64,000 nucleotides of DNA, taken from positions 3,004 through 67,003 of the forward strand of contig JBAXQC010000007.1 in the NCBI GenBank assembly GCA_037131955.1, read 5' to 3'. Source of the DNA: Bacteroidota bacterium. Lineage in GTDB: Bacteria; Bacteroidota; Bacteroidia; UBA4408. Positions within the stretch are counted from its first letter, which is position 1, and each line of letters starts with the position of its first letter. A program made the position numbers and the translations under genes. The notes below the pieces were generated by a model. That model ran no database searches. It had not been told where the DNA came from and worked only from the letters and a program-made list of their open reading frames with translations. Shown here piece after piece: positions 1-64,000 of this stretch.

Positions 1-819
1 GAAGATCCTACTTTCCGTGTAAAAACTGACGAAGAAACAGGTCAAACTGTAATCAGCGGAATGGGCGAGCTTCACTTAGAAATTATTGTAGATAGATTAA
101 GAAGAGAATTTAAAGTGGAGGTTAACCAAGGTGCACCTCAAGTAAACTACAAAGAATCTATCAACGGAACAATAGAGCACAGAGAAGTTTACAAGAAACA
201 AACAGGTGGTAGAGGTAAATTTGCCGACATCAAGTTTTTCTTGTCTCCTGTTGACGAAGATTTTGTTCCAGATGCAAAAAATGGTGGTCTTCAGTTCGTA
301 AACGAAGTAGTAGGTGGTAACATTCCAAGAGAATACATTCCATCGGTAGAGAAAGGATTCAGAACATCCATGGTAAATGGTGTAATGGCCGGCTTCCCGC
401 TTCAAACATTAAAAGTAAGATTAATAGACGGTTCATACCACGCTGTGGATTCAGATTCTCTTTCATTCGAAATCTGTGCCAAAACAGCATACAGAGAAGC
501 ATGTCCTAAAGCAAAACCTAGCTTGTTAGAACCAATCATGAAAATTGAGGTTCTTACACCAGAGCAAAACATGGGTGATGTAGTAGGAGATTTAAACAAA
601 AGAAGAGGTCAAATTGAGGGAATGGACTCAAAAGCTGGTTCACAAGTTATTAAAGCTAAAGTTCCACTTTCCGAAATGTTTGGATATGTTACAACACTAA
701 GAACAATTACATCAGGAAGAGCTTCGTCTTCTATGGAATTCTCTCACTATTCTGAGGCTCCAAGAAACATTGCCGAAGAAGTAATTGCTAAGTCAAAAGG
801 TAAAACAGAAAAAGTATAA
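1..819 (+). CDS. fusA: Elongation factor G, C-terminal part (gene continues upstream of window; reading frame open from base 1)
   Basis: Translation EDPTFRV...[33 protein letters not shown]... matches EF-G domains IV-V. Sits immediately upstream of rpsJ, as in the str/S10 operon. Confidence 0.9.
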
Positions 820-849
820 TCTAATATAAACCAGCTACGTTCTTTAAAA

Positions 850-1155
850 ATGAGCCAAAAAATAAGAATTAAGTTAAAGTCATACGACTTCAATCTGGTA
901 GACAAATCTGCCGAGAAAATCGTAAAAACTGTAAAATCTACAGGTGCAATTGTTAATGGTCCAATTCCATTACCAACCAACAAAAAGATTTTCACTGTAT
1001 TAAGGTCACCACACGTAAACAAAAAAGCTAGAGAACAATTTCAACTTTGCTCATACAAAAGATTGTTAGATATCTACAGCTCTACATCAAAAACAGTAGA
1101 TGCTTTGATGAAGTTGGAATTACCAAGCGGAGTAGAAGTAGAAATAAAAGTTTAG
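850..1155 (+). CDS. rpsJ: 30S ribosomal protein S10
   Basis: 101 aa with the characteristic S10 sequence ([10 protein letters not shown]...[15 protein letters not shown]). First gene of the S10 operon. Confidence 0.95.
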
Positions 1156-1218
1156 TTAATTAAATTAATAAAAGCCGATCCCTCTTTAACTAGAGGTTAA
1201 GGGTTAAAACAAATAAAA

Positions 1219-1836
1219 ATGGCAGGAATAATAGGAAAAAAAGTCGGAATGACATCCATTTTCGACGAAGCCGGAAAACAGATACCTTGCAGTGTCATAG
1301 AAGCCGGTCCTTGTGTAGTTACACAAGTAAAAACACAGGAAATTGATGGCTACGAAGCACTACAATTGGGTTTTGATGATAAAAAAGACAAACACACCAC
1401 GAACGCTTTAAAAGGTCACTTTAAAAAAGCAGGTGTTACTCCAAAAAGAAAAGTAGTTGAATTTGATAATTTCAACAAAGAACTTAAGACTGGATCAGAA
1501 GTAAAAGCTGATATTTTTGCTGAAGGCGAATTTGTGGATGTTATCGGTACATCTAAAGGTAAAGGTTTTCAAGGTGTTGTAAAGCGTCACAACTTTGCCG
1601 GTGTAGGTGGTCAAACTCACGGACAGCACAATCGTCTTAGAGCTCCAGGTTCATTAGGTGCATCTTCTTGGCCTTCAAGAGTATTCAAAGGCATGAGAAT
1701 GGCTGGTAGAATGGGCGGAGACAGAGTAAAAGTACAAAATCTTCAAATAGTTAAAATATTTAGCGACCAAAACTTAATCGTGGTTAAAGGGTCAATCCCA
1801 GGTGCTAAAGGTTCTTACATTTTAATTGAGAAATAA
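1219..1836 (+). CDS. rplC: 50S ribosomal protein L3
   Basis: 205 aa with L3 hallmarks ([12 protein letters not shown]..., [17 protein letters not shown]). Operon position is correct. Confidence 0.95.
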
Positions 1837-1837
1837 T

Positions 1838-2464
1838 ATGGAATTGGTAGTAATGAATAAAGAGGGGAAAAGTACCTCTAAGAAAGTAAACCTTGCAAAA
1901 GATATCTTTGGAATTTCTCCAAACGATCATGCTATTTATTTGGATGTTAAATCCATTATGGCAAACAAACGCCAAGGAACGCACAAAAGCAAGCAAAGAA
2001 ACGAAGTTGCATTTTCTACAAGAAAACTAAAAAAACAAAAAGGAACCGGAGGAGCAAGAGCAGGAAGTAGAAAATCGGGTACAATTGTAGGTGGTGGTAG
2101 AATTTTTGGACCAGTGCCAAGAGATTATAGTTTTAAAATAAATAAAAAAGTTAAAGATTTAGCCAGGAGATCAGCTCTTTCATACAAAGCACAGAATAAC
2201 AGCATTTTATGCTTAGAGGATTTTGATTTTGAGTCTCCAAAAACAAAAAATTACATCCAATTAATAAAAAATCTTCAACTTTCTGAGAAAAAAACACTTT
2301 TAGTACTTGCTAATTCAACTAAAAACGTATATTTGTCCTCCCGAAATTTAAGCAACACCACAGTGGTAAGTGCTTCTCAGTTAAATACTTATGATGTGTT
2401 AAACGCACAAAATCTGATAATAACTGAAGGTTCGGTAAAAGAAATTGAAAACCTTTTAAACTAA
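1838..2464 (+). CDS. rplD: 50S ribosomal protein L4
   Basis: L4 family sequence ([10 protein letters not shown]..., [16 protein letters not shown]...GTGGARAGS). I chose the ATG at 1838; the track ORF starts at a TTG at 1826 that overlaps the rplC stop. Confidence 0.9.
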
Positions 2465-2473
2465 AACTGAACA

Positions 2474-2764
2474 ATGAATATCTTAATTAAGCCGGTAATT
2501 ACCGAAAAAATGAACAAGCTTACCGAGAAATTAAATCGTTATGGTTTTGTTGTAGCAAGAGGTGCAAATAAATTACAGATTAAAGAAGCCGTAGAAAAAA
2601 CATATGGTGTTACAGTAGAAGCAGTAAACACACAAAACTACATCGGTAAATTTAAATCTAGAAATACCAAAAACGGAATTGTTTCGGGTATTGCAAACAG
2701 ACACAGAAAAGCAGTTGTTACCTTAAAGAAGGGCGAGTCGATAGATTTGTATAACAACATTTAA
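2474..2764 (+). CDS. rplW: 50S ribosomal protein L23
   Basis: 96 aa of L23-like sequence between rplD and rplB. Confidence 0.9.
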   Translation: MNILIKPVITEKMNKLTEKLNRYGFVVARGANKLQIKEAVEKTYGVTVEAVNTQNYIGKFKSRNTKNGIVSGIANRHRKAVVTLKKGESIDLYNNI

Positions 2765-2816
2765 AATATTTATTAACTAAACTATAGCTGGGTAGCCTAT
2801 CAGCTGAAAATTAAAA

Positions 2817-3641
2817 ATGGGACTTAAAAAACTTAGACCGTTGACACCGTCGCAACGATTCAAACTCGTTAGCGACTATAGTGAAATAACCACTAATGTG
2901 CCTGAAAAGTCATTACTTGCAGGTGCAAAAAGATCTGGAGGAAGAAATAACTCTGGAAAAATGACCATGCGATATATCGGTGGTGGTCACAAACAAAATT
3001 ATCGTTTCATCGATTTCAAAAGAGACAAAGATGGTATCCCTGCTACCGTTAAGTCAATCGAGTACGATCCAAATCGTTCCGCAAGAATTTCTTTAGTATT
3101 CTACAAAGACGGAGAAAAAAGATACATCGTTGCTCCAAATGGAATTAAAGTTGGTCAAACAATCTTATCCGGTACTGGTGCTACACCTGATGTAGGGAAT
3201 ACATTATTTCTTTCCGAGATTCCATTAGGAACAATCATTCACAACATAGAATTACGTCCGGGTCAAGGTGCCTCTATTGCTAGAAGTGCCGGAAGCTATG
3301 CACAATTAGCTGCAAGAGACGGAAAATACGCTGTAATAAAAATGCCTTCTGGTGAAACTAGATTAATTTTAACTACTTGCAAAGCAACCATTGGTTCTGT
3401 TTCTAATCCCGACCATAACTTAGAGGTATCTGGTAAAGCAGGTAGAACTCGTTGGATGGGCAAGAGACCAAGAACTCGTCCAGTTGCAATGAATCCTGTA
3501 GATCATCCAATGGGTGGTGGAGAAGGTAGAGCCTCTGGAGGTCACCCAAGATCTAGAAATGGTGTGCCAGCAAAAGGATACAAAACAAGAACTCTTAAGA
3601 AAAGTTCTAACAGATACATAATCGAAAAAAGGAAAAAATAA
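2817..3641 (+). CDS. rplB: 50S ribosomal protein L2
   Basis: 274 aa with the L2 signature ([15 protein letters not shown]..., [22 protein letters not shown]). Confidence 0.95.
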
Positions 3642-3655
3642 TAATTGATATATAG

Positions 3656-3928
3656 ATGGCTCGTTCATTAAAAAAAGGTCCTTTTGTGGACTTTAAACTA
3701 GAAAAAAAGGTTACTAATATGGTTGCTTCAGGAAAAAAGCAAGCAATTAAAACCTGGTCCAGAAAATCAATGATTATTCCTGATTTCGTAGGACAAACAC
3801 TTGCAGTGCACAACGGTAATAAATTTATTCCCGTTTACGTAACAGAAAATATGGTAGGTCATAAGCTTGGGGAGTTTGCTCCTACAAGAAACTTTAGAGG
3901 ACATGCCGGTAACAAAAATAAAAAGTAA
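3656..3928 (+). CDS. rpsS: 30S ribosomal protein S19
   Basis: 90 aa with the S19 motif ([12 protein letters not shown]..., [26 protein letters not shown]). Confidence 0.95.
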
Positions 3929-3956
3929 TTAACCACAATAGTATAAGCTACTAGTC

Positions 3957-4355
3957 ATGGGCGTAAGAAAAAGAGAATCTGCCGATAGCAGAAAAGAAGA
4001 AAATAAGCAAATCAGTTTTGCAAAACTTAAAAATTGTCCAACTTCTCCAAGAAAAATGAGATTGGTTGCCGATTTAGTTAGAGGAATGCAAGTTGAAAAA
4101 GCTTTACAAATATTAAAATACAATCCTAAAGAAGCTTCAAACAGAATAGAAAAACTGTTGCTTAGCGCCATTTCTAATTGGCAAGCAAAAAATGAAGGCA
4201 AAAGGGTAGAAGACGCTAACTTAATTGTTAAAACAATTTTTGTAGATAGCGGATTCCAATTAAAGAGATTAAGAACTGCGCCACAAGGGAGAGGATATAG
4301 AATTAGAAAGCGTTCTAATCACGTTACATTAACAGTAGATAGCAAAATTAATTAA
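3957..4355 (+). CDS. rplV: 50S ribosomal protein L22
   Basis: 132 aa of L22-like sequence ([14 protein letters not shown]...) between rpsS and rpsC. Confidence 0.9.
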
Positions 4356-4375
4356 TTAAAAGATAAAAACTTCCG

Positions 4376-5167
4376 ATGGGACAAAAAGCCAATCCGATAA
4401 GTACAAGATTAGGAATCATCAGGGGATGGGACTCCAACTGGTATGGTGGAAAAAATTATGCAGATAAATTGGTTGAAGATTACAAAATCAGAAACTACTT
4501 AATGGCTAGGTTAGCCAAAGGTGGCATTTCAAAAATTGTAATTGAACGAACTTTAAAGCTTATCACTGTAACTATAAACACTGCCAGACCAGGTATTATT
4601 ATTGGTAAAGGTGGTAAAGAAGTGGATAAACTTAAAGAGGAATTAAAGAAAATTACTAAAAAAGATGTCCAAATAAACATTTTTGAGATTAAACGTCCAG
4701 AAACTGATGCAGTGCTTGTTGCTGACTCAATTGCAAGACAAATAGAAGGTAGAATTTCTTTCAGAAGAGCCATCAAAACATCTATTGCCTCAGCTATCAG
4801 AATGGGGGCCGAAGGTATTAAGGTTTCTATTGGAGGAAGACTTGGTGGTGCAGAAATGGCAAGAACCGAGCACTACAAAGAAGGAAGAACTCCTCTTCAT
4901 ACCTTTAGAGCTGATATAGATTATGCCAACGCAGAAGCTCATACCACTTATGGTAGAATTGGTATAAAAGTTTGGATTTGCAAAGGAGAAGTTTATGGAA
5001 AAAGAGATTTATCTCCAAACATTGGCTACTCTACAGCATTTAATGCAAACGGTGCAAAAGAAAACACACAAGGTGGCGGAAGAGGCGAACGCCCAAGTGG
5101 AGGAAATAGAGGCGGAAGAGGTCCTGCTGCAGGCGGAAATAAAAGAAAACCACAACAGAAATCTTAA
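4376..5167 (+). CDS. rpsC: 30S ribosomal protein S3, with a Gly/Arg-rich C-terminal extension
   Basis: 263 aa containing KH and S3-C domains ([14 protein letters not shown]..., [14 protein letters not shown]). The tail [26 protein letters not shown] lies beyond the usual end. Confidence 0.95.
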
Positions 5168-5188
5168 TTGATACAATATTATTGAGTT

Positions 5189-5617
5189 ATGTTACAACCA
5201 AAAAGAACAAAATATAGAAAACAGCATAAAATGAAAGCTAAGGGCAATGCCATGAGAGGCAACCAAATTGCCTTTGGATCATTTGCTATAAAAGCTGAAG
5301 CTACTTGCTGGTTAACTTCAAGACAAATTGAAGCTGCAAGGGTTGCCGTTACAAGGTTTATGAAAAGAGAGGGACAAATTTGGATCAGAGTTTTCCCTGA
5401 TAAGCCAATTACCAAAAAACCTGCTGAGGTACGTATGGGTAAAGGTAAAGGTGCTCCAGAATATTGGGTGGCAGTAGTTAAACCAGGAAGAATTATTTTT
5501 GAAGCAGATGGCGTTCCAATCGAAACTGCTAAAGAAGCTTTGAGATTAGCTGCCCAAAAATTACCAATTACCACAAAATTTATTGTAAGAAGAGATTATG
5601 TCTCTGAAGTTGCATAA
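5189..5617 (+). CDS. rplP: 50S ribosomal protein L16
   Basis: 142 aa starting [14 protein letters not shown]..., which is canonical for L16. Confidence 0.95.
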
Positions 5618-5634
5618 CAAACAAGAATAAAAAT

Positions 5635-5823
5635 ATGAAGTCAATAGATATCAGAGAATTGTCCACCGAAGAACTTAGCAAAAGAATTGCCGAGGAAAAA
5701 GGACAATTGTCAAAAATGAAACTTAATCACGGAATTTCTCCTCTCGAAAACCCAACTAAAATTAGAATGGCAAGAAGAGTTATTGCTAGATTAAAAACAA
5801 TTTTAAATCAAAGAAAATCCTAA
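5635..5823 (+). CDS. rpmC: 50S ribosomal protein L29
   Basis: 62 aa helical protein between rplP and rpsQ. Confidence 0.9.
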
Positions 5824-5827
5824 TCAA

Positions 5828-6085
5828 ATGGAAGAAAGGAATTTTAGAAAAGAGAGAATCGGTGTTGTTACTAGCAATAAAATGGAAAAGTCTATTGTTG
5901 TTGCAGTTGAAAGAAAAGTAAAACACGAGAAATACGGAAAGTTCTTGAAACTTACCTCTAAATTTGTTGCTCACGACGAAAAAAATGAGTGCAGCATTGG
6001 AGATACCGTAAAAATAATGGAAACTAGACCTCTTAGTAAAAGAAAAAACTGGAGATTAGTAGAAGTAGTTGAAAAGGCTAAATAA
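5828..6085 (+). CDS. rpsQ: 30S ribosomal protein S17
   Basis: 85 aa of S17 family sequence ([28 protein letters not shown]). Confidence 0.9.
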
Positions 6086-6106
6086 TAACATTTTAATCAT
6101 TAAACA

Positions 6107-6475
6107 GTGATACAACAAGAATCAAGGCTAACAGTAGCAGATAACAGCGGTGCAAAAGAAGTTTTGTGTATAAGAGTTCTAGGTGGAACTAAGCGTCGTT
6201 ATGCTTCTGTAGGCGATAAAATAGTGGTGGCAGTAAAACATGCTTTGCCTTCAGGAAACGTTAAAAAAGGATCTGTTTCCAAAGCAGTTATAGTTAGAAC
6301 TAAAAAAGAAGTGAGAAGAGCCGATGGTTCTTACATTCGTTTTGACGACAATGCTGTTGTTCTATTAAACAATACAGACGAAATTAGAGGAACTCGTATT
6401 TTTGGACCGGTTGCTCGTGAACTGCGTGAAAAACAATTCATGAAAATAGTTTCATTAGCTCCAGAAGTACTTTAA
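6107..6475 (+). CDS. rplN: 50S ribosomal protein L14
   Basis: 122 aa starting [18 protein letters not shown]..., which is canonical for L14. Confidence 0.95.
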
Positions 6476-6486
6476 AAATTATTATT

Positions 6487-6801
6487 ATGGCCATAAAGCT
6501 AAAATTAAAAAAGGGAGATACTGTAATTGTAATTGCAGGAGACCAAAAAGGAAAACAAGGAAAAATTGTTGAAATAGACAAAGAATCTACTAGAGCTTTT
6601 GTTGAGGGTGTGAACATGGTAAAAAAGCACTCAAAACCATCTGCAAAATATCCTCAAGGAGGAGTTGTGGAAATAGCATCTTCTATACACATTTCAAATC
6701 TTATGCTTTTAGACAATGGTAAACCAACCAAAGTAGGAAGAAAAATAGTTGAGGGCAAAAGCGTAAGAGTTGCAAAAAAATCTCAAGCAGTAATAAAGTA
6801 A
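6487..6801 (+). CDS. rplX: 50S ribosomal protein L24
   Basis: 104 aa with a KOW motif (KKGDTVIVIAGDQKGKQGKI). Confidence 0.9.
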   Translation: MAIKLKLKKGDTVIVIAGDQKGKQGKIVEIDKESTRAFVEGVNMVKKHSKPSAKYPQGGVVEIASSIHISNLMLLDNGKPTKVGRKIVEGKSVRVAKKSQAVIK

Positions 6802-6848
6802 ATAACTAATAAATGTAGGATGGCCATTGCTAACCTGCGCTAAATAAA

Positions 6849-7409
6849 ATGGAAACAAAAAACGTACAACCTAGGCTTAAGTTAAAATACAGAGCCGAAA
6901 TTATTGCAAACCTTCAAAAGGAGTTTCAATACAAAAGCTCAATGCAAGTTCCTAAATTAGAAAAAATTTGCCTCAACCAGGGTCTTGGTATTGCTGTTGC
7001 CGATAAAAAAATTATCGACACTGCTCTTGTTGAAATGACTACCATCTCTGGTCAAAAAGCAGTATCTACAAAATCTAAAAAAGATATCTCCAACTTCAAA
7101 TTAAGAAAAAATGTTCCTATCGGAGCTAAAGTTACATTAAGAGGAGATAAGATGTATGAATTTTTAGACAGACTAATTGCAGTTGCTCTTCCAAGAATTC
7201 GTGATTTTAGAGGCGTAAATAATAAGTCATTCGACGGAAAAGGTAATTATACTTTGGGTGTAACCGAACAAATTATCTTCCCAGAAATATCAATAGATAA
7301 AGTAAACAAAATTCTAGGTATGGACATAACTTTTGTTACTTCAGCAAAGTCTGATGCAGAAGCGTTTTCATTATTAAGAGAATTTGGAGTACCATTTAAG
7401 AAAAACTAA
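6849..7409 (+). CDS. rplE: 50S ribosomal protein L5
   Basis: 186 aa of L5 family sequence ([10 protein letters not shown]..., [15 protein letters not shown]). Confidence 0.95.
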
Positions 7410-7429
7410 AGAAACTAAATAGCAAAAAT

Positions 7430-7699
7430 ATGGCTAAAGAATCAATGAAAGCCCGCGAGGTAAAAAGGGCTGCGATGGTTGCAAGATATGCAGAAAAACG
7501 TAAAGCTCTTAAAGAAGCTGGAGATTCTGTAGGTTTGCAAAAACTACCACGAAATTCTTCTCCTAACAGAATGAGAAGTAGATGTAAAATCACGGGAAGA
7601 CCAAGAGGATACATGAAAATTTTTGGTGTATCTAGAAACACATTCAGAGAATTGGCATTGAACGGAAAAATTCCGGGCGTAACCAAATCAAGCTGGTAA
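7430..7699 (+). CDS. rpsN: 30S ribosomal protein S14
   Basis: 89 aa of S14 sequence ([13 protein letters not shown]...[10 protein letters not shown]...). Confidence 0.9.
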
Positions 7700-7752
7700 A
7701 AAATAATAAACACAATATAAACTAATCGGATATCGATTGAAAAACAATCACA

Positions 7753-8148
7753 ATGACTGATCCTATCTCAGACTACCTAACAAGGTTAAGAAATGCTATA
7801 AAGGCAAATCACAAAATGGTGGAAGTTCCTGCTTCAAAAATGAAAAAGGAAATCACTAAAATTCTTTTCGAAAAAGGATACATCCTTAACTACAAATTCG
7901 AAGAAGACGCTAAACAAGGAGTTATTAAAGTGGCGTTGAAATTTAACCCAGTAACTAAACTAAGTGCAATTAAAGACTTAAGAAGGGTTAGCCGCCCAGG
8001 TTTAAGAAGATACACTGGTGTGGATACTATGCCAAGAGTATTAAACGGTCTTGGAATTGCCATCATTTCCACTTCTAAAGGTGTAATGACCGACAAGGAA
8101 GCTAAGGCTCAAAAAGTTGGTGGAGAAGTAATTTGTTACATATCTTAA
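7753..8148 (+). CDS. rpsH: 30S ribosomal protein S8
   Basis: 131 aa starting MTDPISDYLTRLRNA..., which is canonical for S8. Confidence 0.95.
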   Translation: MTDPISDYLTRLRNAIKANHKMVEVPASKMKKEITKILFEKGYILNYKFEEDAKQGVIKVALKFNPVTKLSAIKDLRRVSRPGLRRYTGVDTMPRVLNGLGIAIISTSKGVMTDKEAKAQKVGGEVICYIS

Positions 8149-8165
8149 TTTAAAAGGAGGAAATT

Positions 8166-8717
8166 ATGTCAAGAATCGGAAAACTTCCCTTATCTCTACC
8201 CAAAGGTGTTGATGTAAGTACAGCCGGACAAACTGTAAAAGTTAAAGGTCCGCTAGGAGAATTAAACAGAACTTTATCCGAAGGTATTTCGGTAACAATA
8301 GAAGATGGTATTGTAACTGTAGCAAGAGCTTCAGAACAAAAACATCACAAAGCACTACATGGTCTTTCAAGAGCGCTTATTGCAAACATGGTAAAAGGTG
8401 TTTCTGAAGGATTTTCTACTGAACAAGAATTAGTAGGTGTAGGGTATAGAGCTGCAAACACAGGAAACTTGTTAGAATTAACTTTAGGTTTCTCTCACAA
8501 CGTTGCATTTGAATTGCCAAAAGAGATAAAAATAGAAACTAAAACAGAAAGAGGTAAAAACCCAACCATCATCTTAAAGGCAATTGACAATGAATTGCTT
8601 GGACAAGTTGCTGCAAAAATAAGAAGCTTCCGTCCACCTGAGCCTTACAAAGGAAAAGGTATTAAGTTTGCGGGAGAAGTTCTTCGCAGAAAAGCTGGTA
8701 AGTCTGCTGGTAAATAA
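8166..8717 (+). CDS. rplF: 50S ribosomal protein L6
   Basis: 183 aa of L6 sequence (MSRIGKLPLSLPKGVDV...). Confidence 0.95.
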   Translation: MSRIGKLPLSLPKGVDVSTAGQTVKVKGPLGELNRTLSEGISVTIEDGIVTVARASEQKHHKALHGLSRALIANMVKGVSEGFSTEQELVGVGYRAANTGNLLELTLGFSHNVAFELPKEIKIETKTERGKNPTIILKAIDNELLGQVAAKIRSFRPPEPYKGKGIKFAGEVLRRKAGKSAGK

Positions 8718-8735
8718 TTTATAAAAGTAATTGTC

Positions 8736-9092
8736 ATGGCTATAACAAAAGAATATAGAAGAACACGAATTAAGAAAAGAATTCGTAAGGTAGTTACCGG
8801 TGATGCCGGAGCTCCAAGAATGTCTGTTTTTAGAAGTAATAAACAAATTTACGTCCAATTAATAGACGATGTTGCTGGAAAAACAATAGTTGCAGCAAGC
8901 TCAAAAATTGCAGACATTGCAGGAAAAAAAGTAACAAAAATTGAACAAGCTCAACTGGTTGGTAAATTAGTAGCAGAAAAAGCGCTTGCAGAAAAAATCA
9001 CTAGCGTAAGATTCGACAGAAACGGATACTTGTATCACGGTAGAGTAAAGGCTTTAGCAGAAGCAGCAAGAGAAGGTGGATTACAATTTTAA
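8736..9092 (+). CDS. rplR: 50S ribosomal protein L18
   Basis: 118 aa of L18 sequence ([18 protein letters not shown]...). Confidence 0.9.
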
Positions 9093-9108
9093 TCAGAAAA
9101 TTTAAAAC

Positions 9109-9624
9109 ATGTCAGTAAATTCAAAAAAAGTAAGGTCAAGCGATATTGAACTTAAAGATAAATTAGTTTCGGTACAAAGAGTTACCAAAGTAACCAAAGG
9201 AGGAAGAACTTTTAGTTTCTCTGCAATTGTTGTAGTAGGAAACGAAAAGGGAGTTGTTGGATACGGTTTAGGTAAAGCAAAAGAAGTAACCGACGCAATA
9301 TCAAAAGGCATTGAAGATGCAAAGAAAAACATGATTAAAGTACCAATTCTTCATGGTACTGTTCCTCACGAACAATACGGAAGATACGGTGGAGCTAGAG
9401 TTTTCCTTAAGCCTGCTGCTCATGGTACTGGTGTAATTGCAGGTGGTGCAATGAGAGCTGTTTTAGAAAGCGTTGGTGTAACAGATGTATTGGCCAAATC
9501 AAAAGGCTCTTCTAACCCACACAACGTTGTTAAAGCAACTATAGATGCTTTAGAACAAATGAGAGATGCTATTGCTATTTCTCAACAAAGAGGAATTTCT
9601 TTAGACAGAGTATTTAACGGTTAA
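9109..9624 (+). CDS. rpsE: 30S ribosomal protein S5
   Basis: 171 aa of S5 sequence ([27 protein letters not shown]...). Confidence 0.95.
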
Positions 9625-9635
9625 TACCAGAAATT

Positions 9636-9812
9636 ATGGAAAAGATAAAAATTAAACAAGTTAAAAGTGGAATAGACAGACCCGAAAGGCAAAAACGTAC
9701 TTTAAAAGCTCTTGGTTTTTCAAAAATGAACCAAGTAATTGAAGTAACTAAATCGCCAGCAGTTGAGGGAATGATAAAGAAAATTAGTCATTTGGTAACC
9801 ATATTAGAATAA
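9636..9812 (+). CDS. rpmD: 50S ribosomal protein L30 (58 aa; below the ORF-track size cutoff, found manually)
   Basis: ATG at 9636 translates to MEKIKIKQVKSGIDRPERQKRTLKALGFSKMNQVIEV...TILE*. This is the typical L30 sequence in its expected slot between rpsE and rplO. Confidence 0.8.
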   Translation: MEKIKIKQVKSGIDRPERQKRTLKALGFSKMNQVIEVTKSPAVEGMIKKISHLVTILE

Positions 9813-9816
9813 TAAA

Positions 9817-10263
9817 ATGGATTTAAATAGTTTAAAGCCTGCTGAAGGCTCAACAAAAAACAGAAAAAGAATTGGCCGTGGTCAAGGTTCAGGTAGAGGT
9901 GGCACTTCAACAAGAGGTCACAAAGGTGCTAAATCAAGATCAGGCTACTCTTCAAAAGTAGGATTTGAAGGAGGTCAAATGCCTTTGCAAAGACGTGTTC
10001 CAAAATTTGGATTCAAAAACATAAACAGAGTTGAATACAATGGAATTAATCTTGATGCAATTCAAAAACTAGTTGAAGCAAAAAATATTTCCAAAATTGA
10101 TCACCTAGTATTGGTTGAAAATGGATTGGCTTCAAAAAAAGACCTGGTTAAAATTTTAGGCAGGGGAGAACTAAAAGCAAAAGTTGAAGTTACAGCTCAC
10201 GCTTTTTCTCAAACAGCAAAAAACGCAATAGAAACTTTAGGTGGCTCTGCCACAACACTGTGA
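9817..10263 (+). CDS. rplO: 50S ribosomal protein L15
   Basis: 148 aa with a Gly/Arg-rich N-terminus (GRGQGSGRGGTSTRGHKG), typical of L15. Confidence 0.9.
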   Translation: MDLNSLKPAEGSTKNRKRIGRGQGSGRGGTSTRGHKGAKSRSGYSSKVGFEGGQMPLQRRVPKFGFKNINRVEYNGINLDAIQKLVEAKNISKIDHLVLVENGLASKKDLVKILGRGELKAKVEVTAHAFSQTAKNAIETLGGSATTL

Positions 10264-10274
10264 TTTAATCTTCT

Positions 10275-11615
10275 ATGAAGAATTTTATTCAAACAATAAA
10301 AAATATTTTTAGTATCGAAGACCTTAGGATTAGAATTCTAAACACCTTAGGTTTTCTGCTAATTTATAGGTTAGGTTCTTTTGTAACCTTACCTGGTGTT
10401 GATTCAGTTGCCCTTGAGCAACTAAAAGGCGATCCAGAAGGATTGGCCGGTTTAATTAACATTTTTGCAGGTGGTGCATTTTCTCGTGCTTCCATTTTTG
10501 CATTAGGTATTATGCCCTACATTTCTGCTTCAATTGTAATGCAATTGTTAGGAATGGCTGTTCCACATTTTCAAAGACTTCAAAGAGAAGGCGACAGTGG
10601 CAGGAAAAAAATTAACCAATACACAAGAATGTTAACCGTTGTAGTTACCTTGTTGCAAGCACCGGGTTATATTGCTTCTCAAATACCTAAAGAAGCCATA
10701 AACGAAAACATTTCTATGTTTTGGCTTTCTTCAATGATTATTCTTACTGCAGGAACTATGTTCATTATGTGGTTAGGAGAGAAAATCACCGACAGAGGTA
10801 TTGGAAACGGTATTTCATTAATCATCATGATTGGTATTATCGCAAATCTTCCAGTAGCATTTATACAAGAATTTGTTGCTAGACTAGAAAACCAAGGTGG
10901 TGGATTAGTAATATTACTGATTGAATTAGTTGTACTTTTCTTGATTATTGTGGTATCCATCTTATTGGTTCAAGGAACGAGAAAAATTCCTGTTCAATTT
11001 GCAAAGAAAATTGTTGGAAACAAGCAATACGGTGGAGTTCGTCAGTATATACCTTTAAAAGTGAATGCTGCAGGGGTTATGCCAATAATCTTTGCTCAAG
11101 CAATTATGTTTATTCCATTAACTATTGCAGGTTTTGCTCAATCAGAATCAATGAGCGGATTTGTAGCAACTTTTAGCGATTACACAGGCTTTTGGCATAA
11201 TTTTACTTTTGCCTTATTAATAATTGTGTTTACTTATTTCTACACGGCTATCACCATCAATCCAAATCAAATGGCCGATGACATGAAGAGAAACGGTGGT
11301 TTTATTCCCGGCGTTAAACCCGGCAAAAAAACAGCAGAGTTTATTGATAATGTGATGAGCAGAATAACATTACCGGGCTCAATATTCTTAGCATTTGTGG
11401 CAATTTTGCCAGCATTTGCAACCAAAGCAGGAATAAACGCTCAGTTTGCTCACTTCTATGGTGGAACTTCTTTACTAATTTTGGTAGGTGTTGTTTTAGA
11501 TACCTTGCAGCAAATAGAAAGTCATTTGTTGATGAGACACTATGACGGATTAATGAAGACTGGTAGAATAAAAGGAAGAAATGTAGCTAACTCAGCAGTT
11601 AGTTACGCAGGATAA
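10275..11615 (+). CDS. secY: Preprotein translocase subunit SecY
   Basis: 446 aa polytopic membrane protein in the expected position after rplO. SecY-like sequence throughout. Confidence 0.95.
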   Translation: MKNFIQTIKNIFSIEDLRIRILNTLGFLLIYRLGSFVTLPGVDSVALEQLKGDPEGLAGLINIFAGGAFSRASIFALGIMPYISASIVMQLLGMAVPHFQRLQREGDSGRKKINQYTRMLTVVVTLLQAPGYIASQIPKEAINENISMFWLSSMIILTAGTMFIMWLGEKITDRGIGNGISLIIMIGIIANLPVAFIQEFVARLENQGGGLVILLIELVVLFLIIVVSILLVQGTRKIPVQFAKKIVGNKQYGGVRQYIPLKVNAAGVMPIIFAQAIMFIPLTIAGFAQSESMSGFVATFSDYTGFWHNFTFALLIIVFTYFYTAITINPNQMADDMKRNGGFIPGVKPGKKTAEFIDNVMSRITLPGSIFLAFVAILPAFATKAGINAQFAHFYGGTSLLILVGVVLDTLQQIESHLLMRHYDGLMKTGRIKGRNVANSAVSYAG

Positions 11616-11631
11616 TACTTTTTGGTTTAGT

Positions 11632-12405
11632 ATGATATACTACAAAACCAAAGAGGAAATTGAACTCATTAGAGAAAGTTCTTTACTTGTAGGAAAAACA
11701 ATTGCAGAAGTTGCAAAATCAATAAAACCAGGTGTAACAACACTTCAGTTAGATTCAATTGCCGAGCAGTTCATTAAGGACCATAATGCTAAGCCCTCAT
11801 TTTTAGGCTACAGCGGTTTCCCTAACAGCTTGTGTATATCTGTAAACGATGTAGTTGTTCACGGTATTCCTTCTAAATATGTTATTAAAGAAGGAGACAT
11901 TATTTCTGTTGACTGTGGAGTTTTTAAAAACGGTTTTCATGGCGACTCTGCTTATTCATTTGCAGTTGGAGAGGTGGGCGAAGACAAAAGAAAATTACTT
12001 GCTGTTACCTTGGAATCGCTGCTAAAGGGAATAGAAAAAGTAAAAGTAGGCAACAGAATTGGAGACGTATCTTTTGCGGTTCAACAACACGCCGAAGCCA
12101 ATGGATACGGAGTAGTAAGAGAATTGGTTGGGCATGGCTTGGGAAAAGATTTGCACGAAAAGCCAGAAGTTCCAAATTTTGGGAAACAAGGCAGAGGGCA
12201 AAAAATCTTGGAAGGATTGGTAATAGCAATTGAACCAATGATTAACATGGGAACAAAAAATGTAGTGCACGAAAATGATGGTTGGACAATTAGAACACAA
12301 GACAGAAAAGTATCTGCACATTTTGAACACACGGTGGCAGTTACATCAAATGGAGTTGATGTTTTATCAAGTTTTGAGGAAATAGAAAAAGTAATTAATA
12401 AATAA
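11632..12405 (+). CDS. map: Methionine aminopeptidase type I
   Basis: 257 aa M24 peptidase fold with metal-binding motifs (DCGVFKNGFHGDS, HGLGKDLHE). Confidence 0.9.
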   Translation: MIYYKTKEEIELIRESSLLVGKTIAEVAKSIKPGVTTLQLDSIAEQFIKDHNAKPSFLGYSGFPNSLCISVNDVVVHGIPSKYVIKEGDIISVDCGVFKNGFHGDSAYSFAVGEVGEDKRKLLAVTLESLLKGIEKVKVGNRIGDVSFAVQQHAEANGYGVVRELVGHGLGKDLHEKPEVPNFGKQGRGQKILEGLVIAIEPMINMGTKNVVHENDGWTIRTQDRKVSAHFEHTVAVTSNGVDVLSSFEEIEKVINK

Positions 12406-12428
12406 AAAGAAAAAACTAACAAAGAAGT

Positions 12429-12647
12429 ATGGCTAAACAGTCTTCCATTGAACAAGACGGAACAATAATCGAGGCATTGTCAAATGCCATGTTTAGAGTT
12501 GAGTTGGAAAATGGACACGTAATTACTGCTCATATTTCAGGCAAAATGAGGATGAATTATATAAAAATTCTTCCCGGTGATAAAGTAAAAGTAGAAATGA
12601 GTCCTTATGATTTAACAAAAGGAAGAATTTCTTTCAGATATAAATAA
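12429..12647 (+). CDS. infA: Translation initiation factor IF-1
   Basis: 72 aa S1-like protein ([20 protein letters not shown]...[18 protein letters not shown]). Confidence 0.95.
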
Positions 12648-12700
12648 GAATAATTAAAAAAAATTTTTAACTTCGCACACTTTTTTAAAAAGGTATAACA

Positions 12701-12817
12701 ATGAAAGTCAGATCATCCATCAAAAAACGCAGCGTAGATTGCAAAATAGTACGCAGAAAAGGACGTTTGTACGTGATAAACAAAAAGAATCCTAAATTCA
12801 AACAACGTCAAGGTTAA
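12701..12817 (+). CDS. rpmJ: 50S ribosomal protein L36 (38 aa; not in ORF track, found manually)
   Basis: Translates to [38 protein letters not shown], a canonical L36 with its zinc-ribbon Cys/His. Lies between infA and rpsM. Confidence 0.85.
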
Positions 12818-12837
12818 TATTTAATTTATAGAAAATT

Positions 12838-13215
12838 ATGGCAAGAATTGCTGGTATAGACATTCCTAAAAACAAAAGAGGCGAAATAGCCCTTACATAC
12901 ATTTATGGTATTGGAAGAAGCACCGCTCAAAAAATACTTAACGAAGCAGGTGTTGACTGGAACGCTAAAGTAACAGATTGGAACGATGATCAACTGAACA
13001 AAATTAGAGGTTTTATAACTGACAATGTTAAAGTTGAAGGCTCTTTGCGTTCTGAAGTACAGTTGAGCATAAAAAGATTGATGGACATTGGTTGCTATAG
13101 AGGTGTAAGACACCGCAGTGGTTTGCCTGTTAGAGGGCAAACTACCAAAAACAATGCAAGAACTAGAAAAGGTAAAAAGAAAACAGTTGCAAACAAGAAA
13201 AAAGCAACTAAATAA
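12838..13215 (+). CDS. rpsM: 30S ribosomal protein S13
   Basis: 125 aa starting [26 protein letters not shown]..., which is canonical for S13. Confidence 0.95.
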
Positions 13216-13236
13216 TAATTAATTTATTTTAATTTA

Positions 13237-13641
13237 ATGGCAAAACAACAAAATTCGGCTGCTGCTAAAGTAACGAAGAAAAGAGTGGTAAAAGTTGAAG
13301 CTTCTGGTGAAGCTCATATTAATGCTACCTTCAACAACATCATCATCACCCTTACCAACCACAGTGGCGAAGCAATTTCTTGGGCTTCTGCTGGTAAAAT
13401 GGGTTTTAAAGGTTCTAAGAAAAACACTCCTTACGCTGCCCAACTAGCTGCAACAGACTGTTCTAAAGTTGCATTTGATGCCGGCTTAAGAAAAGTTAAA
13501 GTTTATGTTAAAGGTCCGGGTGCAGGAAGAGAGTCTGCAATTAGAACCATTCACAATGCAGGAATTGAGGTTACTGAAATTGTAGATATTACCCCAATAC
13601 CTCACAACGGTTGTCGCCCTCCAAAAAGAAGAAGGGTTTAA
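13237..13641 (+). CDS. rpsK: 30S ribosomal protein S11
   Basis: 134 aa of S11 sequence ([16 protein letters not shown]..., [13 protein letters not shown]). Confidence 0.95.
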
Positions 13642-13666
13642 TTTTAACACTAATATTTTTTAAGAA

Positions 13667-14272
13667 ATGGCAAGATATATAGGCCCCAAATCAAAAATTG
13701 CAAGAAGATTCAGAGAGCCAATCTTTGGACCTGATAAGGCTTTAGAAAAGAAAAACTACCCTCCAGGAATGCACGGGTTAGCCAAAAAAAGAATGAAGCA
13801 ATCTGAATATGCTATTCAGTTATCTGAAAAGCAAAAAGCTAAATATACTTATGGTATTTTAGAAAAACAGTTTGCCAATACTTTCGACAGAGCCGCTAGA
13901 GCTCACGGTGTAACTGGTGAAGTTTTAATGCAGTTGGTTGAAGTAAGACTTGACAATGTTGTTTTTCGTTTAGGTATTTCTCCTACAAGAAACGGAGCCC
14001 GTCAATTGGTTGGGCACCGTCATATTACTGTTAACGGAAAAGTAGTGAACATCCCTTCTTATTCTGTTAAACCAGGCGATGTTATTGCAGTAAGAGAAAA
14101 ATCAAAATCTCTTGAAGCTATTACTACCTCTGTAGCTCAAAACCGCAAAGCTTTTCCTTGGTTAGAATGGGATGCAAATACCCTAACCGGAAAACTTATT
14201 TCTATACCACAAAGAATTGATATCCCAGAAAACATCAAGGAACAATTAATAGTGGAACTTTATTCAAGATAA
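13667..14272 (+). CDS. rpsD: 30S ribosomal protein S4
   Basis: 201 aa starting [15 protein letters not shown]... with an S4 RNA-binding domain. Confidence 0.95.
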
Positions 14273-14294
14273 TAATTAAATTTAATATACAAAA

Positions 14295-15287
14295 ATGGGT
14301 ATTCTTGCTTTTCAAAAACCAGACAAGGTTGTAATGTTAAACTCCACCGAAATGGAGGGAACATTCGAGTTTCGTCCTCTAGAACCGGGTTATGGTATTA
14401 CAATAGGAAATTCTTTAAGAAGAATTTTATTAAATTCTTTAGAAGGATTTGCAATTACCTCAGTGAAAATTGAAGGAGTTGACCACGAGTTTTCTACCAT
14501 CAAAGGCGTTGTAGAAGACGTTACCGAAATAATTTTAAACTTAAAACAAGTAAGGTTTAAAAGACAGATAGAAGGTTTTGAATCTGAAAGAGTAATTTTA
14601 AATGTTAATGGAAAAACTACTTTCACCGCAGGTGATTTAGGAAGACAAATGTCAGGTTTTCAAGTTTTAAACCCTGACCATGTAATTTGTAACTTAGAAC
14701 CAACTACCAAATTCAAAATTGAAGTTATGGTAGAAAAGGGCAGAGGTTATATTCCTGCCGAGGAAAATAAAAATGCAAACCAAACAGTTGGTGTTATACC
14801 AATTGATGCAGTTTTTACTCCCATCAAAAACGTAAAATACAGCATAGAAAACTACAGAGTTGAACAAAAAACCGACTACGAAAAACTTATTTTCGACATC
14901 AGAACAGACGGTTCAATTCATCCAAAAGAAGCATTAAAAGAAGCGGCTAAAATTCTTATTCACCACTTTATGTTATTCTCCGATGAAAAGATTACTCTTG
15001 ACACCGAAGAAAAAGCAAGTCACGAAGAATTTGACGAAGCATACCTTCACATGCGTCAGTTGTTAAAAACTAAATTGTACGACATGGACTTATCTGTTAG
15101 AGCATTAAATTGCCTCAAAGCAGCAGATGTAGAAACATTAGGTCAATTGGTTGCTTTTAATAAAACCGACCTTTTAAAATTCAGAAATTTTGGTAAAAAA
15201 TCTCTTACCGAATTAGAAGACTTAGTTCACTCTAAAAACCTTCAGTTTGGTATGAACATTTCTAAATACAGAATAGACGAAGATTAA
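14295..15287 (+). CDS. rpoA: DNA-directed RNA polymerase subunit alpha
   Basis: 330 aa with N-terminal dimerisation and C-terminal alphaCTD sequence. Follows rpsD as in the alpha operon. Confidence 0.95.
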
Positions 15288-15316
15288 TTTATTAATTTTC
15301 AGCAAACAGAGAAATC

Positions 15317-15814
15317 ATGAGACACGGAAAAAAATTCAATCACCTAGGAAGAACAACTTCCCACAGAAAAGCAATGTTGGCAAACATGGCTTCTTCTCTT
15401 ATTCTTCACAAAAGAATAAATACTACTGTTGCAAAAGCAAAAGAGCTTCGCAAATATGTAGAGCCACTTATTACTAAATCTAAAGACGATTCTACACACA
15501 GCAGAAGAACTGTATTTGCTTACCTTAAACAAAAAGAGGCTGTTGCTGCTTTGTTTAGAGATGTAGCTGCTAAAGTTGCTACTCGCCCAGGTGGATACAC
15601 CAGAATATTAAAAACTGGAAATAGAATTGGAGACAATGCAGAAATGTGTATGATTGAATTGGTAGACTACAACGAATTTATCACTTCAGAAACAAAAGCT
15701 ACTGCTGATAAAAAAGTTACTAGAAGATCCAGAGGTGGTGCAAAAAAAGCAGCTCCTAAAGCAGCCGACACAACTAATGCAGAAGAATCTAGCGAAGAAA
15801 AAAGTGAGAACTAA
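15317..15814 (+). CDS. rplQ: 50S ribosomal protein L17 with a C-terminal charged extension
   Basis: L17 core ([21 protein letters not shown]...). Charged tail ...[36 protein letters not shown]. Confidence 0.9.
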
Positions 15815-15838
15815 AAAAAATATATAATTATTTAATTA

Positions 15839-15873
15839 GGGGATAGAGTTTATACTTTATCCCTTTTTTTTTG
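15839..15873 (+). terminator. Rho-independent terminator after rplQ
   Basis: Stem GGGATA(15840-15845)/TATCCC(15858-15863) followed by a T9 run at 15864-15872. Confidence 0.6.
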
Positions 15874-15875
15874 AT

Positions 15876-16970
15876 ATGAGTGTTACAAAACAACCAGCAG
15901 CTTACCTTCTACTAGAAGATGGCACATTCTTTAAAGGAAAATCAATTGGAGCAATAGGAACCTCATCTGGTGAACTTTGCTTTAATACAGGCATGACAGG
16001 GTATCAAGAGATTTTTTCGGACCTCTCTTACACCGGCCAGCTAATGACTATGGCAAACGTTCACATAGGTAACTACGGCACCGTAGACAACGAAAGCGAA
16101 AGTGCAAACGCAACCATCGCCGGTTTAATTTGTAAGTCTTTTTCTACCAATTACAGCAGGCCCCTAAGCAACAAATCTCTACAGAATTATTTAGTAGAAA
16201 ATGCAGTTGTAGGTATTGAAGGCATAGATACCCGATTTTTAGTATCACACATCCGTAAAAACGGCTCTATGAATGCCGTTATTTCCAGTGAAATTAGCTC
16301 ATTAGATGAGCTTAAAAAGATTTTAGCCAATACTCCATCTATGGAAGGATTAGAGCTGGCCTCTAAGGTAACAAGCAAACATTTTGTGGATTATACAGTC
16401 CAAAATTCTACAGGCAAAGTGGCATTAATTGATTTTGGAACCAAGCAAAACATCGTAAGGTGTTTAACAGAAAGAGGGGCAAATGTTAGAGTTTTTCCTG
16501 CCAATACCAGCATAAACCAATTAAAAGAATACAATGCCAATGGCTATTTAATTTCTAATGGCCCCGGCGACCCGGCAGCAATGAGCAATGCAATAGCTTT
16601 GATAAAAGAAATTATAGAGCTAAACAAACCTGTATTTGGCATTTGTTTGGGGCACCAACTTATTGCATTGGCACTGGGCTTGCAAACGTTTAAAATGAAA
16701 AACGGCCACAGGGGAATAAACCACCCAGTAAAAAATTTACTCACAGGCAAAAGCGAAATCACTTCTCAAAATCATGGATTTGCAGTAGCTGCAAATGATT
16801 TGGCAAATTTTCCTCACATTCAAATCACACATCAAAATTTAAATGATAATAGTATAGAAGGTTTAAGAGTAAAAGAAAAGAATATCTTTTGTGTTCAACA
16901 TCACCCCGAAGCTGCTCCCGGCCCAAACGACAGCAAATATTTGTTTGATGAGTTTTTAGCGATGATTTAA
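15876..16970 (+). CDS. carA: Carbamoyl-phosphate synthase small (glutamine amidotransferase) subunit
   Basis: 364 aa with a CPSase small-chain N-domain plus a class-I GATase with catalytic Cys (GICLGHQL) and the HHPE motif. Confidence 0.9.
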   Translation: MSVTKQPAAYLLLEDGTFFKGKSIGAIGTSSGELCFNTGMTGYQEIFSDLSYTGQLMTMANVHIGNYGTVDNESESANATIAGLICKSFSTNYSRPLSNKSLQNYLVENAVVGIEGIDTRFLVSHIRKNGSMNAVISSEISSLDELKKILANTPSMEGLELASKVTSKHFVDYTVQNSTGKVALIDFGTKQNIVRCLTERGANVRVFPANTSINQLKEYNANGYLISNGPGDPAAMSNAIALIKEIIELNKPVFGICLGHQLIALALGLQTFKMKNGHRGINHPVKNLLTGKSEITSQNHGFAVAANDLANFPHIQITHQNLNDNSIEGLRVKEKNIFCVQHHPEAAPGPNDSKYLFDEFLAMI

Positions 16971-17080
16971 TTAAAAGGATTAAATTTATTCAAAATTAAT
17001 TATGAAATACCCTCGCAAATTATCATCTGGTGCAAACAATACAGTAATTGTAATTAGCGAAACTGAAGCTGGCAAGGGGG

Positions 17081-17740
17081 ATGAAAAACAGAAAAAATAA
17101 TATGATAAAAACTCGTTTGAAAATAGTAGTGTCACTTATATTTGTTATCATGGCAAATAAGTTAACCAAGGCTCAAGACTGTTTTGAATTTAAGATACCT
17201 AAAAAGGAAAATGTACAGTTTTGGACAATTGATTCTGTAAAAAAACAGTTGCCTTATGAACAATTTAGGAAATACATGCAAACCGACAGAAATTTTTGGG
17301 TTCAAAATTCAAAAAACAAAATAAGCGAAGAAGCAATAGGTACTTATTATGGCACTGAATATAAATACTTGGATTTAAATCGTATTGAACTTGCAAGGTA
17401 CGAGCCCTACTTCTATTTGAGCGATTCTTTAAAAATATCCTTTGCAGAAGAAATGCTTACATTAAATAAACTTATTGAAAATAGAGAATTTGAAACAGGT
17501 ATTTTAAGTATCGACTCAGTTCTTGAAAAAGACAAGGAGCATATAACAATAAATTACTATACGGAATCAAGTGGAGTAGTAACCATAATAGATTCTATTG
17601 GAAGAATTGTACACCAAAACAGTGTAAACAATGCAAAAGGAAGCTATAAACTAAACAGTAAACACATACCACAAGGACTAAATTATTTTATTTTTTCTAA
17701 CGACAAAATAATGTTGAATAAAAAATTTATAAAGCAATAA
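17081..17740 (+). CDS. Hypothetical secreted protein, possibly ending in a T9SS C-terminal sorting domain
   Basis: N-terminal signal peptide. The C-terminal ~70 aa (VVTIIDSIGRIVHQ...GSYKLNSKHIPQGLNYFIFSNDKIM) resembles a Por secretion tail. Confidence 0.4.
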   Translation: MKNRKNNMIKTRLKIVVSLIFVIMANKLTKAQDCFEFKIPKKENVQFWTIDSVKKQLPYEQFRKYMQTDRNFWVQNSKNKISEEAIGTYYGTEYKYLDLNRIELARYEPYFYLSDSLKISFAEEMLTLNKLIENREFETGILSIDSVLEKDKEHITINYYTESSGVVTIIDSIGRIVHQNSVNNAKGSYKLNSKHIPQGLNYFIFSNDKIMLNKKFIKQ

Positions 17741-17743
17741 ACC

Positions 17744-19255
17744 ATGAAACGCTCAAAATTGATTTTATTCTTTGTTTTGATAGCCTCTTTTTCTTTTGCA
17801 CAATTTAAAAATAACAAATGGTTGATGGGATATGGAAACCCACCTGCTCCAAATAATGGAACTAAAATAGAATTTAATAACAATGTACGAATAGTAAGCT
17901 ATGATCCAAGGCAAATGTGGTTTAGCTGGAATTTTTCAGGCCTAAGTGACAAAGATGACAATTGGTTTGTTTATACCAACGGTGGAGCAGTTTGCAATAA
18001 AAACCACGAGGTTTTGATAAATGGACTTGGTTTAAGCCCAGGGGGTGATGACCCAGGTACTCTTAATGGTGGAAACATATTTTTATCTCAATCATTATTT
18101 TTGCCTTTTGATAGTAGTAATACTCAATATTTGTTTCATTCTAACCGAAGTACTTGTATAGATTTAAATCATCCCCTTTACGGAAGACCTATATCTTTAA
18201 ACCTTTTTTATTCAAAGATTGACCCCTCCTCTGAAAATGGTGCAGGAAAAATTGTGGCAAAAAATATTGCTGTTATTGCAGATACACTGTCCATTGGCAA
18301 AATAACAAGTGTTCGGCACTCTAATGGCAGAGATTGGTGGGTATTTGTAAGACATTTTTATGAAGATAAATTTTACTCCATTCTAGTTACACCTGATAGT
18401 GTTCATATACCAGTTCAAATTTCAACCAGTGCCCCATCAACAGCTTTTTCATCGCAGGTTTGCATTTCACCTAATGGCAAGTATTATGCAGCCTTTTCTA
18501 ACATTGCAAGTCAACAATTAAGATTGTATGATGTTGATCGCTGTAATGGAAAGTTAGAAAATTATAGGCAGAAATTTATTACAAATAATCTTGCCGGACT
18601 TGTTGCCTTTTCACCCAATTCAAGATTTCTATACATAGGTTCTGCGGATAGTATATGGCAATTTGATATGCAAGCACCCGATGTGTTTGAATCGCAAACC
18701 TTGATTGGTGTGTATGATGGAGCTGGAACAAAAACTGGTTCAGGGTATTATTTTAGTTTTATGTGGCTTGCACCTGATGGTAAAATATATATGAGTGTTT
18801 CAGCACAATTGGGCAGAAAACTCCACGTTATAAATAATCCAGATTTATTAGGCATTGCATGCGATTTGCAGCAACATTCTATCGATATTCCTACCTACAA
18901 TGATCAAACTACCCCTACCCCAATAAACTACGATCTAAAACAAGAACCAGGCAGCCCTTGCGATACCCTTGGTGTTGGTTTGCAACAATTAAAAATCAAA
19001 GATTTAGAATTACAAATTTTCCCCAACCCAAGCTCTGGCAAGTTTAGCATGGAGTATTTGCCACAAACAAAAAGCGGGATGCTATATGTATATGATATGC
19101 AAGGCAAAGAAGTGTATAGAGAATATGTATCTCCATATACAAGTATTAAAAATTTAGATTTAAGTACTAAACTTGCCAATGGTACCTATGGCTTGAGTTT
19201 AGTTTTTGGTGAACAGAGAAATAATACAACAATTATAGTAAATAAAAACAATTAG
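17744..19255 (+). CDS. Secreted hypothetical protein with a T9SS C-terminal sorting domain
   Basis: Signal peptide MKRSKLILFFVLIASFSFAQ. C-terminal LQIFPNPSSGKFSMEY...GTYGLSLVF is typical of the Por secretion tail. Confidence 0.5.
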   Translation: MKRSKLILFFVLIASFSFAQFKNNKWLMGYGNPPAPNNGTKIEFNNNVRIVSYDPRQMWFSWNFSGLSDKDDNWFVYTNGGAVCNKNHEVLINGLGLSPGGDDPGTLNGGNIFLSQSLFLPFDSSNTQYLFHSNRSTCIDLNHPLYGRPISLNLFYSKIDPSSENGAGKIVAKNIAVIADTLSIGKITSVRHSNGRDWWVFVRHFYEDKFYSILVTPDSVHIPVQISTSAPSTAFSSQVCISPNGKYYAAFSNIASQQLRLYDVDRCNGKLENYRQKFITNNLAGLVAFSPNSRFLYIGSADSIWQFDMQAPDVFESQTLIGVYDGAGTKTGSGYYFSFMWLAPDGKIYMSVSAQLGRKLHVINNPDLLGIACDLQQHSIDIPTYNDQTTPTPINYDLKQEPGSPCDTLGVGLQQLKIKDLELQIFPNPSSGKFSMEYLPQTKSGMLYVYDMQGKEVYREYVSPYTSIKNLDLSTKLANGTYGLSLVFGEQRNNTTIIVNKNN

Positions 19256-19266
19256 CACGAATCTCA

Positions 19267-19298
19267 TTCCCCCTTTGAAGGGGGATAAAGGGGGATGA
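19267..19298. repeat. Left arm of a perfect 32-bp inverted repeat (GC-rich hairpin element) flanking the DUF559 gene
   Basis: TTCCCCCTTTGAAGGGGGATAAAGGGGGATGA is the exact reverse complement of 19698-19729. It contains the hairpin CCCCC-TTTGAA-GGGGG and a GGGGGAT direct repeat. Confidence 0.85.
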
Positions 19299-19317
19299 TA
19301 AAAAAGAAAAAAATTAA

Positions 19318-19734
19318 ATGAACAACTTAAATAATCATTACAATAAAAATCTAAAATCGTTTGCAAGAAAACACAGAAATGAAAGTACAAAAGCCGAAAT
19401 AAAATTATGGACAGAATTGTTATCAAAAAAAAAGATGCTGGGATACCCATTTTTAAGGCAAAGACCCATAGAAAACTTTATTGCAGATTTCTTTTGTAAA
19501 TCTCTACACCTCATTATTGAAACGGATGGATATTCTCACCAACTAACAGAAGTAATTGAAAAAGATATACAAAAAGAAAATCGTTTAAAGGAATTAGGTT
19601 ATTTCGTTTTAAGATTTCAGGATGAAGAAGTACTAAACGATATAGAAAATGTAAGATTAGAAATAGAAAATTCGATAAAAAACTTGGAAGACAATGGTCA
19701 TCCCCCTTTATCCCCCTTCAAAGGGGGAAACTGA
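19318..19734 (+). CDS. DUF559 (Vsr-like endonuclease fold) domain protein; last ~11 codons encoded by the right repeat arm
   Basis: 138 aa with DUF559 hallmarks (KLW..L...LGYPFLRQRPIENFIADFF....LIIETDGYSH......D..R...L...GYFVLRF.DEEVLNDIENV). Confidence 0.75.
   Translation: MNNLNNHYNKNLKSFARKHRNESTKAEIKLWTELLSKKKMLGYPFLRQRPIENFIADFFCKSLHLIIETDGYSHQLTEVIEKDIQKENRLKELGYFVLRFQDEEVLNDIENVRLEIENSIKNLEDNGHPPLSPFKGGN
19698..19729. repeat. Right arm of the 32-bp inverted repeat; a degenerate third hairpin copy follows at 19741-19766
   Basis: TCATCCCCCTTTATCCCCCTTCAAAGGGGGAA is the reverse complement of 19267-19298. It overlaps the 3' end of the DUF559 ORF. Confidence 0.85.
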
Positions 19735-19794
19735 GGTTACTTTATCCCTCATCTAAAGGGGACAACAGAAGTTTGGTATTAAAAAAATAAAAGC

Positions 19795-20052
19795 ATGAAA
19801 ACAACAAAAACTATTTTGTCAACACTTACATTTCTAATTTGTGGCATTGCAATTTCTCAAACCAAAGACTCTACAAACAAAACAAAAAAACAAGAATACA
19901 TAGAAAACTACATTTCCAATTTCCCCTACAAAAACTCAGAAATTTATCCAGTTATAAGTAATATTTCTTTGTGGGATACCTCCGGTTCAGTTCCCGTAAT
20001 AAACATGAATAGCATTATGATGAATATGGAAAGAAAAACGGAGAAAAAATAA
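19795..20052 (+). CDS. Small hypothetical secreted protein
   Basis: 85 aa ORF with a signal-peptide-like N-terminus. I recognise no homology. Confidence 0.3.
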   Translation: MKTTKTILSTLTFLICGIAISQTKDSTNKTKKQEYIENYISNFPYKNSEIYPVISNISLWDTSGSVPVINMNSIMMNMERKTEKK

Positions 20053-20223
20053 ATTTTGTGATGTATTCTTATAAATTTCCTCAATGACGGTTAAAAAAAC
20101 TAGCATATCAAACTTAATAGTTACAAAAGAAAATACAATGCAATCTAATTTAAGCTCAGCTTTGGTGATTTTCTTTTATAACTAGTTTAGCAGAATTTTT
20201 TTTAATGCCAATTTTGAACTTTC

Positions 20224-20253
20224 ATAAAAAAAGACCCCAATTTTGAGGTCTTC
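20224..20253 (-). terminator. Rho-independent terminator downstream of lemA (minus strand)
   Basis: Stem AAGACC(20231-20236)/GGTCTT(20247-20252). Plus-strand A7 at 20226-20232 gives a U-run on the minus transcript. Confidence 0.5.
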
Positions 20254-20282
20254 TTAATACTTAGTTGTGTGTAGATATTTTT

Positions 20283-20873
20283 TTAGAATTTCACTTCAGG
20301 AGCTTTTTCAGAACCTGCAGCAGCCTCAAAATATCCTTTCTTTTCCATATTAAATAAACCTGCAATTAAGTTATTTGGGAATTTTTTGATGTAGGTATTG
20401 TATTCTTTAACTAGCTCATTAAATTTATTTCTTTCAACATTAATCCTATTTTCTGTACCTTCTAGTTGTGATTGCAATTCAAGAAAATTTTGGTTTGCTT
20501 TTAAATCAGGATATTTTTCAATTGTTACCAATAACCTCGATAATGCACCGGATAAGCCGTCTTGAGCTGCTTGAAATTTTTGTATATTTTCAGGATTTAA
20601 ATTTGATGGATCAATGGTCATACTTGTTGCTTTAGCTCTAGCTTCAACTACTGCAGTAAGTGTAGATTTTTCAAATTCTGCATACCCTTTTACAGTATTA
20701 ACTAAATTTGGAATTAAATCGGCCCTGCGCTGGTAGGCACTTTGCACATTAGCCCATTGAGAAGTGGCAGGCTCGCTCAATTCAACCATATTATTATACT
20801 TGCCTGCAAACAATTGATAAATTGCAAATAAAAGAACTAAAATTCCTCCAATTATTATCAAACTTTTTTTCAT
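20283..20873 (-). CDS. lemA: LemA family membrane protein
   Basis: 196 aa with an N-terminal TM. The LemA family signature is conserved (WANVQSAYQRRADLIPNLV..., ...EGTENRINVERNKFNE...). Confidence 0.8.
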   Translation of the reverse strand: MKKSLIIIGGILVLLFAIYQLFAGKYNNMVELSEPATSQWANVQSAYQRRADLIPNLVNTVKGYAEFEKSTLTAVVEARAKATSMTIDPSNLNPENIQKFQAAQDGLSGALSRLLVTIEKYPDLKANQNFLELQSQLEGTENRINVERNKFNELVKEYNTYIKKFPNNLIAGLFNMEKKGYFEAAAGSEKAPEVKF

Positions 20874-20893
20874 TTTTATTTTTTTTATTATTT

Positions 20894-21187
20894 TTAAACT
20901 AATACTATTTGATGTATTCTATTTATGGGAATAACTATTCCTCCTTTTAGTACTACTCTTTTATCTGTAGTTGCCCAAACAGTAGTTTCTACTTGCTTTA
21001 CAGCGTCTGAGTCTTCAAAAACTATTTTTATTTTGCTGTGCTCCATATTTCCTAGTTTGGTGGCATTCTCTAAAAGCAAAACCAGCGCTTCCTTATCTTT
21101 TGCATTAAGCACATCATCTGCCGGAAACTGGCTCGTGGCTATACTTTCCTTGTTTACTTGAATTGGGATAACAATATTCTTTGGCAT
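20894..21187 (-). CDS. Hypothetical protein
   Basis: 97 aa soluble ORF 20 bp upstream of lemA in the same orientation. No family recognised. Confidence 0.35.
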   Translation of the reverse strand: MPKNIVIPIQVNKESIATSQFPADDVLNAKDKEALVLLLENATKLGNMEHSKIKIVFEDSDAVKQVETTVWATTDKRVVLKGGIVIPINRIHQIVLV

Positions 21188-21275
21188 AAATTATTATTTG
21201 TCTCTTTTGAACGATTTATTGTTTTTAATTGTTTCAAAGGTAAACGTTTTGCAACACTAAATAATTTAAATAAAA

Positions 21276-21830
21276 TTAAATATTTTCTAAAACGTTTATT
21301 TGAGGATAAAAAAACTTTACAAAGTTCACCAATTCCATAGGTTTGTTTGTTCCAATTAAAAAACGTTTACCAGAGTTTAAGGTAATTTCAACGGCATAAT
21401 CACCACTAGTAAAAAAGTTTTTAATTCCTTGTTTTTCGTTATTAAAAAGTGTTCCTAAAAATAAACTACCCTTAAGTTTTTTGCACCTAAGAAACGTTAT
21501 CTCATGCAATGGAATTTCAATTTTCTTTTTACTTGGAAATTTAACTAGAGTTAGTTGATCTTTATTTCCATTGATTTTTAAATGAGGAATGAACATTAGC
21601 ATTATAGAAAAAACTATGATTGCAATCCCCATTAAAAAAAACAATTCACCTGAGTTTGGAATGTCTTTGGCTGGATATGACCCAATTCTAAAATTTCCTA
21701 TTACTGTATAAACCGGTTTTGGATTTTCGCTCCAATAATAAGCTACAAAACAAAATAAAGCTAAAACTAGCCTTATTAAAATGTAAAATTGATTATAGCC
21801 TAAAAATTGCTTTTCTTTAAACTGAAACAC
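21276..21830 (-). CDS. Hypothetical membrane protein (possible bacterial PH-domain membrane protein)
   Basis: 184 aa with two N-terminal TM helices followed by a soluble domain. Confidence 0.4.
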   Translation of the reverse strand: MFQFKEKQFLGYNQFYILIRLVLALFCFVAYYWSENPKPVYTVIGNFRIGSYPAKDIPNSGELFFLMGIAIIVFSIMLMFIPHLKINGNKDQLTLVKFPSKKKIEIPLHEITFLRCKKLKGSLFLGTLFNNEKQGIKNFFTSGDYAVEITLNSGKRFLIGTNKPMELVNFVKFFYPQINVLENI

Positions 21831-21940
21831 TATTTTTTTTACAAAAATATAAAAAAAAACTAGTGAGTTTGTATTAATAATTTTGTTGTTGTTTTTTGAA
21901 ACTTAAGGTAGTTTGAACGTTACGAATTAAAAAAAATACA

Positions 21941-22597
21941 TTATATAAAAATCAACAAACAAAATTCAGATAAAAAACCAATTAAAAAGCCCCAATAAAT
22001 TTGATAGGGGGCATGGGCTCCTAAATACAAGCGAGAGCTGCCAACTATTCCTGCAATTATTAATGCTCCAATAATTAATGCCCTGTAATCTACACCAAGT
22101 AAAATTGTTAATCCTGCTATACTTCCAATTAAGCCGCCTATTCCAATCATGTGAGCAGAAATTTTAAATTTGTAGTTTAAAATTACCGTTGCAAGCATTG
22201 CAATAGTTGCTCCCAACATTATCAGTGAAATAATTATTAACGCTGGGTATTTTTGTAGCATGTAATAACAGAAAAAAAAACTGAAACCTGCTATTAAAAA
22301 AGGCAATTTTCTTTCATTTCTGTCATTCATCTCATAATTGCTTATGAGATTCATCTTTTTTAAAATTACACTTGAGAGTAAGGGAATAAGCAACGTGTAA
22401 ACACCAACAATGCCAAAAATTAGCAAATGCAATTGCTTTGGTATATTAAATGTAACATACGGATTGTAATTAAAAATTATCCACAGCGTAAGCAAGGGCA
22501 TAAACATTGGATGAAAGATTACAGAAACAATACTGGCAGTTTTTTTCAAAATAATAAAGTTTCTCTTAGAACAATGAGTTGCCTTTGTAGCCGGCAT
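21941..22597 (-). CDS. Polytopic membrane protein, PAP2 (phosphatidic acid phosphatase type 2)-like
   Basis: 218 aa with ~6 TM helices. Partial PAP2 motifs (ISAHM..., SSRLYLGAH). The 5' end overlaps the ruvB 3' end by 32 nt, so the true start may be internal. Confidence 0.4.
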
Positions 22598-23594
22598 TAA
22601 ATTTGCCCAAATGTTTGTAGGCTAATTCTGTAGCTTCTCTGCCTCTTGGAGTTCTCATAAGGTATCCCTCTTGAATTAAAAATGGTTCGTAAACTTCCTC
22701 TATTGTATCTGACTCTTCGCCTACAGCAGTAGCAATAGTTGTGAGGCCAACCGGACCACCTTTAAATTTATCTATAATTGTATTTAAAATTTTAATGTCC
22801 ATTTCATCCAATCCATTTTTATCTACATTTAGAGCATTCAGAGCCATTTGAGCAATTTCAAACGTAATTGTGCCGTTTCCTTTTACTTGTGCAAAATCTC
22901 TTGTTCTACGCAGCAAAGCATTTGCAATTCTTGGTGTTCCTCTGCTTCTTCTTGCAATTTCATAGGCTGCAACTTCTTCTATTGGCACTTTAAGAATGGA
23001 AGAAGACCTTACAACAATTCCAGTAAGTACTTTTGAGTTGTAATATTCTAATCTAGAATTTATTCCAAACCTTGCCCTAAGTGGCGATGTAAGCAAACCT
23101 GCACGGGTAGTTGCACCAACTAATGTAAAAGGATTTAGTTTTATTTGAACTGTTCTGGCATTTGGACCAGAATCAATCATGATGTCTATTCGGTAGTCTT
23201 CCATGGCAGAATATAAATATTCTTCCACTATAGGACTTAATCTATGTATTTCATCAATAAACAAAACATCGTTGGGTTCTAAATTTGTTAATAATCCAGC
23301 TAAGTCACCGGGTTTATCCAACACTGGGCCTGATGTAATTTTTATACCAACCCCCAATTCGTTGGCCATAATGTTGGCAAGCGTTGTTTTTCCTAATCCT
23401 GGAGGTCCATGCAGTAAGGTGTGATCTAAAGACTCTTCTCTCATTTTTGCTGCTTCAACAAAAATCTTTAAGTTTTCTAAAACTTTATCTTGTCCCGCAA
23501 AATCAGTAAACTCCAAAGGTCGCAATGCCTTTTCAATTTCCTTTTCTACCGGATTTATTTCTTCATCATTAGCATCAAAAATCCTTGTCATCAT
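22566..23594 (-). CDS. ruvB: Holliday junction branch-migration helicase RuvB
   Basis: 342 aa AAA+ protein with Walker [12 protein letters not shown] and RuvB-like sequence throughout. Confidence 0.95.
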
Positions 23595-23786
23595 TTAAAA
23601 TCTGTTTTCAAAATTACAATTAAAAATTGTTTTTTGTTTATTCAATTTACTTTTTAATTTTATGAATGTGAGTAAATTCTAATATAATTATTCACTTAAA
23701 ACTTCTTTTTAAATTATTTTTGCAACTCAAAAAAACTTGCTCACGCTAACGTATGCATTTGAATTTTTTGGAAAGGAAATTTACAA

Positions 23787-26003
23787 ATGGAAAATTTAGA
23801 AATAGAAAAAGAGAAAAAAGAAATTTTAAAAAGATATAAAACACTTCTAAAATCATTAAAAAATCGCATGGAAAAAGGCGATAAACAAATGATAAGAAAA
23901 GCATTTGATTTGGCGCTGGAGCAGCACAAAGATATGCGTAGAAAATCTGGCGAGCCCTATATTTATCATCCATTAGAAGTTGCCCAAATTGTTGTTGACG
24001 AAATTCAATTGGGACCAACTGCAGTTGTTTGTGCTTTGCTGCACGACACAGTAGAAGATACCGATATCACGCTTGAGGATATAAAATCTTTGTTTGGCGA
24101 AAAAGTAATGTCCATAATAGATGGATTAACTAAAATTTCTGGTGTAATTCTAGATCAAACCTCGGGTTCTTTGCAAGCAGAAAATTTTAGAAAAATGTTG
24201 CTCACGCTCTCCAATGATGTTAGGGTAATTTTAATAAAACTTGCAGATAGGTTGCATAACATGAGAACTCTCGATTCTATGAAAAGAGATAAGCAATTAA
24301 AAATTGCATCAGAAACATTGTTCTTATATGCACCTCTGGCTCACCGGTTAGGATTGTATTCTATAAAAACCGAATTAGAGGATTTATGCCTCAAATACAA
24401 AGAGCCCGAAGCCTATTTTTCTATTGCAGAAAAACTTCAGGCCAACGAAAAGGAAAGAATGAGTTACATCAATAAATTCAGTCTTCCAATTATGAATGCC
24501 TTAAACGAAAAGGGTTTTATCTACAACATTAAAAGCAGATCAAAATCTATTTATTCTATTTGGCAAAAAATGAAAAAACAAAACATTCCTTTTGAGGAGG
24601 TTTATGATATTTTTGCTATTCGTTTAATTATTGATGTGCCTATTGAGCAAGAAAAAACTGCCTGTTGGGCCGTTTATTCCATTGTTACAGATTTCTACCG
24701 TTCAAATATGGATAGACTTAGAGATTGGATTAATACCCCAAAATCAAATGGCTACGAAAGTTTGCATACAACTGTAATGGGTCCTGGAGGAAAATGGGTG
24801 GAGGTTCAAATTAGATCTACCAGAATGGACGAAGTAGCAGAAATGGGTTATGCTGCCCATTGGAAATACAAGGACAAAGAAAAAGCAACAGCCAATGAAA
24901 GTGCGTTAGAAGAGTGGTTAAGAAAAATTCGTGAGCTTTTAGAAAATCCTGAAACCAATGCATTGGATTTTATGGATGATTTTAAATTGAATTTGTTTTC
25001 AGAAGAAATATTTGTTTTTACTCCAAAAGGAATAATGAAAACCTTGCCAGTGGGTGCATCTGCTCTGGATTTTGCTTATGAAATTCATTCGGAGGTTGGC
25101 AACAAATGTATAGGTGCAAAAATAAACAACAAACTTTTGCCCATGAGCTACAAGCTAAAAAGTGGAGAGCAAGTAGAAATCTTAGTTTCAGATAAGCAAA
25201 AACCCAAGGAAGATTGGTTTGAATTTGTTACAACTGCAAAAGCTAAAACAAAAATAAAAGAGTTTTTGAAAGATGAAAGAAAAGATCTGGCAAAAACCGG
25301 AAAAGTTATTTTTGATAAAAAACTAAAATCTTTAAAAGTATTGGCAACAGAAGCTAATGTTCACAAAATTTGTCACTTTTATAAAGTTCCAACTTCATTA
25401 GATTTATACTATCAAATTGCTATAAACAATATAGAGTTAAAAAATTTAAAAGATATTGTTTCCGTTGACCCCTCTCTTGGAACAACAAGTATAGTGCTCC
25501 CAAAAACCGAAAATTCAAGAAGTTTTGATGAAGTTGTTAAAGAAGTACGAGGCAAAAATGACTTATTGATATTAGATGAAAAACTTCAAAAGTTAGATTA
25601 CCAAATTTCTGAGTGCTGCAATCCAATTAAAGGAGATGATGTTTTTGGTTTTTTAACAGACGATAAAAAAATTCTTATTCATCGCACCAATTGCCCCAAT
25701 GCAATTCAACTTATGAGCAACTTTGCCTACAGAATTGTAAAGGCAAAATGGACCAATTCCGAAAAAATTTCTTTCCTTGCAGGAATAAAAATAACAGGAA
25801 CAGACGATGTTGGTATTGTAAACAATATTACCAATGTAATTTCTAGCGAATACAACGTAAACATGAGAAGCATAAGCTTTGAGACAAATGATGGTATTTT
25901 TGAGGGAACAATCATGGTTTTTGTTCAAGATACAAATCACTTAACAGAGCTAATAAAAAAACTAAAAAAAGTATTGGGTGTTGTAAAAGTTTTTAGAATT
26001 TAA
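23787..26003 (+). CDS. rel: Bifunctional (p)ppGpp synthetase/hydrolase (RelA/SpoT homologue)
   Basis: 738 aa. HD hydrolase domain (HDTVED), synthetase domain, TGS and ACT C-terminal domains. Confidence 0.9.
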   Translation: MENLEIEKEKKEILKRYKTLLKSLKNRMEKGDKQMIRKAFDLALEQHKDMRRKSGEPYIYHPLEVAQIVVDEIQLGPTAVVCALLHDTVEDTDITLEDIKSLFGEKVMSIIDGLTKISGVILDQTSGSLQAENFRKMLLTLSNDVRVILIKLADRLHNMRTLDSMKRDKQLKIASETLFLYAPLAHRLGLYSIKTELEDLCLKYKEPEAYFSIAEKLQANEKERMSYINKFSLPIMNALNEKGFIYNIKSRSKSIYSIWQKMKKQNIPFEEVYDIFAIRLIIDVPIEQEKTACWAVYSIVTDFYRSNMDRLRDWINTPKSNGYESLHTTVMGPGGKWVEVQIRSTRMDEVAEMGYAAHWKYKDKEKATANESALEEWLRKIRELLENPETNALDFMDDFKLNLFSEEIFVFTPKGIMKTLPVGASALDFAYEIHSEVGNKCIGAKINNKLLPMSYKLKSGEQVEILVSDKQKPKEDWFEFVTTAKAKTKIKEFLKDERKDLAKTGKVIFDKKLKSLKVLATEANVHKICHFYKVPTSLDLYYQIAINNIELKNLKDIVSVDPSLGTTSIVLPKTENSRSFDEVVKEVRGKNDLLILDEKLQKLDYQISECCNPIKGDDVFGFLTDDKKILIHRTNCPNAIQLMSNFAYRIVKAKWTNSEKISFLAGIKITGTDDVGIVNNITNVISSEYNVNMRSISFETNDGIFEGTIMVFVQDTNHLTELIKKLKKVLGVVKVFRI

Positions 26004-26011
26004 AAGAATAA

Positions 26012-26491
26012 ATGGTTAATGATGCTAAAATAAGAGTAAAACAAATTTTTACGGAGTACCTAGAAAAGCTGGGGCACAGAAAAACACCTGAAAGATTTGC
26101 AATTCTTGATGAAATTTATTCTAGAGACGGTCACTTTGACATTGAATCTCTTTATATTTTTATGAAGAACAAAAAGTACCGTGTAAGTAGAGCAACATTA
26201 TACAATACCATAGAATTGCTCTTAGATTGTAACCTTGTAAAACGCCATCAGTTTGGCAAAAACATGGCGCAATTTGAAAAGGCATATAAATATAGGCAGC
26301 ACGATCATTTAATTTGTATAGATTGCAATAAAGTGTTTGAATTTTGTGACCCAAGAATTCAACAAATTCAAAATATGACAGAACAGCTATTAGATTTTTC
26401 GATAAGCCATCACTCTCTTAATTTCTTTGGGAAGTGTAATAAAATTGCCCAAGATGGAAAGTGTGATAATTTTGCTGAATTAACAAAATAA
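26012..26491 (+). CDS. fur: Fur family transcriptional regulator
   Basis: 159 aa. Winged-helix N-terminus ([15 protein letters not shown]...) plus C-terminal Cys/His metal site ([12 protein letters not shown]...HH). Confidence 0.75.
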
Positions 26492-26495
26492 GTAC

Positions 26496-26849
26496 ATGGA
26501 ATTTGACTATAGTTATTTGCAAAACGAGAATTATGTTTTAATTTCATTAAAGGGAAATCTAATGGATAAAATGCAGGCACATTCAATACTATCTTTAATG
26601 GATGAATGGCTAGAAAGTGGAAAAAGAAAATTTATTTTAGATCTAGAAGAACTTCACTATATGAACAGCAGTGGACTAGGTGTGATTATTAATTTTTTAA
26701 CAAAAACAAGAAACAAAGACGGAGAAATAATTATTTGTAACGTCTCAGAAAAAATAAACGATTTATTAGTAATAACAAAGTTGCATCAAGTATTTAATGT
26801 AGTAAATTCAATTAAAGAGGCTGAAGCAAGTTTTGAAAAAAACAATTAA
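26496..26849 (+). CDS. STAS domain protein (anti-sigma-factor antagonist-like)
   Basis: 117 aa SpoIIAA-like fold with the phosphorylatable Ser motif region (YMNSSGLGVII). Confidence 0.65.
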   Translation: MEFDYSYLQNENYVLISLKGNLMDKMQAHSILSLMDEWLESGKRKFILDLEELHYMNSSGLGVIINFLTKTRNKDGEIIICNVSEKINDLLVITKLHQVFNVVNSIKEAEASFEKNN

Positions 26850-28118
<1,269 letters not shown>

Positions 28119-28138
28119 TAGAAAATTAAAATCTTGTT

Positions 28139-29800
28139 GTGAAGAAAATCAAAAATAGTTGTTGCTTTTTCGTTTTTGTTTTTCTAAATATCTACACTTC
28201 AACTTTGTTTGCACAACAAACAAAAATGATTGAAATTTTAAATGCAAATACACTTGAATTTGACGAAAATTTGGGTGTTGATGCAAAAAGATTAATTGGT
28301 GAAGTAAAATTTAAACACGAAAATACTATTATGTTTTGCGACAGTGCATACTATTATTCCAACAACAAATTAGATGCATTTGGAAATGTTCATATTAATG
28401 AAGGCGATTCCGTTCACTTGTATGGAGATTTTTTAAAATACGATGGCAATACAAAAACAGCCGAAGTAATTGATAACGTTAGAATGAACGACAAACAAAT
28501 GAAACTTACCACAAAAAGAGTTTTTTATGATTTAAATAGTGGTGTTGCATTTTATGATCAAAAAGGCAAAATAGTTAACGATAAAAATACACTTACAAGC
28601 AATCTTGGATATTACTATTCAAAAGAAAAAAATCTATTTTTTAAGAACAATGTTATTTTGGTAAATCCAGACTACACAATAAAAAGCGACACCTTAAAAT
28701 ACAATACACTTTCTGAAATTTCTTACTTTTTTGGGCCCACAACAATTACAGGAAAAGAAGAAAAAATATTTTGTAAAAACGGTTGGTACAACAGCAAAAA
28801 AGATGTTTCAAGATTTAGCAAGGAGGCTGTTCTCGAAAATAAAAATCAACAAATAAAAGGTGACAGCTTATTCTACGATAAAGGCAATTCTTATGGAAAG
28901 GCAACAGGAAATGTTACCATAACTGATACAACTGAAAAAATTATTCTTAAAGGCGAAGTATCAGAAATGTTTCAGAATTTAGATTATTCCTACATCACTA
29001 AAAATGCATTACTCATTCAATACGACAAAACCGATACACTTTTTTTAACAGCAGATACTCTTAAAGCCACCTACGATAGCATATATTTTGCCGAAAAATA
29101 TAAATTCTATACAAATCAGAAATTACTTAAAATGTCAGAAAAAAAATTAAAGGATAAAAAAGAAATAAAAACGCAACCTGAAAAGAAAACTGAAACCGTT
29201 AAATTCTCAAATGATACTCTAGCTGAACATCACAGAATGATTTTGGCGTATCGCAGGGTAAAATTTTTTAGAAAAGATTTGCAGGGAAAATGCGATTCTT
29301 TGGCTTATATTTCTAATGACTCTTTGATGAAAATGTTTAACAAGCCAGTTTTGTGGAGCGATGAAAACCAGCTCACTGCAAAATTCATTAAAATTAAAAT
29401 TTCTGATGGCAAAGTTTATAAATTGCAAATGACCGAAAACTCGTTTATAATTTCTAAGGAAGACTCATTAAGATTTAATCAAATAAAAGGAAAAAACATG
29501 ATTGGTTTATTTTCAGAAAATGAACTTTATAAAATAGATGTTTTTGGAAATGGTGAATCGGTTTATTTTGCAAAAGACGATCAAGATGGTTCTTTTATTG
29601 GAGTGAATAAAGCAGTTTGTACCAATATTTCAATTTCAATAAAAGAAAAAAAGGTAGATAAAATTACCATGAAAAATTCACCCGATGCTGTTATGTATCC
29701 TATAAAAGAATTACCTCCACAAGAACTTATTCTAAAGGATTTTATATGGCGAGGTGCTGAAAGACCCGCAAAAAAAGCTGATTTAATTAGCACAAGATAA
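28139..29800 (+). CDS. OstA-like (LptD N-terminal-like) repeat protein, secreted
   Basis: 553 aa with a signal peptide and repeated OstA_N-like beta-jellyroll segments. Confidence 0.45.
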   Translation: MKKIKNSCCFFVFVFLNIYTSTLFAQQTKMIEILNANTLEFDENLGVDAKRLIGEVKFKHENTIMFCDSAYYYSNNKLDAFGNVHINEGDSVHLYGDFLKYDGNTKTAEVIDNVRMNDKQMKLTTKRVFYDLNSGVAFYDQKGKIVNDKNTLTSNLGYYYSKEKNLFFKNNVILVNPDYTIKSDTLKYNTLSEISYFFGPTTITGKEEKIFCKNGWYNSKKDVSRFSKEAVLENKNQQIKGDSLFYDKGNSYGKATGNVTITDTTEKIILKGEVSEMFQNLDYSYITKNALLIQYDKTDTLFLTADTLKATYDSIYFAEKYKFYTNQKLLKMSEKKLKDKKEIKTQPEKKTETVKFSNDTLAEHHRMILAYRRVKFFRKDLQGKCDSLAYISNDSLMKMFNKPVLWSDENQLTAKFIKIKISDGKVYKLQMTENSFIISKEDSLRFNQIKGKNMIGLFSENELYKIDVFGNGESVYFAKDDQDGSFIGVNKAVCTNISISIKEKKVDKITMKNSPDAVMYPIKELPPQELILKDFIWRGAERPAKKADLISTR

Positions 29801-29927
29801 TCTAAAATAACAAAAAAATTGGTGGTGAATTAAAATTTAACTCAACACATGTTTAGAGAAATCGCAATTTTTTTTGCTGCTTTTTATTTTTTATTTATCT
29901 TCGTTTTCATTTCTAAAAAAATAAACA

Positions 29928-30632
29928 ATGAAAAAATTACTTTTCATCTCAATTATTAGTGCAGTACTGTTTAGTTCTTGTACCAAAGAACCCACTGCTA
30001 CAAAAATTTTAATGCAAGGCAATTGGCAGCTAACAGCAGCTACAGATGCAAATGGGAATGACATTTTATCTAAAGTAACATTTCCAGTTACTGTAATTCA
30101 ACTTACAGACGATAACGGAATGTTAGGAACTCACGCCCCATTGGCAACAAGAGTTGTATACGGAGATACAAAATGGACAGAGGCATCTGGTAAAATGAAT
30201 CAATTGTTTGATTATGCAAATTTTAGATTTAATACCGGAGAATTTTTTGTGGGCGAAGGATCGGTTGATAATTTTACAATTGAATTTAAACTTCAGGCAA
30301 CTGCCATAGGTGGTGGAGTTCTCTCAGATGTTTTAAGTATTTTTGGTGTTGCAAATGGATGGCTTCAGCAAACTGTTTACCATAAATTTACCAATGTAAA
30401 AATTTCATTTCCTGGCCAAGAGGCAACAATCTTTACTTCCAAAGCCAAAGAAGAAAGAAATACCATGATTTGGGAATTTACTGATGCAACACAGGGATTT
30501 TATAACTATAAAAATGCTCAAGGCAATTCTGTATTGTGGAACGGTTGGCCGGTAGAAAAATTTGCAAGAGGAAAATATACTTGGACAAAGAAAACCGAAG
30601 GCATAAACGACATCGTTAAAGCAAATCTTTAA
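29928..30632 (+). CDS. Hypothetical lipoprotein
   Basis: 234 aa with a lipoprotein signal (LFSSC). Confidence 0.4.
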   Translation: MKKLLFISIISAVLFSSCTKEPTATKILMQGNWQLTAATDANGNDILSKVTFPVTVIQLTDDNGMLGTHAPLATRVVYGDTKWTEASGKMNQLFDYANFRFNTGEFFVGEGSVDNFTIEFKLQATAIGGGVLSDVLSIFGVANGWLQQTVYHKFTNVKISFPGQEATIFTSKAKEERNTMIWEFTDATQGFYNYKNAQGNSVLWNGWPVEKFARGKYTWTKKTEGINDIVKANL

Positions 30633-30724
30633 ATTATTTATTACTTTTAATTGGTGAATAAATAAATTAAATAAAAAATTATCATTTCTATTTAATCCTA
30701 AATTTGCCTTTTTATTAGATTAAA

Positions 30725-32572
30725 ATGGCAAAGGAAAACAATTACGACGACGATAGTATAAAGAGTCTTGACTGGAAAGAACACATCCGTTTAAGACCCG
30801 GAATGTATATTGGTAAACTAGGAGATGGTTCTGCCCACGATGATGGAATTTATATTCTTATCAAGGAAATTATAGACAACAGTATTGATGAGTTTGTGAT
30901 GGGAAATGGAAAGAAAATAGAACTTTCCATCAAAGATAAAACAGTTACAATTAGAGATTATGGGCGAGGAATTCCATTAGGAAAAGTTATTGACTGCGTT
31001 TCAAAAATAAATACAGGCGCAAAGTATGATTCCGAAGCATTTAAAAAATCTGTTGGATTAAACGGTGTTGGTACAAAAGCAGTAAATGCCTTATCTTCTT
31101 ATTTTAAAGTACAATCAATTAGAGAGGGCAAATCAAAACTTGTAGAATTTGCAGACGGTGCAATTACAAAAGACAATAAAATTACCGATAGTACGGAAAA
31201 ACAAGGCACTATAATATCATTTACCCCTTCCGAAAAAATATTTGGAAAATTTCACTTCATACATGAATATGTAGAACAAATGATTTGGAATTATGCCTAC
31301 TTAAATACTGGATTAAGCATACAATACAATGGAAAAAGTTATTTTTCTGAAAGAGGCTTATATGATTTGTTGAATCAAAATTTAAGCGGAAATATTTTAT
31401 ACCCAATAATCCATTTAAAGGGCTATGATATAGAGTTGGCATTTACTCACGGGGCGCAGTATGGCGAAGAATATTATTCATTTGTAAACGGACAGCATAC
31501 AACGCAAGGAGGAACTCACCAAAATGCTTTTAGAGAAGCCATGGTAAAAACCGTTAGGGAATTTTACAAAAAAGATTTTGATGCTGTAGATGTTAGAACT
31601 TCCATAGTAGCTGCCGTTAGTATAAAGGTTCAAGAACCAGTTTTTGAATCGCAAACAAAAACTAAATTAGGCTCTCAGGATATTGCAATTGGTGGTCAGT
31701 CTGTAAGAGCATTTATTGGAGATTTTATAAAGAGAGAGTTAGACAATTACCTTCACAAAAATTCTGAAACTGCAGATTTACTTTATCAAAAAATTGTTCA
31801 ATCAGAAAAAGAAAGAAAAGAGCTATCTGGCATTAGAAAACTTGCACGTGAAAGAGCTAAGAAGGCAAGTTTACACAACAAAAAATTAAGAGACTGTAAA
31901 GTCCATTTCAATTCTAATGACGAAAGAAAATTAGAAACAACATTGTTTATTACAGAAGGTGATTCGGCAAGCGGTTCTATTACCAAATCCAGAGATGTTG
32001 CATCGCAAGCAGTATTTAGTTTAAAAGGGAAACCACTAAATTGCTACGGACTTACAAAAAAAATAGTTTACGAAAACGAGGAATTTAATTTGTTGCAAAG
32101 TGCTTTAAACATCGAAGATGGCTTAGATGATTTAAGATACAACAACATTGTAATTGCTACAGATGCAGATGTGGATGGTATGCACATTCGATTACTATTG
32201 ATTACTTTTTTTCTTCAATTTTTTCCTGACTTAGTTAAAAATGGTCACTTATATATTCTTCAAACGCCATTGTTTAGAGTTAGAAATAAAAAGAAAACAA
32301 ATTATTGCTATACCGAAGAAGAAAGAGTAAGCTCAATAAATGAATTGGGGCCAAAGCCAGAAATAACAAGATTTAAAGGATTAGGAGAAATTTCTCCAGA
32401 TGAATTTAAAAATTTTATTGGAAAGGATATTCGTCTAGAGCCTGTAATTGTTGATAAAAATACCAGTTTAGAAGAAATTCTTTCTTATTACATGGGAAAA
32501 AATACTCCAACAAGACAAGAATTTATCATTGAAAATCTAAGGTTAGAAAAAGATTTAGTAGAAGAAGTTTAA
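30725..32572 (+). CDS. parE: DNA topoisomerase IV subunit B (type IIA topoisomerase ATPase subunit)
   Basis: 615 aa with GHKL ATPase, transducer and TOPRIM domains. It is short for GyrB and has ParE-like length. Confidence 0.8.
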
Positions 32573-32644
32573 TAAGTAACCTACCACTAAATTTTTCCGT
32601 AAACAAGCAATTAAAATTTTATTGTTTATAAGTTAAACCTTCAA

Positions 32645-34654
32645 ATGCTCTATACATCTAAAAAAATAAAAGATATTTACGATATGATTTTTATTGGCGA
32701 AATATCAATTAAAAAAATAAATATTTTTTTGTTTGTAGGTTTCTTTGTTTTTTCTGCACAAGCCCTTGCACAACCTTCTAACGATAATTGCTCTGGAGCT
32801 GATCTTATTTGTTTTGGTCAAACAATTAATGGTACAAACGTAGCGGCAACATCAGAAATTACTACTTCACCCAGTTGTTTTGCAGTTACAAATTCAGTTT
32901 GGTATAAATTTCAAACTATAAATATGGTTGGTAATCTATCCGTAAATTTATCCAACATTATCTCTAATAATTCTAATCCAAATTTTAGCGTTGCACTTTT
33001 TACTGCAGCCGATTGCAACTCTTCATTTACCGAAATTGCATGCAATTCAAGTGTATCAAATAATGCAACAATTACAGCCAATTCAATTCCTGCTGGCTCA
33101 AATATATGGGTATTGATAGAGGGCGATAATGCCGGTGGAGTTTTGGCAGAAGGTACTTTTGATGTTTCAATTTCTGGAACTGCAGTTGAGCCATCCGCAG
33201 CTATTGTTGTTGACCCGCCTAAATGTAATGCCAAAGGCTCAATTAAAGTTCAAAATATAAAGCAAAGTAATTCACCCATAACATTCTCATTAAACTCTGG
33301 TTCTGCTCAATCAAGTCCGGTTTTTAGTGACCTCTCTGCTGGAAATTATGCAGTAAATATTACAAACGTTGTGGGTTGTTCATTTACTATCTCCGCATTT
33401 GTTTCTGGTGATAGCACTCTAACTTTTAGTCCCAACTCTACACCTGCCGATTGTAATGTACAAAATGGAGCAATAAACATTTCTGGCCTTACGGGTGGTA
33501 GCGGTAACATTACCTATTCGTCAAATGGAAATACTCCTCAAAGCTCTCCAACTTTTAGTAATTTGGGGGCAGGAACATATAATATTACCATCAACTTTGG
33601 CAGCTGCGACACAACCATAAGAGTTTTTGTAAGCTCTAACTCAGGCATTCAATCCGCACAAGCAATAACAACTTTAGCATCCTGTAATGTCTCGGATGGA
33701 CAACTAACTTATCCTCCAAACAGCATTCTTGGAGCAAATGGACCTTTAGCCTATTCATTAAATGGCCCTTCTGGTCCACAAACCAGCAGCACGGGCGTTT
33801 TTACGGGCTTGTCAGTTGGCACATATACTATAATAATTAGAGACAATAGTGGTTTGGGATGTTCCTATACTGACATTGTATATATTTCTGAATTACCTCC
33901 TCCTGTTCCCACAGCAACAACCACAACACCAGATAATTGCCAAGGAAATAGAGGTGTGCTTCAAGTAAGTGGTTTCGGTGGTATTCCTCCATACACTTTT
34001 GCATTAAATAATGGAACTCCACAATCCTCTCCTACATTTGAAGGGTTATTAGCAGGTTCTTATTCAGTTACAATTTTTGATTCTAATGGATGTTCATCAA
34101 CAATTAATTCACCTTTAGATTTTCAGCAATCTGGAGTATCTAACTCTTGTTCCGCCGGTAGCAACAAAGAAATTCTGCAAGGTGAAGCTACAAAATTTAA
34201 CCCCGAATTAAAACCGGGTTCTACCGTTGTATGGAGCCCACCTGTTGCTGTTTTAAATGAAACCGTTGCAAACTCTAGCGTTGCGCCCAATTCTACCACC
34301 ACATATACTATTTTGGTAACTGAGCCAAATGGCTGCACATGCACAGATAATGTTACTATTGTGGTAAAAAAATTGGTTAGAATCTATAATGTTTTCACTC
34401 CTAATGGGGATGGAATCAATGATATTTGGAACATTGAGAATACCGAAAATTATGACAATGTAGAAGTGGATGTTTATGATAGATATGGTCTAAAGGTTTT
34501 TCACTCCAATGGCTATGCACCCGGACAGGAATGGAATGGCAACTCTTCTATTGGTAAAGTTCCCGCAGCGGTTTACTATTATGTGTTTAAATACAATTAC
34601 AAAAACGAAAGCAAAGATTATTTTTTGTCTGGAACAATTACAGTAATTAGATAA
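32645..34654 (+). CDS. Secreted repeat-domain adhesin-like protein with a T9SS type-B C-terminal domain (gliding-motility-associated CTD)
   Basis: 669 aa with a signal peptide and repeated Cys-containing ~90 aa modules. The C-terminus reads VRIYNVFTPNGDGINDIWNIE...VDVYDRYGLKVFHS.... Confidence 0.7.
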   Translation: MLYTSKKIKDIYDMIFIGEISIKKINIFLFVGFFVFSAQALAQPSNDNCSGADLICFGQTINGTNVAATSEITTSPSCFAVTNSVWYKFQTINMVGNLSVNLSNIISNNSNPNFSVALFTAADCNSSFTEIACNSSVSNNATITANSIPAGSNIWVLIEGDNAGGVLAEGTFDVSISGTAVEPSAAIVVDPPKCNAKGSIKVQNIKQSNSPITFSLNSGSAQSSPVFSDLSAGNYAVNITNVVGCSFTISAFVSGDSTLTFSPNSTPADCNVQNGAINISGLTGGSGNITYSSNGNTPQSSPTFSNLGAGTYNITINFGSCDTTIRVFVSSNSGIQSAQAITTLASCNVSDGQLTYPPNSILGANGPLAYSLNGPSGPQTSSTGVFTGLSVGTYTIIIRDNSGLGCSYTDIVYISELPPPVPTATTTTPDNCQGNRGVLQVSGFGGIPPYTFALNNGTPQSSPTFEGLLAGSYSVTIFDSNGCSSTINSPLDFQQSGVSNSCSAGSNKEILQGEATKFNPELKPGSTVVWSPPVAVLNETVANSSVAPNSTTTYTILVTEPNGCTCTDNVTIVVKKLVRIYNVFTPNGDGINDIWNIENTENYDNVEVDVYDRYGLKVFHSNGYAPGQEWNGNSSIGKVPAAVYYYVFKYNYKNESKDYFLSGTITVIR

Positions 34655-35625
34655 TGAGAAAATTTATTAAAAACTTTAACCTTTTTTTTGCCGTAATTTT
34701 TTTGTGGTTTAAGTCACTTTCTGCACAACAATTGCCTCAATATACCAACTATTTGTTAAACTACCATGCATTAAATCCTGCTGCTGCCGGTTCTAATAAT
34801 TGCATGGATTTAAAAGTAGGCGTTAGAACTCAGTGGGTAGGTTTTGAAGGTGCGCCAAAAACTCAATTCCTCCAGGGAAATTACTTTTTAAAAAGAAAAA
34901 GAAAATTGTGGAAAAGATCTAAACATGCTTTGGGTTTTTTATTTGAAAACGATCAAACAGGATCAAGCGGTCCAATTAGGCAAACACGTCTTGCGGTTTC
35001 TTATGCCTATCATGTGCCTATAAGTCGAACTGCTTTTTTTGCAGCAGGATTATACGCAGGATTAAATCAATTTGTGGTTCAATCAGAACGTTTTGACCCA
35101 TTTACACAGGAAGATCCATTGTTAAATGGTTCAGGAAGAAAACTAGTTTACCCTGATTTTAACCCAGGAGTTTTGTTTTATACAGACCAAGGATTTATTG
35201 GATTGTCTGTTAAAAATGCTTACGGAAATAAGCTTGGCGGTGTGTTGGGAGCAGCATCAAAAATGAACAGACACTTTTTTTTAACAGGCGGTTATACTAT
35301 TGGAGGAGAAAGAGCCTTATTCAGATATACTCCTTCTGCAAACTTAAAATTTGTTTCAATGAATTTGCCATCACTGGATGTAAGTTTTATGGTAACATAT
35401 GATAAACTAGTAGACTTTGGCTTTGCTTACAGACTAGTTGATGGAGTGTGTGCTTTTGCAAATTACAGAATAAAAAAATGGTCCGTTGGATATGCCTATG
35501 ATTTTAATTTATCAAAAGTTAGGTATGCAAGTTCTAACTCTCACGAAATTATTGTTTCCTATAAAATTTGTCCTGTAAATCAATCCGACTATAACTCAAA
35601 CGAACATTGTCCTGCCTACAGGTAA
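34654..35625 (+). CDS. PorP/SprF family type IX secretion system membrane protein
   Basis: 323 aa with a signal peptide, then QQLPQYTNYLLNYHALNPAAAGS. The start overlaps the upstream stop (TAATG). Confidence 0.75.
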   Translation: MRKFIKNFNLFFAVIFLWFKSLSAQQLPQYTNYLLNYHALNPAAAGSNNCMDLKVGVRTQWVGFEGAPKTQFLQGNYFLKRKRKLWKRSKHALGFLFENDQTGSSGPIRQTRLAVSYAYHVPISRTAFFAAGLYAGLNQFVVQSERFDPFTQEDPLLNGSGRKLVYPDFNPGVLFYTDQGFIGLSVKNAYGNKLGGVLGAASKMNRHFFLTGGYTIGGERALFRYTPSANLKFVSMNLPSLDVSFMVTYDKLVDFGFAYRLVDGVCAFANYRIKKWSVGYAYDFNLSKVRYASSNSHEIIVSYKICPVNQSDYNSNEHCPAYR

Positions 35626-35945
35626 GTTCTGATAGTTTTTTCTTTCAAGCAATTTTTATTTCTTGGTGTGTGCAAAATGTAACTGTTACCATTAATTTGC
35701 CAAAAGGGAATGTGTTAGCCCAAGTTCTTAAAAGTATATCATATACCTACAATGCCTAAGAATATGGCTTAAACTATAAAATTCTCCCCAAAAAGTTATT
35801 GCAACCAAAACCATTAAATTAAAAAAGGATATTGTAAGCTACTTAGAATATCTTGTTTTTAAAGAATTTTAAAAAAATATCAGAGGCCCACGGAAAACAA
35901 ATAGGATTTAAATAAGCTATATTTGTAAAAACATTTAATAATTCA

Positions 35946-37829
35946 ATGGGGCAACAAAACAACTCACTTTCCGAAGTTCATGAGTCTGTAGATACCCAAC
36001 AAAAAAAAGGTTTTTGGAAAAAACTTTTTTCATTCCTTGGGCCGGCATACTTAGTATCTGTTGGCTACATGGATCCTGGAAATTGGGCAACAGATTTAGC
36101 GGGTGGCAGCAAATTTGGTTACTCTTTGTTGTGGGTTTTACTGATGTCAAACCTAATTGCATTGTTACTTCAAAGTTTAAGTGCCAGATTAGGTATAGTA
36201 AGTGGGCGAGATTTAGCTCAAGCATCAAGAGAAACCTATCCCAAATTTGTTAACTATTGCCTTTATTTTTTAGCAGAAATAGCCATTGCAGCCTGCGATT
36301 TAGCAGAGGTCTTGGGTATGGCAATTGGTTTGCAATTGTTGTTTCATCTTCCACTTTTGGTAGGGGTAAGCATTACCATTCTTGATTCTTTTTTATTGCT
36401 CTTTTTAATAAACTTTGGAATAAGAAAAATGGAAGCATTTATTATATCCTTAGTTGCAATTATTGGATTTTCGTTTTTAGCAGAAATGATTTTTGCTCAA
36501 CCTAATTTTGCAGATGTTATAAAAGGTTTTAAACCTACAATACCATCGGAAGGTGCTTTGTACATTGCAATAGGAATAATTGGAGCAACGGTAATGCCTC
36601 ATAATTTATACTTGCATTCTTCTTTAGTGCAAACACGAAAATTTTCTAGAATTCCTGCTGAAATAAAAAAAGTTATCAAGTATAATTTTATTGATTCTTT
36701 AGTGGCGTTAAATCTTGCCTTTTTTGTAAATGCATCTATTTTAATTTTAGCAGCTTCTGCATTTTATTACAACGGAATGTTTGAGATTGCAGAAATTCAG
36801 GATGCTTATAAATTTTTGGAGCCAATGGTAGGAAATAGATATGCACCCCTTTTGTTTGCCATAGCTTTAATTGCTGCAGGACAATCTTCTACAATTACTG
36901 GAACTTTAGCTGGCCAAATTGTAATGGAAGGATACATTAATCTAAGAATTCAGCCTTGGATGAGAAGATTGCTTACCAGACTAATTGCAATAATTCCTGC
37001 CTTTTTAACCATCTATTTTTTGGGCGAGGGTGCCACTGGAAAATTATTGGTTTTTAGCCAAGTAATTTTAAGTATGCAATTGGCTTTTGCCATTATTCCA
37101 CTTATACATTTTGTGAGCGATAAAATAAAAATGGGTGAATTTGCAATTGGTGCAAAAACAAAATTTTTTTCATGGGTGGCTGCCTCCATAATTGTTGTTT
37201 TAAATTTAAAGTTGGTTTTCGAAGAATTAAAAGGACTTTCAGAAATCGAGAATTTGAATTTTATTTGGTTGGTATTTGCATATTCTATTGCAATTGCATG
37301 TTTAGGATTATTACTATTTATTGTTTTTGATCCTATCTTAAAACGCAGAGAAATAAAATCGCAAAAAACTCCGCACATTGCTATTGGAAAAATTGAACCT
37401 GCAAAAAAAGTAGAGTTCAAAAAAATTGCAGTTACTTTAGATTTCTCCGAAACAGATGCCAAAACGCTTCAGTATGCTATTTCATTGGCAGCAGCAAACA
37501 CTCAATTCTATATTATTCATATTTCCGAAACTGCGGGTGCATTGGTTATGGGCAATGAAATTAGAGACATGGAAAGCGAAGAAGATGCAAATTTTTTGAA
37601 CGAATATTCCAAAAAACTAAGCGATTTAGGCTTTGAGGCATTTGCTGTTTTAGGATACGGCAATCCCAAAAAATCTATACCTGAATTGGTAAACAAAATA
37701 GAACCCGATATTTTAATTATGGGAGCTCACGGCCATAAAACTCTAAAAGATTTAATTTTAGGAACCACAGTTGATGCCGTAAGACACAATATTTCTGTTC
37801 CACTATTGGTGGTTAAAAGAAAAATGTAA
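35946..37829 (+). CDS. mntH: Nramp family divalent metal (Mn2+/Fe2+) transporter fused to a C-terminal universal stress protein (UspA) domain
   Basis: 627 aa. Nramp consensus (GPAYLVSVGYMDPGNWATDLAGGS...) across ~11 TM helices. The last ~150 aa form a USP fold (KKIAVTLDFSE...ILIMGAHGH...VPLLVV). Confidence 0.8.
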   Translation: MGQQNNSLSEVHESVDTQQKKGFWKKLFSFLGPAYLVSVGYMDPGNWATDLAGGSKFGYSLLWVLLMSNLIALLLQSLSARLGIVSGRDLAQASRETYPKFVNYCLYFLAEIAIAACDLAEVLGMAIGLQLLFHLPLLVGVSITILDSFLLLFLINFGIRKMEAFIISLVAIIGFSFLAEMIFAQPNFADVIKGFKPTIPSEGALYIAIGIIGATVMPHNLYLHSSLVQTRKFSRIPAEIKKVIKYNFIDSLVALNLAFFVNASILILAASAFYYNGMFEIAEIQDAYKFLEPMVGNRYAPLLFAIALIAAGQSSTITGTLAGQIVMEGYINLRIQPWMRRLLTRLIAIIPAFLTIYFLGEGATGKLLVFSQVILSMQLAFAIIPLIHFVSDKIKMGEFAIGAKTKFFSWVAASIIVVLNLKLVFEELKGLSEIENLNFIWLVFAYSIAIACLGLLLFIVFDPILKRREIKSQKTPHIAIGKIEPAKKVEFKKIAVTLDFSETDAKTLQYAISLAAANTQFYIIHISETAGALVMGNEIRDMESEEDANFLNEYSKKLSDLGFEAFAVLGYGNPKKSIPELVNKIEPDILIMGAHGHKTLKDLILGTTVDAVRHNISVPLLVVKRKM

Positions 37830-38347
37830 TGAATAAAATTATTAAAAAAATTGCATTTGTTGGACCAGAATCAACAGGAAAAACTACCATATCTAATTCT
37901 GTTGCCAAAAAATTTTCTGAGCCTTGGGTAAATGAAATTGCAAGAGATTACCTCCAAGCAAATGGTCCCAAATACTCTCAATCCGACATCTATGCCATCT
38001 CTGAGCTACAACTGCAAAGAGAAAATGAGCTCCTTAACAAATCTGAGAAATTTTTATTTTGCGATACCAACCTTTTGGTTTCAATAGTTTGGAGCCAATT
38101 TGTTTTTGGAACTGTTTCTACTGAGTTAAACAATTTGTTTGTACCCCATTCCTATTCTCACTACTTTTTGTGTAACATAGATGTGCCTTGGCAATACGAC
38201 CCGTTAAGAGAACACCCTAATCAAAGAGAAGAACTATTTTTGATGTATCAATCTAAATTAGAAAAGTACAAAGTATCATATTCAATTTTATCAGGCTCAA
38301 ACGAATACCGTTTGCAGCAAGCTTCCAAAATAATTTTAACGCTTTAA
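37829..38347 (+). CDS. P-loop ATPase, nicotinamide-riboside-kinase-like (NadR C-terminal/AAA_28 type)
   Basis: 172 aa with Walker A (VGPESTGKTT). The start overlaps the mntH stop (ATGA). Confidence 0.55.
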   Translation: MNKIIKKIAFVGPESTGKTTISNSVAKKFSEPWVNEIARDYLQANGPKYSQSDIYAISELQLQRENELLNKSEKFLFCDTNLLVSIVWSQFVFGTVSTELNNLFVPHSYSHYFLCNIDVPWQYDPLREHPNQREELFLMYQSKLEKYKVSYSILSGSNEYRLQQASKIILTL

Positions 38348-38396
38348 TTGCACTATTTATTAAATTTGCTGAGTATATTTAAGAAATTTTTTTAGT

Positions 38397-39776
38397 ATGA
38401 GTTGTAACAGTTGTGGTACGGGTGAAAATGGATTGCCAAAAGGATGCAACAACAATGGTGCATGTGGTTCGGGGGGATGTAATACAAAACTTACTGTTTT
38501 TGATTGGTTAGCAAATATGGAGTTTCCGGGAATGGCAAAGCCCTTTGATATTGTTGAAGTAAGATTTAAAAATAGCAGAAAAGAGTTTTACAAACTAGAA
38601 CCAGACATGGAGTTTTTTAAAGGCGATATTGTGGCCGTTGAAGCTTCTCCGGGTCACGACATAGGCATTGTTTCCCTCACAGGCGATTTGGTGAAATTGC
38701 AAATGAAAAAGAAAAATGTTAGAGCAGATTCACCCGAATTAAAAAAGGTTTACCGAAAGGCAAAACAAATGGACATTGATAAATGGCAATCGGCCAGAGA
38801 GCTAGAAGAAAAAACAATGTACAAAGCAAGAACCATTGCAGTTAAGCTAAACCTTCAAATGAAAATTAGCGATGTAGAATACCAAGGCGACAAAACCAAA
38901 GCCATTTTTTACTACACTGCCGAAGATCGTGTGGATTTTAGAGACCTTATAAAAGTTTTGGCCGACGAGTTTAAGGTTAGAATAGAAATGAAACAAATTG
39001 GTGCAAGGCAAGAAGCGGGGAGGCTTGGTGGAATTGGCAGTTGTGGAAGAGAATTGTGTTGTTCTACGTGGCTTACAGATTTTAGGTCGGTAAGCACAAG
39101 TGCTGCAAGGTATCAGCAACTTTCGTTGAACCCGCTAAAACTTGCAGGGCAATGTGGCAAGCTAAAGTGCTGCCTAAATTATGAGCTAGATAGCTACATG
39201 GATGCCATAAAAGATTTCCCGGAAAGTGGGGTAAAACTGTTTACAAAATCGGGGGCTGCTTTTCATCAAAAAACAGACATCTTTAAGCGTACTCTCTGGT
39301 ATTCCTACGAAAGCGACCCTGGAACTTTTATTCCTCTTTCTGTTGAAACAGTAAAAGAGATTATTGAACAAAACAAAAATAAAATTTATCCTCCAGATTT
39401 TACCATAGCTAAACCTATAGAAGCTAAAAAAACATCTGAAATGTATTACGAAAATGTGGTGGGGCAAGACAGCCTTACTAGATTTGACCAAGACAAAAAC
39501 AAAAAGAAAAAGAAAAAGAAAAACAACAGAAATAAATCGGTAGGCGATTCTCCACAAATCCAAAAATTAACAAATGAGGTTCAACCTGCCGGACTTTCAC
39601 CACAAAAAAATACTACCGATCCAAATAAATTAAATAAGGAAGCAAAACAAAACCCAAAACAACAAAACCGAACACACCAACCCAACAGAAACAACAATAG
39701 AAACAATCCAAACAGAAACAATAAACCACAAAACAATAACCCTAACTCAAGCAATGCAGCGCCAAAAGATAACTAG
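38397..39776 (+). CDS. PSP1 C-terminal domain protein (RicT/YaaT-like) with a Cys-rich N-terminus and a long N/K/P-rich low-complexity tail
   Basis: 459 aa with a PSP1-like core. It begins with a Cys cluster (CNSCGTG...GCNNNGACGSGGC) and ends with a K/N/P-rich tail. Confidence 0.5.
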   Translation: MSCNSCGTGENGLPKGCNNNGACGSGGCNTKLTVFDWLANMEFPGMAKPFDIVEVRFKNSRKEFYKLEPDMEFFKGDIVAVEASPGHDIGIVSLTGDLVKLQMKKKNVRADSPELKKVYRKAKQMDIDKWQSARELEEKTMYKARTIAVKLNLQMKISDVEYQGDKTKAIFYYTAEDRVDFRDLIKVLADEFKVRIEMKQIGARQEAGRLGGIGSCGRELCCSTWLTDFRSVSTSAARYQQLSLNPLKLAGQCGKLKCCLNYELDSYMDAIKDFPESGVKLFTKSGAAFHQKTDIFKRTLWYSYESDPGTFIPLSVETVKEIIEQNKNKIYPPDFTIAKPIEAKKTSEMYYENVVGQDSLTRFDQDKNKKKKKKKNNRNKSVGDSPQIQKLTNEVQPAGLSPQKNTTDPNKLNKEAKQNPKQQNRTHQPNRNNNRNNPNRNNKPQNNNPNSSNAAPKDN

Positions 39777-40230
39777 TATTTTCTTCCTTTTATGGATAGC
39801 ACTGTTATTCAGTGCTTGTGATTCATCAAGAGTTTTTGAAGAAAATAAAATAATAGAAAACCAACTTTGGAACAGTGCAGACAAAAAGCTCTTTTATGTA
39901 AATGTAGACGATACGCTATCTTCACATAATTTTTACATCAACGTAAGAAATGCCTCAGATTATCCGTTTAGCAATTTATTACTTTTTTTGCAAACCCGCT
40001 ATCCACAAGGCACTTATTCAAAAGATACGTTAGAATGTATTTTGGCCGACCAAACAGGTAAATGGCTGGGAGACGGTTCTGGCGATATATGGGACAATCA
40101 AATATTGTTTAGAAAAAACTTTAAGTTTAAAAGAAAGGGCAAATATGTTTTTTCTCTTGAACAAGCCATGAGGTTAGAAAATTTACCTCAAATTTTAGAT
40201 GTTGGAATAAGAATAGAAAAATCTTTTTAG
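39754..40230 (+). CDS. gldH: Gliding motility lipoprotein GldH
   Basis: 158 aa lipoprotein (LLFSAC DSSRVFEE...) with the GldH-like pattern ...YPFSNLLLFL...KDTLECILADQTGKWLGDGSGDIW...GKY...GIRIEK. It overlaps the PSP1 gene by 23 nt. Confidence 0.7.
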   Translation: MQRQKITSIFFLLWIALLFSACDSSRVFEENKIIENQLWNSADKKLFYVNVDDTLSSHNFYINVRNASDYPFSNLLLFLQTRYPQGTYSKDTLECILADQTGKWLGDGSGDIWDNQILFRKNFKFKRKGKYVFSLEQAMRLENLPQILDVGIRIEKSF

Positions 40231-40234
40231 TAGA

Positions 40235-40993
40235 ATGCAAGACAATGTTGTTTTATCTAGTTTAATTGAAGCCAAAAAGAAAGGGAAAAAATTACTTTTC
40301 CTGCTTATCGACCCCGATGATTTTGACGAAAAGAGGTTTGATTTTTCTTTGTTGGAACAAATTGATGTTTTGCTGGTGGGTGGCAGTTTAATTTCTAGTG
40401 GTAACCTAAATTCATGCATAAATTTTTTTAAAAGTAACATTGCCATTCCTGTAGTAATTTTTCCTGGAGCTCCCTCTCACATATCGGCAAATGCTGATGC
40501 AATTTTATTGCTTTCGCTAATATCTGGTAGAAATGCCGACTTACTTATTGGCAACCATGTTTCTGCAGCTTTTGCACTAAAAAAATCTAACATAGAGCTT
40601 ATACCAACTGGATATCTGATTGTAGATGGAGGAAAGCCCACAACTGTTTCCTATATTAGCAACACACAACCCATACCAGCAGATAAACCAATGATTGCCG
40701 CCGCTACTGCACTAGCGGGAGAGCAGTTAGGTCTTAAAGTTATTTACCTTGACGCAGGAAGTGGGGCTTGGCATTGTGTTTCTGAAAATATGATCAAATC
40801 TGTAGAAAAAACTGTTTTGCTGCCAATAATTGTTGGAGGAGGAATAAGAACAAAAGATGATGCCATAAATAGTTGGAGAGCTGGGGCAACAGCAATAGTA
40901 GTTGGCAATGCCGCAGAAAAAAATCCTCAAATAATTGAAGAAATAAACCAAGAAAAAATTAAACTAAACTTTGAATTAACAGAAAAAATATGA
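40235..40993 (+). CDS. Geranylgeranylglyceryl/heptaprenylglyceryl phosphate synthase family protein (PcrB-like TIM barrel)
   Basis: 252 aa of GGGPS family sequence (LLFLLIDPDD...VLLVGGS..., ...IYLDAGSGA..., VGGGIRT...VVGNA). Confidence 0.7.
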   Translation: MQDNVVLSSLIEAKKKGKKLLFLLIDPDDFDEKRFDFSLLEQIDVLLVGGSLISSGNLNSCINFFKSNIAIPVVIFPGAPSHISANADAILLLSLISGRNADLLIGNHVSAAFALKKSNIELIPTGYLIVDGGKPTTVSYISNTQPIPADKPMIAAATALAGEQLGLKVIYLDAGSGAWHCVSENMIKSVEKTVLLPIIVGGGIRTKDDAINSWRAGATAIVVGNAAEKNPQIIEEINQEKIKLNFELTEKI

Positions 40994-41430
40994 GCTTAGA
41001 AGAACAAATTAATGCCGACATAAAAGCCGCAATGTTGGCCAAAGAAAGTGCAAAACTAGAAGCACTAAGAGCAGTAAAATCTGCCATATTATTATTAAAA
41101 ACATCTGCAGATGGCTCTGCACCTGATGCAGAACTAAAGGCTTTGCAAAAAATGGTGAAGCAAAGAAAAGAAACTGCCGAAATTTATACAAGCCAAAGCA
41201 GAGGAGATTTAGCAGAGGTGGAATTGTTTCAGGCTGCAATTATAGAGCAATATTTGCCTAAGCAATTGAGCGGAGCAGAATTAGAAGAGCAAGTAAAAGC
41301 AATTTTAGTAGCTGCAGGAGTTTCAGGTGCTGCAGAAATGGGAAAAGCCATTGGCATGGTAAACAAAGCCCTTGCCGGAAAAGCAGAAGGCAAAGCAATT
41401 GCAGATATGGTAAAAAAACTATTGACTTAG
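40990..41430 (+). CDS. yqeY: GatB/YqeY domain protein
   Basis: 146 aa (MSLEEQINADIKAAMLAKES...LRAVKSAI...). The start overlaps the upstream gene by 4 nt. Confidence 0.8.
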   Translation: MSLEEQINADIKAAMLAKESAKLEALRAVKSAILLLKTSADGSAPDAELKALQKMVKQRKETAEIYTSQSRGDLAEVELFQAAIIEQYLPKQLSGAELEEQVKAILVAAGVSGAAEMGKAIGMVNKALAGKAEGKAIADMVKKLLT

Positions 41431-41485
41431 CCTAAAAAACAACAATTGAAATAAATAACAACAAAAAAACTAAAACTTAAAAACC

Positions 41486-41917
41486 ATGAAAAAATCAATG
41501 AAACTAATGTTTGCTTTTGCAGCGCTATTTTTGATTGCAAACCTTTCTCAGGCTCAAAGCGTTTGGGATCAATGGCCCGAGGCCAAGACTTTTCACGAGG
41601 TAATGTCAAAAACATTTCACCCAAGTGAAGAAGGTAACCTAGAACCCATAAAAACTAGAATTGGCGAAATGGTAAAAAAAGCAGATGCTTGGATGAACAG
41701 CAAAGCACCTGAAGCTTATAACAAGCAAAATATAAAAGATGGCTTAGCAAAACTTTCTAAAGAAACAAAAGAGTTAGAGAAAGAAATAAATTCGAAAGAA
41801 AGCGACGAAAAAATAAAAACAGAATTGGCAAAATTGCACGATGTGTTTCATGATGTGGTGGGCGCTTGCAACAACAAAGAAGAAAAACACGGTAATCATG
41901 ATGGACACGGCCATTGA
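41486..41917 (+). CDS. Hypothetical secreted protein with a His-rich C-terminus
   Basis: 143 aa with a signal peptide (ANLSQAQS) and a helical K/E-rich body. The tail is HGNHDGHGH. Confidence 0.4.
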   Translation: MKKSMKLMFAFAALFLIANLSQAQSVWDQWPEAKTFHEVMSKTFHPSEEGNLEPIKTRIGEMVKKADAWMNSKAPEAYNKQNIKDGLAKLSKETKELEKEINSKESDEKIKTELAKLHDVFHDVVGACNNKEEKHGNHDGHGH

Positions 41918-42107
41918 TTTTAAATAGAAATTAAGGAAAGCGTTGTAAGTAATCTCCTCGTTTTATTGCTATTGTATAAACGTGGCCAAAGATAAATTTT
42001 CTCTGTTTTTAGGGCCGTTAGAGTAAGTCCTATCTGCAAACAAAGACTATTTTAGGATTTATATATCTGTACAAACTCCGTTAATAACAAAGTGTAAAAA
42101 ATAAGAA

Positions 42108-42141
42108 CAAAAAAAAGCCCAAATTCATTTGAATTTGGGCT
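42108..42141 (-). terminator. Rho-independent terminator ending the minus-strand rpmB-rpmG-DUF4295 unit (hairpin is palindromic, possibly bidirectional)
   Basis: Stem GCCCAAATTCA/TGAATTTGGGC at 42117-42140. Plus-strand A8 at 42109-42116 gives a U-run on the minus transcript. Confidence 0.65.
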
Positions 42142-42161
42142 TTAGCTTGCATTGAGCAAAA

Positions 42162-42314
42162 TTATTTACTCAAAAAATCTTTTACGTGATCGTTGTGAAC
42201 GATTTCTTCCTTAAAAGCATAAGAACCAGTTTTAGGTGATTTTACCATTTTTATAACTTTAGTAAAATTATTTCCTTTTCCTGATTTAAGGGTAGCAACA
42301 ACTTTCTTTGCCAT
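42162..42314 (-). CDS. Small DUF4295-like protein (50 aa; not in ORF track, found manually)
   Basis: Minus-strand translation MAKKVVATLKSGKGNNFTKVIKMVKSPKTGSYAFKEEIVHNDHVKDFLSK*, directly downstream of rpmG. Confidence 0.5.
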   Translation of the reverse strand: MAKKVVATLKSGKGNNFTKVIKMVKSPKTGSYAFKEEIVHNDHVKDFLSK

Positions 42315-42329
42315 GTTTTTACGTTTTTA

Positions 42330-42512
42330 TTATTTAATTTCTTTGTGAACTGTTACTTTTCTTAAAATTGGATTAAATTTCTTTAATTCCATTCTATCAG
42401 GGGTATTACGTTTGTTTTTTGTAGTAATATACCTGCTTGTTCCGGGTACTCCCGAAGTTTTATGTTCGGTACACTCTAGTATAACCTGAACTCTGTTTCC
42501 TCTTTTTGCCAT
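42330..42512 (-). CDS. rpmG: 50S ribosomal protein L33
   Basis: 60 aa ([18 protein letters not shown]...) of typical L33 sequence. Confidence 0.9.
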
Positions 42513-42530
42513 TTCTTAAATGTATTTAGA

Positions 42531-42767
42531 TTAACGTAAATGACCTTTTTCTACCGCTTGTTTAAGAACAGCAGAAATACCTTTTCTGTTAATAGTTTTT
42601 ATAGCCGAAGTAGATACTTTTAAAGTAATCCACATATCATCCTCTGGGATGTAGAATTTTTTCAACTGCAAATTTGGATTGAATCTTCTCTTAGTTTTGT
42701 GGTTAGAGAAAGAAACTTTATTTCCTACAATTGCTTTTTTTCCTGTTAAGTCGCAAACACGTGCCAT
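42531..42767 (-). CDS. rpmB: 50S ribosomal protein L28
   Basis: 78 aa (MARVCDLTGKKAIVGNKVSFSNHKTKRRFNPNLQ...) of canonical L28 sequence. Confidence 0.9.
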   Translation of the reverse strand: MARVCDLTGKKAIVGNKVSFSNHKTKRRFNPNLQLKKFYIPEDDMWITLKVSTSAIKTINRKGISAVLKQAVEKGHLR

Positions 42768-42970
42768 TTATAAAAGCGTTTTAAATTTTTGGACTGCAAA
42801 GAAAAGAATTATTATTAGAACATACAAATTTTTTTGATAATTAAATTACGTTGCTTGTATATAACTAAATCGCTGATTTTTAAATTGTTGTTATTATAAA
42901 ATTTGAATTCTGAAAATGGAACGCAAGAAATTTTAAAGTCAAAGACTTTGCAAACTCATTTTAACTTAAA

Positions 42971-42997
42971 ACAAAAAAGTCGGAATTTACTCCGACT
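42971..42997 (-). terminator. Rho-independent terminator downstream of sucD (minus strand)
   Basis: Stem GTCGGA(42979-42984)/TCCGAC(42991-42996). Plus-strand A6 at 42973-42978 gives a U-run on the minus transcript. Confidence 0.55.
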
Positions 42998-43024
42998 CAT
43001 TTGCTAAAATATTTTGAATTGAAT

Positions 43025-43906
43025 TTATGCAGTTACCAAACCTAAGGCTTTTGCCATTGTTTGACCAATAACAGCAGGAGATTCAACCACGTGAATTCCA
43101 CACTCGCTCATAATTTTCATTTTTGCAGCTGCTGTATCATCGGCACCACCAACAATTGCGCCTGCATGGCCCATTCTACGTCCGGGAGGTGCTGTTTGCC
43201 CTGCAATAAAACCAACTACAGGTTTTGTTCCGTGTTCTTTTATCCATTTGGCAGCTTCTGCTTCCATTCCTCCGCCAATTTCTCCAATCATCACAATTCC
43301 TTCGGTCTCTGGGTCGTTCATTAACAGTTCAACAGCTTCTTTTGTAGTTGTTCCAATAATTGGGTCGCCGCCAATGCCAATAGCAGTGGTAATTCCCATG
43401 CCTTGTTTCACCACTTGGTCGGCAGCTTCGTAAGTTAGAGTTCCAGATTTAGAAACAATTCCTATTTTACCTTTTTTGAATACAAAACCAGGCATAATTC
43501 CAACTTTGGCTTCTTCTGCTGTTATTATTCCCGGGCAATTAGGACCAATTAATCTTGCTCCACTTCCTTTTAAATATTCTTTTACGGCAATCATATCTTT
43601 TGTAGGAATGCCTTCGGTAATACAAACGATTACTTTAATTCCAGCTTCTGCAGCTTCCATAATTGCATCTGCAGCAAATGGCGGCGGAACAAATATGATA
43701 GACACATCTGCACCTGTAGAGGTAACCGCATCTTTTACTGTATTAAAAACCGGTTTGTCTAAATGCAAGGAGCCGCCTTTTCCGGGCGTTACACCGCCAA
43801 CAACTTGTGTTCCGTATTCCAGCATTTGTGTTGCATGAAAGGTTCCCTCATTACCTGTGAAACCTTGAACTATAATTTTAGAATTTTTATTTACTAATAC
43901 ACTCAT
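43025..43906 (-). CDS. sucD: Succinyl-CoA synthetase alpha subunit
   Basis: 293 aa with CoA-binding and the phosphohistidine loop (GHAGAIV). No sucC lies adjacent inside the window. Confidence 0.95.
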
Positions 43907-44135
43907 GTTTTATTTATTTGTGGCAAAAATACCAATTCTTTTGAGAAAAGGAATTTTATAATCGAAAGAAATACTAATAATATTGTAAGATGTTTTTAGA
44001 AACTACATTACATACAATAATGTTAACAACACTACGTTTATAAAAAACAAATCACATCGCCTAAAGGCAAAACCCTTACAAGTACTTTTATTTCGCAAAA
44101 ATCTATACAATTACAATTAAGTTTTTTGGAGAATA

Positions 44136-47100
44136 ATGAAGAAAGAAAATAGAGTTTTTAGGTTGGTGTTTCTGTTTGTTTTAGTGGCAACATTTTTTGT
44201 CAAGGCTCAAAAAACCACCATATACGTTAATCCTTCGGCACAATTAAATGAAGGAATATATTTATTTGAGCAGCAAAAATTTGTGTCTGCACAAAAGGCA
44301 TTGCAAGATGCCATTCCACTTTTTGCACCTTATTCCAAAGAAAGAGTAGATGCCGAGTTTTACATGGCATACTGTGCTTACGAATTGTTTAACGAGGATA
44401 CAGAGCCGCTGCTTTTAGAGTTTATTCAAAATCATCCCGAAAGCAATCGATCTAATTTGGCTATATTCTTAATTGGAAATTATTATTACAGAAACAAACA
44501 ATTAAAATTAGCATTGGCTTGGTACGAAAAAACAGAACCTGCAAAATTAAATTCAACACAAAGAGCAGAGCTCTATTTTAAAAAAGGATATTGCTATTTT
44601 ATGAAAGAGCAATACAGCAAAGCAAAACCATTGTTTGCAGAAATAAAAGACATTGAAAATACTTACGCAGCTCCTGCAACCTACTACTATTCGCACATAG
44701 CATATCTTGAGAAAAAGTATGAAATTGCTTTAGAAGGGTTTAAAAAATTCAGTAAAAATTCTACGTTTGGTCCAATAGTTCCCTACTACATTGCTCAAAT
44801 ATATTTCTATCAAAAAAAATATGATTTGGTAATAGAATATGGAATTCCAATATTGGATTCAACATCAACAAAAAGAGCCCCTGAAATTTCTAGACTTATT
44901 GGAGATTCTTATTATAAAACTGACAGATTTGAAGCAGCAATTCCTTATTTAGAAAAATATGTTGCAGGAAAAGGAAAGATGGAAAGACCAGATTTTTACG
45001 AGTACGGCTACGTTTACTATCAATCAAAAAATTACGACAAAGGAATAGAATATTTTCAAAAAGCAATTTCCGATAAAAGCGATAGTTTGTCTCAATTGAG
45101 CTATTATCACATTGGAGATTGCTATTATAAATCCAGTAAAAAAGAATTGGCAAGAAATTCTTTTGGCACCGCTTCAAAAATGGATTTTGAATTAAATGTA
45201 AAAGAAGATGCATTGTTTAATTATGCAAAGCTAGCGTATGAGCTGGAGTCAGATCCCTTTCATAATGCAATTACTGCGTTTAAAACATACCTCAAGTTGT
45301 ATCCAAAGTCAGATAAATACGACGAAGCATTTAATTTTTTAGTAAACGCCTTTTTGCGTTCAAGAAATTATACCGAGGCACTAAATGCTCTGGATGAGAT
45401 GCCAACAAAAACTTTGGCTTTGAAATTGGCTTATCAAAAATTGTCGTACTTAAAAGCAACAGAATATTTTAATAATGCTAAATACAACGATGCCATTGCT
45501 TTTTACAACAAATCTATGTTGTACGACAAAGATAAAAACCTAAAAGGGCAATCGGTGTATTGGAAAGGAGAAAGTTTTTTTCAGCTGAACGAAATTGATT
45601 CTGCAATTTTTTGTTTCAAAGATTTTTTGTTTTCTGCAATAGCGCCAAGTTTAGATATTTATCATGTTGCAAATTATTCTTTGGCCTATTGCTACCATTC
45701 CAGAAAACAATACGAACAAGCAAATAATTTTTTTAGAAAATTTATTGCATTAGCGCCAACAAAAGAAGGAAAAAAAATTACTGATGCAGCAATAAGAGTG
45801 GCAGATGGCTATTTTATGAACAGAGATTTTGCCGGTGCTCTAGAGTATTATACCATGGCCCAAGAATACAATAATTTTAATGTAGATTATATTTTGTATC
45901 AAAAAGCATTGGTTTTAGGCTTGTATGGAAAGAACGACGAAAAGGTAATCACACTTACTAAATTAATAGAGCAACATCCTAAGTCATCCTATATAGATGA
46001 TGGAATTTATGAATTGGCAGAGTGTTATTTAATTAAAAATGACAATCAACAGTCATTAGAGAATTTCAATAAATTAATTAGCACATTTCCTTCCAGTGTT
46101 TTGGTAAAAAAGGCACAAATGAAGGTTGCACTTATTTATAGAAATATAGACCAAGATGATAAAGCACTGGCAGCATACCAAGAAATTGTTACAAAATATC
46201 CAAACTCAGCTGAGTCAAACCAAGCTTTAAATTCAATTAGAGATATTTATGTTTCCGAAGGTAGGGTAGAAGAATTTGAAAAGTTTATCTCTTCTGTTCC
46301 AACACTTAAATTCCAAAACAGCGCTATTGATTCTGCTATGTACGAATCGGCAGAACTTAAATACATGAAAGGCGATTGCGAGACTTCTTCCAAAGCATTT
46401 GATACATATTTAAACAAATTTGAAAATGCAATTTTTGCATTAAGGGCAAACTATTTTAAAGCTGACTGCGATTATAAAAAAGGAAATTTAATTGAAGCAT
46501 TAAAGGGATTTGAATTTGTTGCATCCAAACAATCCTCCAGCTATACCGAAAAATCTGTACAATTAGCGGCTTATATCAATTATAAAAATAAAGAATTGGC
46601 CAAAGCTCTTCAATATTATCAGCAATTAGAAAAAGTATCTTCTGGCCCGGTAACACTTGCCGAAAGTAATGTTGGACAAATGAGGTGTAACATTAAATTA
46701 GGAAATTTTGATGAAGCAATTGTTGCAGCAAATAAGGTTCAGGCAGACGAAAAGAGCAGCAATGAATTAATAGCAGAAAGCTATTTAACAAAAGCAAAAT
46801 CATATTTAAAATTAAGGAGAGATTCACTAGCTATAAGGGAATTAAAAAATACTATAGCTAAAACAAAAAGCGAAAAAAGTGCAGAATCAAAGTTTTTGAT
46901 GGCAGAATTATATTTTAATAATGCCGATTACGAAAACTCAAAAAAGCAAGTTGATGAATTGCTTGAGCAAGATCCATCGTATGATTTTTGGGTTACAAAA
47001 GCGTACATTTTATATGCAGAAATATTTTATGCTAAAGAAGATGTTTTTAATGCAAAAGAAACATTGCAAAGTGTGATAGATAATTCAGAAAACACCGAAC

Positions 47101-47249
47101 TAGTAGAATTATCAAAAAGTAAACTAAATGCAATTATAGAAGCAGAAAAAAACAAAGAAGAAAAGTATAAGCAAGATGCTTTAGAAATAAAATTTGATAC
47201 AAATTCGTTTAAAGACAATCAACTATTTGAAGATGAAAACAAGGAATAA
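44136..47249 (+). CDS. Large secreted tetratricopeptide-repeat (TPR) protein
   Basis: 1037 aa with a signal peptide (no lipoprotein Cys) and >15 TPR-like helical repeats along its length. Confidence 0.75.
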   Translation: MKKENRVFRLVFLFVLVATFFVKAQKTTIYVNPSAQLNEGIYLFEQQKFVSAQKALQDAIPLFAPYSKERVDAEFYMAYCAYELFNEDTEPLLLEFIQNHPESNRSNLAIFLIGNYYYRNKQLKLALAWYEKTEPAKLNSTQRAELYFKKGYCYFMKEQYSKAKPLFAEIKDIENTYAAPATYYYSHIAYLEKKYEIALEGFKKFSKNSTFGPIVPYYIAQIYFYQKKYDLVIEYGIPILDSTSTKRAPEISRLIGDSYYKTDRFEAAIPYLEKYVAGKGKMERPDFYEYGYVYYQSKNYDKGIEYFQKAISDKSDSLSQLSYYHIGDCYYKSSKKELARNSFGTASKMDFELNVKEDALFNYAKLAYELESDPFHNAITAFKTYLKLYPKSDKYDEAFNFLVNAFLRSRNYTEALNALDEMPTKTLALKLAYQKLSYLKATEYFNNAKYNDAIAFYNKSMLYDKDKNLKGQSVYWKGESFFQLNEIDSAIFCFKDFLFSAIAPSLDIYHVANYSLAYCYHSRKQYEQANNFFRKFIALAPTKEGKKITDAAIRVADGYFMNRDFAGALEYYTMAQEYNNFNVDYILYQKALVLGLYGKNDEKVITLTKLIEQHPKSSYIDDGIYELAECYLIKNDNQQSLENFNKLISTFPSSVLVKKAQMKVALIYRNIDQDDKALAAYQEIVTKYPNSAESNQALNSIRDIYVSEGRVEEFEKFISSVPTLKFQNSAIDSAMYESAELKYMKGDCETSSKAFDTYLNKFENAIFALRANYFKADCDYKKGNLIEALKGFEFVASKQSSSYTEKSVQLAAYINYKNKELAKALQYYQQLEKVSSGPVTLAESNVGQMRCNIKLGNFDEAIVAANKVQADEKSSNELIAESYLTKAKSYLKLRRDSLAIRELKNTIAKTKSEKSAESKFLMAELYFNNADYENSKKQVDELLEQDPSYDFWVTKAYILYAEIFYAKEDVFNAKETLQSVIDNSENTELVELSKSKLNAIIEAEKNKEEKYKQDALEIKFDTNSFKDNQLFEDENKE

Positions 47250-48984
47250 AAAATATTTAAACTTGAAGTTTTTACTGCTGGTTATTTGTTTTCCTGTAAT
47301 TGTTGTAGCACAAAAAAGCGAAGGAAATTTAGGTGCTGAGCAAGTAAATGTAGTTCAAGGTTACAGCCCAACAGTTGCAGAGGCAGTAAAAATTAATGAT
47401 AATCCTGTTGTAAAAGATACTGTAGCGCCTGCTCCAAGAATTAAGTATTCGTTTTTACAAACAAAAATGGAAACTAATTTTATTCCTGATACCATTAAGC
47501 CCGCAAAAATGAGAGGAGAACCATTGGCGAAATTGTATCCGGGATTACTAAAAGTTGGTTTAGGAAATTATTCTACTCCTTTTGGAGAATTGTACTTAGG
47601 TAGTTTACGTTCAAAAACATATCAAGTGGGTGTGCATGTTAAACATTTTTCTTCTAACTATACAGCAAAGAACAGAGGCGATGCAGGGTTTAGCGATAAC
47701 TTGGCAGTTGCTAATGGTAAATATTTTGTAAAAGAACACATTTTGGCTGCAGAAATTGGATACAATAGAAATGCAAATAGATTTTACGGATACACTAATC
47801 GTTTGTTCGAAAATTATTTTGATACACTAAATAACAAGCAATTTTATCAATCGTTTAATACCACTGCAAGTGTTGAGAGTAGATTTGCAGATACAAATTT
47901 ATTACGTCACAAAGAAAAAATACATTACCGCTATACCAATGATAGATGGAGTTCCAGAGAGAATAATTTTTTAGTTTCAACAGAACTCAGTAAAAGATAT
48001 GGCAATGAAATTTACGGTGGTGCTTTGGAATGGAATCATTTTAATTATTTAATTTCACCTGAAGTAATAAGTGGTTTAACACCCATAAAGGCAGACATCT
48101 TAAAATTAAATCCTTTTGTAAAAGTTAGAAACAAGAGGTGGAATGCCGTTTTAGGAATTAATATGTTTTACGAAGTTCAAGACCAGTTTATACATTTTTT
48201 TCCTAATGTTTTGGTTAATGCCGTGCTTTGGGAAAATGTTGCTTCGGCATATTTATCAGTGAATGGAGCAACTACTAGAAACAGTTTTTATTCTGTATCG
48301 CAAATTAATCCATTTATAATTACACCATTAAATACATTTAATACCAATACGCCAATAGATGCATTGTTGGGTGTAAAAGGAAAAATAAGCAAAGAGCTCT
48401 CGTATAATGTTTCTGGTAATTACAAACTCATTCAAAACATGCCTTTATTTGTAAATCAAATAAATTATTTTGCTAACTATAATCAGGAAGACGCTCCAGG
48501 AAATATACCGCATGATTTTAGGTATATTTTAATTGACGACGATTGCAATTACTTTAATGTTTCAGGATTTTTGTCGTATGAATTAAACTCAAAAATAGTT
48601 GTTGATTTAAAAGGTAATTATTACAACTATAAAATGGCAACAGAGCAAAAGGCTTGGTTTAAACCTTTGTATGATATTTCTTTGGCTGCAAATTACAGAT
48701 TAGAAGAAAAGTTTAATTTTAAGTTAAATGTATTTTATATTGGTCAGCAATTTGGAAAAAGAGTTTACCCAAATAGCAATTTCACTGGATTAATTCCAGA
48801 TAATTTTGATGCATACAAAATCAAATCATGGGTTGACCTAAATCTGGGAGCAAACTATCAATACAATAAAAGGTTAGGGGCTTTCGTTTCTGTAAATAAT
48901 ATCTTAGGAACAAGGTATCAAAGATGGTTAGATTATCCCACTCAATCGTTTAATTTTTTGATAGGAGCAACACTATCTTTTTAA
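47233..48984 (+). CDS. Hypothetical outer-membrane beta-barrel protein
   Basis: Signal peptide after MKTRNKKY... and alternating amphipathic beta-strand sequence, with a C-terminal ...LIGATLSF (terminal Phe). The start overlaps the TPR gene's end by 17 nt. The track's 47194 start is rejected. Confidence 0.5.
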   Translation: MKTRNKKYLNLKFLLLVICFPVIVVAQKSEGNLGAEQVNVVQGYSPTVAEAVKINDNPVVKDTVAPAPRIKYSFLQTKMETNFIPDTIKPAKMRGEPLAKLYPGLLKVGLGNYSTPFGELYLGSLRSKTYQVGVHVKHFSSNYTAKNRGDAGFSDNLAVANGKYFVKEHILAAEIGYNRNANRFYGYTNRLFENYFDTLNNKQFYQSFNTTASVESRFADTNLLRHKEKIHYRYTNDRWSSRENNFLVSTELSKRYGNEIYGGALEWNHFNYLISPEVISGLTPIKADILKLNPFVKVRNKRWNAVLGINMFYEVQDQFIHFFPNVLVNAVLWENVASAYLSVNGATTRNSFYSVSQINPFIITPLNTFNTNTPIDALLGVKGKISKELSYNVSGNYKLIQNMPLFVNQINYFANYNQEDAPGNIPHDFRYILIDDDCNYFNVSGFLSYELNSKIVVDLKGNYYNYKMATEQKAWFKPLYDISLAANYRLEEKFNFKLNVFYIGQQFGKRVYPNSNFTGLIPDNFDAYKIKSWVDLNLGANYQYNKRLGAFVSVNNILGTRYQRWLDYPTQSFNFLIGATLSF

Positions 48985-49031
48985 TTTAGTAATTGCGGAT
49001 ACCTTTATTTGCTAGGAACATATAATTTTAT

Positions 49032-50477
49032 ATGATAAGATTTTGTTTTCTTTTTGTTTTTTCGTTTAGTTTTTCATTGGCTCAAGTTTCAAAAAGCACG
49101 GAGATAAAATCTTCTTCTATCATAGGAAGCTCTGCTATAAATGGTGAAGCATTGTTAGAAATTACGCCAAAGAGAATTGAAAAATTTAAGGTTGAAAAAA
49201 ATAAATCAAACGAAGTAAATTTTAGTGTTCCGTTTGCAGGTGCACAAATAGAAAATAAGAAGGACAAAAAGAAATTGAGAGACAAAATAATTCTAAGTGT
49301 TCAATTGTATTATTCTTCCTATAAATTAGCTAAAGATTTTTCTCAACCTATTTTAAATAAATCAAGGTTTGATTCCTTACTTAAGATTATGCCTTCGCTC
49401 AAGAAAAATACATACGTAAAATGGGAAGTTTTTGAGCAAACTGGTGCTAAAAAAGAAGAAGACGCAAAGAAATTATTTCACGGATTTAGAATTACATATT
49501 GTGATGCTCCAACTGAGGAATCGGCAAGTGATGAATTGGACTATTTTAAGAGAGTTTTAAGCCTGGATTCTTTGGGTTCATTTGAGAATATTGTTGAAGA
49601 AAAATATAAGATAAAAGCAAAGACATTTAAAACTGGTTACGATCCAATTTTAAAAAGCAGAAAAGAAAAGAAAATTGTTTACAGTAAAAAAGGAATACTC
49701 AACAGGAAAGAACATATTGATGTTGCTGCACCAGAAACTACAATTATTAAGAAAGTAGTTGGTCGTAGATATATTCCGCCCAAAGGACTTTCAATAGATT
49801 ATGAAGGATTTAGGTCTCCATTAGGCATTCCTTACGTTAAACAGCATTTAGATTCTACAGTATTTAAGGCATTAAGCAGAATTAACATCACTACAAATAA
49901 CACCTTAATTGTGGTTGATGTAACCGGCAGCATGGCACCTTATTCTTTACAGATTTGCTTGTGGAATAGACTAAATTTTAAAACTGGTGAGTCTAACCAT
50001 TATGTTTTATTTAATGACGGCGATGCCAAGAGCACTAATCAAAAGAAGATAGGAAGCACAGGTGGTGTATATCCAATTAAAATTGACTCAGTAATCGATC
50101 TCGAAAAAAATATGATTAAGGTAATGCAACGTGGATTTGGCGGTGATATTCCGGAAAACAATTTGGAAGCAATTATCGCTGGAATCAAAAAATTTCCAAA
50201 TACAAAAGAAGTCATTATGATAGCTGATAATTTTGCAGCTGTTAGAGACATGGTGTTGCTAGAAAAAATTAAAACTCCGGTGAAAGTTATTTTATGTGGC
50301 GTTTACGATTTACGATACAATTGTGATTATTTAAATATTGCAAAACAAACCAAAGGAAGTTTGCATACAATGGAAAATGATTACATCAATTTACATTCCA
50401 TAAAAGAAGGGGAAGTGCTAGAAATGAAAGGGTTTAACTATAAGTTAATAAAAGGCAAATTTCAGCCGGTGTTCTAG
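49032..50477 (+). CDS. Secreted protein with a C-terminal von Willebrand factor A (vWA)-like domain
   Basis: 481 aa with a signal peptide. A MIDAS-like motif LIVVDVTGSM sits in a Rossmann-like alternating pattern. Confidence 0.45.
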   Translation: MIRFCFLFVFSFSFSLAQVSKSTEIKSSSIIGSSAINGEALLEITPKRIEKFKVEKNKSNEVNFSVPFAGAQIENKKDKKKLRDKIILSVQLYYSSYKLAKDFSQPILNKSRFDSLLKIMPSLKKNTYVKWEVFEQTGAKKEEDAKKLFHGFRITYCDAPTEESASDELDYFKRVLSLDSLGSFENIVEEKYKIKAKTFKTGYDPILKSRKEKKIVYSKKGILNRKEHIDVAAPETTIIKKVVGRRYIPPKGLSIDYEGFRSPLGIPYVKQHLDSTVFKALSRINITTNNTLIVVDVTGSMAPYSLQICLWNRLNFKTGESNHYVLFNDGDAKSTNQKKIGSTGGVYPIKIDSVIDLEKNMIKVMQRGFGGDIPENNLEAIIAGIKKFPNTKEVIMIADNFAAVRDMVLLEKIKTPVKVILCGVYDLRYNCDYLNIAKQTKGSLHTMENDYINLHSIKEGEVLEMKGFNYKLIKGKFQPVF

Positions 50478-50537
50478 AAATATTGCAAAATAACTTTACT
50501 TTTGAACACTAACACAATCACTTAATTAGAAAATAAC

Positions 50538-53246
50538 ATGAAAAAATTTATAAAAATAGCTGCCCTTGTTTTTGTTTTAATGTTTGCTGTTTTAATTTCC
50601 ATACCTTTTTTATTCAAAGATAAAATTGTTGCAAAAGTTAAGGAAGAAGCAAATAAAAATTTAAACGCTACCGTAAATTTTGGTGAATTTGACATTTCAA
50701 TCATTTCCTCATTTCCTAATTTAAAATTCTCAATAAACGAACTTAGTATTATTGGCAAAGATGATTTTTTAGGAGATACATTAATTTTCTCCAAGATTAC
50801 AGCGTTAAATTTGAATTTGATGAGTGTGATAAAAGGAGAAAAATATCAAATAAATTCGATAGTAATAAATAATGCTACAATTAATGCATTGGTTAATAAA
50901 TTAGGGAAGGCAAATTGGGACATTTCAAAACCAAGCGAACCAAGCGCTCCAAGTGCTGAATCTAGTAATTTTAAAATGCAACTTTCCAAGTTTGAAATTC
51001 AAAATTCAAAGATCGTTTACGACGACAAACAGATGGGTTTTAAAACAAAATTAATTGGATTGAACCATACATTAAGGGGAGATTTTACTCAGGATGTTTT
51101 TTTAATGGAAACGTTTACAGAAATTGAAAAATGGTCTATGATGTATGGAGGTATCGCCTATCTGAAAAACGTTAGAACAAAAATTAAAGCAGATCTAGAT
51201 GCAAATATGCCTGAATTTAAATTTACATTTAAAAAGAACGAATTTGAGTTGAATGATTTAAAGTTAGGACTAGACGGATACTTTGCAATGCCCAAAGAAG
51301 ACATGGACATGGATTTGAAATTTAATTGTGCACAAACAAGTTTTGCAAGTTTTCTTTCGTTGATTCCAGGCTGCTATACCGCCGATTTTAAAGATATAAA
51401 AACAAAAGGAAGTTTTTCATTGTCGGCTTTTGTTAAAGGTATTTATAATGATAAAAAAATGCCTGCATTCGCCATAGATTTAATCGTTTCAAATGCCAGC
51501 TTTCAATACCCTTCATTGCCAAAATCAGTTAACAACATTAACCTTGACGTTAAAGTAAAAAATCCCAATGGAAATCCTGATAGAACCGCAATTGATATAA
51601 ATAAATTTCATGCAGAGATGGGCAACAATCCTTTAGATGTGGCCATGCATATTTTAACTCCAGTAAGCGATCCCTTTGTTGATGGTACAATTAAAGGAAG
51701 AGTTGATTTGAATTCGATAAAAGAATTTGTTCCATTAGAAAGCGATCAAAAATTAAGCGGGGTAATTACTGCTGATGTTTATTTAAGAGGAAATAAATCT
51801 ACTATCGACAACAAAAAATATTCTGAATTTATTGCAAAGGGAAATTTTATGGTAGAGAACATGAATTATGTAAGTAAAGAAATTCCTTACGGCATGTCTA
51901 TTTCAAAAGCAGTATTAAACTTTACTCCTAAAGCTGCAGAGCTAACTCAGTTTAATTCTAAAATTGGAAAAAGTGATTTAAATGCATCAGGTAAAATTGA
52001 AAATTTTATTGGTTATGCTCTAGCAGACGAAAAGCTGAAAGGTAAATTTTTAGTGAATTCAAATTACCTTGATGTGAATGAAATAATGGGAGAGCAAACT
52101 ACTCCTGAAACAGCAGCAGATACCTCTAAGTCAGGCATTGTAGAAGTTCCTGCAAACATAGATTTTGAGCTAGACGGAAATTTTTCTAGAATGTTGTACA
52201 GCAACATGGACATGAGAAATGTAAAAGGTAAGATAGTAGTCAGAGACAGCAAGGTTTCTATGCAAGATTTATTTATGCTTTTATTAGACGGTTCAATGGT
52301 ATTAAATGGTAGTTATTCTACTGCTAATCTTAAAAAGCCCGAAGTAGATTTTAGCATGAAAATAGATAATTTTGATTTATCAAAAACTGTAAAAACTTTC
52401 AATACCATAGAAAAATTAGCCCCCATAGCAAAACAATCTAATGGTAAATTCTCTACTTTATTGGCTTTTACATCTAATTTAAAACAGGACATGAGTCCGG
52501 AGCTTACCACTTTAAATGGTGAGGGCAAACTACAAACCAAGCAATTAGTTATAACAAACTTTCCTATGTTCAGTAAAATTGCCGATGCTATTAAAATGCC
52601 AGAGTATAAAAACCTGCCATTAAATAATACTAATCTTTCATTTTCTTTTAAGAATGGGAGAGTTAACGTACAGCCGTTTGACGTTAAAATAAAAAATTCT
52701 GTATTTAATATTGGGGGTTCACAAGGATTTGATCAAACAATAGATTATAAAGTAAAAGCAGAGGTGCAAACAAAAGATTTAGGGGCCGGAGCAAATCAAG
52801 TGGCCTCTAACCTAACAGCATTGGCGAACTCAAAAGGAGCAAATTTTTCTGTTGGAGATAAAATTACTTTAAATATGGTTGTTACAGGAACTGTGGCGGA
52901 TCCAAAATTAGATGCTGGTTTATCTGATTTAAAGAATAATTTAAAAGATCAGGCAAGAGCAGAGTTAGAGAAAAAGAAAAAGGAGTTAGAAGATAAAGCA
53001 AGAGCAGAAGCAGATAAAAAGAAGGCAGAGTTGGAGAATAAAGCCAATGCAGAACTCGAAAAGAAGAAAACAGAATTGGAGGCAAAGAGAAAAGCAGAAG
53101 AAGATAAACTAAAAGCAGAGGCAGATAAAAAGAAGAAAGAATTAGAGGAAAAAGCAAAAGCAGAAGCAGAAAAAAAGAAAAAAGAAGTAGAGGATAAAGC
53201 TAAAAAAGAAGCAGAGAAAAAGCTGAAAGGCTTATTTGGAAAATAG
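50538..53246 (+). CDS. AsmA family (TamB/AsmA-like) envelope protein with a C-terminal Lys/Glu-rich tandem-repeat coiled coil
   Basis: 902 aa with an N-terminal TM anchor and an AsmA-like beta-rich body. About six 15-aa repeats (ARAELEKKKKELEDK...) at the C-terminus. Confidence 0.55.
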   Translation: MKKFIKIAALVFVLMFAVLISIPFLFKDKIVAKVKEEANKNLNATVNFGEFDISIISSFPNLKFSINELSIIGKDDFLGDTLIFSKITALNLNLMSVIKGEKYQINSIVINNATINALVNKLGKANWDISKPSEPSAPSAESSNFKMQLSKFEIQNSKIVYDDKQMGFKTKLIGLNHTLRGDFTQDVFLMETFTEIEKWSMMYGGIAYLKNVRTKIKADLDANMPEFKFTFKKNEFELNDLKLGLDGYFAMPKEDMDMDLKFNCAQTSFASFLSLIPGCYTADFKDIKTKGSFSLSAFVKGIYNDKKMPAFAIDLIVSNASFQYPSLPKSVNNINLDVKVKNPNGNPDRTAIDINKFHAEMGNNPLDVAMHILTPVSDPFVDGTIKGRVDLNSIKEFVPLESDQKLSGVITADVYLRGNKSTIDNKKYSEFIAKGNFMVENMNYVSKEIPYGMSISKAVLNFTPKAAELTQFNSKIGKSDLNASGKIENFIGYALADEKLKGKFLVNSNYLDVNEIMGEQTTPETAADTSKSGIVEVPANIDFELDGNFSRMLYSNMDMRNVKGKIVVRDSKVSMQDLFMLLLDGSMVLNGSYSTANLKKPEVDFSMKIDNFDLSKTVKTFNTIEKLAPIAKQSNGKFSTLLAFTSNLKQDMSPELTTLNGEGKLQTKQLVITNFPMFSKIADAIKMPEYKNLPLNNTNLSFSFKNGRVNVQPFDVKIKNSVFNIGGSQGFDQTIDYKVKAEVQTKDLGAGANQVASNLTALANSKGANFSVGDKITLNMVVTGTVADPKLDAGLSDLKNNLKDQARAELEKKKKELEDKARAEADKKKAELENKANAELEKKKTELEAKRKAEEDKLKAEADKKKKELEEKAKAEAEKKKKEVEDKAKKEAEKKLKGLFGK
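52950..53225 (+). repeat. Coding tandem repeat: about six imperfect 45-nt units encoding the K/E/A-rich 15-aa repeats of the AsmA-like tail
   Basis: The units gcaagagcagagttagagaaaaagaaaaaggagttagaagataaa, gcaagagcagaagcagataaaaagaaggcagagttggagaataaa and so on are visible in frame. Confidence 0.7.
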
Positions 53247-53247
53247 T

Positions 53248-54636
53248 TTATTTTTTTAGATGTTGTTTTCTTAAATCTCTTTCGGGCAAGCCTTTTATTG
53301 CATTATCAGAATCCGTAGGTATAAGTGTGTTATCGTAGCCATCGAACCAATTATTTTTCCAGAATATTTTAAAGTAAGTTTCCTTGCTCATGCTATCGTA
53401 GTGCAAAAGAGAAGAGGTATATTGTTTTGTTTGAAATATATTTAATTGAATTCCAAAAATTACTAATAGTGCAACAGCTTGTTGCACAATTGCATTTGAT
53501 TTTAAAATTTGGCTAACTGCAGCACACATTGGTATTGCAAGCAAGGGGAAAGAATCTATAAGTGCCCTTTGGCTAAAACTTCCTCCATACCACCAGCACC
53601 ACCAACAAGATATTATATAAAGATTTAATGGAATAAAAATATACAATACAGTGCTCCATTGTTTGGTATATTGTTTAAGAAAAATAATCCCAACAAATCC
53701 TAAAATAATTAGTGGTGTATAAATAAAAAGTCCTTTTCTCCAACTAAATAAAATATCATATAAATGAGGATTTGTCCAGAAAAAATTTTCACCTGTGTAA
53801 GAATAAAAAAAATAACTCCCTGTTTGCATTTTCCAATAGAAAAATTGAGGTATCCAAATTGTTATTCCTGCTATTAAAATGAGAATTATGTGTAAATAAT
53901 TTTTTAGATATAGGTTAACTCTTGTTTGAAATTCTTTTAAAGAGTTTACGTCATAAAGTAAAAATGCTGTTCCTATGATAATATTAGTTGGTCTTATAAG
54001 CGAAATTAAGCCCAGGGTTAAACCAATACCAATGGCGTTTATAATTGTCTTGTTTTTATGCCAATTAACTGTTAGTAGGAGAAATAAAGAAAAAAGAAAA
54101 AAAGAATAAGCATGGCTCATTAGCACATCATGAGTAACGTAGCAAAATAAATTTGTTCCAATTCCTAAAATTATTAATGTAATTCCAACTGCAGTGTTGT
54201 TAAAAAAGTTGAGCAATAATTTTCTCAAAAAAAGTAAACCTAGAAAAGCGTAAAGCAAAGTTCCAATTACTAACCATGACTTATAATGTTGGGTAAAGCC
54301 ATTTGCCTTATATACCTTTGAGTTTAGACTTGCGTTGTGTCCTATTGCAAAGAAAGGACTGTACAACATTGCCATCCCCATTGTCATTTTAAAGTACTTT
54401 TTTCCTTCAGGAGTTTTTAAGTGCCAATAGCTATTGTTAGGTATATTTTGCATGGTATCTAAAAACTTCAAGCTTAAATCGTGGTGTATAAAATATGCGG
54501 GTAAATAGCTATAATATTGTATTACATCGCTAGAGATAATATCTTGTTCTTCTCTGTTGTTTTGTTTTTGTGTAAAAAGCCATGCTATTAAACAAATAAA
54601 CAACGCAGTTATACTTAAATCAAATTTGTGTTTCAT
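53248..54636 (-). CDS. Polytopic integral membrane protein, GT-C-like glycosyltransferase architecture (hypothetical)
   Basis: 462 aa with ~12 predicted TM helices and Trp/Tyr-rich loops, resembling GT39/ArnT-like proteins. Confidence 0.35.
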   Translation of the reverse strand: MKHKFDLSITALFICLIAWLFTQKQNNREEQDIISSDVIQYYSYLPAYFIHHDLSLKFLDTMQNIPNNSYWHLKTPEGKKYFKMTMGMAMLYSPFFAIGHNASLNSKVYKANGFTQHYKSWLVIGTLLYAFLGLLFLRKLLLNFFNNTAVGITLIILGIGTNLFCYVTHDVLMSHAYSFFLFSLFLLLTVNWHKNKTIINAIGIGLTLGLISLIRPTNIIIGTAFLLYDVNSLKEFQTRVNLYLKNYLHIILILIAGITIWIPQFFYWKMQTGSYFFYSYTGENFFWTNPHLYDILFSWRKGLFIYTPLIILGFVGIIFLKQYTKQWSTVLYIFIPLNLYIISCWWCWWYGGSFSQRALIDSFPLLAIPMCAAVSQILKSNAIVQQAVALLVIFGIQLNIFQTKQYTSSLLHYDSMSKETYFKIFWKNNWFDGYDNTLIPTDSDNAIKGLPERDLRKQHLKK

Positions 54637-54654
54637 TATTTAGTTGAATTTGTT

Positions 54655-55455
54655 TTAAATTTTACCAGTTATCCAATAAGAAATATACCCTATCCACTCG
54701 TGAATTATATTGTCCCACATTTGATATACTCCAGTTTTTGGAACCAGTAATTCATCGGGATAAATTTTAGCTTCGCCACTTCTTCCATCGGCAGCAAACG
54801 CAAAAGTTTTTATTCCTTGTTTTTCAAAACACTTTATAGAACGTCGCATGTGATAGCCACTAGTAACTAACAAATAAGTATCGTTTAATGAGTAACCATT
54901 TTTAATTAAAACATCTTTAGTAAATTTTGCATTTTCGTAAGTGTTTTTTGAACTTGATTCAATTAAAATATCATTGGAGTTTATGCCAATTGAAACTAAA
55001 TATTCTTTCACAAAAATAGATTCTATTTCCTCTGGCCTTTTTATGCTTCCTGAACCACCGCTGATTAAAATTTTGTTTACATAACCTTGTTTGTACAATT
55101 GAAGAGTTTGAAAAATTCTATCGCAACTTTGATTAAAATGGATTCTTTTTAAATTAAAATCATAATAGCTAAATCCACTCAAGACAATTGCAATTTTTGT
55201 ATTTTTTGGAATTTCTTTTTTCTCAATTGGTTTAATTTCCCACCAGTGGTAAACTATGTTTCCAAAGAACTGATTTCCAAAAAAGAAAATCATAAACACC
55301 AATAAAAAAAAGTATTTTCTGTTGTTTCTAAATTTTTTTATGAATCCTATTAGCAGAGCTAAAATTAAAATCCATGACAATGGAGTTGTGAAATATCCGA
55401 GTATTTTTGATGCATAAAAAAACATAGTACAATAATACAAAAATATAAAACTCAA
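54655..55455 (-). CDS. DUF218 (YdcF/SanA/ElyC family) protein with an N-terminal TM anchor
   Basis: 266 aa carrying DUF218 motifs (ILISGGSGS, SSKNTYENA, LLVTSGYHMRRS). Confidence 0.65.
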   Translation of the reverse strand: MSFIFLYYCTMFFYASKILGYFTTPLSWILILALLIGFIKKFRNNRKYFFLLVFMIFFFGNQFFGNIVYHWWEIKPIEKKEIPKNTKIAIVLSGFSYYDFNLKRIHFNQSCDRIFQTLQLYKQGYVNKILISGGSGSIKRPEEIESIFVKEYLVSIGINSNDILIESSSKNTYENAKFTKDVLIKNGYSLNDTYLLVTSGYHMRRSIKCFEKQGIKTFAFAADGRSGEAKIYPDELLVPKTGVYQMWDNIIHEWIGYISYWITGKI

Positions 55456-55502
55456 CTATTTATTGAATTGTTTTTATTTATGCTTTTATGAGCAACCTGA
55501 TA

Positions 55503-55787
55503 CTAAACATGTAATATAGGGCCCTTGCTTATCTCTGATTTTTTTAAACTAAAATTAAATTCAATTTTTCTATAACAGTTAAACAGTAATTTTTCTACTT
55601 CAAAATTTTCTGTTTCAAAAAAATTCGACGGATTTAGTGGTGCATTTATTACACCTGTATTGTCTAAAATTAAAGAAATAAATTTTTCTTTGCCATCGAG
55701 TACATCAATAAATAAAGCTGCTCCCGTAAATTTGGGGTCAAATTCAATTTCATAAAATAGGTCGTTTAATTGAATAGGATTAGGCAA
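55503..55787 (-). CDS. Hypothetical protein
   Basis: 94 aa ORF with no recognisable family. It may be non-coding. Confidence 0.25.
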   Translation of the reverse strand: MPNPIQLNDLFYEIEFDPKFTGAALFIDVLDGKEKFISLILDNTGVINAPLNPSNFFETENFEVEKLLFNCYRKIEFNFSLKKSEISKGPILHV

Positions 55788-55994
55788 TAAAACAGCAACT
55801 TTTTCCTGATTGATTAGGTCGATTTATAAATTATCAATTATTGTTTTCATTTTAGTTTGTTCAAAATTTTATATTTTATTGACCTCTAATGTTTATTCAA
55901 TTATTTACAAAGCATGTGTTCCAAATTTCTAGTTTTGTTTACACAAATATTGTTGTACTTACATCAAAAAAACTTACAGTTTTAGTTTAATTAA

Positions 55995-56116
55995 TTACAA
56001 AAATCTCACATTTAAAAATCTAATATTTAGATAAAAAACGCAAAGTTAAACGGTGTAAACAGATTATATTTTACACTTTTTCTGATTTATTTTACAAAAA
56101 TCTCACATTTAAAAAT
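55995..56116. repeat. Pair of perfect 25-bp direct repeats (TTACAAAAATCTCACATTTAAAAAT) at 55995-56019 and 56092-56116 in the AT-rich spacer upstream of the AraC gene
   Basis: The two copies are identical and lie 97 bp apart start to start, with no ORF between them. Confidence 0.8.
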
Positions 56117-56223
56117 ATCTTCAAATTATATTGATTCAAATAATTAAATAAGTTTTATTTGAATAAAACGATTATTAGAATTGATGTAGGTTTAATTTTT
56201 ACAACAGATCTTATGCAACACTT

Positions 56224-56784
56224 ATGAAATTATATATAAAATATATGGTTAGTCTCCGCTGCAAGATGATTGTTAAGGAGGAATTGCGAAAACTAGGAAT
56301 TAAATTTGTAGTTCTTGATTTAGGTATGGTAGAAATTTTGGAGTATGTTTCGCCTGAACAGATGGAATTGCTAAGAGCCGGTCTGTTAAGGGCCGGTTTA
56401 GAATTATTGGATAATAAAAAAAGTATTTTAATTGAAAAAATTAAAAATATAATTACAGAAATGATTCATTATTCTGAAGAACTTCCTAAGACAAATTTTT
56501 CAGACTATATATCAGAAAAATTAGGATATGATTACACGTATCTATCTAATATTTTTACGGAAGTAAAAGGAATGACAATTCAACATTTTATAATATTAAA
56601 TAAAATTGAAAGGGCTAAAGAACTTCTGCTATACAATGAAATGAATTTAACTGAAATTTCTTATGCATTGCATTACAGTAGCGTTGCACACTTGTCTAAT
56701 CAATTTAAAAAAATTACAGGTTTGTCTCCCACATTTTTTAGAAAGCTAAAGTTAAAAAGAAGCACTACTTTAGAAAATGTGTGA
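56224..56784 (+). CDS. AraC family transcriptional regulator
   Basis: 186 aa with a C-terminal AraC-type HTH (LTEISYALHYSSVAHLSNQFKKITGLSPTFFRK). Confidence 0.8.
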   Translation: MKLYIKYMVSLRCKMIVKEELRKLGIKFVVLDLGMVEILEYVSPEQMELLRAGLLRAGLELLDNKKSILIEKIKNIITEMIHYSEELPKTNFSDYISEKLGYDYTYLSNIFTEVKGMTIQHFIILNKIERAKELLLYNEMNLTEISYALHYSSVAHLSNQFKKITGLSPTFFRKLKLKRSTTLENV

Positions 56785-56912
56785 TTTTTGTAACTAAATA
56801 ATATTTTATTGATAATTCGTGGCAAAATAATTCAAGAATAACTAAATCATACCAAGGCAACAATCTAGTTTTAGAAATTCATGAACTTTGGGACTTTTCT
56901 AATTTAATTTGG

Positions 56913-57308
56913 ATGAATGCAAGTAGAGTTGAAAATTCCTATTCTCAGTTTAATAATGTTCTAATCAACACCAATTATCAGTATGTTAGTCAAGCTTGGC
57001 AACCTAGCTATTCTCAATACAACTACTACGAATTGTTTACCCCAAACAGTATAGACGAAACAAACTTCAATGCAATTTCAATGTATCCAAATCCATGTAA
57101 AAATTCAATAACAATTTATGGAAGTAATCTCTCGGGAATTTCTCAACTTAATGTTTTTGATGTTACAGGAAAAAATGTTTTTGCTTTACAATTAAGCAAT
57201 TTAGGTCCACTAGTAAATGTTCCAGTAAATAATCTTTCAAAAGGCACTTACATTGTAAGCATCGCAAACAATGGCCAAACAAGGTTTAGTAAGTTTGTAA
57301 AAGAGTAG
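56913..57308 (+). pseudogene. Probable remnant: isolated T9SS C-terminal sorting domain ORF lacking a signal peptide and cargo domain
   Basis: The 131 aa ORF's C-terminal ~80 aa (MYPNPCKNSITIYGSNL...GTYIVSIANNGQTRFSKFVKE) is a Por secretion tail. The N-terminus is low-complexity and has no signal peptide. Confidence 0.4.
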
Positions 57309-57328
57309 TTTACTTCATCTAATAAATT

Positions 57329-57361
57329 AAGGCGATGCATTTTGTGTTTCGCCTTTTTTTA
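57329..57361 (+). terminator. Rho-independent terminator (shared 3' region between the converging CTD-fragment ORF and the minus-strand OMP gene)
   Basis: Stem AAGGCGA(57329-57335)/TCGCCTT(57349-57355) followed by a T7 run. Confidence 0.55.
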
Positions 57362-58489
57362 GTTTTTGTAACACACCGAAAAGGTAAACATCAAGTTATC
57401 TTTTTTTAGAGAATTTAGCTCTCCAAAAATATCTTGTGAGTTGTAGAGTTTTTTTGCCTCCAATCTAAAGAAGAAATTTTCTTTCAGTTTATAATCAGCA
57501 TTAATCGAAACTCCATTCAAGTTTACTTGCACTTGGCTTGGCAGCAAAGGAAGAATTACTGCATTATTTTTAACGGTATAGTTTTCAAGTCGTAATGCAA
57601 AATTTAAATTAGCACTTGGTTTAAAGGCAACAACAATTTGAGGCGAAAACCAATGGTCAATTGTTTTGGTGAATGCATTTTCTTGTATGCCATAATCTAG
57701 TCCAGCAACAAACTCAAACTTATTTAAAAGTTGTTTTTTATAATACACATTATTAAAAAATCGGTAATACAAAAAACCTGCATTTTTGCCTTGCACCAAA
57801 ATGTTGCTTAAATTTATACTACTAGTTTTAGAAAAACTATACAAAAGTTGAATGCCAGCAGCTGGCTCAAATTCAAAATTTATAGGATATATTTTTTGCC
57901 AGCCGTTTAAAAGTAGAAATGCAAAATATATTTTTTGATTGGTGCTTGTGTAGGATAATCTAATTCCGCTTTCGAAATAAGGACTGTTTTCTGCTGCAAT
58001 GCTTCTGGTTAAAGTTAAGTTATCTGCTCCAATGGCACTCTCAAACCCTATGTGCGAAGGAAGCACTCCTGCATCTAACCATAAGTTTTTTCTCTTTGAT
58101 ATTTTGCATCCAACGTTTGCCTCAAAAATGTTCTTTACAAATCCTCTTTCATTAGAAAGATTTACATTGGCGTAAGTTCCAAACATTGGGCTAAAACTAA
58201 AACGCCAATACTTTTTTTCAAGATTCAGTTTTACAAAAAAAATATTCGTAGAAAAAGTTCTAGTAGAGGTGTGGTTGTATAAAAAATTAGACCTGTTGTA
58301 AATTTTATTCTCTCTTGCATCTACTGCATAATATGCTTCGGCATACACACTAGTATTTATGTATGTATTGGTATTTGAGCTGTCAACTGGAGCTTGGGCT
58401 ATTGCAATTTTTAAAGAAAAAACAAAACCAATAATAAGAAATAAAAATAGTTGAATACTTTTCCCTTTTTTATTCAACACAAAATTCAA
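57359..58489 (-). CDS. Hypothetical outer-membrane beta-barrel (porin-like) protein
   Basis: 376 aa with a signal peptide (AIAQAP) and alternating beta-strand pattern. It abuts the cyanophycinase gene (stop/start adjacent). Confidence 0.4.
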   Translation of the reverse strand: MNFVLNKKGKSIQLFLFLIIGFVFSLKIAIAQAPVDSSNTNTYINTSVYAEAYYAVDARENKIYNRSNFLYNHTSTRTFSTNIFFVKLNLEKKYWRFSFSPMFGTYANVNLSNERGFVKNIFEANVGCKISKRKNLWLDAGVLPSHIGFESAIGADNLTLTRSIAAENSPYFESGIRLSYTSTNQKIYFAFLLLNGWQKIYPINFEFEPAAGIQLLYSFSKTSSINLSNILVQGKNAGFLYYRFFNNVYYKKQLLNKFEFVAGLDYGIQENAFTKTIDHWFSPQIVVAFKPSANLNFALRLENYTVKNNAVILPLLPSQVQVNLNGVSINADYKLKENFFFRLEAKKLYNSQDIFGELNSLKKDNLMFTFSVCYKN

Positions 58490-59365
58490 TTAATGATCTG
58501 TTTTTGCTACCTCAACGTGGTCAGAGAAAAACTTTCTGGATTTTACGTTGTAATGATTTCCTTTGGCCATAACATGAATAATTAGATGTTCAATAGAAAG
58601 TGGAGCACCATGCTCTACATCTGCAATGTTAGAATGCTTAATTTCATGACCATCAAACAATATAATTAATCCACTTCCTATTGCTTCAAGTTTATTGCCC
58701 TCGGTTACCAAGACTCCAGTGTCTTCGCCCAATCCAATTCCAATGCAACCAGGGTTTCCTGCCACAGCTTCGGCCAATCTTCCAAATCTTCCTCTGGTTA
58801 CAAAATGAGAATCAATAATCACATTATTCATAAAGGCTAATCCTGTTGTAATTTTAACTTCCCCTTTCATCAATGCCACTGATGAGCTTCCCTGATAAAT
58901 CATGGTGCTACTCATAGCCATTGCACCTGCACTAGTTCCTGCAATTACAAAGGATTCGTTTTCGTACCTTTCGTGTAGAATTTCCAAAAATTTTGTTCCT
59001 CCAAAAATCATAGAAAGTCTCATTTGATTACCGCCGGTAAACATTACCCCGTCACAATTTTTTATTCGTTCTAAAAATTCAGGAGTATCAGATTCTTCTC
59101 TCTTTTTTATATGCAGCACACCTACATTTGAGCAGCCCAATTTAGCAAATGCATCTAAGTAGTTTTGACCCACTTCTTCAGGTATAGAAGAAGCAGTGGT
59201 TATTACCTCAACTCTGGATTCAATGCCTTTCATTTCTTTCAGGAATCTTTTTAAAATTCCAAACTCAAAAAAATTAAGGTGGTCTTTTTGTGTAAATTTT
59301 GGTTCAATGGCAGTTCCTTTATCTTCGTTTCCGCCAATGGAAATAAGTATTCCTTTTGGTATCAT
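58490..59365 (-). CDS. cphB: Cyanophycinase-like peptidase (MEROPS S51 family)
   Basis: 291 aa of S51 sequence with the Ser nucleophile motif GTSAGA and a CphB-like N-terminus (ILISIGGNEDKG). Confidence 0.65.
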   Translation of the reverse strand: MIPKGILISIGGNEDKGTAIEPKFTQKDHLNFFEFGILKRFLKEMKGIESRVEVITTASSIPEEVGQNYLDAFAKLGCSNVGVLHIKKREESDTPEFLERIKNCDGVMFTGGNQMRLSMIFGGTKFLEILHERYENESFVIAGTSAGAMAMSSTMIYQGSSSVALMKGEVKITTGLAFMNNVIIDSHFVTRGRFGRLAEAVAGNPGCIGIGLGEDTGVLVTEGNKLEAIGSGLIILFDGHEIKHSNIADVEHGAPLSIEHLIIHVMAKGNHYNVKSRKFFSDHVEVAKTDH

Positions 59366-59503
59366 TAAAATCGTTTTATTTTAGTTTCCCCCCGATATTT
59401 AGATTCCAAATATAGGTAAGTTAACATTCAGGCAAAATAAAACCTTTAAAAACTTACTAAATAGCCACATTTTACAAAAAACATAGGAATATTTACTCAA
59501 TAA

Positions 59504-59534
59504 TTTGATAATTAACAAAAAGAGTTTACTTTTG
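59504..59534 (+). promoter_or_regulatory. Putative Bacteroidetes sigma-A promoter (-33 TTTG / -7 TAnnTTTG) for rpsF-rpsR-rplI
   Basis: TTTG at 59504-59507, a 19-nt spacer, then TACTTTTG at 59527-59534, about 32 nt upstream of the rpsF ATG. Confidence 0.4.
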
Positions 59535-59566
59535 CAGTCCTTTTTAAAAATTTAAACAAAAAGAAC

Positions 59567-59920
59567 ATGTTAAAAAATTATGAAACCGTTTTCATTTTGA
59601 CTCCCGTTTTGTCTGATGATCAGGCAAAGGAAACGGTAAACAGGTACAAAGATTACCTTAAGCAAAATGAGGTGCAATTGTTGCACGAAGAAAATTGGGG
59701 CCTTAAAAAATTGGCTTACCCTATCAACAAAAAATCTTCTGGATTTTATGTTTTATTTCAATACCAAGCACCGGGAACATTTGTTGCCGATTTGGAATTG
59801 GCAATGAAAAGAGACGAAAGAATGCTTCGTTTCTTAACTGTTTCCTTAGACAAATATGCTTTGGAATACGCCGATAGAAGAAGAAATAAAAGATCAGAAA
59901 AGAAAGAAGTAACCGCTTAA
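59567..59920 (+). CDS. rpsF: 30S ribosomal protein S6
   Basis: 117 aa (MLKNYETVFILTPVLSDDQ...) of S6 family sequence. Confidence 0.9.
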   Translation: MLKNYETVFILTPVLSDDQAKETVNRYKDYLKQNEVQLLHEENWGLKKLAYPINKKSSGFYVLFQYQAPGTFVADLELAMKRDERMLRFLTVSLDKYALEYADRRRNKRSEKKEVTA

Positions 59921-59932
59921 TCTCATTAAATC

Positions 59933-60199
59933 ATGGCAAAAGCATCAGAAATTAGATATTTAAATCCTCCTACTGTAGAGGTTGCAAATAAAAAATACTG
60001 CCGTTTCAAAAAGGCTGGTATTAAATATATCGATTACAAAGACGCAAACTATTTATTAAAGTTTGTAAACGAACAAGGAAAATTGTTGCCTCGTCGTTTA
60101 ACCGGAACTTCTTTGAAGTATCAGAGAAAAGTGGCTACAGCAGTAAAAAGAGCCCGTCACTTAGCACTTATGCCTTACGTAGGCGACATGCTTAAATAA
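59933..60199 (+). CDS. rpsR: 30S ribosomal protein S18
   Basis: 88 aa (...[18 protein letters not shown]...[10 protein letters not shown]...) of S18 sequence. Confidence 0.95.
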
Positions 60200-60218
60200 T
60201 TTTTAATAAAAAATCATC

Positions 60219-60665
60219 ATGGAAATAATATTAAAACAAGACGTTAAACACGTTGGTTCAAAAGACGATTTAGTGAAAGTAAAAAATGGCTTTGGCTCTA
60301 ATTATCTTTTACCAAAAGGGTTTGCTATTTTAGCAACAGAATCTGCTAAAAAACAATTAGACGAAACAAAAAAACAAAGAGCTCACAAAGAAGAAAAAAT
60401 AAGAGTTGCAGCCGAAGGTCAAGCAAAATGGTTTGAAGGAAAGGTTATTCAAGTGGCAACAAAAGCTGGTGAAAACGGAAAAATTTTTGGTTCTGTTACT
60501 CCAATTCAGTTGGCAGAAGCCATCAAAAAAATGGGTATGGAAATAGACAGAAAATCTATTTTGATGGACGATGACCATGTTAAAGCACTTGGAACTTATA
60601 CTGCAAAAATAAAATTGTACAAAGATGTTGTAGTTCCGTTAAACTTTGAAGTTGTTTCGGAATAA
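60219..60665 (+). CDS. rplI: 50S ribosomal protein L9
   Basis: 148 aa (MEIILKQDVKHVGSKDDLVKVKNGF...) of L9 sequence. Confidence 0.9.
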   Translation: MEIILKQDVKHVGSKDDLVKVKNGFGSNYLLPKGFAILATESAKKQLDETKKQRAHKEEKIRVAAEGQAKWFEGKVIQVATKAGENGKIFGSVTPIQLAEAIKKMGMEIDRKSILMDDDHVKALGTYTAKIKLYKDVVVPLNFEVVSE

Positions 60666-60692
60666 TAAATCTTAGAATAAATAATAAATAAG

Positions 60693-60725
60693 AAAAACCA
60701 CTGCAATTGCGGTGGTTTTTTTTTG
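60693..60725 (+). terminator. Rho-independent terminator after rplI
   Basis: Stem ACCACTGC(60697-60704), loop AATT, stem GCGGTGGT(60709-60716) with one G-U pair, followed by a T9 run. Confidence 0.7.
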
Positions 60726-60866
60726 CCAATTTTTGAGTAGTTTATGCTAAGTTTAGAAACAATCCTATATTAAACACTAAATATGTATAAAGAGTAAAAA
60801 TTGTTCTCTAAATTTATCTCACCTTAAACCAAATTAAAAATAGGTAGTCTTAAATAAAAAAATCAA

Positions 60867-62168
60867 ATGAAAAAAAATATACTCTTTTTATTTCTGCTAA
60901 TTGCACTAAATTCAAAATCGCAATCTCTTTATTTTCCGCCAGTAACAGGAAACACATGGGATACTATTTCTCCTGCTACCTTAGGATGGTGTCAACCCAG
61001 AGTTGATACTCTGTATAATTTTTTAGAAAGTAGAAACTCAAAAGCGTTTATAGTTTTAAAGGATGGCAAAATTGTTTTAGAAAAGTACTTTGGCACGTTT
61101 ACACAAGATAGTTTATGGTATTGGGCTTCTGCCGGCAAAACATTAACTGCAGTGGCAGTAGGCATTGCCCAACAAGAAGGTCTACTTAATATTAACAATT
61201 TAAGCTCACAATATTTGGGTGCAGGGTTTAGCAGTGCACCTCTAGAAAAAGAGAACTTAATAACTGTTAGAAACCAATTATCCATGACAACGGGCTTTGA
61301 CGATGGGGTAGCAGATAACGATTGCACCTTAGATACTTGTTTGGTTTATTTGGCGGATGCCAACACAAGATGGGCTTACCATAATGCACCCTATACAAAA
61401 TTAGACGGTGTAGTAGCAAACGCAACAGGATTGACGTTCAACCAGTATGTTAATCAAAAAATAAGTATTCCAATTGGAATGGGTGGAACTTTTATGCAGT
61501 TTGGTTACAACAATGTTTATATTAGTAAAACTAGAGCTTTAGCAAGATTTGGATTGTTGATGTTGAATAGAGGAAGTTGGAATGCAACACCAATTTTAAG
61601 CGATACTACCTACTTTAACCAAATGACAAATACATCGCAGCAATTAAATAAGTCGTACGGTTATTTGTGGTGGTTAAATGGAAAAGAGTCTTACATGTTG
61701 CCCGGTAGTCAAATAGTATTTAATGGCTCTGCTCAGCCCAATGCACCTAATGATATGTATTCTGCCTTAGGAAAAAATGGGCAAATAATTAATGTTGTGC
61801 CTAGCCAAAATTTAGTAATGGTAAGAATAGGAAATATTCCACAATCGGTTTTTGTGCCAAATTATTTTAATGATGAAATTTGGCAAAAGTTTAATCAATT
61901 AAATTGCTCCACCACAGAAACGAATAACAAAAGCAAAAATTTAATAATGCTTTACCCTAATCCTGCAAGCAAGGAATTATTTTTAGAAAATCTGGAATTA
62001 AACTCAACAATAGAAATCTATAATACGCTTGGAGAGCTTGTTTATTCTGACATGAATACGTCAGTTAATTTTAGAACAAATTTAGAGGACAAAAATCCTG
62101 GTTTATATCTTGTTAAAATTAAGAACGGTCTTAATATTCAAAATTTAAAGTTTTTGCTTCATAAATAG
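60867..62168 (+). CDS. Secreted beta-lactamase-family serine hydrolase with a T9SS C-terminal sorting domain
   Basis: 433 aa with a signal peptide and a transpeptidase-like fold (S-x-x-K WASAGK). The C-terminal ~80 aa (LYPNPASKELFLENL...GLYLVKIKNG) is a Por secretion tail. Confidence 0.6.
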   Translation: MKKNILFLFLLIALNSKSQSLYFPPVTGNTWDTISPATLGWCQPRVDTLYNFLESRNSKAFIVLKDGKIVLEKYFGTFTQDSLWYWASAGKTLTAVAVGIAQQEGLLNINNLSSQYLGAGFSSAPLEKENLITVRNQLSMTTGFDDGVADNDCTLDTCLVYLADANTRWAYHNAPYTKLDGVVANATGLTFNQYVNQKISIPIGMGGTFMQFGYNNVYISKTRALARFGLLMLNRGSWNATPILSDTTYFNQMTNTSQQLNKSYGYLWWLNGKESYMLPGSQIVFNGSAQPNAPNDMYSALGKNGQIINVVPSQNLVMVRIGNIPQSVFVPNYFNDEIWQKFNQLNCSTTETNNKSKNLIMLYPNPASKELFLENLELNSTIEIYNTLGELVYSDMNTSVNFRTNLEDKNPGLYLVKIKNGLNIQNLKFLLHK

Positions 62169-62224
62169 TTTCATTTAAAATTAATGTTAATTCTTAACTT
62201 AGTGATGAATTTAAAAATTAAGTT

Positions 62225-64000
62225 ATGAAAAATATTGCTTTAGTTTTTGTTTTTATTTTTGGAATTATCAACGGCTCAAAAGCTGATAATTTATTTTTAC
62301 AAAATTTAATATCGGTAAATGATCAATGGAAGAATCAAGAATTTAATCCGTCCGATTTTTCTAGTTTTGAAAACTCTAAACCTCAAAATTTTAATCAATG
62401 GATTTCTGTTCATTTACTTTTGGTAGAAAAGAATCTGAGGAACAGAGATGTTTCTAAATTAAATCCAGAGCAATATAAAAACAGAAGTTATCTCTTAGAT
62501 CAATTAAAGGAGTATGCTCTTAAAGGGATATTTCCTTTAAACAATTTTATTCCACTAAAAAATCCTGTTTTTATAGATGCAAGGGGAACACATTGTGCAG
62601 TAGGATACCTCATGCAGCAAAGTGGTGCAGATCAGTTGGCACAGCAAATAAATAAAAATGAAAAGTTTGCCTACATCCACCAAATTAAAACAAACGGAGT
62701 AGGAGAGTGGGCAAAAAATAACGGTTTTAGCCTTGACGAATTAGCTTGGATTCAACCGGGTTATCCACCCAATTTTACAGCAAATCCACTTTTGCAAGGC
62801 TTGAATGGCTCCGTAAAAACAATGGCAATAAATCCAAGTGATGGAACCATATATGTTGGTGGTTCATTTTCTGCTGCTGTGGATGGAACTATATGCAGCG
62901 GAATTGCAGCTTATATCAATGGTTTTGCAGGCTATAGCTGGATAGACTTGGCCGGAGGCGTAAACGGTACAGTAAATAAAATTTTACTTCATCAAAATAA
63001 ATTAATTGTAGGAGGAAGCTTTACAACCGCAGGCTCACTGAGTGTATTAAATGTAGCAGCTTACAATCTAACCAATGGAGCATGGGAACAAATGGGAAAT
63101 CTAAACGGAAATGTTAAAACATTTGAAGTATTTAATGGGCAAATTTATGCAGGTGGAAGTTTTAATAGTTTTATTGCAAAATGGAATGGAACAAGTTGGC
63201 AAGAAGTTTTACCAGGCTATCTTTATGGGAACGAGGTAAGAGCCTTAAAAGCTCATGAAAACGAATTGATTATTGGAGGTGATTTTGAATTGCCTACCGG
63301 TGCCTTGAGAAAAAATGCATTTGCTTTTGATGGAACCCAAGCGGTTATAATGGGTTTTGGGACAAAAACTCCTGTAAATGATTTCGAAATTTACCAAGGT
63401 AAAATTTATGCCGGTTGCGATTATATTTCTGGCAACGACACATGTGCACTTGCCTCATTTATCGATGGAGATTGGCAAACAATTTTTGATGGAAATTTTT
63501 ATTATTTTGGATTTGGCAGCTATTTGCACGGTACAATTAAACAAATGAAAACGTTTGAAGCTAGTATGTATATTGCTGGAGATTTTTCTGCCAATTCAGG
63601 AATGACGTTTGGCGAAAATATGATAAGGTATTCCGAAACTGCCAACGATACTGTTCCAATGCCAATTCTTATGGCAGACAGTACAATAAATTGTTTTGGG
63701 TTTTATTACAACGACATTTGTTACGGTGGTGATTTTACTTATCAACCAGGATCAAACCTAAATAGAATTGCTTTGCTTCAAAACGAATTGTTAGTTTCTA
63801 CTAAAACAAAAACTGTAAAGAATAAAATTAATTTTTTCCCAAATCCAAGTACAGATAAAATATATATCTCAAATAATTTAGACGAACCTATAGAATCTGT
63901 TAAACTATTTTCGGCAGATGGTAAATTAATTTTATCGCAAGTTAATCTTGGTAAACAGGCAGTTATTCAAATTGAAAAACCGGCAAACGGAATTTATTTT
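62225..64000 (+). CDS. Secreted repeat (beta-propeller-like) protein with a T9SS C-terminal sorting domain; ORF runs to the window edge (possibly incomplete)
   Basis: ATG at 62225 with signal peptide MKNIALVFVFIFGIINGSKA. Repeated GGSF/GGDF blades. A CTD-like segment INFFPNPSTDKIYISNNL...ANGIYF sits at the window end. Confidence 0.5.
   Translation, partial: MKNIALVFVFIFGIINGSKADNLFLQNLISVNDQWKNQEFNPSDFSSFENSKPQNFNQWISVHLLLVEKNLRNRDVSKLNPEQYKNRSYLLDQLKEYALKGIFPLNNFIPLKNPVFIDARGTHCAVGYLMQQSGADQLAQQINKNEKFAYIHQIKTNGVGEWAKNNGFSLDELAWIQPGYPPNFTANPLLQGLNGSVKTMAINPSDGTIYVGGSFSAAVDGTICSGIAAYINGFAGYSWIDLAGGVNGTVNKILLHQNKLIVGGSFTTAGSLSVLNVAAYNLTNGAWEQMGNLNGNVKTFEVFNGQIYAGGSFNSFIAKWNGTSWQEVLPGYLYGNEVRALKAHENELIIGGDFELPTGALRKNAFAFDGTQAVIMGFGTKTPVNDFEIYQGKIYAGCDYISGNDTCALASFIDGDWQTIFDGNFYYFGFGSYLHGTIKQMKTFEASMYIAGDFSANSGMTFGENMIRYSETANDTVPMPILMADSTINCFGFYYNDICYGGDFTYQPGSNLNRIALLQNELLVSTKTKTVKNKINFFPNPSTDKIYISNNLDEPIESVKLFSADGKLILSQVNLGKQAVIQIEKPANGIYF

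Follow-up and report, generated by a model that had tools for sequence, protein, structure and literature searches.

What kind of unit is formed when a small nuclease gene lies exactly between the arms of a perfect inverted repeat, one of which encodes the end of its protein? The question is raised by a locus in the window, the whole 64,000-nt stretch of a Bacteroidota contig (JBAXQC010000007.1) that was analysed, for which the original prediction, made from the letters alone, had proposed a mobile cassette or a hairpin family travelling with multicopy DUF559 genes. A repeat search of the window recovered the perfect 32-nt inverted repeat as described, with arms that are 100% complementary and lie 399 nt apart (Table 1), and with sharp ends, the adjoining bases being unpaired both outside (19266 A, 19730 A) and inside (19299 T, 19697 G). 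The arms are indeed GC-rich in AT-rich DNA (GC content 28-36%), 6 of the 18 G5 or C5 runs in the window lying inside them. Both the 32-mer (with up to three mismatches) and its 16-nt core (with up to two) occur in the window only at the two arm sites, the chance expectations being 0.00 and 0.03 respectively.

Table 1. Features of the arm-bounded DUF559 locus and its borders (positions in the window).
Feature	Position	Strand	Basis or remark
Conserved outer left flank (…AATTAGCACGAATCTCA)	19244-19266	+	Overlaps stop codon of upstream T9SS-sorted protein gene (17744-19255)
Left arm, TT-CCCCC-TTTGAA-GGGGG-ATAAA-GGGGG-ATGA	19267-19298	+ (arm orientation)	Perfect 32-nt inverted repeat with right arm
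Hairpin 1 (C5 TT-TG-AA G5), near-palindrome with central TG	19269-19284	+	Family covariation, local fold
A-rich 19-nt leader, left arm to start codon	19299-19317	+	Sequence
DUF559 (Vsr-like PD-(D/E)XK) endonuclease gene, 138 aa	19318-19734	+	Pfam PF04480
Right arm, same motif, overlapping the last ten ORF codons	19698-19729	- (arm orientation)	Inverted repeat with left arm
Hairpin 2 (+ strand reads C5 TTCAAA G5)	19712-19727	-	Repeat search, local fold
Degenerate partial duplicate of distal right arm ('third copy')	19740-19762	-	83% identity to 19706-19728
85-aa ORF without Pfam match, accompanying the cassette	19795-20052	+	Unit membership uncertain

The degenerate third copy noted earlier beyond the right arm does exist, but its ends are those of Table 1 and not 19741-19766; the sequence duplicates the distal right arm locally, in degenerate form, and is missing from the related loci L083 and L084. 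The latter, in an unrelated genomic context, matches window positions 19244-19281 at 94.7% and still has the first ~17 nt of the 85-aa ORF after its cassette. In L083, the same outer left flank precedes each extra left arm, the 85-aa ORF has 81% nucleotide identity, and synteny otherwise ends at this block, so that what it has in common with the window is limited to the T9SS gene, DUF559 and this ORF. The leader was judged too short for a promoter, and a promoter scan found near it a single weak sigma-70-like site, fewer than in shuffles.

Small nucleases of the DUF559 type make up a very large family, and almost nothing is known of what they do. The ORF between the arms is an intact member, as predicted, matching PF04480 over residues 11-120 (E 3e-28, 98.2 bits vs a cut-off of 20.6), and its profile also matches the solved nuclease folds PDB 3hrl (E 1.4e-24) and PDB 3r3p (E 2.8e-8). 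Residues D57, E68, D70, G71 and H74 are invariant in 37 sequences and form a catalytic-type motif, D … E-x-D-G … H. In Caulobacter, a DUF559 protein is a DNA-damaging Vsr-like enzyme (PMC12907096). The proposal that the C-terminus is repeat-encoded proved correct, codons 128-137 (HPPLSPFKGG) lying within the right arm, and the antisense ORF 19199-19450 contains the same peptide, read from the left arm. Repeat-derived tails were likewise found in homologues, with the hairpin read in all three frames (PF[KE]G in 14, PPSKG in 5, PLQRG in 4), and hence conservation at the tail is at the DNA level and not at the protein level. Tails such as …HPPxPFKGG, …PPSKGE and …PLQRG are thus read-through of a DNA motif and are not to be taken as protein features.

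We then used the DUF559 protein alone to collect 75 loci from related genomes, in which arms were called by a strict pattern. At 57 of these the motif stands beside a small DUF559 gene with its ATGA ends pointing inward, in line with the prediction that arms systematically flank such genes; both arms were called at 28 loci, one at 29 and none at 18, and away from DUF559 our own count from the pattern listing gives a background of ~1 arm per 56 kb. Among adjacent +/- arm pairs, 38 of 44 enclose 366-516 nt, that is, one DUF559 ORF. The module of arm, DUF559 gene and inverted arm is widespread, occurring in Bacteroidota, Balneolaceae, Ignavibacteria and Chlorobiota, and DUF559 protein clade is matched by arm type. 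The genes did not prove multicopy: two loci per genome were present in only two sampled MAGs, and in the one compared (nzgw115) the two cassettes have different arm types.

Each arm is a structured motif of ~30 nt with fixed polarity, (G)T-C5-x1x2-TG-x2'x1'-G5-N2-5-G5-A(T/G)GA, containing a 7-bp hairpin whose helix covaries across the family (99.6% of cells paired and 25 cells changed on both sides, a level reached in 0 of 500 shuffles). Arm-to-arm coevolution was tested and is modest, not strong, the arms of one cassette resembling each other only a little more than they resemble those of other cassettes (identical spacers in 32% vs 17%, with no difference in the loops). On our own reading of the motif, the perfect match of the window's arms is less surprising than it looks, because ~25 of their 32 nt are all but invariant across the repeat family; lineage-specific is the 5-nt spacer ATAAA that both arms have in common. 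A chance or purely local structural palindrome, for which uniqueness of the 32-mer in the 64-kb window could be cited, is already refuted by the chance expectation given above and by the same architecture in dozens of distant genomes, and has practically no probability left. Insertion of the ORF into a pre-existing palindrome was rejected on geometry, as the inner ends read G5-ATGA … TCAT-C5, the opposite of a split palindrome; the merged form seen in L010 came about when a right arm fused to the left arm that follows it.

An Rfam E-value scan of the window region and a gathering-threshold scan of 14 cassette loci gave no relevant match and none at gathering level, and the Pedobacter 'Pedo-repair' motif, considered as the identity of the arms, had no match in the Rfam scan even in Pedobacter loci. 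Whalefall-1 (Rfam RF01762; Weinberg et al., 2010, PMC2864571), whose consensus reads CUCUCC-UUGG-GGAGAG ... AGGGUGAGGA, is built like an arm, with a loop between a pyrimidine and a purine tract and a further purine tract behind them, but the arms score 22.8 bits vs its gathering score of 37 and lack the 24-nt second hairpin of its model; the part of that paper describing the motif has it only from whale-fall metagenomes and mentions no gene association. A search of the literature on DUF559, ycjD and RAYT/REPIN in Bacteroidetes returned no description of a DUF559 gene between arms, and the module of DUF559 plus hairpins appears to be undescribed. In E. coli, the end of the DUF559 gene ycjD falls in a C-run/G-run hairpin, and next to it comes the dispersed repeat CCCCTCGCCCCTCTGGGGAGAGGGTTAGGGTGAGGGG (median 16 places per genome), which we take to resemble 'boxC' repeats; this element, a single observation, differs from ours in phylum, in sequence and in having copies on one gene side only.

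Gene and arms are co-inherited at syntenic positions in at least 10 species groups. The DUF559 core is under purifying selection (dN/dS 0.05-0.18; 0.15-0.16 for the window gene vs L083 and L084), arms stay near consensus even where synonymous sites are saturated, and window and L083 arms are identical at 64 of 64 positions despite a synonymous divergence (dS) of 0.33 in the gene. To judge from these substitution patterns, gene and arms are both under purifying selection. The predicted presence/absence polymorphism was found in Pedobacter between cysS and an M28 peptidase gene, where the cassette is present in six loci (L006, L009, L010, L012, L016, L227) and the site is empty in three (L224, L225, L226); in P. 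agri, P. sandarakinus and P. yulinensis cysS is followed directly by the M28 peptidase gene, with no DUF559 gene and no arms. The compared loci indicate that inheritance, gain and loss all act on the module as a whole. For the population of the window itself, ~17 assemblies show the cassette as fixed, and no empty site was found in its own lineage (L088 and L090 are the same species).

These data bear on the main idea of the original prediction, that arm-DUF559-arm is a selfish mobile entity. In a homing-type version, the nuclease would cut cassette-free alleles or ORF-less mini-units and repair would copy the cassette in, the arms being ends carried along and the mini-units deletion derivatives. 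The same-site polymorphism in Pedobacter, where the empty sites are clean (17 and 80 nt), is as expected for such a cassette, and so are close copies in unrelated contexts (window vs L084, 89% nucleotide identity with unrelated flanks), truncated second copies and extra repeats of arm plus ORF start (L006 4500-4665, L083 5652-5800), and the 20-nt direct repeat of the cysS 3' end that flanks the L227 cassette. Moreover, the protein is related in sequence to the homing endonuclease I-Bth0305I (PDB 3r3p), of a family of free-standing Vsr-like enzymes with which it has in common a small Vsr-fold nuclease, presence/absence among related genomes and expression apparently by read-through from a host gene. 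It differs from that family in lying outside any intron or intein, in being flanked by conserved structured repeats and in the stability of the module at syntenic loci across genera, homing here being putative. This long-term synteny, the strong purifying selection and the fixation of the cassette in every sampled assembly of the window's population speak against a homing cassette, as do the excess and transcriptional polarity of solo arms (see below), the absence of a consistent target-site duplication (none was seen on inspection of the window copy) and the complete absence of arm-pattern matches from viral contigs, on which a phage origin was also rejected. We consider a homing cassette unlikely.

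In the sense of a transposon with terminal inverted repeats, the claim of mobility was not upheld: the 32-mer is unique in the window, no target-site duplication was seen there and positions are orthologous in at least 10 groups. Correia and NEMIS elements are MITEs bounded by terminal inverted repeats, short, co-transcribed with neighbouring genes and able to form long RNA stems. The module has terminal inverted repeats in common with them, but its long form carries a nuclease gene, no transposase and no visible target-site duplication; it differs from IS elements and MITEs in that DUF559 is the only ORF between the arms and that the window shows no multicopy dispersal. On our reading, arm-DUF559-arm is not a classical terminal-inverted-repeat transposon.

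The arms are not private to DUF559. Metagenome matches to the arm pattern are mostly solo and in unrelated contexts, solo arms being far commoner than cassettes, and the motif also occurs in inverted doublets (64-116 nt) and in ORF-less mini-units arrayed in tandem (periods 143-171 nt), some of these units looking like internal deletions with the ORF ends kept. Solo arms lie downstream of a co-directional gene end in 32 cases and at a divergent start in 5 (p 7e-6), and non-Watson-Crick pairs on the arm strand are G:T in 11 cases and A:C in 1. Transcription-polar solo arms and the G:T excess fit a role at the RNA level at least as well as one at the DNA level. The arms would then act only in the transcript, with DUF559 expressed by read-through in a co-directional gene string: either they pair in a long stem that loops out the ORF and serves as a processing site, for example an RNase III substrate, or each protects the neighbouring mRNA end or limits expression of a harmful nuclease, and solo arms would serve other genes at their 3' ends. 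Besides the polarity and G:T counts, this agrees with the hairpin covariation, with the sub-threshold likeness of the arms to the Whalefall-1 RNA motif, with the whole-cassette RNA fold, in which the arms pair in a ~40-bp stem (-120 kcal/mol, z -6.95), and with the upstream neighbour, which is co-directional at 57 of 69 loci and often 5-130 nt away, the window gene having a leader of just 19 nt.

The G:U-tolerant polarity of the right arm is, however, on the strand antisense to DUF559, and hence one transcript cannot give both arms in the preferred polarity. Outer hairpins differ in tandem arrays and in hybrid cassettes, so that a full-length stem cannot be a general feature. Behind the arms there is no U-tract (T makes up 37-42% at +5 to +7, and a terminator scan found none in arm orientation), on which grounds an intrinsic terminator was rejected and which also counts against a purely RNA-level element. 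The pairing of arms with DUF559 in particular, and the match of arm type to protein clade, would be left unexplained. An element acting in RNA only is, in our estimate, somewhat unlikely.

Recombination between the arms could, alternatively, flip the DUF559 segment, cut it off from the transcription unit upstream and so produce phase variation. In one 799-bp contig (L092, MEGAHIT k141), arm-DUF559-arm runs on into the left flank in reverse complement, with the breakpoint exactly in the arm; a leader of only 19 nt probably puts the promoter outside the repeat; and a model-based prediction of programmed inversions has DUF559 proteins over-represented among its targets (odds ratio 14.3; PMC9881135). 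Against these points, the inverted junction was seen in 1 of ~17 assemblies and may be a mis-join at the 32-bp repeat, the other ~16 having the standard orientation; all ~50 strong flank matches among syntenic loci are left-left or right-right in the same orientation; no recombinase Pfam family is present in genes within 10 kb on either side; and arms that differ between cassettes of one genome argue against a shared trans-acting invertase. An invertible switch is accordingly rated as very improbable. Arms do create assembly breakpoints, and this may itself place DUF559 among predicted inversion targets.

The reading that we tentatively favour, from the comparison of loci and of known systems, is a partnership like that of REP/REPIN sequences and RAYTs (REP-associated tyrosine transposases; PMC3116915, PMC5581495), in which DUF559 would be the cognate nuclease of a structured repeat family. 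As in that system, a short palindromic repeat stands in inverted copies on the two sides of a nuclease gene and is also found in extragenic space, solo and as inverted doublets; the gene is low-copy, mostly vertically inherited and under selection; and each gene subfamily goes with a repeat type of its own, also where one genome has more than one of them. The two arms would be recognition or cleavage sites of DUF559, whose gene would be placed between them like a RAYT gene between inverted REPs, and nicking at folded arms would cause the repeats to be copied, amplified in tandem and homogenised. In the window genome, to go by the 64 kb seen, the repeat family would apparently be in a minimal state, with the flanking pair only. 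As a compatible second layer, arms may as RNA be end-protecting or processing hairpins; they are probably also transcribed, because the module usually lies inside co-directional gene strings without promoter room.

The differences are also clear. The enzyme here is a PD-(D/E)XK Vsr-like nuclease and there an HUH Y1 transposase of IS200/IS605 type, and since the gene is PF04480 the module is an analogue of REP/RAYT only and not a member. REP palindromes have a GTAG or CGTC tetranucleotide tag at one end (PMC3733652); the arms lack such a tag, with the consensus (G)T-C5 ... G5-A(T/G)GA, and have an extra G-run with fixed polarity. Further differences are the tandem arrays of mini-units and the lack of dispersed arm copies in the 64 kb of the window, solo copies, doublets and arrays being found in other genomes. 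Several points weigh against a partnership: with no dispersed arms in the 64 kb of the window, this genome offers the enzyme no set of repeats to act on; we know of no means by which a PD-(D/E)XK nickase alone would transpose DNA; the 18 loci without a called arm and the modest likeness of arms within a cassette count the same way; and the polarity of solo arms and the G:T excess suit a role in RNA no less well.

How a Vsr-like nuclease might recognise an arm is suggested by the bases around the G-runs. The arm runs in the order pyrimidine tract, loop, purine tract, 2-5-nt turn and mirror purine tract, and in 208 distinct arms the bases on the 3' side of the second G-run stand in a mirror relation, not a complementary one, to those on the 5' side of the first (position 1: A/A 157, C/T 26, A/T 22; position 2: A/T 123, G/G 70; position 3: G/G 140); one arm type, GGAGGGGG-CA-GGGGGAGG, forms a homopurine mirror repeat without a mismatch. 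The code of antiparallel purine-motif triplexes is G.G:C, A.A:T, T.A:T and T.C:G, and the arm combinations fit it. The arm could thus form an intramolecular triplex 'paperclip' or, as duplex, H-DNA, with T.G at the hairpin tip, and the folded form would be the nuclease substrate, a proposal from base patterns that we regard as quite unlikely. If true, it would, together with E. coli ycjD, define a cross-phylum class of triplex-capable repeats with a dedicated DUF559 nuclease.

For DUF559 itself, the conserved non-coding partner provides a concrete candidate substrate. If the analogy with REP/RAYT holds, a nuclease gene nested between its own repeats would have arisen at least twice with unrelated enzymes, and this would bear on the evolution of persistent, vertically inherited repeat populations in bacterial genomes.

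The arms that enclose the DUF559 (Vsr-like) endonuclease gene, each a ~30-nt hairpin with a second G-run motif, form an exact and sharply bounded 32-nt inverted repeat, as the original prediction claimed: they lie 399 nt apart, and the bases adjoining each arm are unpaired on both sides. The enclosed ORF, its short leader (19 nt) and its repeat-encoded C-terminus (HPPLSPFKGG) were likewise confirmed. Runs of G5/C5 are rare in the window (GC 28-36%) and 6 of the 18 fall in the arms. No further copy of the 32-mer (up to 3 mismatches; chance expectation 0.00) or of its 16-nt core (up to 2 mismatches; chance expectation 0.03) was found in the 64-kb window. The degenerate third copy, first placed at 19741-19766, is present with corrected limits, and related loci lack it.

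Features of the window locus and of the mini-unit arrays at comparison loci
Feature	Position	Description
Left arm	19267-19298	Exact 32-nt inverted repeat partner of 19698-19729
DUF559 ORF	19318-19734	138 aa; PF04480 match, E 3e-28; enclosed by arms
Right arm	19698-19729	Exact 32-nt inverted repeat partner of 19267-19298; carries codons 128-137 of the ORF
'Third copy'	19740-19762	83% duplicate of distal right arm
Mini-unit arrays, L034	4056-4965, 5415-6500	
Mini-unit array, L019	3957-4954	
Mini-unit arrays, L048	4069-4837, 5398-5852, 6751-7748	

Genes neighbouring the window module carry T9SS sorting domains, which places the organism in the Bacteroidota; the window is part of a metagenome scaffold of 161.6 kb. 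The upstream T9SS-sorted gene (503 aa; 17744-19255) shows only 74% nucleotide identity to its counterpart in L090 (4001-5503), amid genes that are 99% identical on both sides between the same strains, and we therefore take it to be a hypervariable or recombinant surface-protein allele. An ORF of 85-92 aa with no Pfam match stays beside the cassette where synteny otherwise stops (window 19795-20052; 6435-6713 in the related locus L083). Another related locus, L084, holds a close copy of the cassette (89% nucleotide identity) in an unrelated genomic context, and even there the first ~17 nt of this ORF trail it (545-561).

The suggestion of a repeat family travelling with DUF559 was borne out in reference genomes, where 80 loci were fetched via the protein alone and 75 analysed. 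With a strict arm pattern (C4-7, loop, G4-7, 1-6 nt, G4-7), both arms adjoin the gene at 28 loci, one arm at 29 and none at 18, and the same scan counted about one arm per 56 kb at distances >1 kb from a DUF559 gene. Nearly all adjacent plus/minus arm pairs (38 of 44) enclose 366-516 nt, that is, one DUF559 ORF. Comparison of DUF559 C-termini, also called for at the outset, revealed the hairpin CCCCCTTCAAAGGGGG translated as a C-terminal tail in 27 of 120 homologues; since all three frames are used (PF[KE]G in 14, PPSKG in 5, PLQRG in 4 and other variants in 4), it is the nucleic acid and not the peptide that is conserved. Module hosts include Pedobacter, Pontibacter, Cyclobacteriaceae, Chitinophagales, Balneolaceae, Ignavibacteria and Chlorobiota. 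MAGs named 'archaeon', 'Burkholderiales' and 'Agrobacterium' (L041, L054, L062) also hold Bacteroidota-type DUF559 cassettes; L041 and L062 share flank synteny with L061 and L055, both of them Bacteroidota loci, and these taxon labels probably reflect binning contamination.

Arms are not private to DUF559. Among the matches listed in a metagenome scan with CCCCCTTTGAAGGGGGNNGGGGGATGA, of which 80 loci were analysed, 21 of the 104 arm matches have a DUF559 ORF beside them and 70 have space for one with none present, being mostly solo in unrelated contexts. The C5 side of the arm points to a co-directional gene end in 32 cases versus a divergent gene start in 5 (58 de-duplicated flank classes, p 7e-6), and none of the listed arm matches lies in a viral contig. 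In several metagenome contigs the Flavo-1 RNA (RF01705) scores above its gathering threshold (L130 1508-1588, L152 1470-1551, L160 534-614, L122 2900-2997), ~75-210 nt from solo arms. Some arms belong to larger composite repeats, since nine contigs of one sample have >150 nt in common around a solo arm. Inverted arm doublets of 64-116 nt exist, and in several genomes (e.g. L034, L019, L048) the DUF559 gene lies within tandem arrays of mini-units that lack an ORF and recur every 143-171 nt. These units consist of arm, short spacer, inverted arm and linker; each array has ~2 to 7.5 copies (matches 82 to 97%) and adjoins the gene directly or at 1.4 kb. Some mini-units retain the first or last ORF nucleotides, the pattern expected of internal deletions. 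Extra left arms in L083 (5652-5800), one leading into the initial 18 nt of the ORF and from there to a stop, and a truncated last third of DUF559 with right arm upstream of the intact cassette in L006 (4500-4665) point to local duplication and deletion.

The consensus arm is (G)T-C5-x1x2-TG-x2'x1'-G5-N2-5-G5-A(T/G)GA. Its hairpin is supported by covariation across the family (TT/AA, GC/GC, TC/GA): 99.6% of cells are paired, 25 cells carry changes in both partners, and none of 500 shuffles comes up to this. Polarity is fixed, the central dinucleotide being TG in 257 arms versus CA in 4, and non-Watson-Crick pairs on the arm strand are G:T in 11 cases versus A:C in 1. The loops resemble the palindromes TTCGAA, GCCGGC or TCCGGA in which one strand has T in place of C, which leaves a T.G at the tip. 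Hairpin type and the tetramer 3' of the second G-run are correlated (ATGA with TT..AA, TGGA/TGGT with GC..GC, AGGA with T(C/T)..GA), and this tetramer mirrors, base by base, the purine side of the hairpin (e.g. window 19278-19298); the arm thus reads as pyrimidine tract, purine tract and mirror purine tract. One arm type is itself a perfect homopurine mirror repeat, GGAGGGGG-CA-GGGGGAGG, a further hint of triplex or H-DNA potential. This order of tracts is the one on which an intramolecular purine-motif triplex or H-DNA is built, and the arm might hypothetically form such a structure; we keep the reading conditional because only about five variant classes support it.

A serious alternative to the cognate-nuclease reading given below, or a second layer to it, is that the arms act at the RNA level, in processing, end protection or limiting nuclease expression, because the module lies mostly inside co-directional gene strings without promoter room (upstream neighbour co-directional at 57 versus 12 loci) and the cassette folded as one RNA pairs its arms in a ~40-bp stem (z -6.95). 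Identity of the module as an intrinsic terminator was ruled out. No Rfam family matches the module, the nearest being Whalefall-1 (22.8 bits versus a gathering score of 37).

In at least 10 groups, flank comparison found the module at the orthologous position in different species, and all of the ~50 strong flank matches are left-to-left or right-to-right in the same orientation. The DUF559 gene core has a dN/dS of 0.05-0.18. Conservation of the arms exceeds that of synonymous sites: the window and L083 agree in 64 of 64 arm positions at a dS of 0.33, and arms stay near consensus in Pontibacter and Balneolaceae despite saturated synonymous sites. Matched changes in both arms occur in the Pontibacter spacer (CA/TG in L040, TA/TA in L046) and at the base following ATGA (T/A in L046, C/G in L060). 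Arm-to-arm concerted evolution is modest over 53 cassettes, so the perfect repeat of the window is for the most part a strongly constrained motif present twice, plus a rare spacer that both arms share. Arm type tracks DUF559 protein clade, and two cassettes of different arm type occur within one MAG.

The module, fixed in ~17 assemblies of the window's own population, is gained or lost whole. As to the presence/absence among relatives that the original prediction asked for, six Pedobacter species or strains (L006, L009, L010, L012, L016, L227) carry it at the cysS-M28 peptidase site, and P. agri, P. sandarakinus and P. yulinensis have neither module nor arms there (intergenic 181, 17 and 80 nt). 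In Pedobacter sp. Leaf176 (L227) the cassette lies between direct repeats of 20 nt that come from the cysS 3' end, ATAGCAAGGAAGGTAMAA (2872-2890 and 3424-3443; 95% identical), which may be a footprint of its arrival.

The window protein has a Vsr-type motif, with D57, E68, D70, G71 and H74 invariant, and its relatives include PDB 3hrl and the homing endonuclease I-Bth0305I (PDB 3r3p); a homing-type selfish cassette is possible. In Caulobacter, a DUF559 protein acts as a DNA-damaging Vsr-like enzyme (PMC12907096). The family is also among those enriched for model-predicted programmed inversions (PMC9881135), of which we found no follow-up in the literature. An invertible switch is likewise possible, as contig L092 has an inverted junction exactly at the arm. 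This single contig of the window's population (ENA ERZ27272061 k141_1343175, 799 bp) joins window 19265-19729 to 19298-18933, so that the DUF559 segment runs into the left flank in reverse complement with the breakpoint within the arm. It represents a genuine inversion variant or else an assembly error at the repeat.

In E. coli K-12 (NC_000913.3, ~1351150-1351860; L223 7150-7860), the DUF559 gene ycjD ends (…NRRSPSP*) in a C-run/G-run hairpin. Downstream come a degenerate second copy of the gene's 3' end and then the dispersed repeat CCCCTCGCCCCTCTGGGGAGAGGGTTAGGGTGAGGGG. All 5426 complete E. coli genomes carry this repeat, with a median of 16 places per genome, and its layout of tract, loop, tract and mirror tract is that of the arms.

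Our literature search found no description of the arm-DUF559-arm arrangement. Its geometry, vertical inheritance, clade-specific repeat types and solo, doublet and array forms match those of REP/REPIN-RAYT, the known pairing of palindromic repeats with a REP-associated tyrosine transposase, and on these grounds our best reading, a tentative one, takes DUF559 to be the cognate nuclease of the arm repeat family. We thus rate the arrangement as a putative repeat-associated nuclease of the REP/RAYT type, unlike that system in having a different enzyme and a different repeat.

Follow-up and report, generated by a model that had tools for sequence, protein, structure and literature searches.

Among Slc11/Nramp metal transporters, the MntH CaU (MCaU) subgroup presents 12 transmembrane (TM) segments and frequently a C-terminal universal stress protein (USP) domain, whereas the related MCa subgroup has 11 TM segments (Cellier, 2022, Front Cell Dev Biol; PMC9606685). 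In the phylogeny of the family, MCaU is placed as the sister group of the eukaryotic prototype Nramp pN-II. MCaU proteins are mainly found in Bacteroidetes, with 1161 non-redundant sequences (PMC9606685), and Desulfovibrio ND132 likewise has a protein that joins Nramp and USP (PMC8401546). Fusions of USP domains to transporters have been reviewed (PMC12159084), and binding of c-di-AMP was reported for the USP domain of KdpD (PMC4686210). In the literature that we searched, no assay of transport or of nucleotide binding by the USP tail was found for any MCaU member. Besides, the nicotinamide riboside (NR) transporter PnuC and a NadR-type ribosylnicotinamide kinase (RNK) together form the NR salvage route called "salvage III" (PMC2330246).

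We analysed here a 64-kb stretch of Bacteroidota DNA, hereafter the window, in which a gene for an Nramp-USP protein is directly followed by a gene for a small kinase. With a probability that we put at about 80%, this locus is best explained by an MCaU importer, behind which an NR kinase was relocated once from its place next to pnuC, and upstream of which the deletion of a neighbouring gene left a scar.

The Nramp-USP protein

The gene located at 35946..37829 on the forward strand codes for an Nramp/MntH permease of 627 aa, which is of the MCaU type and is made of an Slc11 core, a 12th TM helix and a C-terminal USP domain; a sequence-identical protein, MEI6522337.1, is present in NCBI and originates from a Bacteroidota metagenome-assembled genome. 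The Nramp core (36084..37151, forward strand) matches Pfam Nramp (PF01566) over residues 47-402 with an E-value of 9.6e-133, and the product scores 586 bits against the NCBIfam MntH model NF001923, the cut-off of which is 430 bits. Among solved structures, it matches ScaDMT (5m94, E 1e-102) and EcoDMT (5m87, E 4e-95). The TM1 motif D43-P-G-N46 and the TM6 motif A214-T-V-M217-P-H219 are invariant in our alignment of homologues (A1) and align with their DPGN and AxxMPH counterparts in ScaDMT; their residues are those that we take to be the metal ligands, according to the known Nramp structures. Given these conserved metal-site residues and those of the proton pathway, the protein would be an H+-dependent importer of Mn2+ (Fe2+) with a canonical metal-binding core.

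Downstream of the core, an additional hydrophobic segment is apparent in the hydropathy profile at residues 434-467 (37245..37346, forward strand) and is followed by the basic stretch KRREIKSQK. AlphaFold2 (AF2) predicts a helix at residues 439-465 with a pLDDT of about 82-85, and the alignment to EcoDMT, which has 12 TM helices, extends to residue 462. This 12th helix and its basic stretch would return the C-terminus to the cytoplasm, and hence place there the USP domain, which lies behind a linker (residues 467-481) predicted to be disordered. The full-length AF2 model, built on an alignment of 20 sequences, reached a pLDDT of only 63 and served solely to define the layout of TM12, linker and USP domain; within it, the USP region adopts an alpha/beta fold with a pLDDT of about 80-89.

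The USP domain itself (37416..37817, forward strand) matches Pfam Usp (PF00582) at residues 491-624 with an E-value of 7.1e-21, covering positions 2-141 of the 141 of the profile, so that the permease and the C-terminal USP domain proposed in the initial annotation were both recovered by the Pfam search, and both open reading frames were found at the positions that it had given. Among solved structures, the best match of this domain is MJ0577, a protein that binds ATP (1mjh, E 3.6e-12), and TeaD (3hgm) was also matched. The ATP-binding motif G-x2-G-x9-G-T of the MJ0577/UspFG class is present at 37722..37769 (forward strand; G593 AH G596 HKTLKDLIL G606 T607 T608), and G593-x2-G596-x9-G606-T607 aligns with the same motif in MJ0577. 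Alignment A1 shows no variation at G596, G606, T607 or T608, and at least 90% of its sequences have G593; similarly, D499, the N-terminal aspartate of the ATP-binding USP class, is conserved in A1 and aligns with that of MJ0577. These residues suggest that the tail binds a nucleotide. This single domain of the ATP-binding class would most likely serve as a regulatory tail, nucleotide-sensing or dimerising, and nucleotide-gated metal uptake is a reasonable inference for MCaU proteins as a whole rather than for this locus specifically.

The fusion is not new, and the protein belongs, as an ordinary representative, to a widespread Bacteroidota class that has already been published. Among the matches listed, all 120 homologues, of 615-635 aa, carry both PF01566 and PF00582, and a full-length Nramp-USP match was obtained in each of 80 genome loci, which span Flavobacteriales, Cytophagales, Chitinophagales, Sphingobacteriales and Bacteroidales; the relatives almost all belong to Bacteroidota. 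A search of a representative library with the TM12 and USP part returned mostly gene fragments and gave no useful count, full-length members being collapsed into a few 50% clusters.

The kinase and its enzyme family

The second gene (37829..38347, forward strand) encodes a stand-alone P-loop kinase of 172 aa that belongs to the AAA_28 family (PF13521, E 1.6e-31, 110 bits for a cut-off of 27 bits). Its resemblance to the RNK domain of NadR, already noticed in the initial annotation, was borne out and is restricted to that domain. Indeed, the match to the NadR model TIGR01526 is confined to positions 162-318 and reaches 71 bits for a cut-off of 341 bits, and, of the NadR structures 9x6f and 1lw7, only the RNK domain aligns with the protein (residues 171-327 of 1lw7). 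The fused NMN adenylyltransferase domain of full NadR is absent from this short protein. By homology and by the PnuC context of its relatives, the product is most likely an NR kinase. Family members of this kind would normally trap as NMN the NR that has been imported by PnuC, the gene of which precedes theirs.

Among the metagenome loci that could be assessed, relatives of the kinase gene directly follow pnuC in 60 of 72, and the same order was seen in three contigs that we looked up. In the window, no pnuC was found, either next to the kinase gene, where Nramp-USP takes the upstream position, or elsewhere. An orphan kinase, deprived of its PnuC partner and decaying or already non-functional in this lineage, might be expected from such an absence, but the coding sequence is intact in all members of the clade and the protein retains all 23 family-invariant residues. 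The invariants across 24 homologues include the Walker A motif G12-PESTGK18-T, the Walker B residue D79 and W121..D124..R127. Moreover, in the comparison with L081, a relative at 98%, identity amounts to 97-98% at codon positions 1 and 2, against 89% at position 3; since the first two positions are more alike than the third, the gene appears to be under purifying selection, and decay is very doubtful.

Origin of the Nramp-USP/kinase adjacency

In the initial annotation, the kinase was thought to belong functionally with the transporter, and a survey of relatives does not bear this out. Within 6 kb on either side of Nramp-USP, the kinase was found in none of the 80 genome loci, whether by tblastn with E-values up to 10 or by a search for the Walker A motif; it is thus not a conserved neighbour of Nramp-USP, an outcome that the initial annotation had itself named as a refutation. 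The adjacency is confined to one narrow clade, and in a neighbour-joining tree the Nramp-linked kinases form a single clade nested inside the PnuC-linked radiation. Within this clade, the two genes are part of a block of four, which begins with a gene for a type IX secretion system (T9SS) cargo protein with a CHU_C domain (32645-34654, forward strand) followed by a PorP/SprF gene (34654-35625, forward strand), both recognized by Pfam. The order CHU_C, PorP, Nramp-USP and kinase is the same in loci L081 to L087, and, compared with their L087 counterparts, the proteins are 49% (CHU_C), 56% (PorP), 65% (Nramp-USP) and 52% (kinase) identical. The gene downstream of the kinase varies in the clade, being either PSP1 or an unknown gene of 289 aa. 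The adjacency is most likely a lineage-specific accident of gene order: in one ancestor of the clade the kinase gene would have been relocated behind Nramp-USP, and it would then have been retained in this tightly packed, co-directional block.

At the junction of the two genes, the initial annotation had reported a four-nucleotide overlap (ATGA); the reading frames do overlap, but by a single base, in a TAATG junction (37827..37831, forward strand; aaaATGTAATGaat) where the stop codon TAA (37827-37829) and the start codon ATG (37829-37831) share one nucleotide. The same overlap of 1 nt with TAATG is found in L086, whereas L087 presents TAGTG with a GTG start and L173 an overlap of 17 nt. An overlap of stop and start is therefore kept in every clade member seen, down to 52% kinase identity, with different codons. 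The two genes probably share a transcript, and their translation may be coupled. Some selection for their co-expression is conceivable from the sequences, since the overlap is kept clade-wide although codons and downstream neighbour change. However, overlaps occur in 6 of the 51 same-strand neighbour pairs of the window, including functionally unrelated pairs next door such as PSP1/GldH (-23) and PcrB/YqeY (-4).

This persistent overlap is the first of several observations that could be taken to indicate a dedicated partner of the transporter, that is, a kinase that docks on the USP domain, or that supplies or consumes the nucleotide sensed by it, and through which NAD/NR or energy status would gate the entry of Mn2+. 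The analogy is with NadR, whose RNK domain stands behind a related nucleotide-binding domain. The intact ATP-binding motif of the USP domain would be compatible with such a partnership, as would the repeated proximity of the kinase family to membrane transporters, namely PnuC and, in another subclade, an MFS-like protein that adjoins the kinase gene. We consider it improbable, however, because the association arose only once and is missing from the 80 other Nramp-USP loci, because PorP and CHU_C, two unrelated genes, have stayed adjacent at least as consistently, and because the kinase keeps the residues that it shares with PnuC-linked enzymes, in addition to the frequency of overlaps between unrelated genes mentioned above. 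A co-option of the relocated NR kinase-like protein as a partner of the USP tail, which would echo NadR by analogy and tune Mn import to NAD-precursor or adenylate status, is likewise very improbable. Altogether, we found no evidence of a shared function of the kinase and Nramp-USP, and relocation from pnuC remains the preferred reading.

Loss of the usual regulator

Elsewhere in Bacteroidota, the recurrent neighbour of Nramp-USP is a regulator of the DtxR/MntR type with the domains Fe_dep_repress, Fe_dep_repr_C and FeoA. This regulator was found in 55 of the 80 loci, and in 46 of them its gene immediately precedes Nramp-USP in the same orientation. A palindrome, TTTAGACAAATCTAAA, precedes Nramp-USP in about 39 of the 80 loci when up to two mismatches are allowed. 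That Nramp-USP is usually accompanied in Bacteroidota by a regulator of the MntR type, for which a clear candidate operator is present, supports a role of the subgroup in manganese uptake. Neither a homologue of the regulator nor a box of this kind was found in the loci of the clade studied here. Similarly, the window contains no regulator homologue, and its only matches to the box have three mismatches, occur at chance frequency and are not located upstream of Nramp-USP. This clade has lost the usual arrangement of an MntR-type regulator and a candidate operator. Such a loss could be seen as a need for some other control, which a partner kinase might provide; this would speak for the partnership judged improbable above.

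The interval upstream of Nramp-USP

Between PorP and Nramp-USP, a gap of 320 bp (35626-35945) had been described as a non-coding leader. It contains no intact gene, but it is not a leader. The stretch 35658..35912 (forward strand) is a pseudogene relic that corresponds to the last 86 codons of a gene with TPR, DUF3857 and transglutaminase-core regions, interrupted by four in-frame stops. The intact gene is present in one relative, L173 (338-4090 of the locus), where it encodes 1250 aa and is located between PorP and Nramp-USP; tblastn of its product against the relic gave an E-value of 7e-16 with 42 identities over 86 positions. In L086, L087 and L173, the equivalent gap measures 58, 12 and 28 bp, respectively. 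Read from these sequences, the gap is the apparent scar of a deletion of about 3.5 kb that removed a neighbouring gene, and not a regulatory leader.

A cis-regulatory leader of the transporter, for instance a riboswitch for a metal or a nucleotide, would draw its main argument from the last 200 bp of the interval, which differ from L081 at three positions only, against 85% identity at the fourfold-degenerate sites of the gene. Purifying selection on the spacer was considered on this account and rejected, as a sliding comparison with L081 revealed a mosaic divergence with equally clean 400-bp stretches in coding DNA, so that near-identity is no sign of constraint. Furthermore, no Rfam match was obtained at gathering thresholds in the whole window, the interval itself gave only chance matches at E-values up to 10, and its fold z-score of -0.01 indicates no stability beyond that of shuffled sequences. 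As the region also shows homology to the 3'-terminal part of a coding gene, and as relatives either lack it or have only 12-58 bp in its place, a riboswitch or other leader is extremely unlikely, and the deletion scar is retained.

The consensus of the Bacteroidetes -7 promoter element is TAnnTTTG. The sequence TATATTTG at 35918..35925 (forward strand), 20 nt before the ATG, fits it and is a weak candidate promoter only; the chance of such a match in 320 bp of this base composition is estimated at roughly 20%, and the match is not conserved in L173 or L086. A scan for sigma-70 style promoters and terminators, which is ill-suited to Bacteroidota promoters, gave counts at or below shuffle expectation. 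The spacer was also considered as a repeat or mobile element and rejected, since BLAST against the window and all loci recovered it as a single copy, present only in the relatives at 98%.

Comparison with known systems

The kinase shares the AAA_28/RNK family with the PnuC and NadR-type RNK systems, and the genes of its nearest relatives outside the clade overlap the 3' end of pnuC, whereas here the kinase gene stands behind Nramp-USP. Unlike full NadR, it is a stand-alone enzyme devoid of NMN adenylyltransferase and helix-turn-helix domains. The transporter, for its part, presents no structural difference from MCaU proteins, with which it shares the Slc11 core and its canonical metal-site motifs, a count of 12 TM segments instead of 11, a C-terminal USP-like domain and a Bacteroidota host, the group being abundant in environmental metagenomes. 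The clade differs from most of the surveyed MCaU loci by the absence of the adjacent MntR-type regulator and palindromic box and by the NR kinase-like gene that follows.

Compared with the solved transporters ScaDMT, EcoDMT and DraNramp (5m94, 5m87 and 5kte), the core shows strong similarity (E-values from 1e-102 to 1e-90) and has the same DPGN and AxxMPH motifs, and TM12 is shared with EcoDMT, whereas none of these solved proteins has a cytoplasmic USP domain. The same ATP-binding type of USP is encountered in TeaD, which is associated with the TRAP transporter TeaABC, in the USP domain of KdpD, and in USP fusions to amino-acid permeases or Na+/H+ exchangers. In all of these systems, as in Nramp-USP, the USP is joined to, or encoded with, a transporter or sensor and is presumed to act as a nucleotide-responsive regulator. 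The carrier is here an Nramp, and the USP tail sits on about a thousand transporters of this family.

The Nramp-USP protein

The two ORFs of the initial annotation are present on the + strand, the first (35946-37829) encoding a 627-aa protein and the second (37829-38347) one of 172 aa, and their domains were recovered as described, with Pfam Nramp (residues 47-402, E 9.6e-133) and Usp (residues 491-624, E 7.1e-21) in the former and AAA_28 (E 1.6e-31) in the latter. Their NCBI entries, from a Bacteroidota MAG, are MEI6522337.1 and MEI6522338.1. The 627-aa product scores 586 bits against the NCBIfam MntH model (cut-off 430 bits), and its Nramp core resembles solved bacterial transporters very closely (ScaDMT 5m94, E 1e-102; EcoDMT 5m87, E 4e-95; DraNramp, about 1e-90). 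The motifs DPGN of TM1 and A-x-x-M-P-H of TM6, which form the Mn2+/Fe2+ site in published Nramp structures, do not vary in an alignment of 20 diverse homologues.

Beyond the 11 core helices lies an additional hydrophobic segment (434-467) followed by KRREIKSQK, and the alignment with the 12-helix EcoDMT extends to residue 462. The AlphaFold model, whose overall pLDDT of only 63 restricts its use to domain layout, predicts helix 439-465 with confidence, followed by a disordered linker (467-481) and an alpha/beta domain (491-622). Such an extra helix would provide the topology that a cytoplasmic C-terminal domain requires. Among solved structures, that of the ATP-binding protein MJ0577 comes closest to the USP domain (E 3.6e-12), and this relationship, together with the motif G-x2-G-x9-G-T (G593, G596, G606, T607) kept throughout the alignment, makes nucleotide binding likely. 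A literature search turned up no experiments on this tail in Nramp proteins.

The kinase and its relatives

The 172-aa product aligns with NadR, in models and structures alike, only over the ribosylnicotinamide kinase part. Bacteroidota commonly encode AAA_28 proteins of this stand-alone kind, 165-195 aa long. The genes of all three relatives looked up (about 48% identity) overlap the 3' end of a gene for the nicotinamide-riboside (NR) transporter PnuC (NMN_transporter). Similarly, among 80 metagenome loci found by kinase alignment, 72 of which had enough upstream sequence, PnuC lies directly upstream of the kinase in 60 and about 170 bp away in one more, and Nramp precedes it in none. PnuC and the NadR kinase domain form an established NR salvage route (PMC2330246). 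By homology, the kinase of the window would thus belong to the PnuC-type NR kinases; it is most likely a working enzyme, since it retains all 23 family-invariant residues and its substitutions follow a pattern of purifying selection.

A separate AAA_28 subclade carries the Walker A variant GPECTGK[ST] and has no PnuC link (loci L147:3375-5247, L172:3465-5247, L148:1749-3579, L171, L124, L128 and L164). Its kinase genes are followed, overlapping or closely, by one whose product of about 410 aa is a membrane protein of MFS-like appearance, and preceded on the opposite strand by one for an amine-oxidase-like protein bearing a signal peptide.

Usual neighbours of Nramp-USP

A scan with one genome per species yielded 80 Nramp-USP loci. 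This survey counts against the kinase as a conserved partner of Nramp-USP, the point on which the initial annotation was open to refutation: no homologue was found within ±6 kb in any of the 80 loci, whether by tblastn at E 1e-5, by tblastn at E up to 10 or by a Walker-A search of ORFs. Clustering of the flanking ORFs revealed what does recur beside Nramp-USP: a DtxR/MntR-type metalloregulator of 216 aa (domains Fe_dep_repress, Fe_dep_repr_C and FeoA), found in 55 loci and, in 46, encoded immediately upstream in the same orientation. A 16-bp palindrome, TTTAGACAAATCTAAA, is enriched upstream of the regulator genes or, in several Flavobacterium loci, of Nramp itself. Copies with at most two mismatches occur in about 39 of the 80 loci (L002:5212-5227, L009:4926-4941, L048:5296-5311 and about 36 others), and we infer a candidate MntR operator. 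Regulator and box are both absent from the window and from the loci of its clade, the close relatives in which the kinase follows Nramp-USP; the window holds only three-mismatch matches to the palindrome, at chance frequency and none upstream of Nramp-USP.

The upstream interval

The interval 35626-35945, between PorP/SprF and Nramp-USP, had been described as a non-coding leader. It has no Rfam match, shows no folding stability beyond that of shuffled sequence (z = -0.01) and corresponds to gaps of only 58 and 12 bp in two relatives (L086 and L087). In another relative, L173, a gene for a 1250-aa TPR/DUF3857/transglutaminase-core protein lies between PorP and Nramp-USP. With this protein as tblastn query, 35658-35912 was matched at E 7e-16: the stretch agrees with the final 86 residues at 42 of 86 positions and is interrupted by four in-frame stops. 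The interval is therefore a gene relic, what remains after a deletion of about 3.5 kb. Twenty nucleotides before the Nramp-USP ATG, TATATTTG matches the Bacteroidetes -7 consensus and is a weak promoter candidate.

The 3' 200 bp of the interval are almost identical to those of a 98% relative. This was not read as constraint, because divergence from that relative is mosaic (0 to 20 differences per 100 bp) and coding DNA is equally clean in places. Between 33000 and 40500, regions of 300-400 bp that differ from L081, the closest relative and part of the 98% cluster, at no more than one position alternate with 100-bp blocks of 15-20 differences (for example 36301-36400 and 37901-38000), which suggests recombination within the population or a chimeric metagenome assembly. 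The PSP1/RicT-like gene ends in a long N/K/P/Q-rich low-complexity tail (39500-39776), strongly variable and indel-rich against the 98% relative, with 53-60 differences per 100 bp (0-5 nearby); its product has 459 aa in the window and 473 aa in that relative.

Origin of the adjacency

Nramp-USP followed by the kinase is seen only in close relatives of the window, namely the 98% cluster (L081-L085), L173 (kinase 80% identical), L086 (Nramp 78%, kinase 56%) and L087/L088 (Nramp 65%, kinase 52%). In an NJ tree the Nramp-linked kinases form a single clade nested inside the radiation of PnuC-linked kinases, a pattern that points to a single relocation: a PnuC-type NR kinase gene would have landed behind Nramp-USP once, in one clade.

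The junction reads aaaATGTAATGaat; stop TAA and start ATG have one base in common (TAATG), and not the ATGA first reported. An overlap of stop and start is present in every clade member (TAATG, TAATG and TAGTG; 17 nt in L173). Overlaps occur in 6 of the 51 same-strand neighbour pairs of the window, two of them, PSP1/GldH and PcrB/YqeY, a few genes further on. Nine tightly packed co-directional genes of mixed function, several with stop/start overlaps, occupy 32645-41430 (among them CHU_C cargo, PorP/SprF, Nramp-USP, kinase, PSP1/RicT, GldH, PcrB-like and YqeY), so packing is a poor guide to shared function in this genome. The clade also retains, upstream, CHU_C and PorP/SprF (49% and 56% identity in L087, its most distant member), secretion genes of unrelated function, so the pairing is no better conserved than the position of these neighbours. 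In L087 a 289-aa protein without Pfam match (5516-6385) follows the kinase with a 4-nt overlap, in place of PSP1.

Co-transcription of both genes is likely and translational coupling possible; shared function is not indicated. The clade that carries the pair has lost the MntR arrangement usual elsewhere, and recruitment of the kinase there to act with the USP tail is a reading we consider very improbable. Overall, the initial observation largely stands and its interpretation does not.

Relation to known Nramp-USP proteins

Both Pfam domains are found in 120/120 homologues among the matches listed (120 of at least 8000), at lengths of 615-635 aa, and all 80 surveyed loci match essentially the entire 627-aa query. 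Their hosts are Flavobacteriales, Cytophagales, Chitinophagales, Sphingobacteriales, Bacteroidales and a few MAGs that carry the label of another phylum. One of the loci, L061 (QFQQ01000031.1), from a MAG labelled Citrobacter freundii, has the palindromic box upstream of an Nramp-USP of Bacteroidota type and is probably a mis-binned Bacteroidota contig.

The ligand of the USP tail and its effect on transport would be matters of the whole subgroup to which such fusions belong, named MntH CaU (MCaU; Cellier, 2022; PMC9606685). This subgroup, with 12 TM segments and frequently a C-terminal USP domain, comprises 1161 non-redundant sequences principally from Bacteroidetes and environmental metagenomes, and a eukaryotic prototype Nramp was put forward as its origin (PMC9606685). 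An Nramp+USP protein was also remarked in Desulfovibrio ND132 (PMC8401546), and USP domains fused to permeases or ion exchangers have been recognised as a class (PMC12159084). The Nramp-USP fusion is thus common and already described, and that of the window is an ordinary member of the abundant MCaU.

Follow-up and report, generated by a model that had tools for sequence, protein, structure and literature searches.

The four co-directional genes at positions 44,136 to 53,246 of the window (the whole 64,000-nt stretch of Bacteroidota DNA analysed here) are probably a lineage-specific juxtaposition of three envelope units, among which the functional unit would be formed by the first two genes, encoding a ~1000-aa tetratricopeptide repeat (TPR) protein and a barrel protein that together would make a split outer-membrane complex. 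The TPR protein and the barrel are made together and evolve together, and their genes are an ancient, widespread two-gene operon in Flavobacteriales, Bacteroidales, and Chitinophagales-type genomes; a full-text literature search found no paper describing the pair. The mechanism proposed below proceeds in order of falling support, from the joint production and evolution of the two proteins (observed), through an inferred complex, to a speculative conduit or platform.

Synteny of the TPR–barrel pair

ORF calls place the four genes on the + strand at the positions given in the initial annotation. The TPR gene (44136..47249; 1037 aa) is followed by the barrel gene (47233..48984, from the ORF 47194/47233-48984; 583 aa, with a signal peptide at aa 1-26), the ATG of which at 47233 (MKTRNKKY...) falls within the last 17 nt of the TPR ORF, and the TPR stop codon (TAA) occupies 47247-47249; this 17-nt overlap (47233..47249, + strand) is likely a translational-coupling junction. 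Gaps of 47 and 60 nt, also as first described, follow the barrel gene and the gene for a secreted 481-aa von Willebrand factor A (vWA) protein (49032..50477, + strand), respectively, and the last gene encodes a 902-aa AsmA-family protein (50538..53246, + strand). Four close co-directional genes are by themselves no more than is expected by chance in a bacterial genome.

The distribution of the pair rests on 80 loci, obtained by scanning one genome per GTDB species with the barrel motif alone (13-sequence alignment); the loci belong to Flavobacteriales (Vicingaceae, Crocinitomicaceae, Cryomorphaceae, Salibacteraceae, and others), Bacteroidales (Marinifilum, Ancylomarina, and many MAGs), and other Bacteroidia. 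A ~1000-aa TPR gene lies directly upstream of the barrel gene in all 77 loci that have upstream DNA (tblastn, with which independent ORF clustering agrees). The gap between the two has a median of 1 nt and is <=30 nt in 62 of 76 loci, with -8 overlaps being frequent, and the pairing is kept where barrel identity falls to 21% (L085). The coupling first proposed from the single junction in the window is therefore real and far more general than that junction. Pairwise distances among TPR proteins and among barrels are correlated (r=0.95; partial r=0.91 when controlling for the neighbouring FtsE-like protein), a mirror-tree result that shared phylogeny and saturation may inflate, and that we treat as supportive rather than as proof.

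A gene for an FtsE-like ABC ATPase (242 bits vs. the NCBIfam FtsE cut-off of 265) lies immediately upstream of the TPR gene, in divergent orientation, in 53 of 65 loci (e.g., L049:5349-6059, - strand), and gyrB is immediately downstream of the barrel gene in 23 of 72 loci. Neither gene is found near the pair in the window, which suggests that the region has been rearranged in this lineage. The window does encode, at 30725-32572, a 615-aa GyrB-family protein that is 32% identical to the gyrB product adjoining the pair in other loci; this is probably the ParE subunit of topoisomerase IV, not GyrB. Two to four genes upstream of the pair, subsets of loci (L033, L049, L011, and others) carry genes for a VimE-like deacetylase, a FemAB/GNAT-like protein, a GT4, and a GT2 (HfsG-like), which correspond to the recurring ORF clusters c18, c17, c4, and c14. 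In L081, an 841-aa outer-membrane protein with CarboxypepD_reg and DUF5686 domains (L081:1958-4483), of a type like T9SS PorF-like receptors, is encoded a few genes upstream of the pair. The contig CAVXOV010000051.1 (L020), labelled 'Candidatus Saccharibacteria', holds a Bacteroidota-type ftsE-TPR-barrel locus in which the TPR gene is seemingly split into two ORFs; this contig has probably been mis-binned.

In the window, the cluster is set among ordinary Bacteroidota housekeeping genes. PSP1, GldH, PcrB, and YqeY precede it, and the minus strand nearby carries rpmB, rpmG, a short DUF4295-like gene, and sucD; what seems to be an ORF-free gap at 41918-43024 (- strand) is occupied by the rpmB-like (78 aa), rpmG-like (60 aa), and DUF4295-like (50 aa) genes, an ordinary arrangement. 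Downstream are genes for a convergent multi-pass membrane protein, a DUF218 protein, an AraC regulator, and a BBP2 porin. The multi-pass membrane protein (53248-54636, - strand; 462 aa) converges on the AsmA-family gene such that the stop codons are one base apart; it has no Pfam match and only weakly resembles the LA_3751/LA_3752 putative glycosyltransferase model (26 bits vs. a cut-off of 200). Rfam and tRNA scans of the window gave no matches. The presence of a type IX secretion system (T9SS) in the organism is shown by several T9SS cargo proteins encoded in the window. Identical proteins are present in freshwater Bacteroidota MAGs, where the only labels are "hypothetical protein" or "tetratricopeptide repeat protein."

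The vWA and AsmA-family genes

The initial annotation had grouped the four genes as a single candidate outer-membrane assembly or surface-organelle module. On such a reading all four would be co-transcribed, at least in this clade, as an envelope module of TPR scaffold, barrel, vWA protein, and AsmA-like lipid transporter, which we regard as quite unlikely. L001 and L087, with barrel identities of 93% and 69%, respectively, are the only loci in which the vWA and AsmA-family genes both follow the barrel gene, in the order of the window; in L081 (56%) the order TPR-barrel-vWA is retained, with the start of the vWA gene overlapping the barrel stop, and the AsmA-family gene is replaced by phoH. 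Neither gene occurs within 10 kb downstream of the barrel gene in the other 79 scanned loci (L002-L080), which argues against a common module, as do homologues that stand by themselves: those of the vWA protein (35-40% identity) in L083, L089, and L090, and those of the AsmA-family protein (53-57% identity) in L088 and L091, the latter with another conserved neighbour. Hence, the proposed module is not conserved as such; its TPR and barrel genes co-occur throughout, whereas the vWA and AsmA-family genes are scattered beyond close relatives of the window. This sparse adjacency, together with the lone homologues, indicates that the four-gene order is a young, clade-specific arrangement.

The 47-nt and 60-nt gaps are free of terminator-like sites, which is consistent with co-transcription, although an 8-nt motif resembling a -7 box, TACTTTTG (50497..50504, + strand), lies in the vWA-AsmA gap and fits the Bacteroidota consensus TAnnTTTG, and thus argues weakly for a separate transcript. 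As a possible promoter of the AsmA-family gene itself this motif is a weak hint, and no more than that, because the Bacteroidota -7 motif occurs in the window at chance frequency (118 vs. 115 expected). Scans for sigma-70 promoters and terminators were uninformative (40 found vs. 43 expected).

The vWA gene is a lineage-specific neighbour that lies outside the conserved pair. In close relatives it is joined to the barrel gene as tightly as the TPR gene is, and the overlap of its start with the barrel stop in L081 suggests that the vWA protein may truly work with the pair in this clade. We envisage that the vWA protein would have joined the operon in one family-level clade, and that the AsmA-family gene would simply be adjacent in the closest relatives. 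Neither gene should be annotated as part of the TPR–barrel system.

The vWA (Rossmann-like) fold is present in the 481-aa protein at the C-terminus (approximately aa 290-445), with DxTGS at 296-300. Set against the MIDAS pattern DxSxS…T…D, D296-x-T298-G-S300 is invariant (with Thr replacing the first Ser), T343 is nearly invariant, and D399 is invariant; the Pfam VWA_4 match (E=0.005) is below the cut-off. The vWA-like domain (window 49899-50366) recurs at ~45% identity in Bacteroidota proteins of 500-560 aa (P0207, P0211, P0215, and others) that carry a TonB C-terminal domain (PF03544), a combination that recalls the 'vWA force transducers' proposed previously (PMC12204202).

For the AsmA-family protein of the window, Pfam gave no match at E<=10; its full-length homologues (50-57% identity) carry PF05170/PF05359 and are named as AsmA family, and a hydrophobic N-terminal membrane anchor is visible in the sequence. 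Identity with TamB was considered and rejected, with no DUF490 seen. The K/E/A-rich tail is encoded by imperfect tandem repeats (52941..53229, + strand) with periods of 45, 66, and 111 nt and 76-83% matches (TRF); family members share this conserved tail, including the KKLKGLFGK with which it ends. The domain calls made at the outset for all four proteins, namely TPR, barrel, vWA fold, and AsmA family with a tandem-repeat tail, hold up, that for the AsmA family by way of homologues. Downstream of the AsmA homologue in two unrelated genomes (L088:10820-12784 and L091:9829-11796) come genes for a PorE-like protein (TPR_17/PD40/OmpA, ~655 aa) and an ACP phosphodiesterase; AsmA-PorE may be a conserved neighbourhood.

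The TPR and barrel proteins

The TPR protein has strong Pfam TPR matches along its length (e.g., TPR_2, E=2e-34) and is conserved over the whole of that length (56 full-length homologues). Its N-terminus is a cleavable Sec signal peptide (…FFVKA|QKTT), which in most homologues ends in …AQK, and no lipobox Cys is present in the N-terminus (…VATFFVKAQK); from its sequence, the protein is expected to be the periplasmic partner in the conserved pair. A PDB sequence search gave no solved homologue, the matches being to generic or designed TPR proteins and, in one case, to CpoB. Assignment to PorW/SprE was rejected because the NF052312 score of 97.1 bits is far under the 250-bit cut-off, the lipobox is missing, and the conserved partner gene is another one; assignments to BatC, BamD, LapB, and PilW, all far below their cut-offs, were rejected as well. 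These results agree with the earlier view that the protein is not PorW/SprE and the gene set not BatA-E.

Five stretches of the TPR protein fit the NCBIfam CpoB/YbgF-like TPR model (141 bits). Along with the CpoB match in the PDB, the divergent FtsE-like ATPase gene that adjoins the pair across orders, and the report that Bacteroidetes have no identifiable tol-pal locus (PMC12204202), this could point to a pair that serves in envelope division or in coordination between outer membrane and peptidoglycan. We consider such a role unlikely, given that the model in question (TIGR02795) is essentially a generic TPR module, that the proximity of ftsE, not seen in the window, may reflect inherited gene order, and that the need for a barrel of the 22-strand class solely as an anchor is left unexplained.

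According to an AF2 model built on a 22-sequence alignment (A1; pLDDT 75), the barrel protein is an outer-membrane protein of the TonB-dependent-transporter structural class that has no canonical plug: its modelled fold is the 22-stranded barrel of those transporters, with beta-strands at residues 104-582 and low confidence for the N-terminal residues 24-97. Only ~75 residues separate the signal peptide from strand 1, and the mature protein is ~63 kDa. Neither the plug (PF07715) nor TonB_dep_Rec (PF00593) gave a Pfam match in the barrel even at E<=10, no Pfam or NCBIfam family was found when all 22 members of alignment A1 were scanned as well, and TIGR01783 scored 18 bits (E=9e-4; cut-off 223.5). 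A PDB search with the barrel profile gave no solved homologue; the C-terminal strands of PfeA were marginally similar (E=7e-4). HMM searches thus placed none of the four proteins in a well-characterised housekeeping family, an assignment that would have told against the module first proposed, and left the barrel without any family model. When 1.84 billion representatives at 50% identity were searched with the barrel profile, matches numbered 6,367 with E<=1e-3 and 2,739 with the stricter E<=1e-30; the barrel family is large and has no curated model.

Between the signal peptide and the strands, the barrel carries an extension of ~65 residues (aa 36-102; codons 47338..47538, + strand) that stands out by column conservation, with the motifs (E/T)VxVVxxYxPxIxDAxK … PxIxDT … IKPAKMKGEPLxKLY. 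Invariant residues among 80 sequences are Q27, P58, I88, A91, K92, E96, and P97, with Q27 at the A-Q signal cleavage site. The extension is unstructured (low pLDDT) in the monomer model and is better conserved than the barrel body (mean top-residue fraction, 0.56 vs. 0.47). From this conservation pattern, we propose that the TPR protein docks on the extension or that the extension is a mini-plug; instead of binding the TPR protein, it could serve as a small plug or a TonB-box-like element.

The latter option would fit a barrel that is a reduced TonB-dependent importer, with EVxVV as the TonB box, the extension as a mini-plug, and the TPR protein as a periplasmic accessory. The structural class of the barrel and the faint PfeA and TIGR01783 similarities are in keeping with this, as is the (E/T)-V/I-x-V-V-x-x-Y motif conserved at the mature N-terminus, a beta-strand-like element that we presume to resemble Bacteroidota TonB boxes and offer as a lead only. 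We rate an importer as rather improbable, however, on the grounds that PF07715 and PF00593 are not matched, that no tonB or exbBD gene lies nearby in the 80 loci, and that TonB-dependent transporters are not known to have a coupled 1000-aa TPR partner.

We favour instead the reading in which a soluble periplasmic TPR superhelix of ~1000 aa and the translationally coupled barrel would form one outer-membrane complex, with the TPR protein docking on the extended N-terminal segment of the barrel. The N-terminus of barrels in the TonB-dependent-transporter class is on the periplasmic side, TPR grooves are binding sites for extended peptides, and in fused TPR-barrel proteins (Slam, BcsC, PgaA, PelB, NfrA) the TPR part is attached to the N-terminus of the barrel. 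Docking is proposed because the barrel N-terminus and the TPR protein are both expected to be periplasmic, because TPR grooves can accept peptides, and because the gene order matches the domain order of the fused proteins; the complex would thereby be a split version of such "N-terminal TPR + C-terminal barrel" proteins. More speculatively, the complex might act at the outer membrane as a housekeeping gated conduit or as an assembly platform. Because a plug-less barrel of this width has to be gated, the extension, the TPR partner, or both may gate the conduit. The housekeeping context and wide distribution of the pair favour a core envelope role over that of an accessory exporter.

One specific form of a missing housekeeping machine, a Slam-like exporter that flips the abundant surface lipoproteins of Bacteroidota, is a long shot. 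In such an exporter, periplasmic cargo would be taken over by the TPR protein and would then leave through the wide barrel, which has no plug and would be gated by the N-terminal extension. Bacteroidota outer-membrane biogenesis departs from the proteobacterial textbook, with a distinct BAM complex and with TamL instead of TamA. As late as 2025, the machinery for flipping surface lipoproteins in Bacteroidota was described as an important question still to be resolved (PMC12578637). With thousands of sequence clusters and no family model, the pair is a testable candidate for a missing Bacteroidota envelope machine, and the barrel family merits a Pfam/NCBIfam model. We infer the function of the pair, and conserved hypothetical pairs are not rare.

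Comparison with known systems

Among large envelope TPR proteins of Bacteroidota, PorW/SprE resembles the TPR protein in kind, with partial HMM similarity (97 bits). The BatA-E systems combine the membrane vWA proteins BatA and BatB with the TPR protein BatC in a fixed order, which is not the arrangement found here. The barrel is akin to PorF/PG0534 of the Porphyromonas gingivalis T9SS in being a Bacteroidota outer-membrane protein of the TonB-dependent-receptor type. PorF/PG0534 has been described both as lacking a plug (PMC8564354) and as plug-containing (PMC12704123). Identity with this protein was set aside on size: PorF/PG0534 is 92 kDa (PMC5445135) compared with ~63 kDa for the mature barrel. 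No TPR partner has been reported for it. Unlike the TonB-dependent transporters BtuB, FhuA, and SusC/RagA, the barrel has neither a plug nor a match to the family HMM. To our knowledge, no TonB-dependent transporter is coupled to a giant TPR protein.

A TPR scaffold beneath an outer-membrane barrel is also found in AlgK/AlgE, BcsC, PgaA, PelB/PelC, and NfrA, and AlgK/AlgE, like the pair, consists of two proteins. It is very unlikely that the pair exports exopolysaccharide in the synthase-dependent manner of AlgK/AlgE, BcsC, PgaA, PelB, or NfrA: the TPR-plus-barrel logic is shared, and GT2, GT4, and deacetylase-like genes lie upstream in some loci, at a distance of two or three genes, but TPR-porin exporters of exopolysaccharide have a 16-18-strand porin and a polysaccharide-synthase operon, neither of which is found with the pair.

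Slam of Neisseria is like the pair in combining a periplasmic TPR part with an outer-membrane barrel, and the gene order of the pair is the same as the domain order of Slam. The DUF560 barrel of Slam is small, with 14 strands. Slam is one polypeptide with a DUF560 barrel, whereas the pair consists of two proteins, with a barrel of the TonB-dependent-transporter class and no DUF560 match; moreover, Slam adjoins genes for surface lipoproteins, whereas the pair has no linked lipoprotein substrate genes and has ftsE-like and gyrB genes as its neighbours. By analogy with these systems, the pair is most like a split form of the "periplasmic TPR + outer-membrane barrel" architecture, built with a different class of barrel.

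Follow-up and report, generated by a model that had tools for sequence, protein, structure and literature searches.

A cphB-type cyanophycinase gene separated from cphA1 and followed by a lineage-specific porin gene in a Bacteroidota bacterium

Cyanophycin, or multi-L-arginyl-poly-L-aspartate, is a nitrogen reserve made by CphA1, and CphB is a Ser-His-Glu exopeptidase that frees beta-Asp-Arg dipeptides from the polymer. On a contig of an uncultured Bacteroidota bacterium, a gene for an S51 peptidase is followed directly by a gene for an outer membrane beta-barrel protein. The first-pass annotation had called the peptidase an orphan and had suggested that the pair might scavenge exogenous cyanophycin or beta-Asp-Arg peptides. 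The question is whether the two genes form a functional unit, or whether a cyanophycinase gene for endogenous turnover has an incidental neighbour. The window, meaning the whole stretch of DNA that was analysed, is 64 kb long, and it was compared with the corresponding loci of related bacteria.

The peptidase gene, cphB, lies at 58490..59365 on the (-) strand and encodes a protein of 291 aa. The protein scored 214.3 bits against TIGR02069, the cyanophycinase equivalog (cut-off 126.6), with its residues 7-271 aligned to model positions 1-249 of 250, and 79 bits against Pfam Peptidase_S51. The nucleophile motif IAGTSAGAMAM corresponds to residues 141-151, with S145 inside GTSAGA. The N-terminus is MIPKGILISIGGNEDKG, and in-frame start codons are absent upstream of the cphB start. 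Because residue 7 already aligns to position 1 of the model, a signal peptide has no room, and the protein is predicted to be cytoplasmic. Among solved structures, 7UQV (E 5e-51) and 3EN0 (E 1e-37), both cyanophycinases, are the nearest; every strong PDB match is a cyanophycinase, and identity to the solved cyanophycinases is ~31-40% over the aligned parts. These matches identify the window peptidase as a bona fide standard cytoplasmic cyanophycinase (CphB) with the corresponding predicted activity, in agreement with the first-pass annotation, which had recognised a cyanophycinase-type S51 peptidase without a signal peptide. An identical protein (P0001) is already called cyanophycinase by NCBI and JGI; the gene is correctly annotated and belongs to a well-studied enzyme family.

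The catalytic triad of Synechocystis CphB, S132, H174 and E201 (numbering after Law et al. 2009), aligned to S145, H187 and E214 of the window protein in the 3EN0 alignment (chain numbering +20). In the same alignment the pocket residues Q101, D172, R178, R180 and R183 of Synechocystis CphB corresponded to Q114, D185, R191, R193 and R196. H174 and R178 of CphB bind substrate (PMC12661447). The triad and these five pocket residues were invariant across 108 cphA-linked homologues. The equivalent of Synechocystis Q173 is S186 in the window protein; every Bacteroidota homologue examined, cphA-linked ones included, has S or T there. Eight positions (F35, K43, K88, M119, G203, V220, F237 and L256) are fixed in the subclade of the window protein and rare in cphA-linked homologues, and none of them is a known active-site residue. 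A neofunctionalised active site was also considered, but no evidence for it emerged, as the catalytic and pocket residues are the same as in the cphA-linked homologues. The dN/dS of cphB was 0.025-0.03 (0.025 in the comparison with a relative whose locus is 80% identical at the nucleotide level). CphB retained 96% amino-acid identity within this locus of 80% DNA identity, a level comparable to that of ribosomal protein L9. cphB is under strong purifying selection, and the enzyme is predicted to have been kept functional.

The window protein falls in a large CphB clade of Bacteroidota, in which cphB normally stands head-to-head with cphA1. The survey consisted of 81 non-redundant loci, composed of those from 80 other species (60-82% identity), minus one without a recovered S51 ORF, plus the window lineage and two relatives at 72-75%. 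A locus was informative if cphB was flanked by 3 kb or more in each direction, or if a synthetase gene was already visible (n = 73). A gene for a synthetase of ~880 aa was found within 10 kb of cphB in 52 of these 73 loci, and among the loci of the 80 species it was within 1 kb in 39. This neighbour is a cyanophycin synthetase by its Pfam domains (Cyanophycin_syn, ATP-grasp and Mur_ligase_M/C). Among 80 metagenomic cphA loci, 70 had an S51 gene within 1 kb of cphA. The window belongs to a subclade of seven loci, none of which has cphA within 10 kb of cphB, and this subclade has lost the linkage.

Linked and unlinked copies of cphB can be found in the same genome. One 1.86-Mb contig (the L005/L177 genome) carries an unlinked CphB copy that shares 75% identity with the window protein, and ~1 Mb away a cphA accompanied by a CphB of its own. 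These two CphB copies are 80% identical to each other and each is 74-75% identical to the window protein; an assignment of the window copy to a separate class of unlinked paralogues is unsupported, because the two copies are closer to each other. The lack of linkage in all seven loci of the subclade also fits a real loss of cphA in the group. Of 739 genomes that encode a cyanophycinase, 658 also encode CphA1, and the genes are unclustered in 19% of those 658 (PMC10206079). The term orphan is borne out for the window locus only; the same CphB clade adjoins cphA1 in most related species, and copies of both kinds can coexist.

Pfam scans of ORFs of at least ~140 aa outside the ribosomal-protein cluster found no cphA, iaaA, iadA or cphZ in the 64-kb window, and no amidohydrolase, Asparaginase_2 or AstE_AspA protein or adjacent inner membrane transporter. 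Searches of the window by tblastn and phmmer with one Bacteroidota CphA, one IaaA and one PTR2 transporter gave zero matches, in line with the first-pass annotation, which had noted neither cphA nor an isoaspartyl dipeptidase gene there. A close Bacteroidota CphA also gave zero matches by tblastn against the loci of the lineage. Past the end of the window, a further 10 kb of the same public contig (L001) brought the total to 74 kb and contained none of cphA, iaaA, iadA and cphZ. A metagenome scan with Bacteroidota CphA returned 80 loci, none of them from samples holding the species of the window, and all CphAs returned by a protein search with Bacteroidota CphA were at least 82% identical to the query.

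The second gene of the pair, at 57359..58489 on the (-) strand, encodes a BBP2 / OmpL-like outer membrane porin of 372-376 aa. The 376-aa ORF matched PF07642 with 206 bits (gathering score 26.2; E 1.2e-60), porin residues 44-374 covering model positions 2-337 of 339, and its N-terminus is signal-peptide-like. The count of 376 aa begins at a TTG immediately after the TAA stop of the peptidase gene, as the first-pass annotation had described. Public gene calls place the start 3-4 codons later, which gives 372-373 aa and a gap of 9-12 nt after cphB, and translation probably begins at GTG 58480 or TTG 58477. The porin is thus downstream of cphB on the same (-) strand at a distance of 0-12 nt. The dN/dS of the porin was 0.15-0.17, and the values of 0.025 for cphB and 0.17 for BBP2 against the relative locus of 80% identity indicate that both are real genes.

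In the sub-lineage of the window, cphB is now divergent from rpsF-rpsR-rplI. A candidate Bacteroidota -7 element, TATATTTG, which is a consensus match to TAnnTTTG, is located at 59407..59414 on the (-) strand, 49 nt before the cphB ATG; a TTTG follows ~20 nt further upstream. In a scan of 57300-59600 (-) it was the sole copy upstream of cphB, and there were 0 copies from there to the BBP2 start; the background of this motif across the window is ~0.9 copies per kb per strand. A sigma-70 promoter scan, which is uninformative for Bacteroidota, gave 6 sites against 9.3 expected, and TAnnTTTG was used instead. Just after the BBP2 stop, facing a convergent ORF at 56913-57308, RNA folding predicted a terminator-like hairpin at 57329..57355 (-), whose 7-bp stem (AAGGCGA...UCGCCUU) is followed by a U-rich tail. 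Its dG was -9.7 kcal/mol (z -3.4), and none of 200 shuffled sequences folded equally well. The hairpin was missed by a simple terminator scan, probably owing to its long loop. From this arrangement, cphB and BBP2 are probably co-transcribed. The near-zero gap and the retention of both genes across ~20% nucleotide divergence mark them as a stable pair, and selection for co-expression could be the cause.

Only a single genus-level lineage has the pairing. It was present in loci L001-L004, L090 and L191, whose CphB proteins are at least 94% identical to that of the window, and BBP2 was found by neither blastp nor a custom HMM near cphB in the 80-82% relatives L091 and L010 or in any of the 80 other-species loci. 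The HMM was built from 120 homologues and a distant 458-aa member. On this count of 0/80, a conserved partnership of BBP2 with CphB was rejected. In a second, unrelated lineage, an iaaA-cphB-cphA cluster has genes for a distant BBP2 porin and a PTR2 peptide transporter as neighbours. In total, BBP2 adjoins cph genes in only 2 of ~160 independent loci, which is estimated to be about the chance level.

Inside the lineage, homologues of the porin are 98, 86, 84 and 64% identical, and identity then falls to ~42%. The nearest homologues outside it (38-42% identity, E ~1e-70) come from three unrelated genomes, where their genes are inserted in kdp potassium-uptake operons between kdpC and kdpD. Pfam scans found no kdp genes in the window, and a sequence search found no solved structure resembling the window porin. 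The kdp context of these homologues is weakly informative, as the window porin is a paralogue only ~40% identical to them. Most likely, the porin forms a general or ion-type outer membrane channel and has no specific role in cyanophycin use.

We consider it probable that the window encodes an ordinary CphB of endogenous cyanophycin turnover, and that the porin is an incidental neighbour. A rearrangement would have parted cphB from cphA1 in the sub-lineage of the window, and the BBP2 gene would have come to lie 0-12 nt downstream of cphB in the closest genus-level lineage only. The single promoter-like element upstream of cphB would drive both genes, and the transcript would end at the hairpin after the porin gene. 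The most likely substrate of CphB would be cyanophycin that the cell itself produces from a cphA at another place in its genome, and the function of the porin is most likely unrelated to cyanophycin.

Another explanation is that cphA has been lost, that soluble fragments of exogenous cyanophycin or beta-Asp-Arg enter through BBP2, and that co-expressed CphB finishes their degradation in the cell. The lack of nearby cphA in the whole subclade, the short gap with one promoter-like element and the persistence of the pair while the porin diverged to 64% are consistent with this, as is the cluster with a BBP2 porin and a PTR2 transporter in the other lineage. Scavenging of cyanophycin or its dipeptide is also documented in other bacteria, including a Bacteroidetes isolate with a "cyanophycin utilization locus" (PMC10206079, PMC9974463). 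However, a cytoplasmic exo-cyanophycinase without a signal peptide works on the polymer and not on porin-sized dipeptides, which argues against scavenging by the pair. Such dipeptides need IaaA, IadA or CphZ together with an inner membrane transporter, and the window has neither. Where a genome lacks cphA1, its cyanophycinase gene is clustered with iaaA or iadA 45 times out of 52 (PMC10206079), unlike at the window locus. The chance-level association of BBP2 with cph genes, the restriction of the pairing to one genus-level lineage and the kdp-linked porin homologues also speak against it. Scavenging by the pair, as the first-pass annotation had proposed, lacks comparative support and is unlikely. 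It is very doubtful that a lineage without cphA keeps the cphB-BBP2 operon as a minimal module for cyanophycin from other microbes, for example bloom cyanobacteria, with the fast-evolving porin as the entry route. If true, this would be a porin-dependent route of uptake, not one dependent on SusC/D or CphE.

The very strong purifying selection despite the lost cphA linkage might instead mean that, in a genome without cphA, the enzyme serves another role: it might hydrolyse some other beta-aspartyl or isopeptide polymer, or take part in arginine metabolism by protein-protein interaction. An interaction of CphB with ArgD is described for cyanobacteria (PMC12661447), and the eight subclade-fixed positions could be taken as signs of such a role. 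None of them is a known active-site residue, however, and the identity of all catalytic and pocket residues with those of cphA-linked homologues does not indicate changed specificity, so that we regard another role as quite unlikely. The first-pass annotation had also named a PepE-like dipeptidase as an alternative. An alpha-aspartyl dipeptidase of this kind would share the S51 fold and the nucleophile motif, and the PepE model NF003642 did match weakly. This match reached 20.5 bits against a cut-off of 156, whereas the cyanophycinase model gave 214 bits; the strong PDB matches are all cyanophycinases, and orthologues of the window protein adjoin cphA. The assignment to PepE is ruled out on these scores, and we consider this explanation exceedingly improbable.

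The pair itself is of small significance, as the porin is a lineage-specific neighbour of a known enzyme gene. The modest value lies in the survey: cphB is as a rule linked to cphA in this Bacteroidota clade, one subclade has lost the linkage while the enzyme remains under very strong constraint, and unlinked and linked CphB copies can share one genome. This is of use when metagenomic bins are interpreted as cyanophycin "producers" or "scavengers".

Among known systems, PepE has the S51 fold and the Ser nucleophile in common with the window protein, which fails the PepE model. The BBP2 porins of kdpFABC-kdpD operons in Bacteroidota belong to the same Pfam family, PF07642, and are the best matches of the window porin outside its lineage, although the window porin is outside any kdp operon and is only ~40% identical to them. 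CphE, the extracellular enzyme of cyanophycin-scavenging Pseudomonas and other bacteria, is found in organisms without cphA and shares the S51 family and the reaction with the window protein. CphE has a leader peptide and is larger (~420 aa in P. alcaligenes; PMC3235067), whereas the window protein is leaderless and CphB-sized. The Bacteroidetes "cyanophycin utilization locus" (Ben Hania et al. 2017, summarised in PMC10206079) is likewise from Bacteroidota and has a cyanophycinase without adjacent cphA. Its cyanophycinase genes are, however, accompanied by iadA and a transporter, while the window locus has neither an isoaspartyl dipeptidase gene nor an inner membrane transporter, only the porin. 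CphB itself (MEROPS S51; TIGR02069; 3EN0 of Synechocystis, 7UQV/7UQW) is the closest in kind. The window gene is not beside cphA1 and its Gln173 equivalent is Ser, yet the protein has the same length class, the absence of a signal peptide, the GTSAGA motif, the Ser-His-Glu triad and the Gln/Asp/Arg pocket in common with CphB, and its orthologues adjoin cphA1.

Judged from its sequence, the 291-aa product of the ORF at 58490-59365 (-) is a CphB-type cyanophycinase. It matches Pfam Peptidase_S51 (79 bits) and carries the GTSAGA motif at residues 143-148, and because residue 7 already aligns with position 1 of the cyanophycinase model in the profile alignment, it is predicted to lack a signal peptide; ORF, Pfam match and model alignment all agree here with the first-pass annotation. 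The score against TIGR02069, the NCBIfam cyanophycinase equivalog, is 214.3 bits (cut-off 126.6), and that against the PepE equivalog is 20.5 bits (cut-off 156). These HMM scores rule out the PepE-like dipeptidase proposed earlier as an alternative, which keeps a very small probability. Strong PDB matches were to cyanophycinases only (7UQV, E 5e-51; 3EN0, 1e-37; 7UQW). In the 3EN0 alignment (chain numbering native +20), S145/H187/E214 of the window protein correspond to Synechocystis S132/H174/E201, and Q114, D185, R191, R193 and R196 to Q101, D172, R178, R180 and R183, which we take to be the triad and pocket residues of Synechocystis CphB listed by Law et al. 2009. H174 and R178 bind the substrate (PMC12661447). 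Triad and pocket are invariant in the window protein, its subclade and 108 cphA-adjacent homologues. The sole departure from the solved enzymes is Q173 to S186, and all Bacteroidota homologues, cphA-linked ones included, have S or T there. An identical public protein (P0001) is already called cyanophycinase by NCBI and JGI. The window protein has all features of CphB at the sequence level, and only the contextual one, adjacency to cphA, is missing at this locus.

Neither cyanophycin synthetase nor isoaspartyl dipeptidase nor CphZ turned up in the window by Pfam scans, phmmer or tblastn, which confirms what had been noted for the first two; outside the ribosomal-protein cluster, Pfam covered ORFs from ~140 aa upwards, and CphA, IaaA and PTR2 were the phmmer/tblastn seeds. 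The outer-membrane barrel described directly after the peptidase is a BBP2 'OmpL-like' porin of 376 aa at 57359-58489 (-) (PF07642, 206 bits, E 1.2e-60, nearly the whole model covered). The TTG that starts this ORF lies immediately 3' of the TAA that ends the peptidase gene; in public gene calls and in homologues the start is placed 3-4 codons further on, so that 0-12 nt separate the two genes. Upstream of cphB there is a single match to the Bacteroidota -7 consensus TAnnTTTG, at 59414-59407, 49 nt before the ATG and with TTTG ~20 nt further up, and no further copy lies between this candidate element and the porin start. The porin stop is followed by a hairpin (57355-57329; dG -9.7 kcal/mol, z -3.4) that has a GC-rich stem of 7 bp and a tail rich in U. 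The short gap, the single promoter-like element and the hairpin make co-transcription of cphB and BBP2 likely.

The G+C content of ~33% and the T9SS sorting domains on neighbouring genes both fit Bacteroidota, and public Bacteroidota MAGs contain a protein identical to the window CphB. Beyond the porin, a 131-aa ORF at 56913-57308 (+) is made up almost entirely of a T9SS C-terminal sorting domain; a 487-aa T9SS-tailed protein occupies the matching position in a sister strain (L003), and the ORF may be a truncated remnant of such a protein. Three large ORFs in succession at 47194-53246 (596, 481 and 902 aa) match no Pfam family and are preceded by a 1037-aa TPR protein at 44136-47249.

The relative L191 has the synteny of the cphB locus, with a T9SS-tailed beta-lactamase, rplI, rpsR and rpsF divergent from cphB-BBP2, and the two loci are 80% identical in nucleotides. 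Amino-acid identity is 93% for L9 and 77% for the beta-lactamase. Within the presumed operon (57359-59365 against L191:2967-4974) the rate contrast is sharp, with 96% for CphB and 64% for BBP2; this is typical for surface-exposed proteins, yet striking between neighbouring genes. By NG86, cphB has a dN/dS of 0.025 in the comparison with L191 and of 0.030 with a second relative, L090; the BBP2 values are 0.17 and 0.15. Such ratios indicate that both genes are functional, with cphB under very strong constraint.

For linkage to cphA, one genome per GTDB species was scanned. The 80 loci obtained encode a CphB that shares 60-82% identity with that of the window; all but a few, which are MAG records under other names, carry a Bacteroidota label. 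In called and clustered ORFs, the commonest cphB neighbour is a gene of ~880 aa, usually divergent and at most a few hundred bases away, identified as cyanophycin synthetase by its Pfam domains (Cyanophycin_syn N-domain, ATP-grasp, Mur_ligase_M, Mur_ligase_C). In 39 of the 80 species loci, no more than 1 kb separates it from cphB. Linkage was counted over 81 non-redundant loci, namely the 79 of 80 species loci with an S51 ORF recovered, L001 from the window lineage, and L005 and L007, relatives at 72-75% CphB identity. The synthetase gene is within 10 kb in 52 of 73 informative loci; 21 of the 81 have none despite 3 kb or more of sequence to either side of cphB, and 8 are too short for judging. 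Conversely, an S51 gene lies within 1 kb in 70 of 80 metagenomic cphA loci, and in 61 that S51 gene is accompanied by an Asparaginase_2 (IaaA) gene no more than 2 kb away. A neighbour-joining tree places the window protein in a seven-locus subclade (L010, L001, L090, L091, L011, L013, L015; 75-100% identity), and none of the seven has cphA within 10 kb. The closest outgroups are mixed, with L177, L016, L012, L014 and L097 linked and L005 and L007 unlinked.

In Chitinophagaceae-type loci (L085:4082-11600, L084, L079, L073, L087), cphA and cphB are separated by a class-V aminotransferase-like gene (432 aa), in many cases together with an amino-acid permease (440 aa), and cphB is followed by a GDSL/SGNH hydrolase (226 aa). 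Since for many Bacteroidota it is not known which protein acts as isoaspartyl dipeptidase (Sharon and Schmeing, PMC10206079), these conserved neighbours could merit testing for that function.

An unlinked cphB does not imply the absence of cphA. On the 1.86-Mb contig Ga0456371_00000003, an unlinked CphB (P0086, L005:10001-10885) lies at ~1.2 Mb and cphA with its own adjoining CphB (L177:3940-7619) at ~0.23 Mb; the two copies are 80% identical mutually and 74-75% to the window protein, P0086 being at 75%. Some Bacteroidota genomes hold two CphB genes; in this one the copies are ~1 Mb apart, one of them beside cphA. L007 has an S51 gene at 10001-10873 and a second from 20830 onward, ~10 kb downstream. 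Upstream of cphB, L005 and L007 each have ~5.5 kb (about 4000-9600) without called protein genes, which may be an rRNA operon. Among complete genomes, 658 of 739 that encode cyanophycinase also encode CphA1, the two genes being unclustered in 19% of the 658; where CphA1 is absent, cyanophycinase and isoaspartyl dipeptidase are clustered in 45 of the 52 genomes having both (PMC10206079), which is not the window pattern. From these survey figures, we would place the prior for a cphA elsewhere in the window genome at roughly 60-75%.

The cphB-BBP2 pair was found in L001-L004 (CphB identical), L090 (94.5%) and L191 (96%). At 80-82% CphB identity it is missing, as L091, where the T9SS beta-lactamase is directly divergent from cphB, and L010 have no BBP2. 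By blastp and a custom HMM (120 BBP2 homologues and a distant 458-aa member), BBP2 is beside cphB in none of the 80 species loci. With the HMM, the sole other lineage with BBP2 near cph genes was L100/L187-L190, with a complete cluster ordered GAF sensor, iaaA, cphB, cphA, methyltransferase, 458-aa BBP2 and PTR2/MFS transporter (L187:6023-14370). Two lineages in ~160 independent loci is, by our estimate, close to chance, on the assumption that a Bacteroidota genome carries a few BBP2 genes. By sequence, the window porin has no match among solved structures. Its homologues are 98, 86, 84 and 64% identical in the lineage and then fall to ~42%. All three outside homologues looked up belong to kdpFABC operons, where they are flanked by kdpC and kdpD (L093:6001-7077, Flavobacterium; L094:6001-7083, Dyadobacter; L095:6001-7077, an uncultured relative on a JGI contig), a position that points to ion-type rather than peptide channels. 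It suggests that Bacteroidota use kdp-embedded BBP2 as an outer-membrane channel dedicated to high-affinity K+ uptake. In L095, CorA and Kup genes follow the porin.

The best reading, which we hold with moderate confidence, is that an ordinary cytoplasmic CphB would mobilise cyanophycin made inside the cell. Its gene would have been relocated away from cphA in the window subclade, and in one genus-level lineage BBP2 would then have come to lie downstream of it, the two having no specific link in function. The first-pass annotation had suggested that the pair may serve the scavenging of exogenous cyanophycin or beta-Asp-Arg peptides. For this the cell would have to bring polymer or oligomer through both membranes, or else possess a dipeptidase plus a beta-Asp-Arg transporter; nothing of the kind is encoded at the locus and the pairing is confined to one lineage, so we consider scavenging unlikely. 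A new role for the enzyme appears slightly less probable still, and the unchanged active site lends it no support.

The finding is real yet ordinary, as the identical protein is publicly annotated and the gene order is lineage-specific. A cyanophycin utilization or scavenging locus comprises cyanophycinase, isoaspartyl dipeptidase and transporter (PMC10206079), and the window locus falls outside this definition. The window porin shares its family with the kdp-operon BBP2 porins but stands outside the kdp-embedded group.
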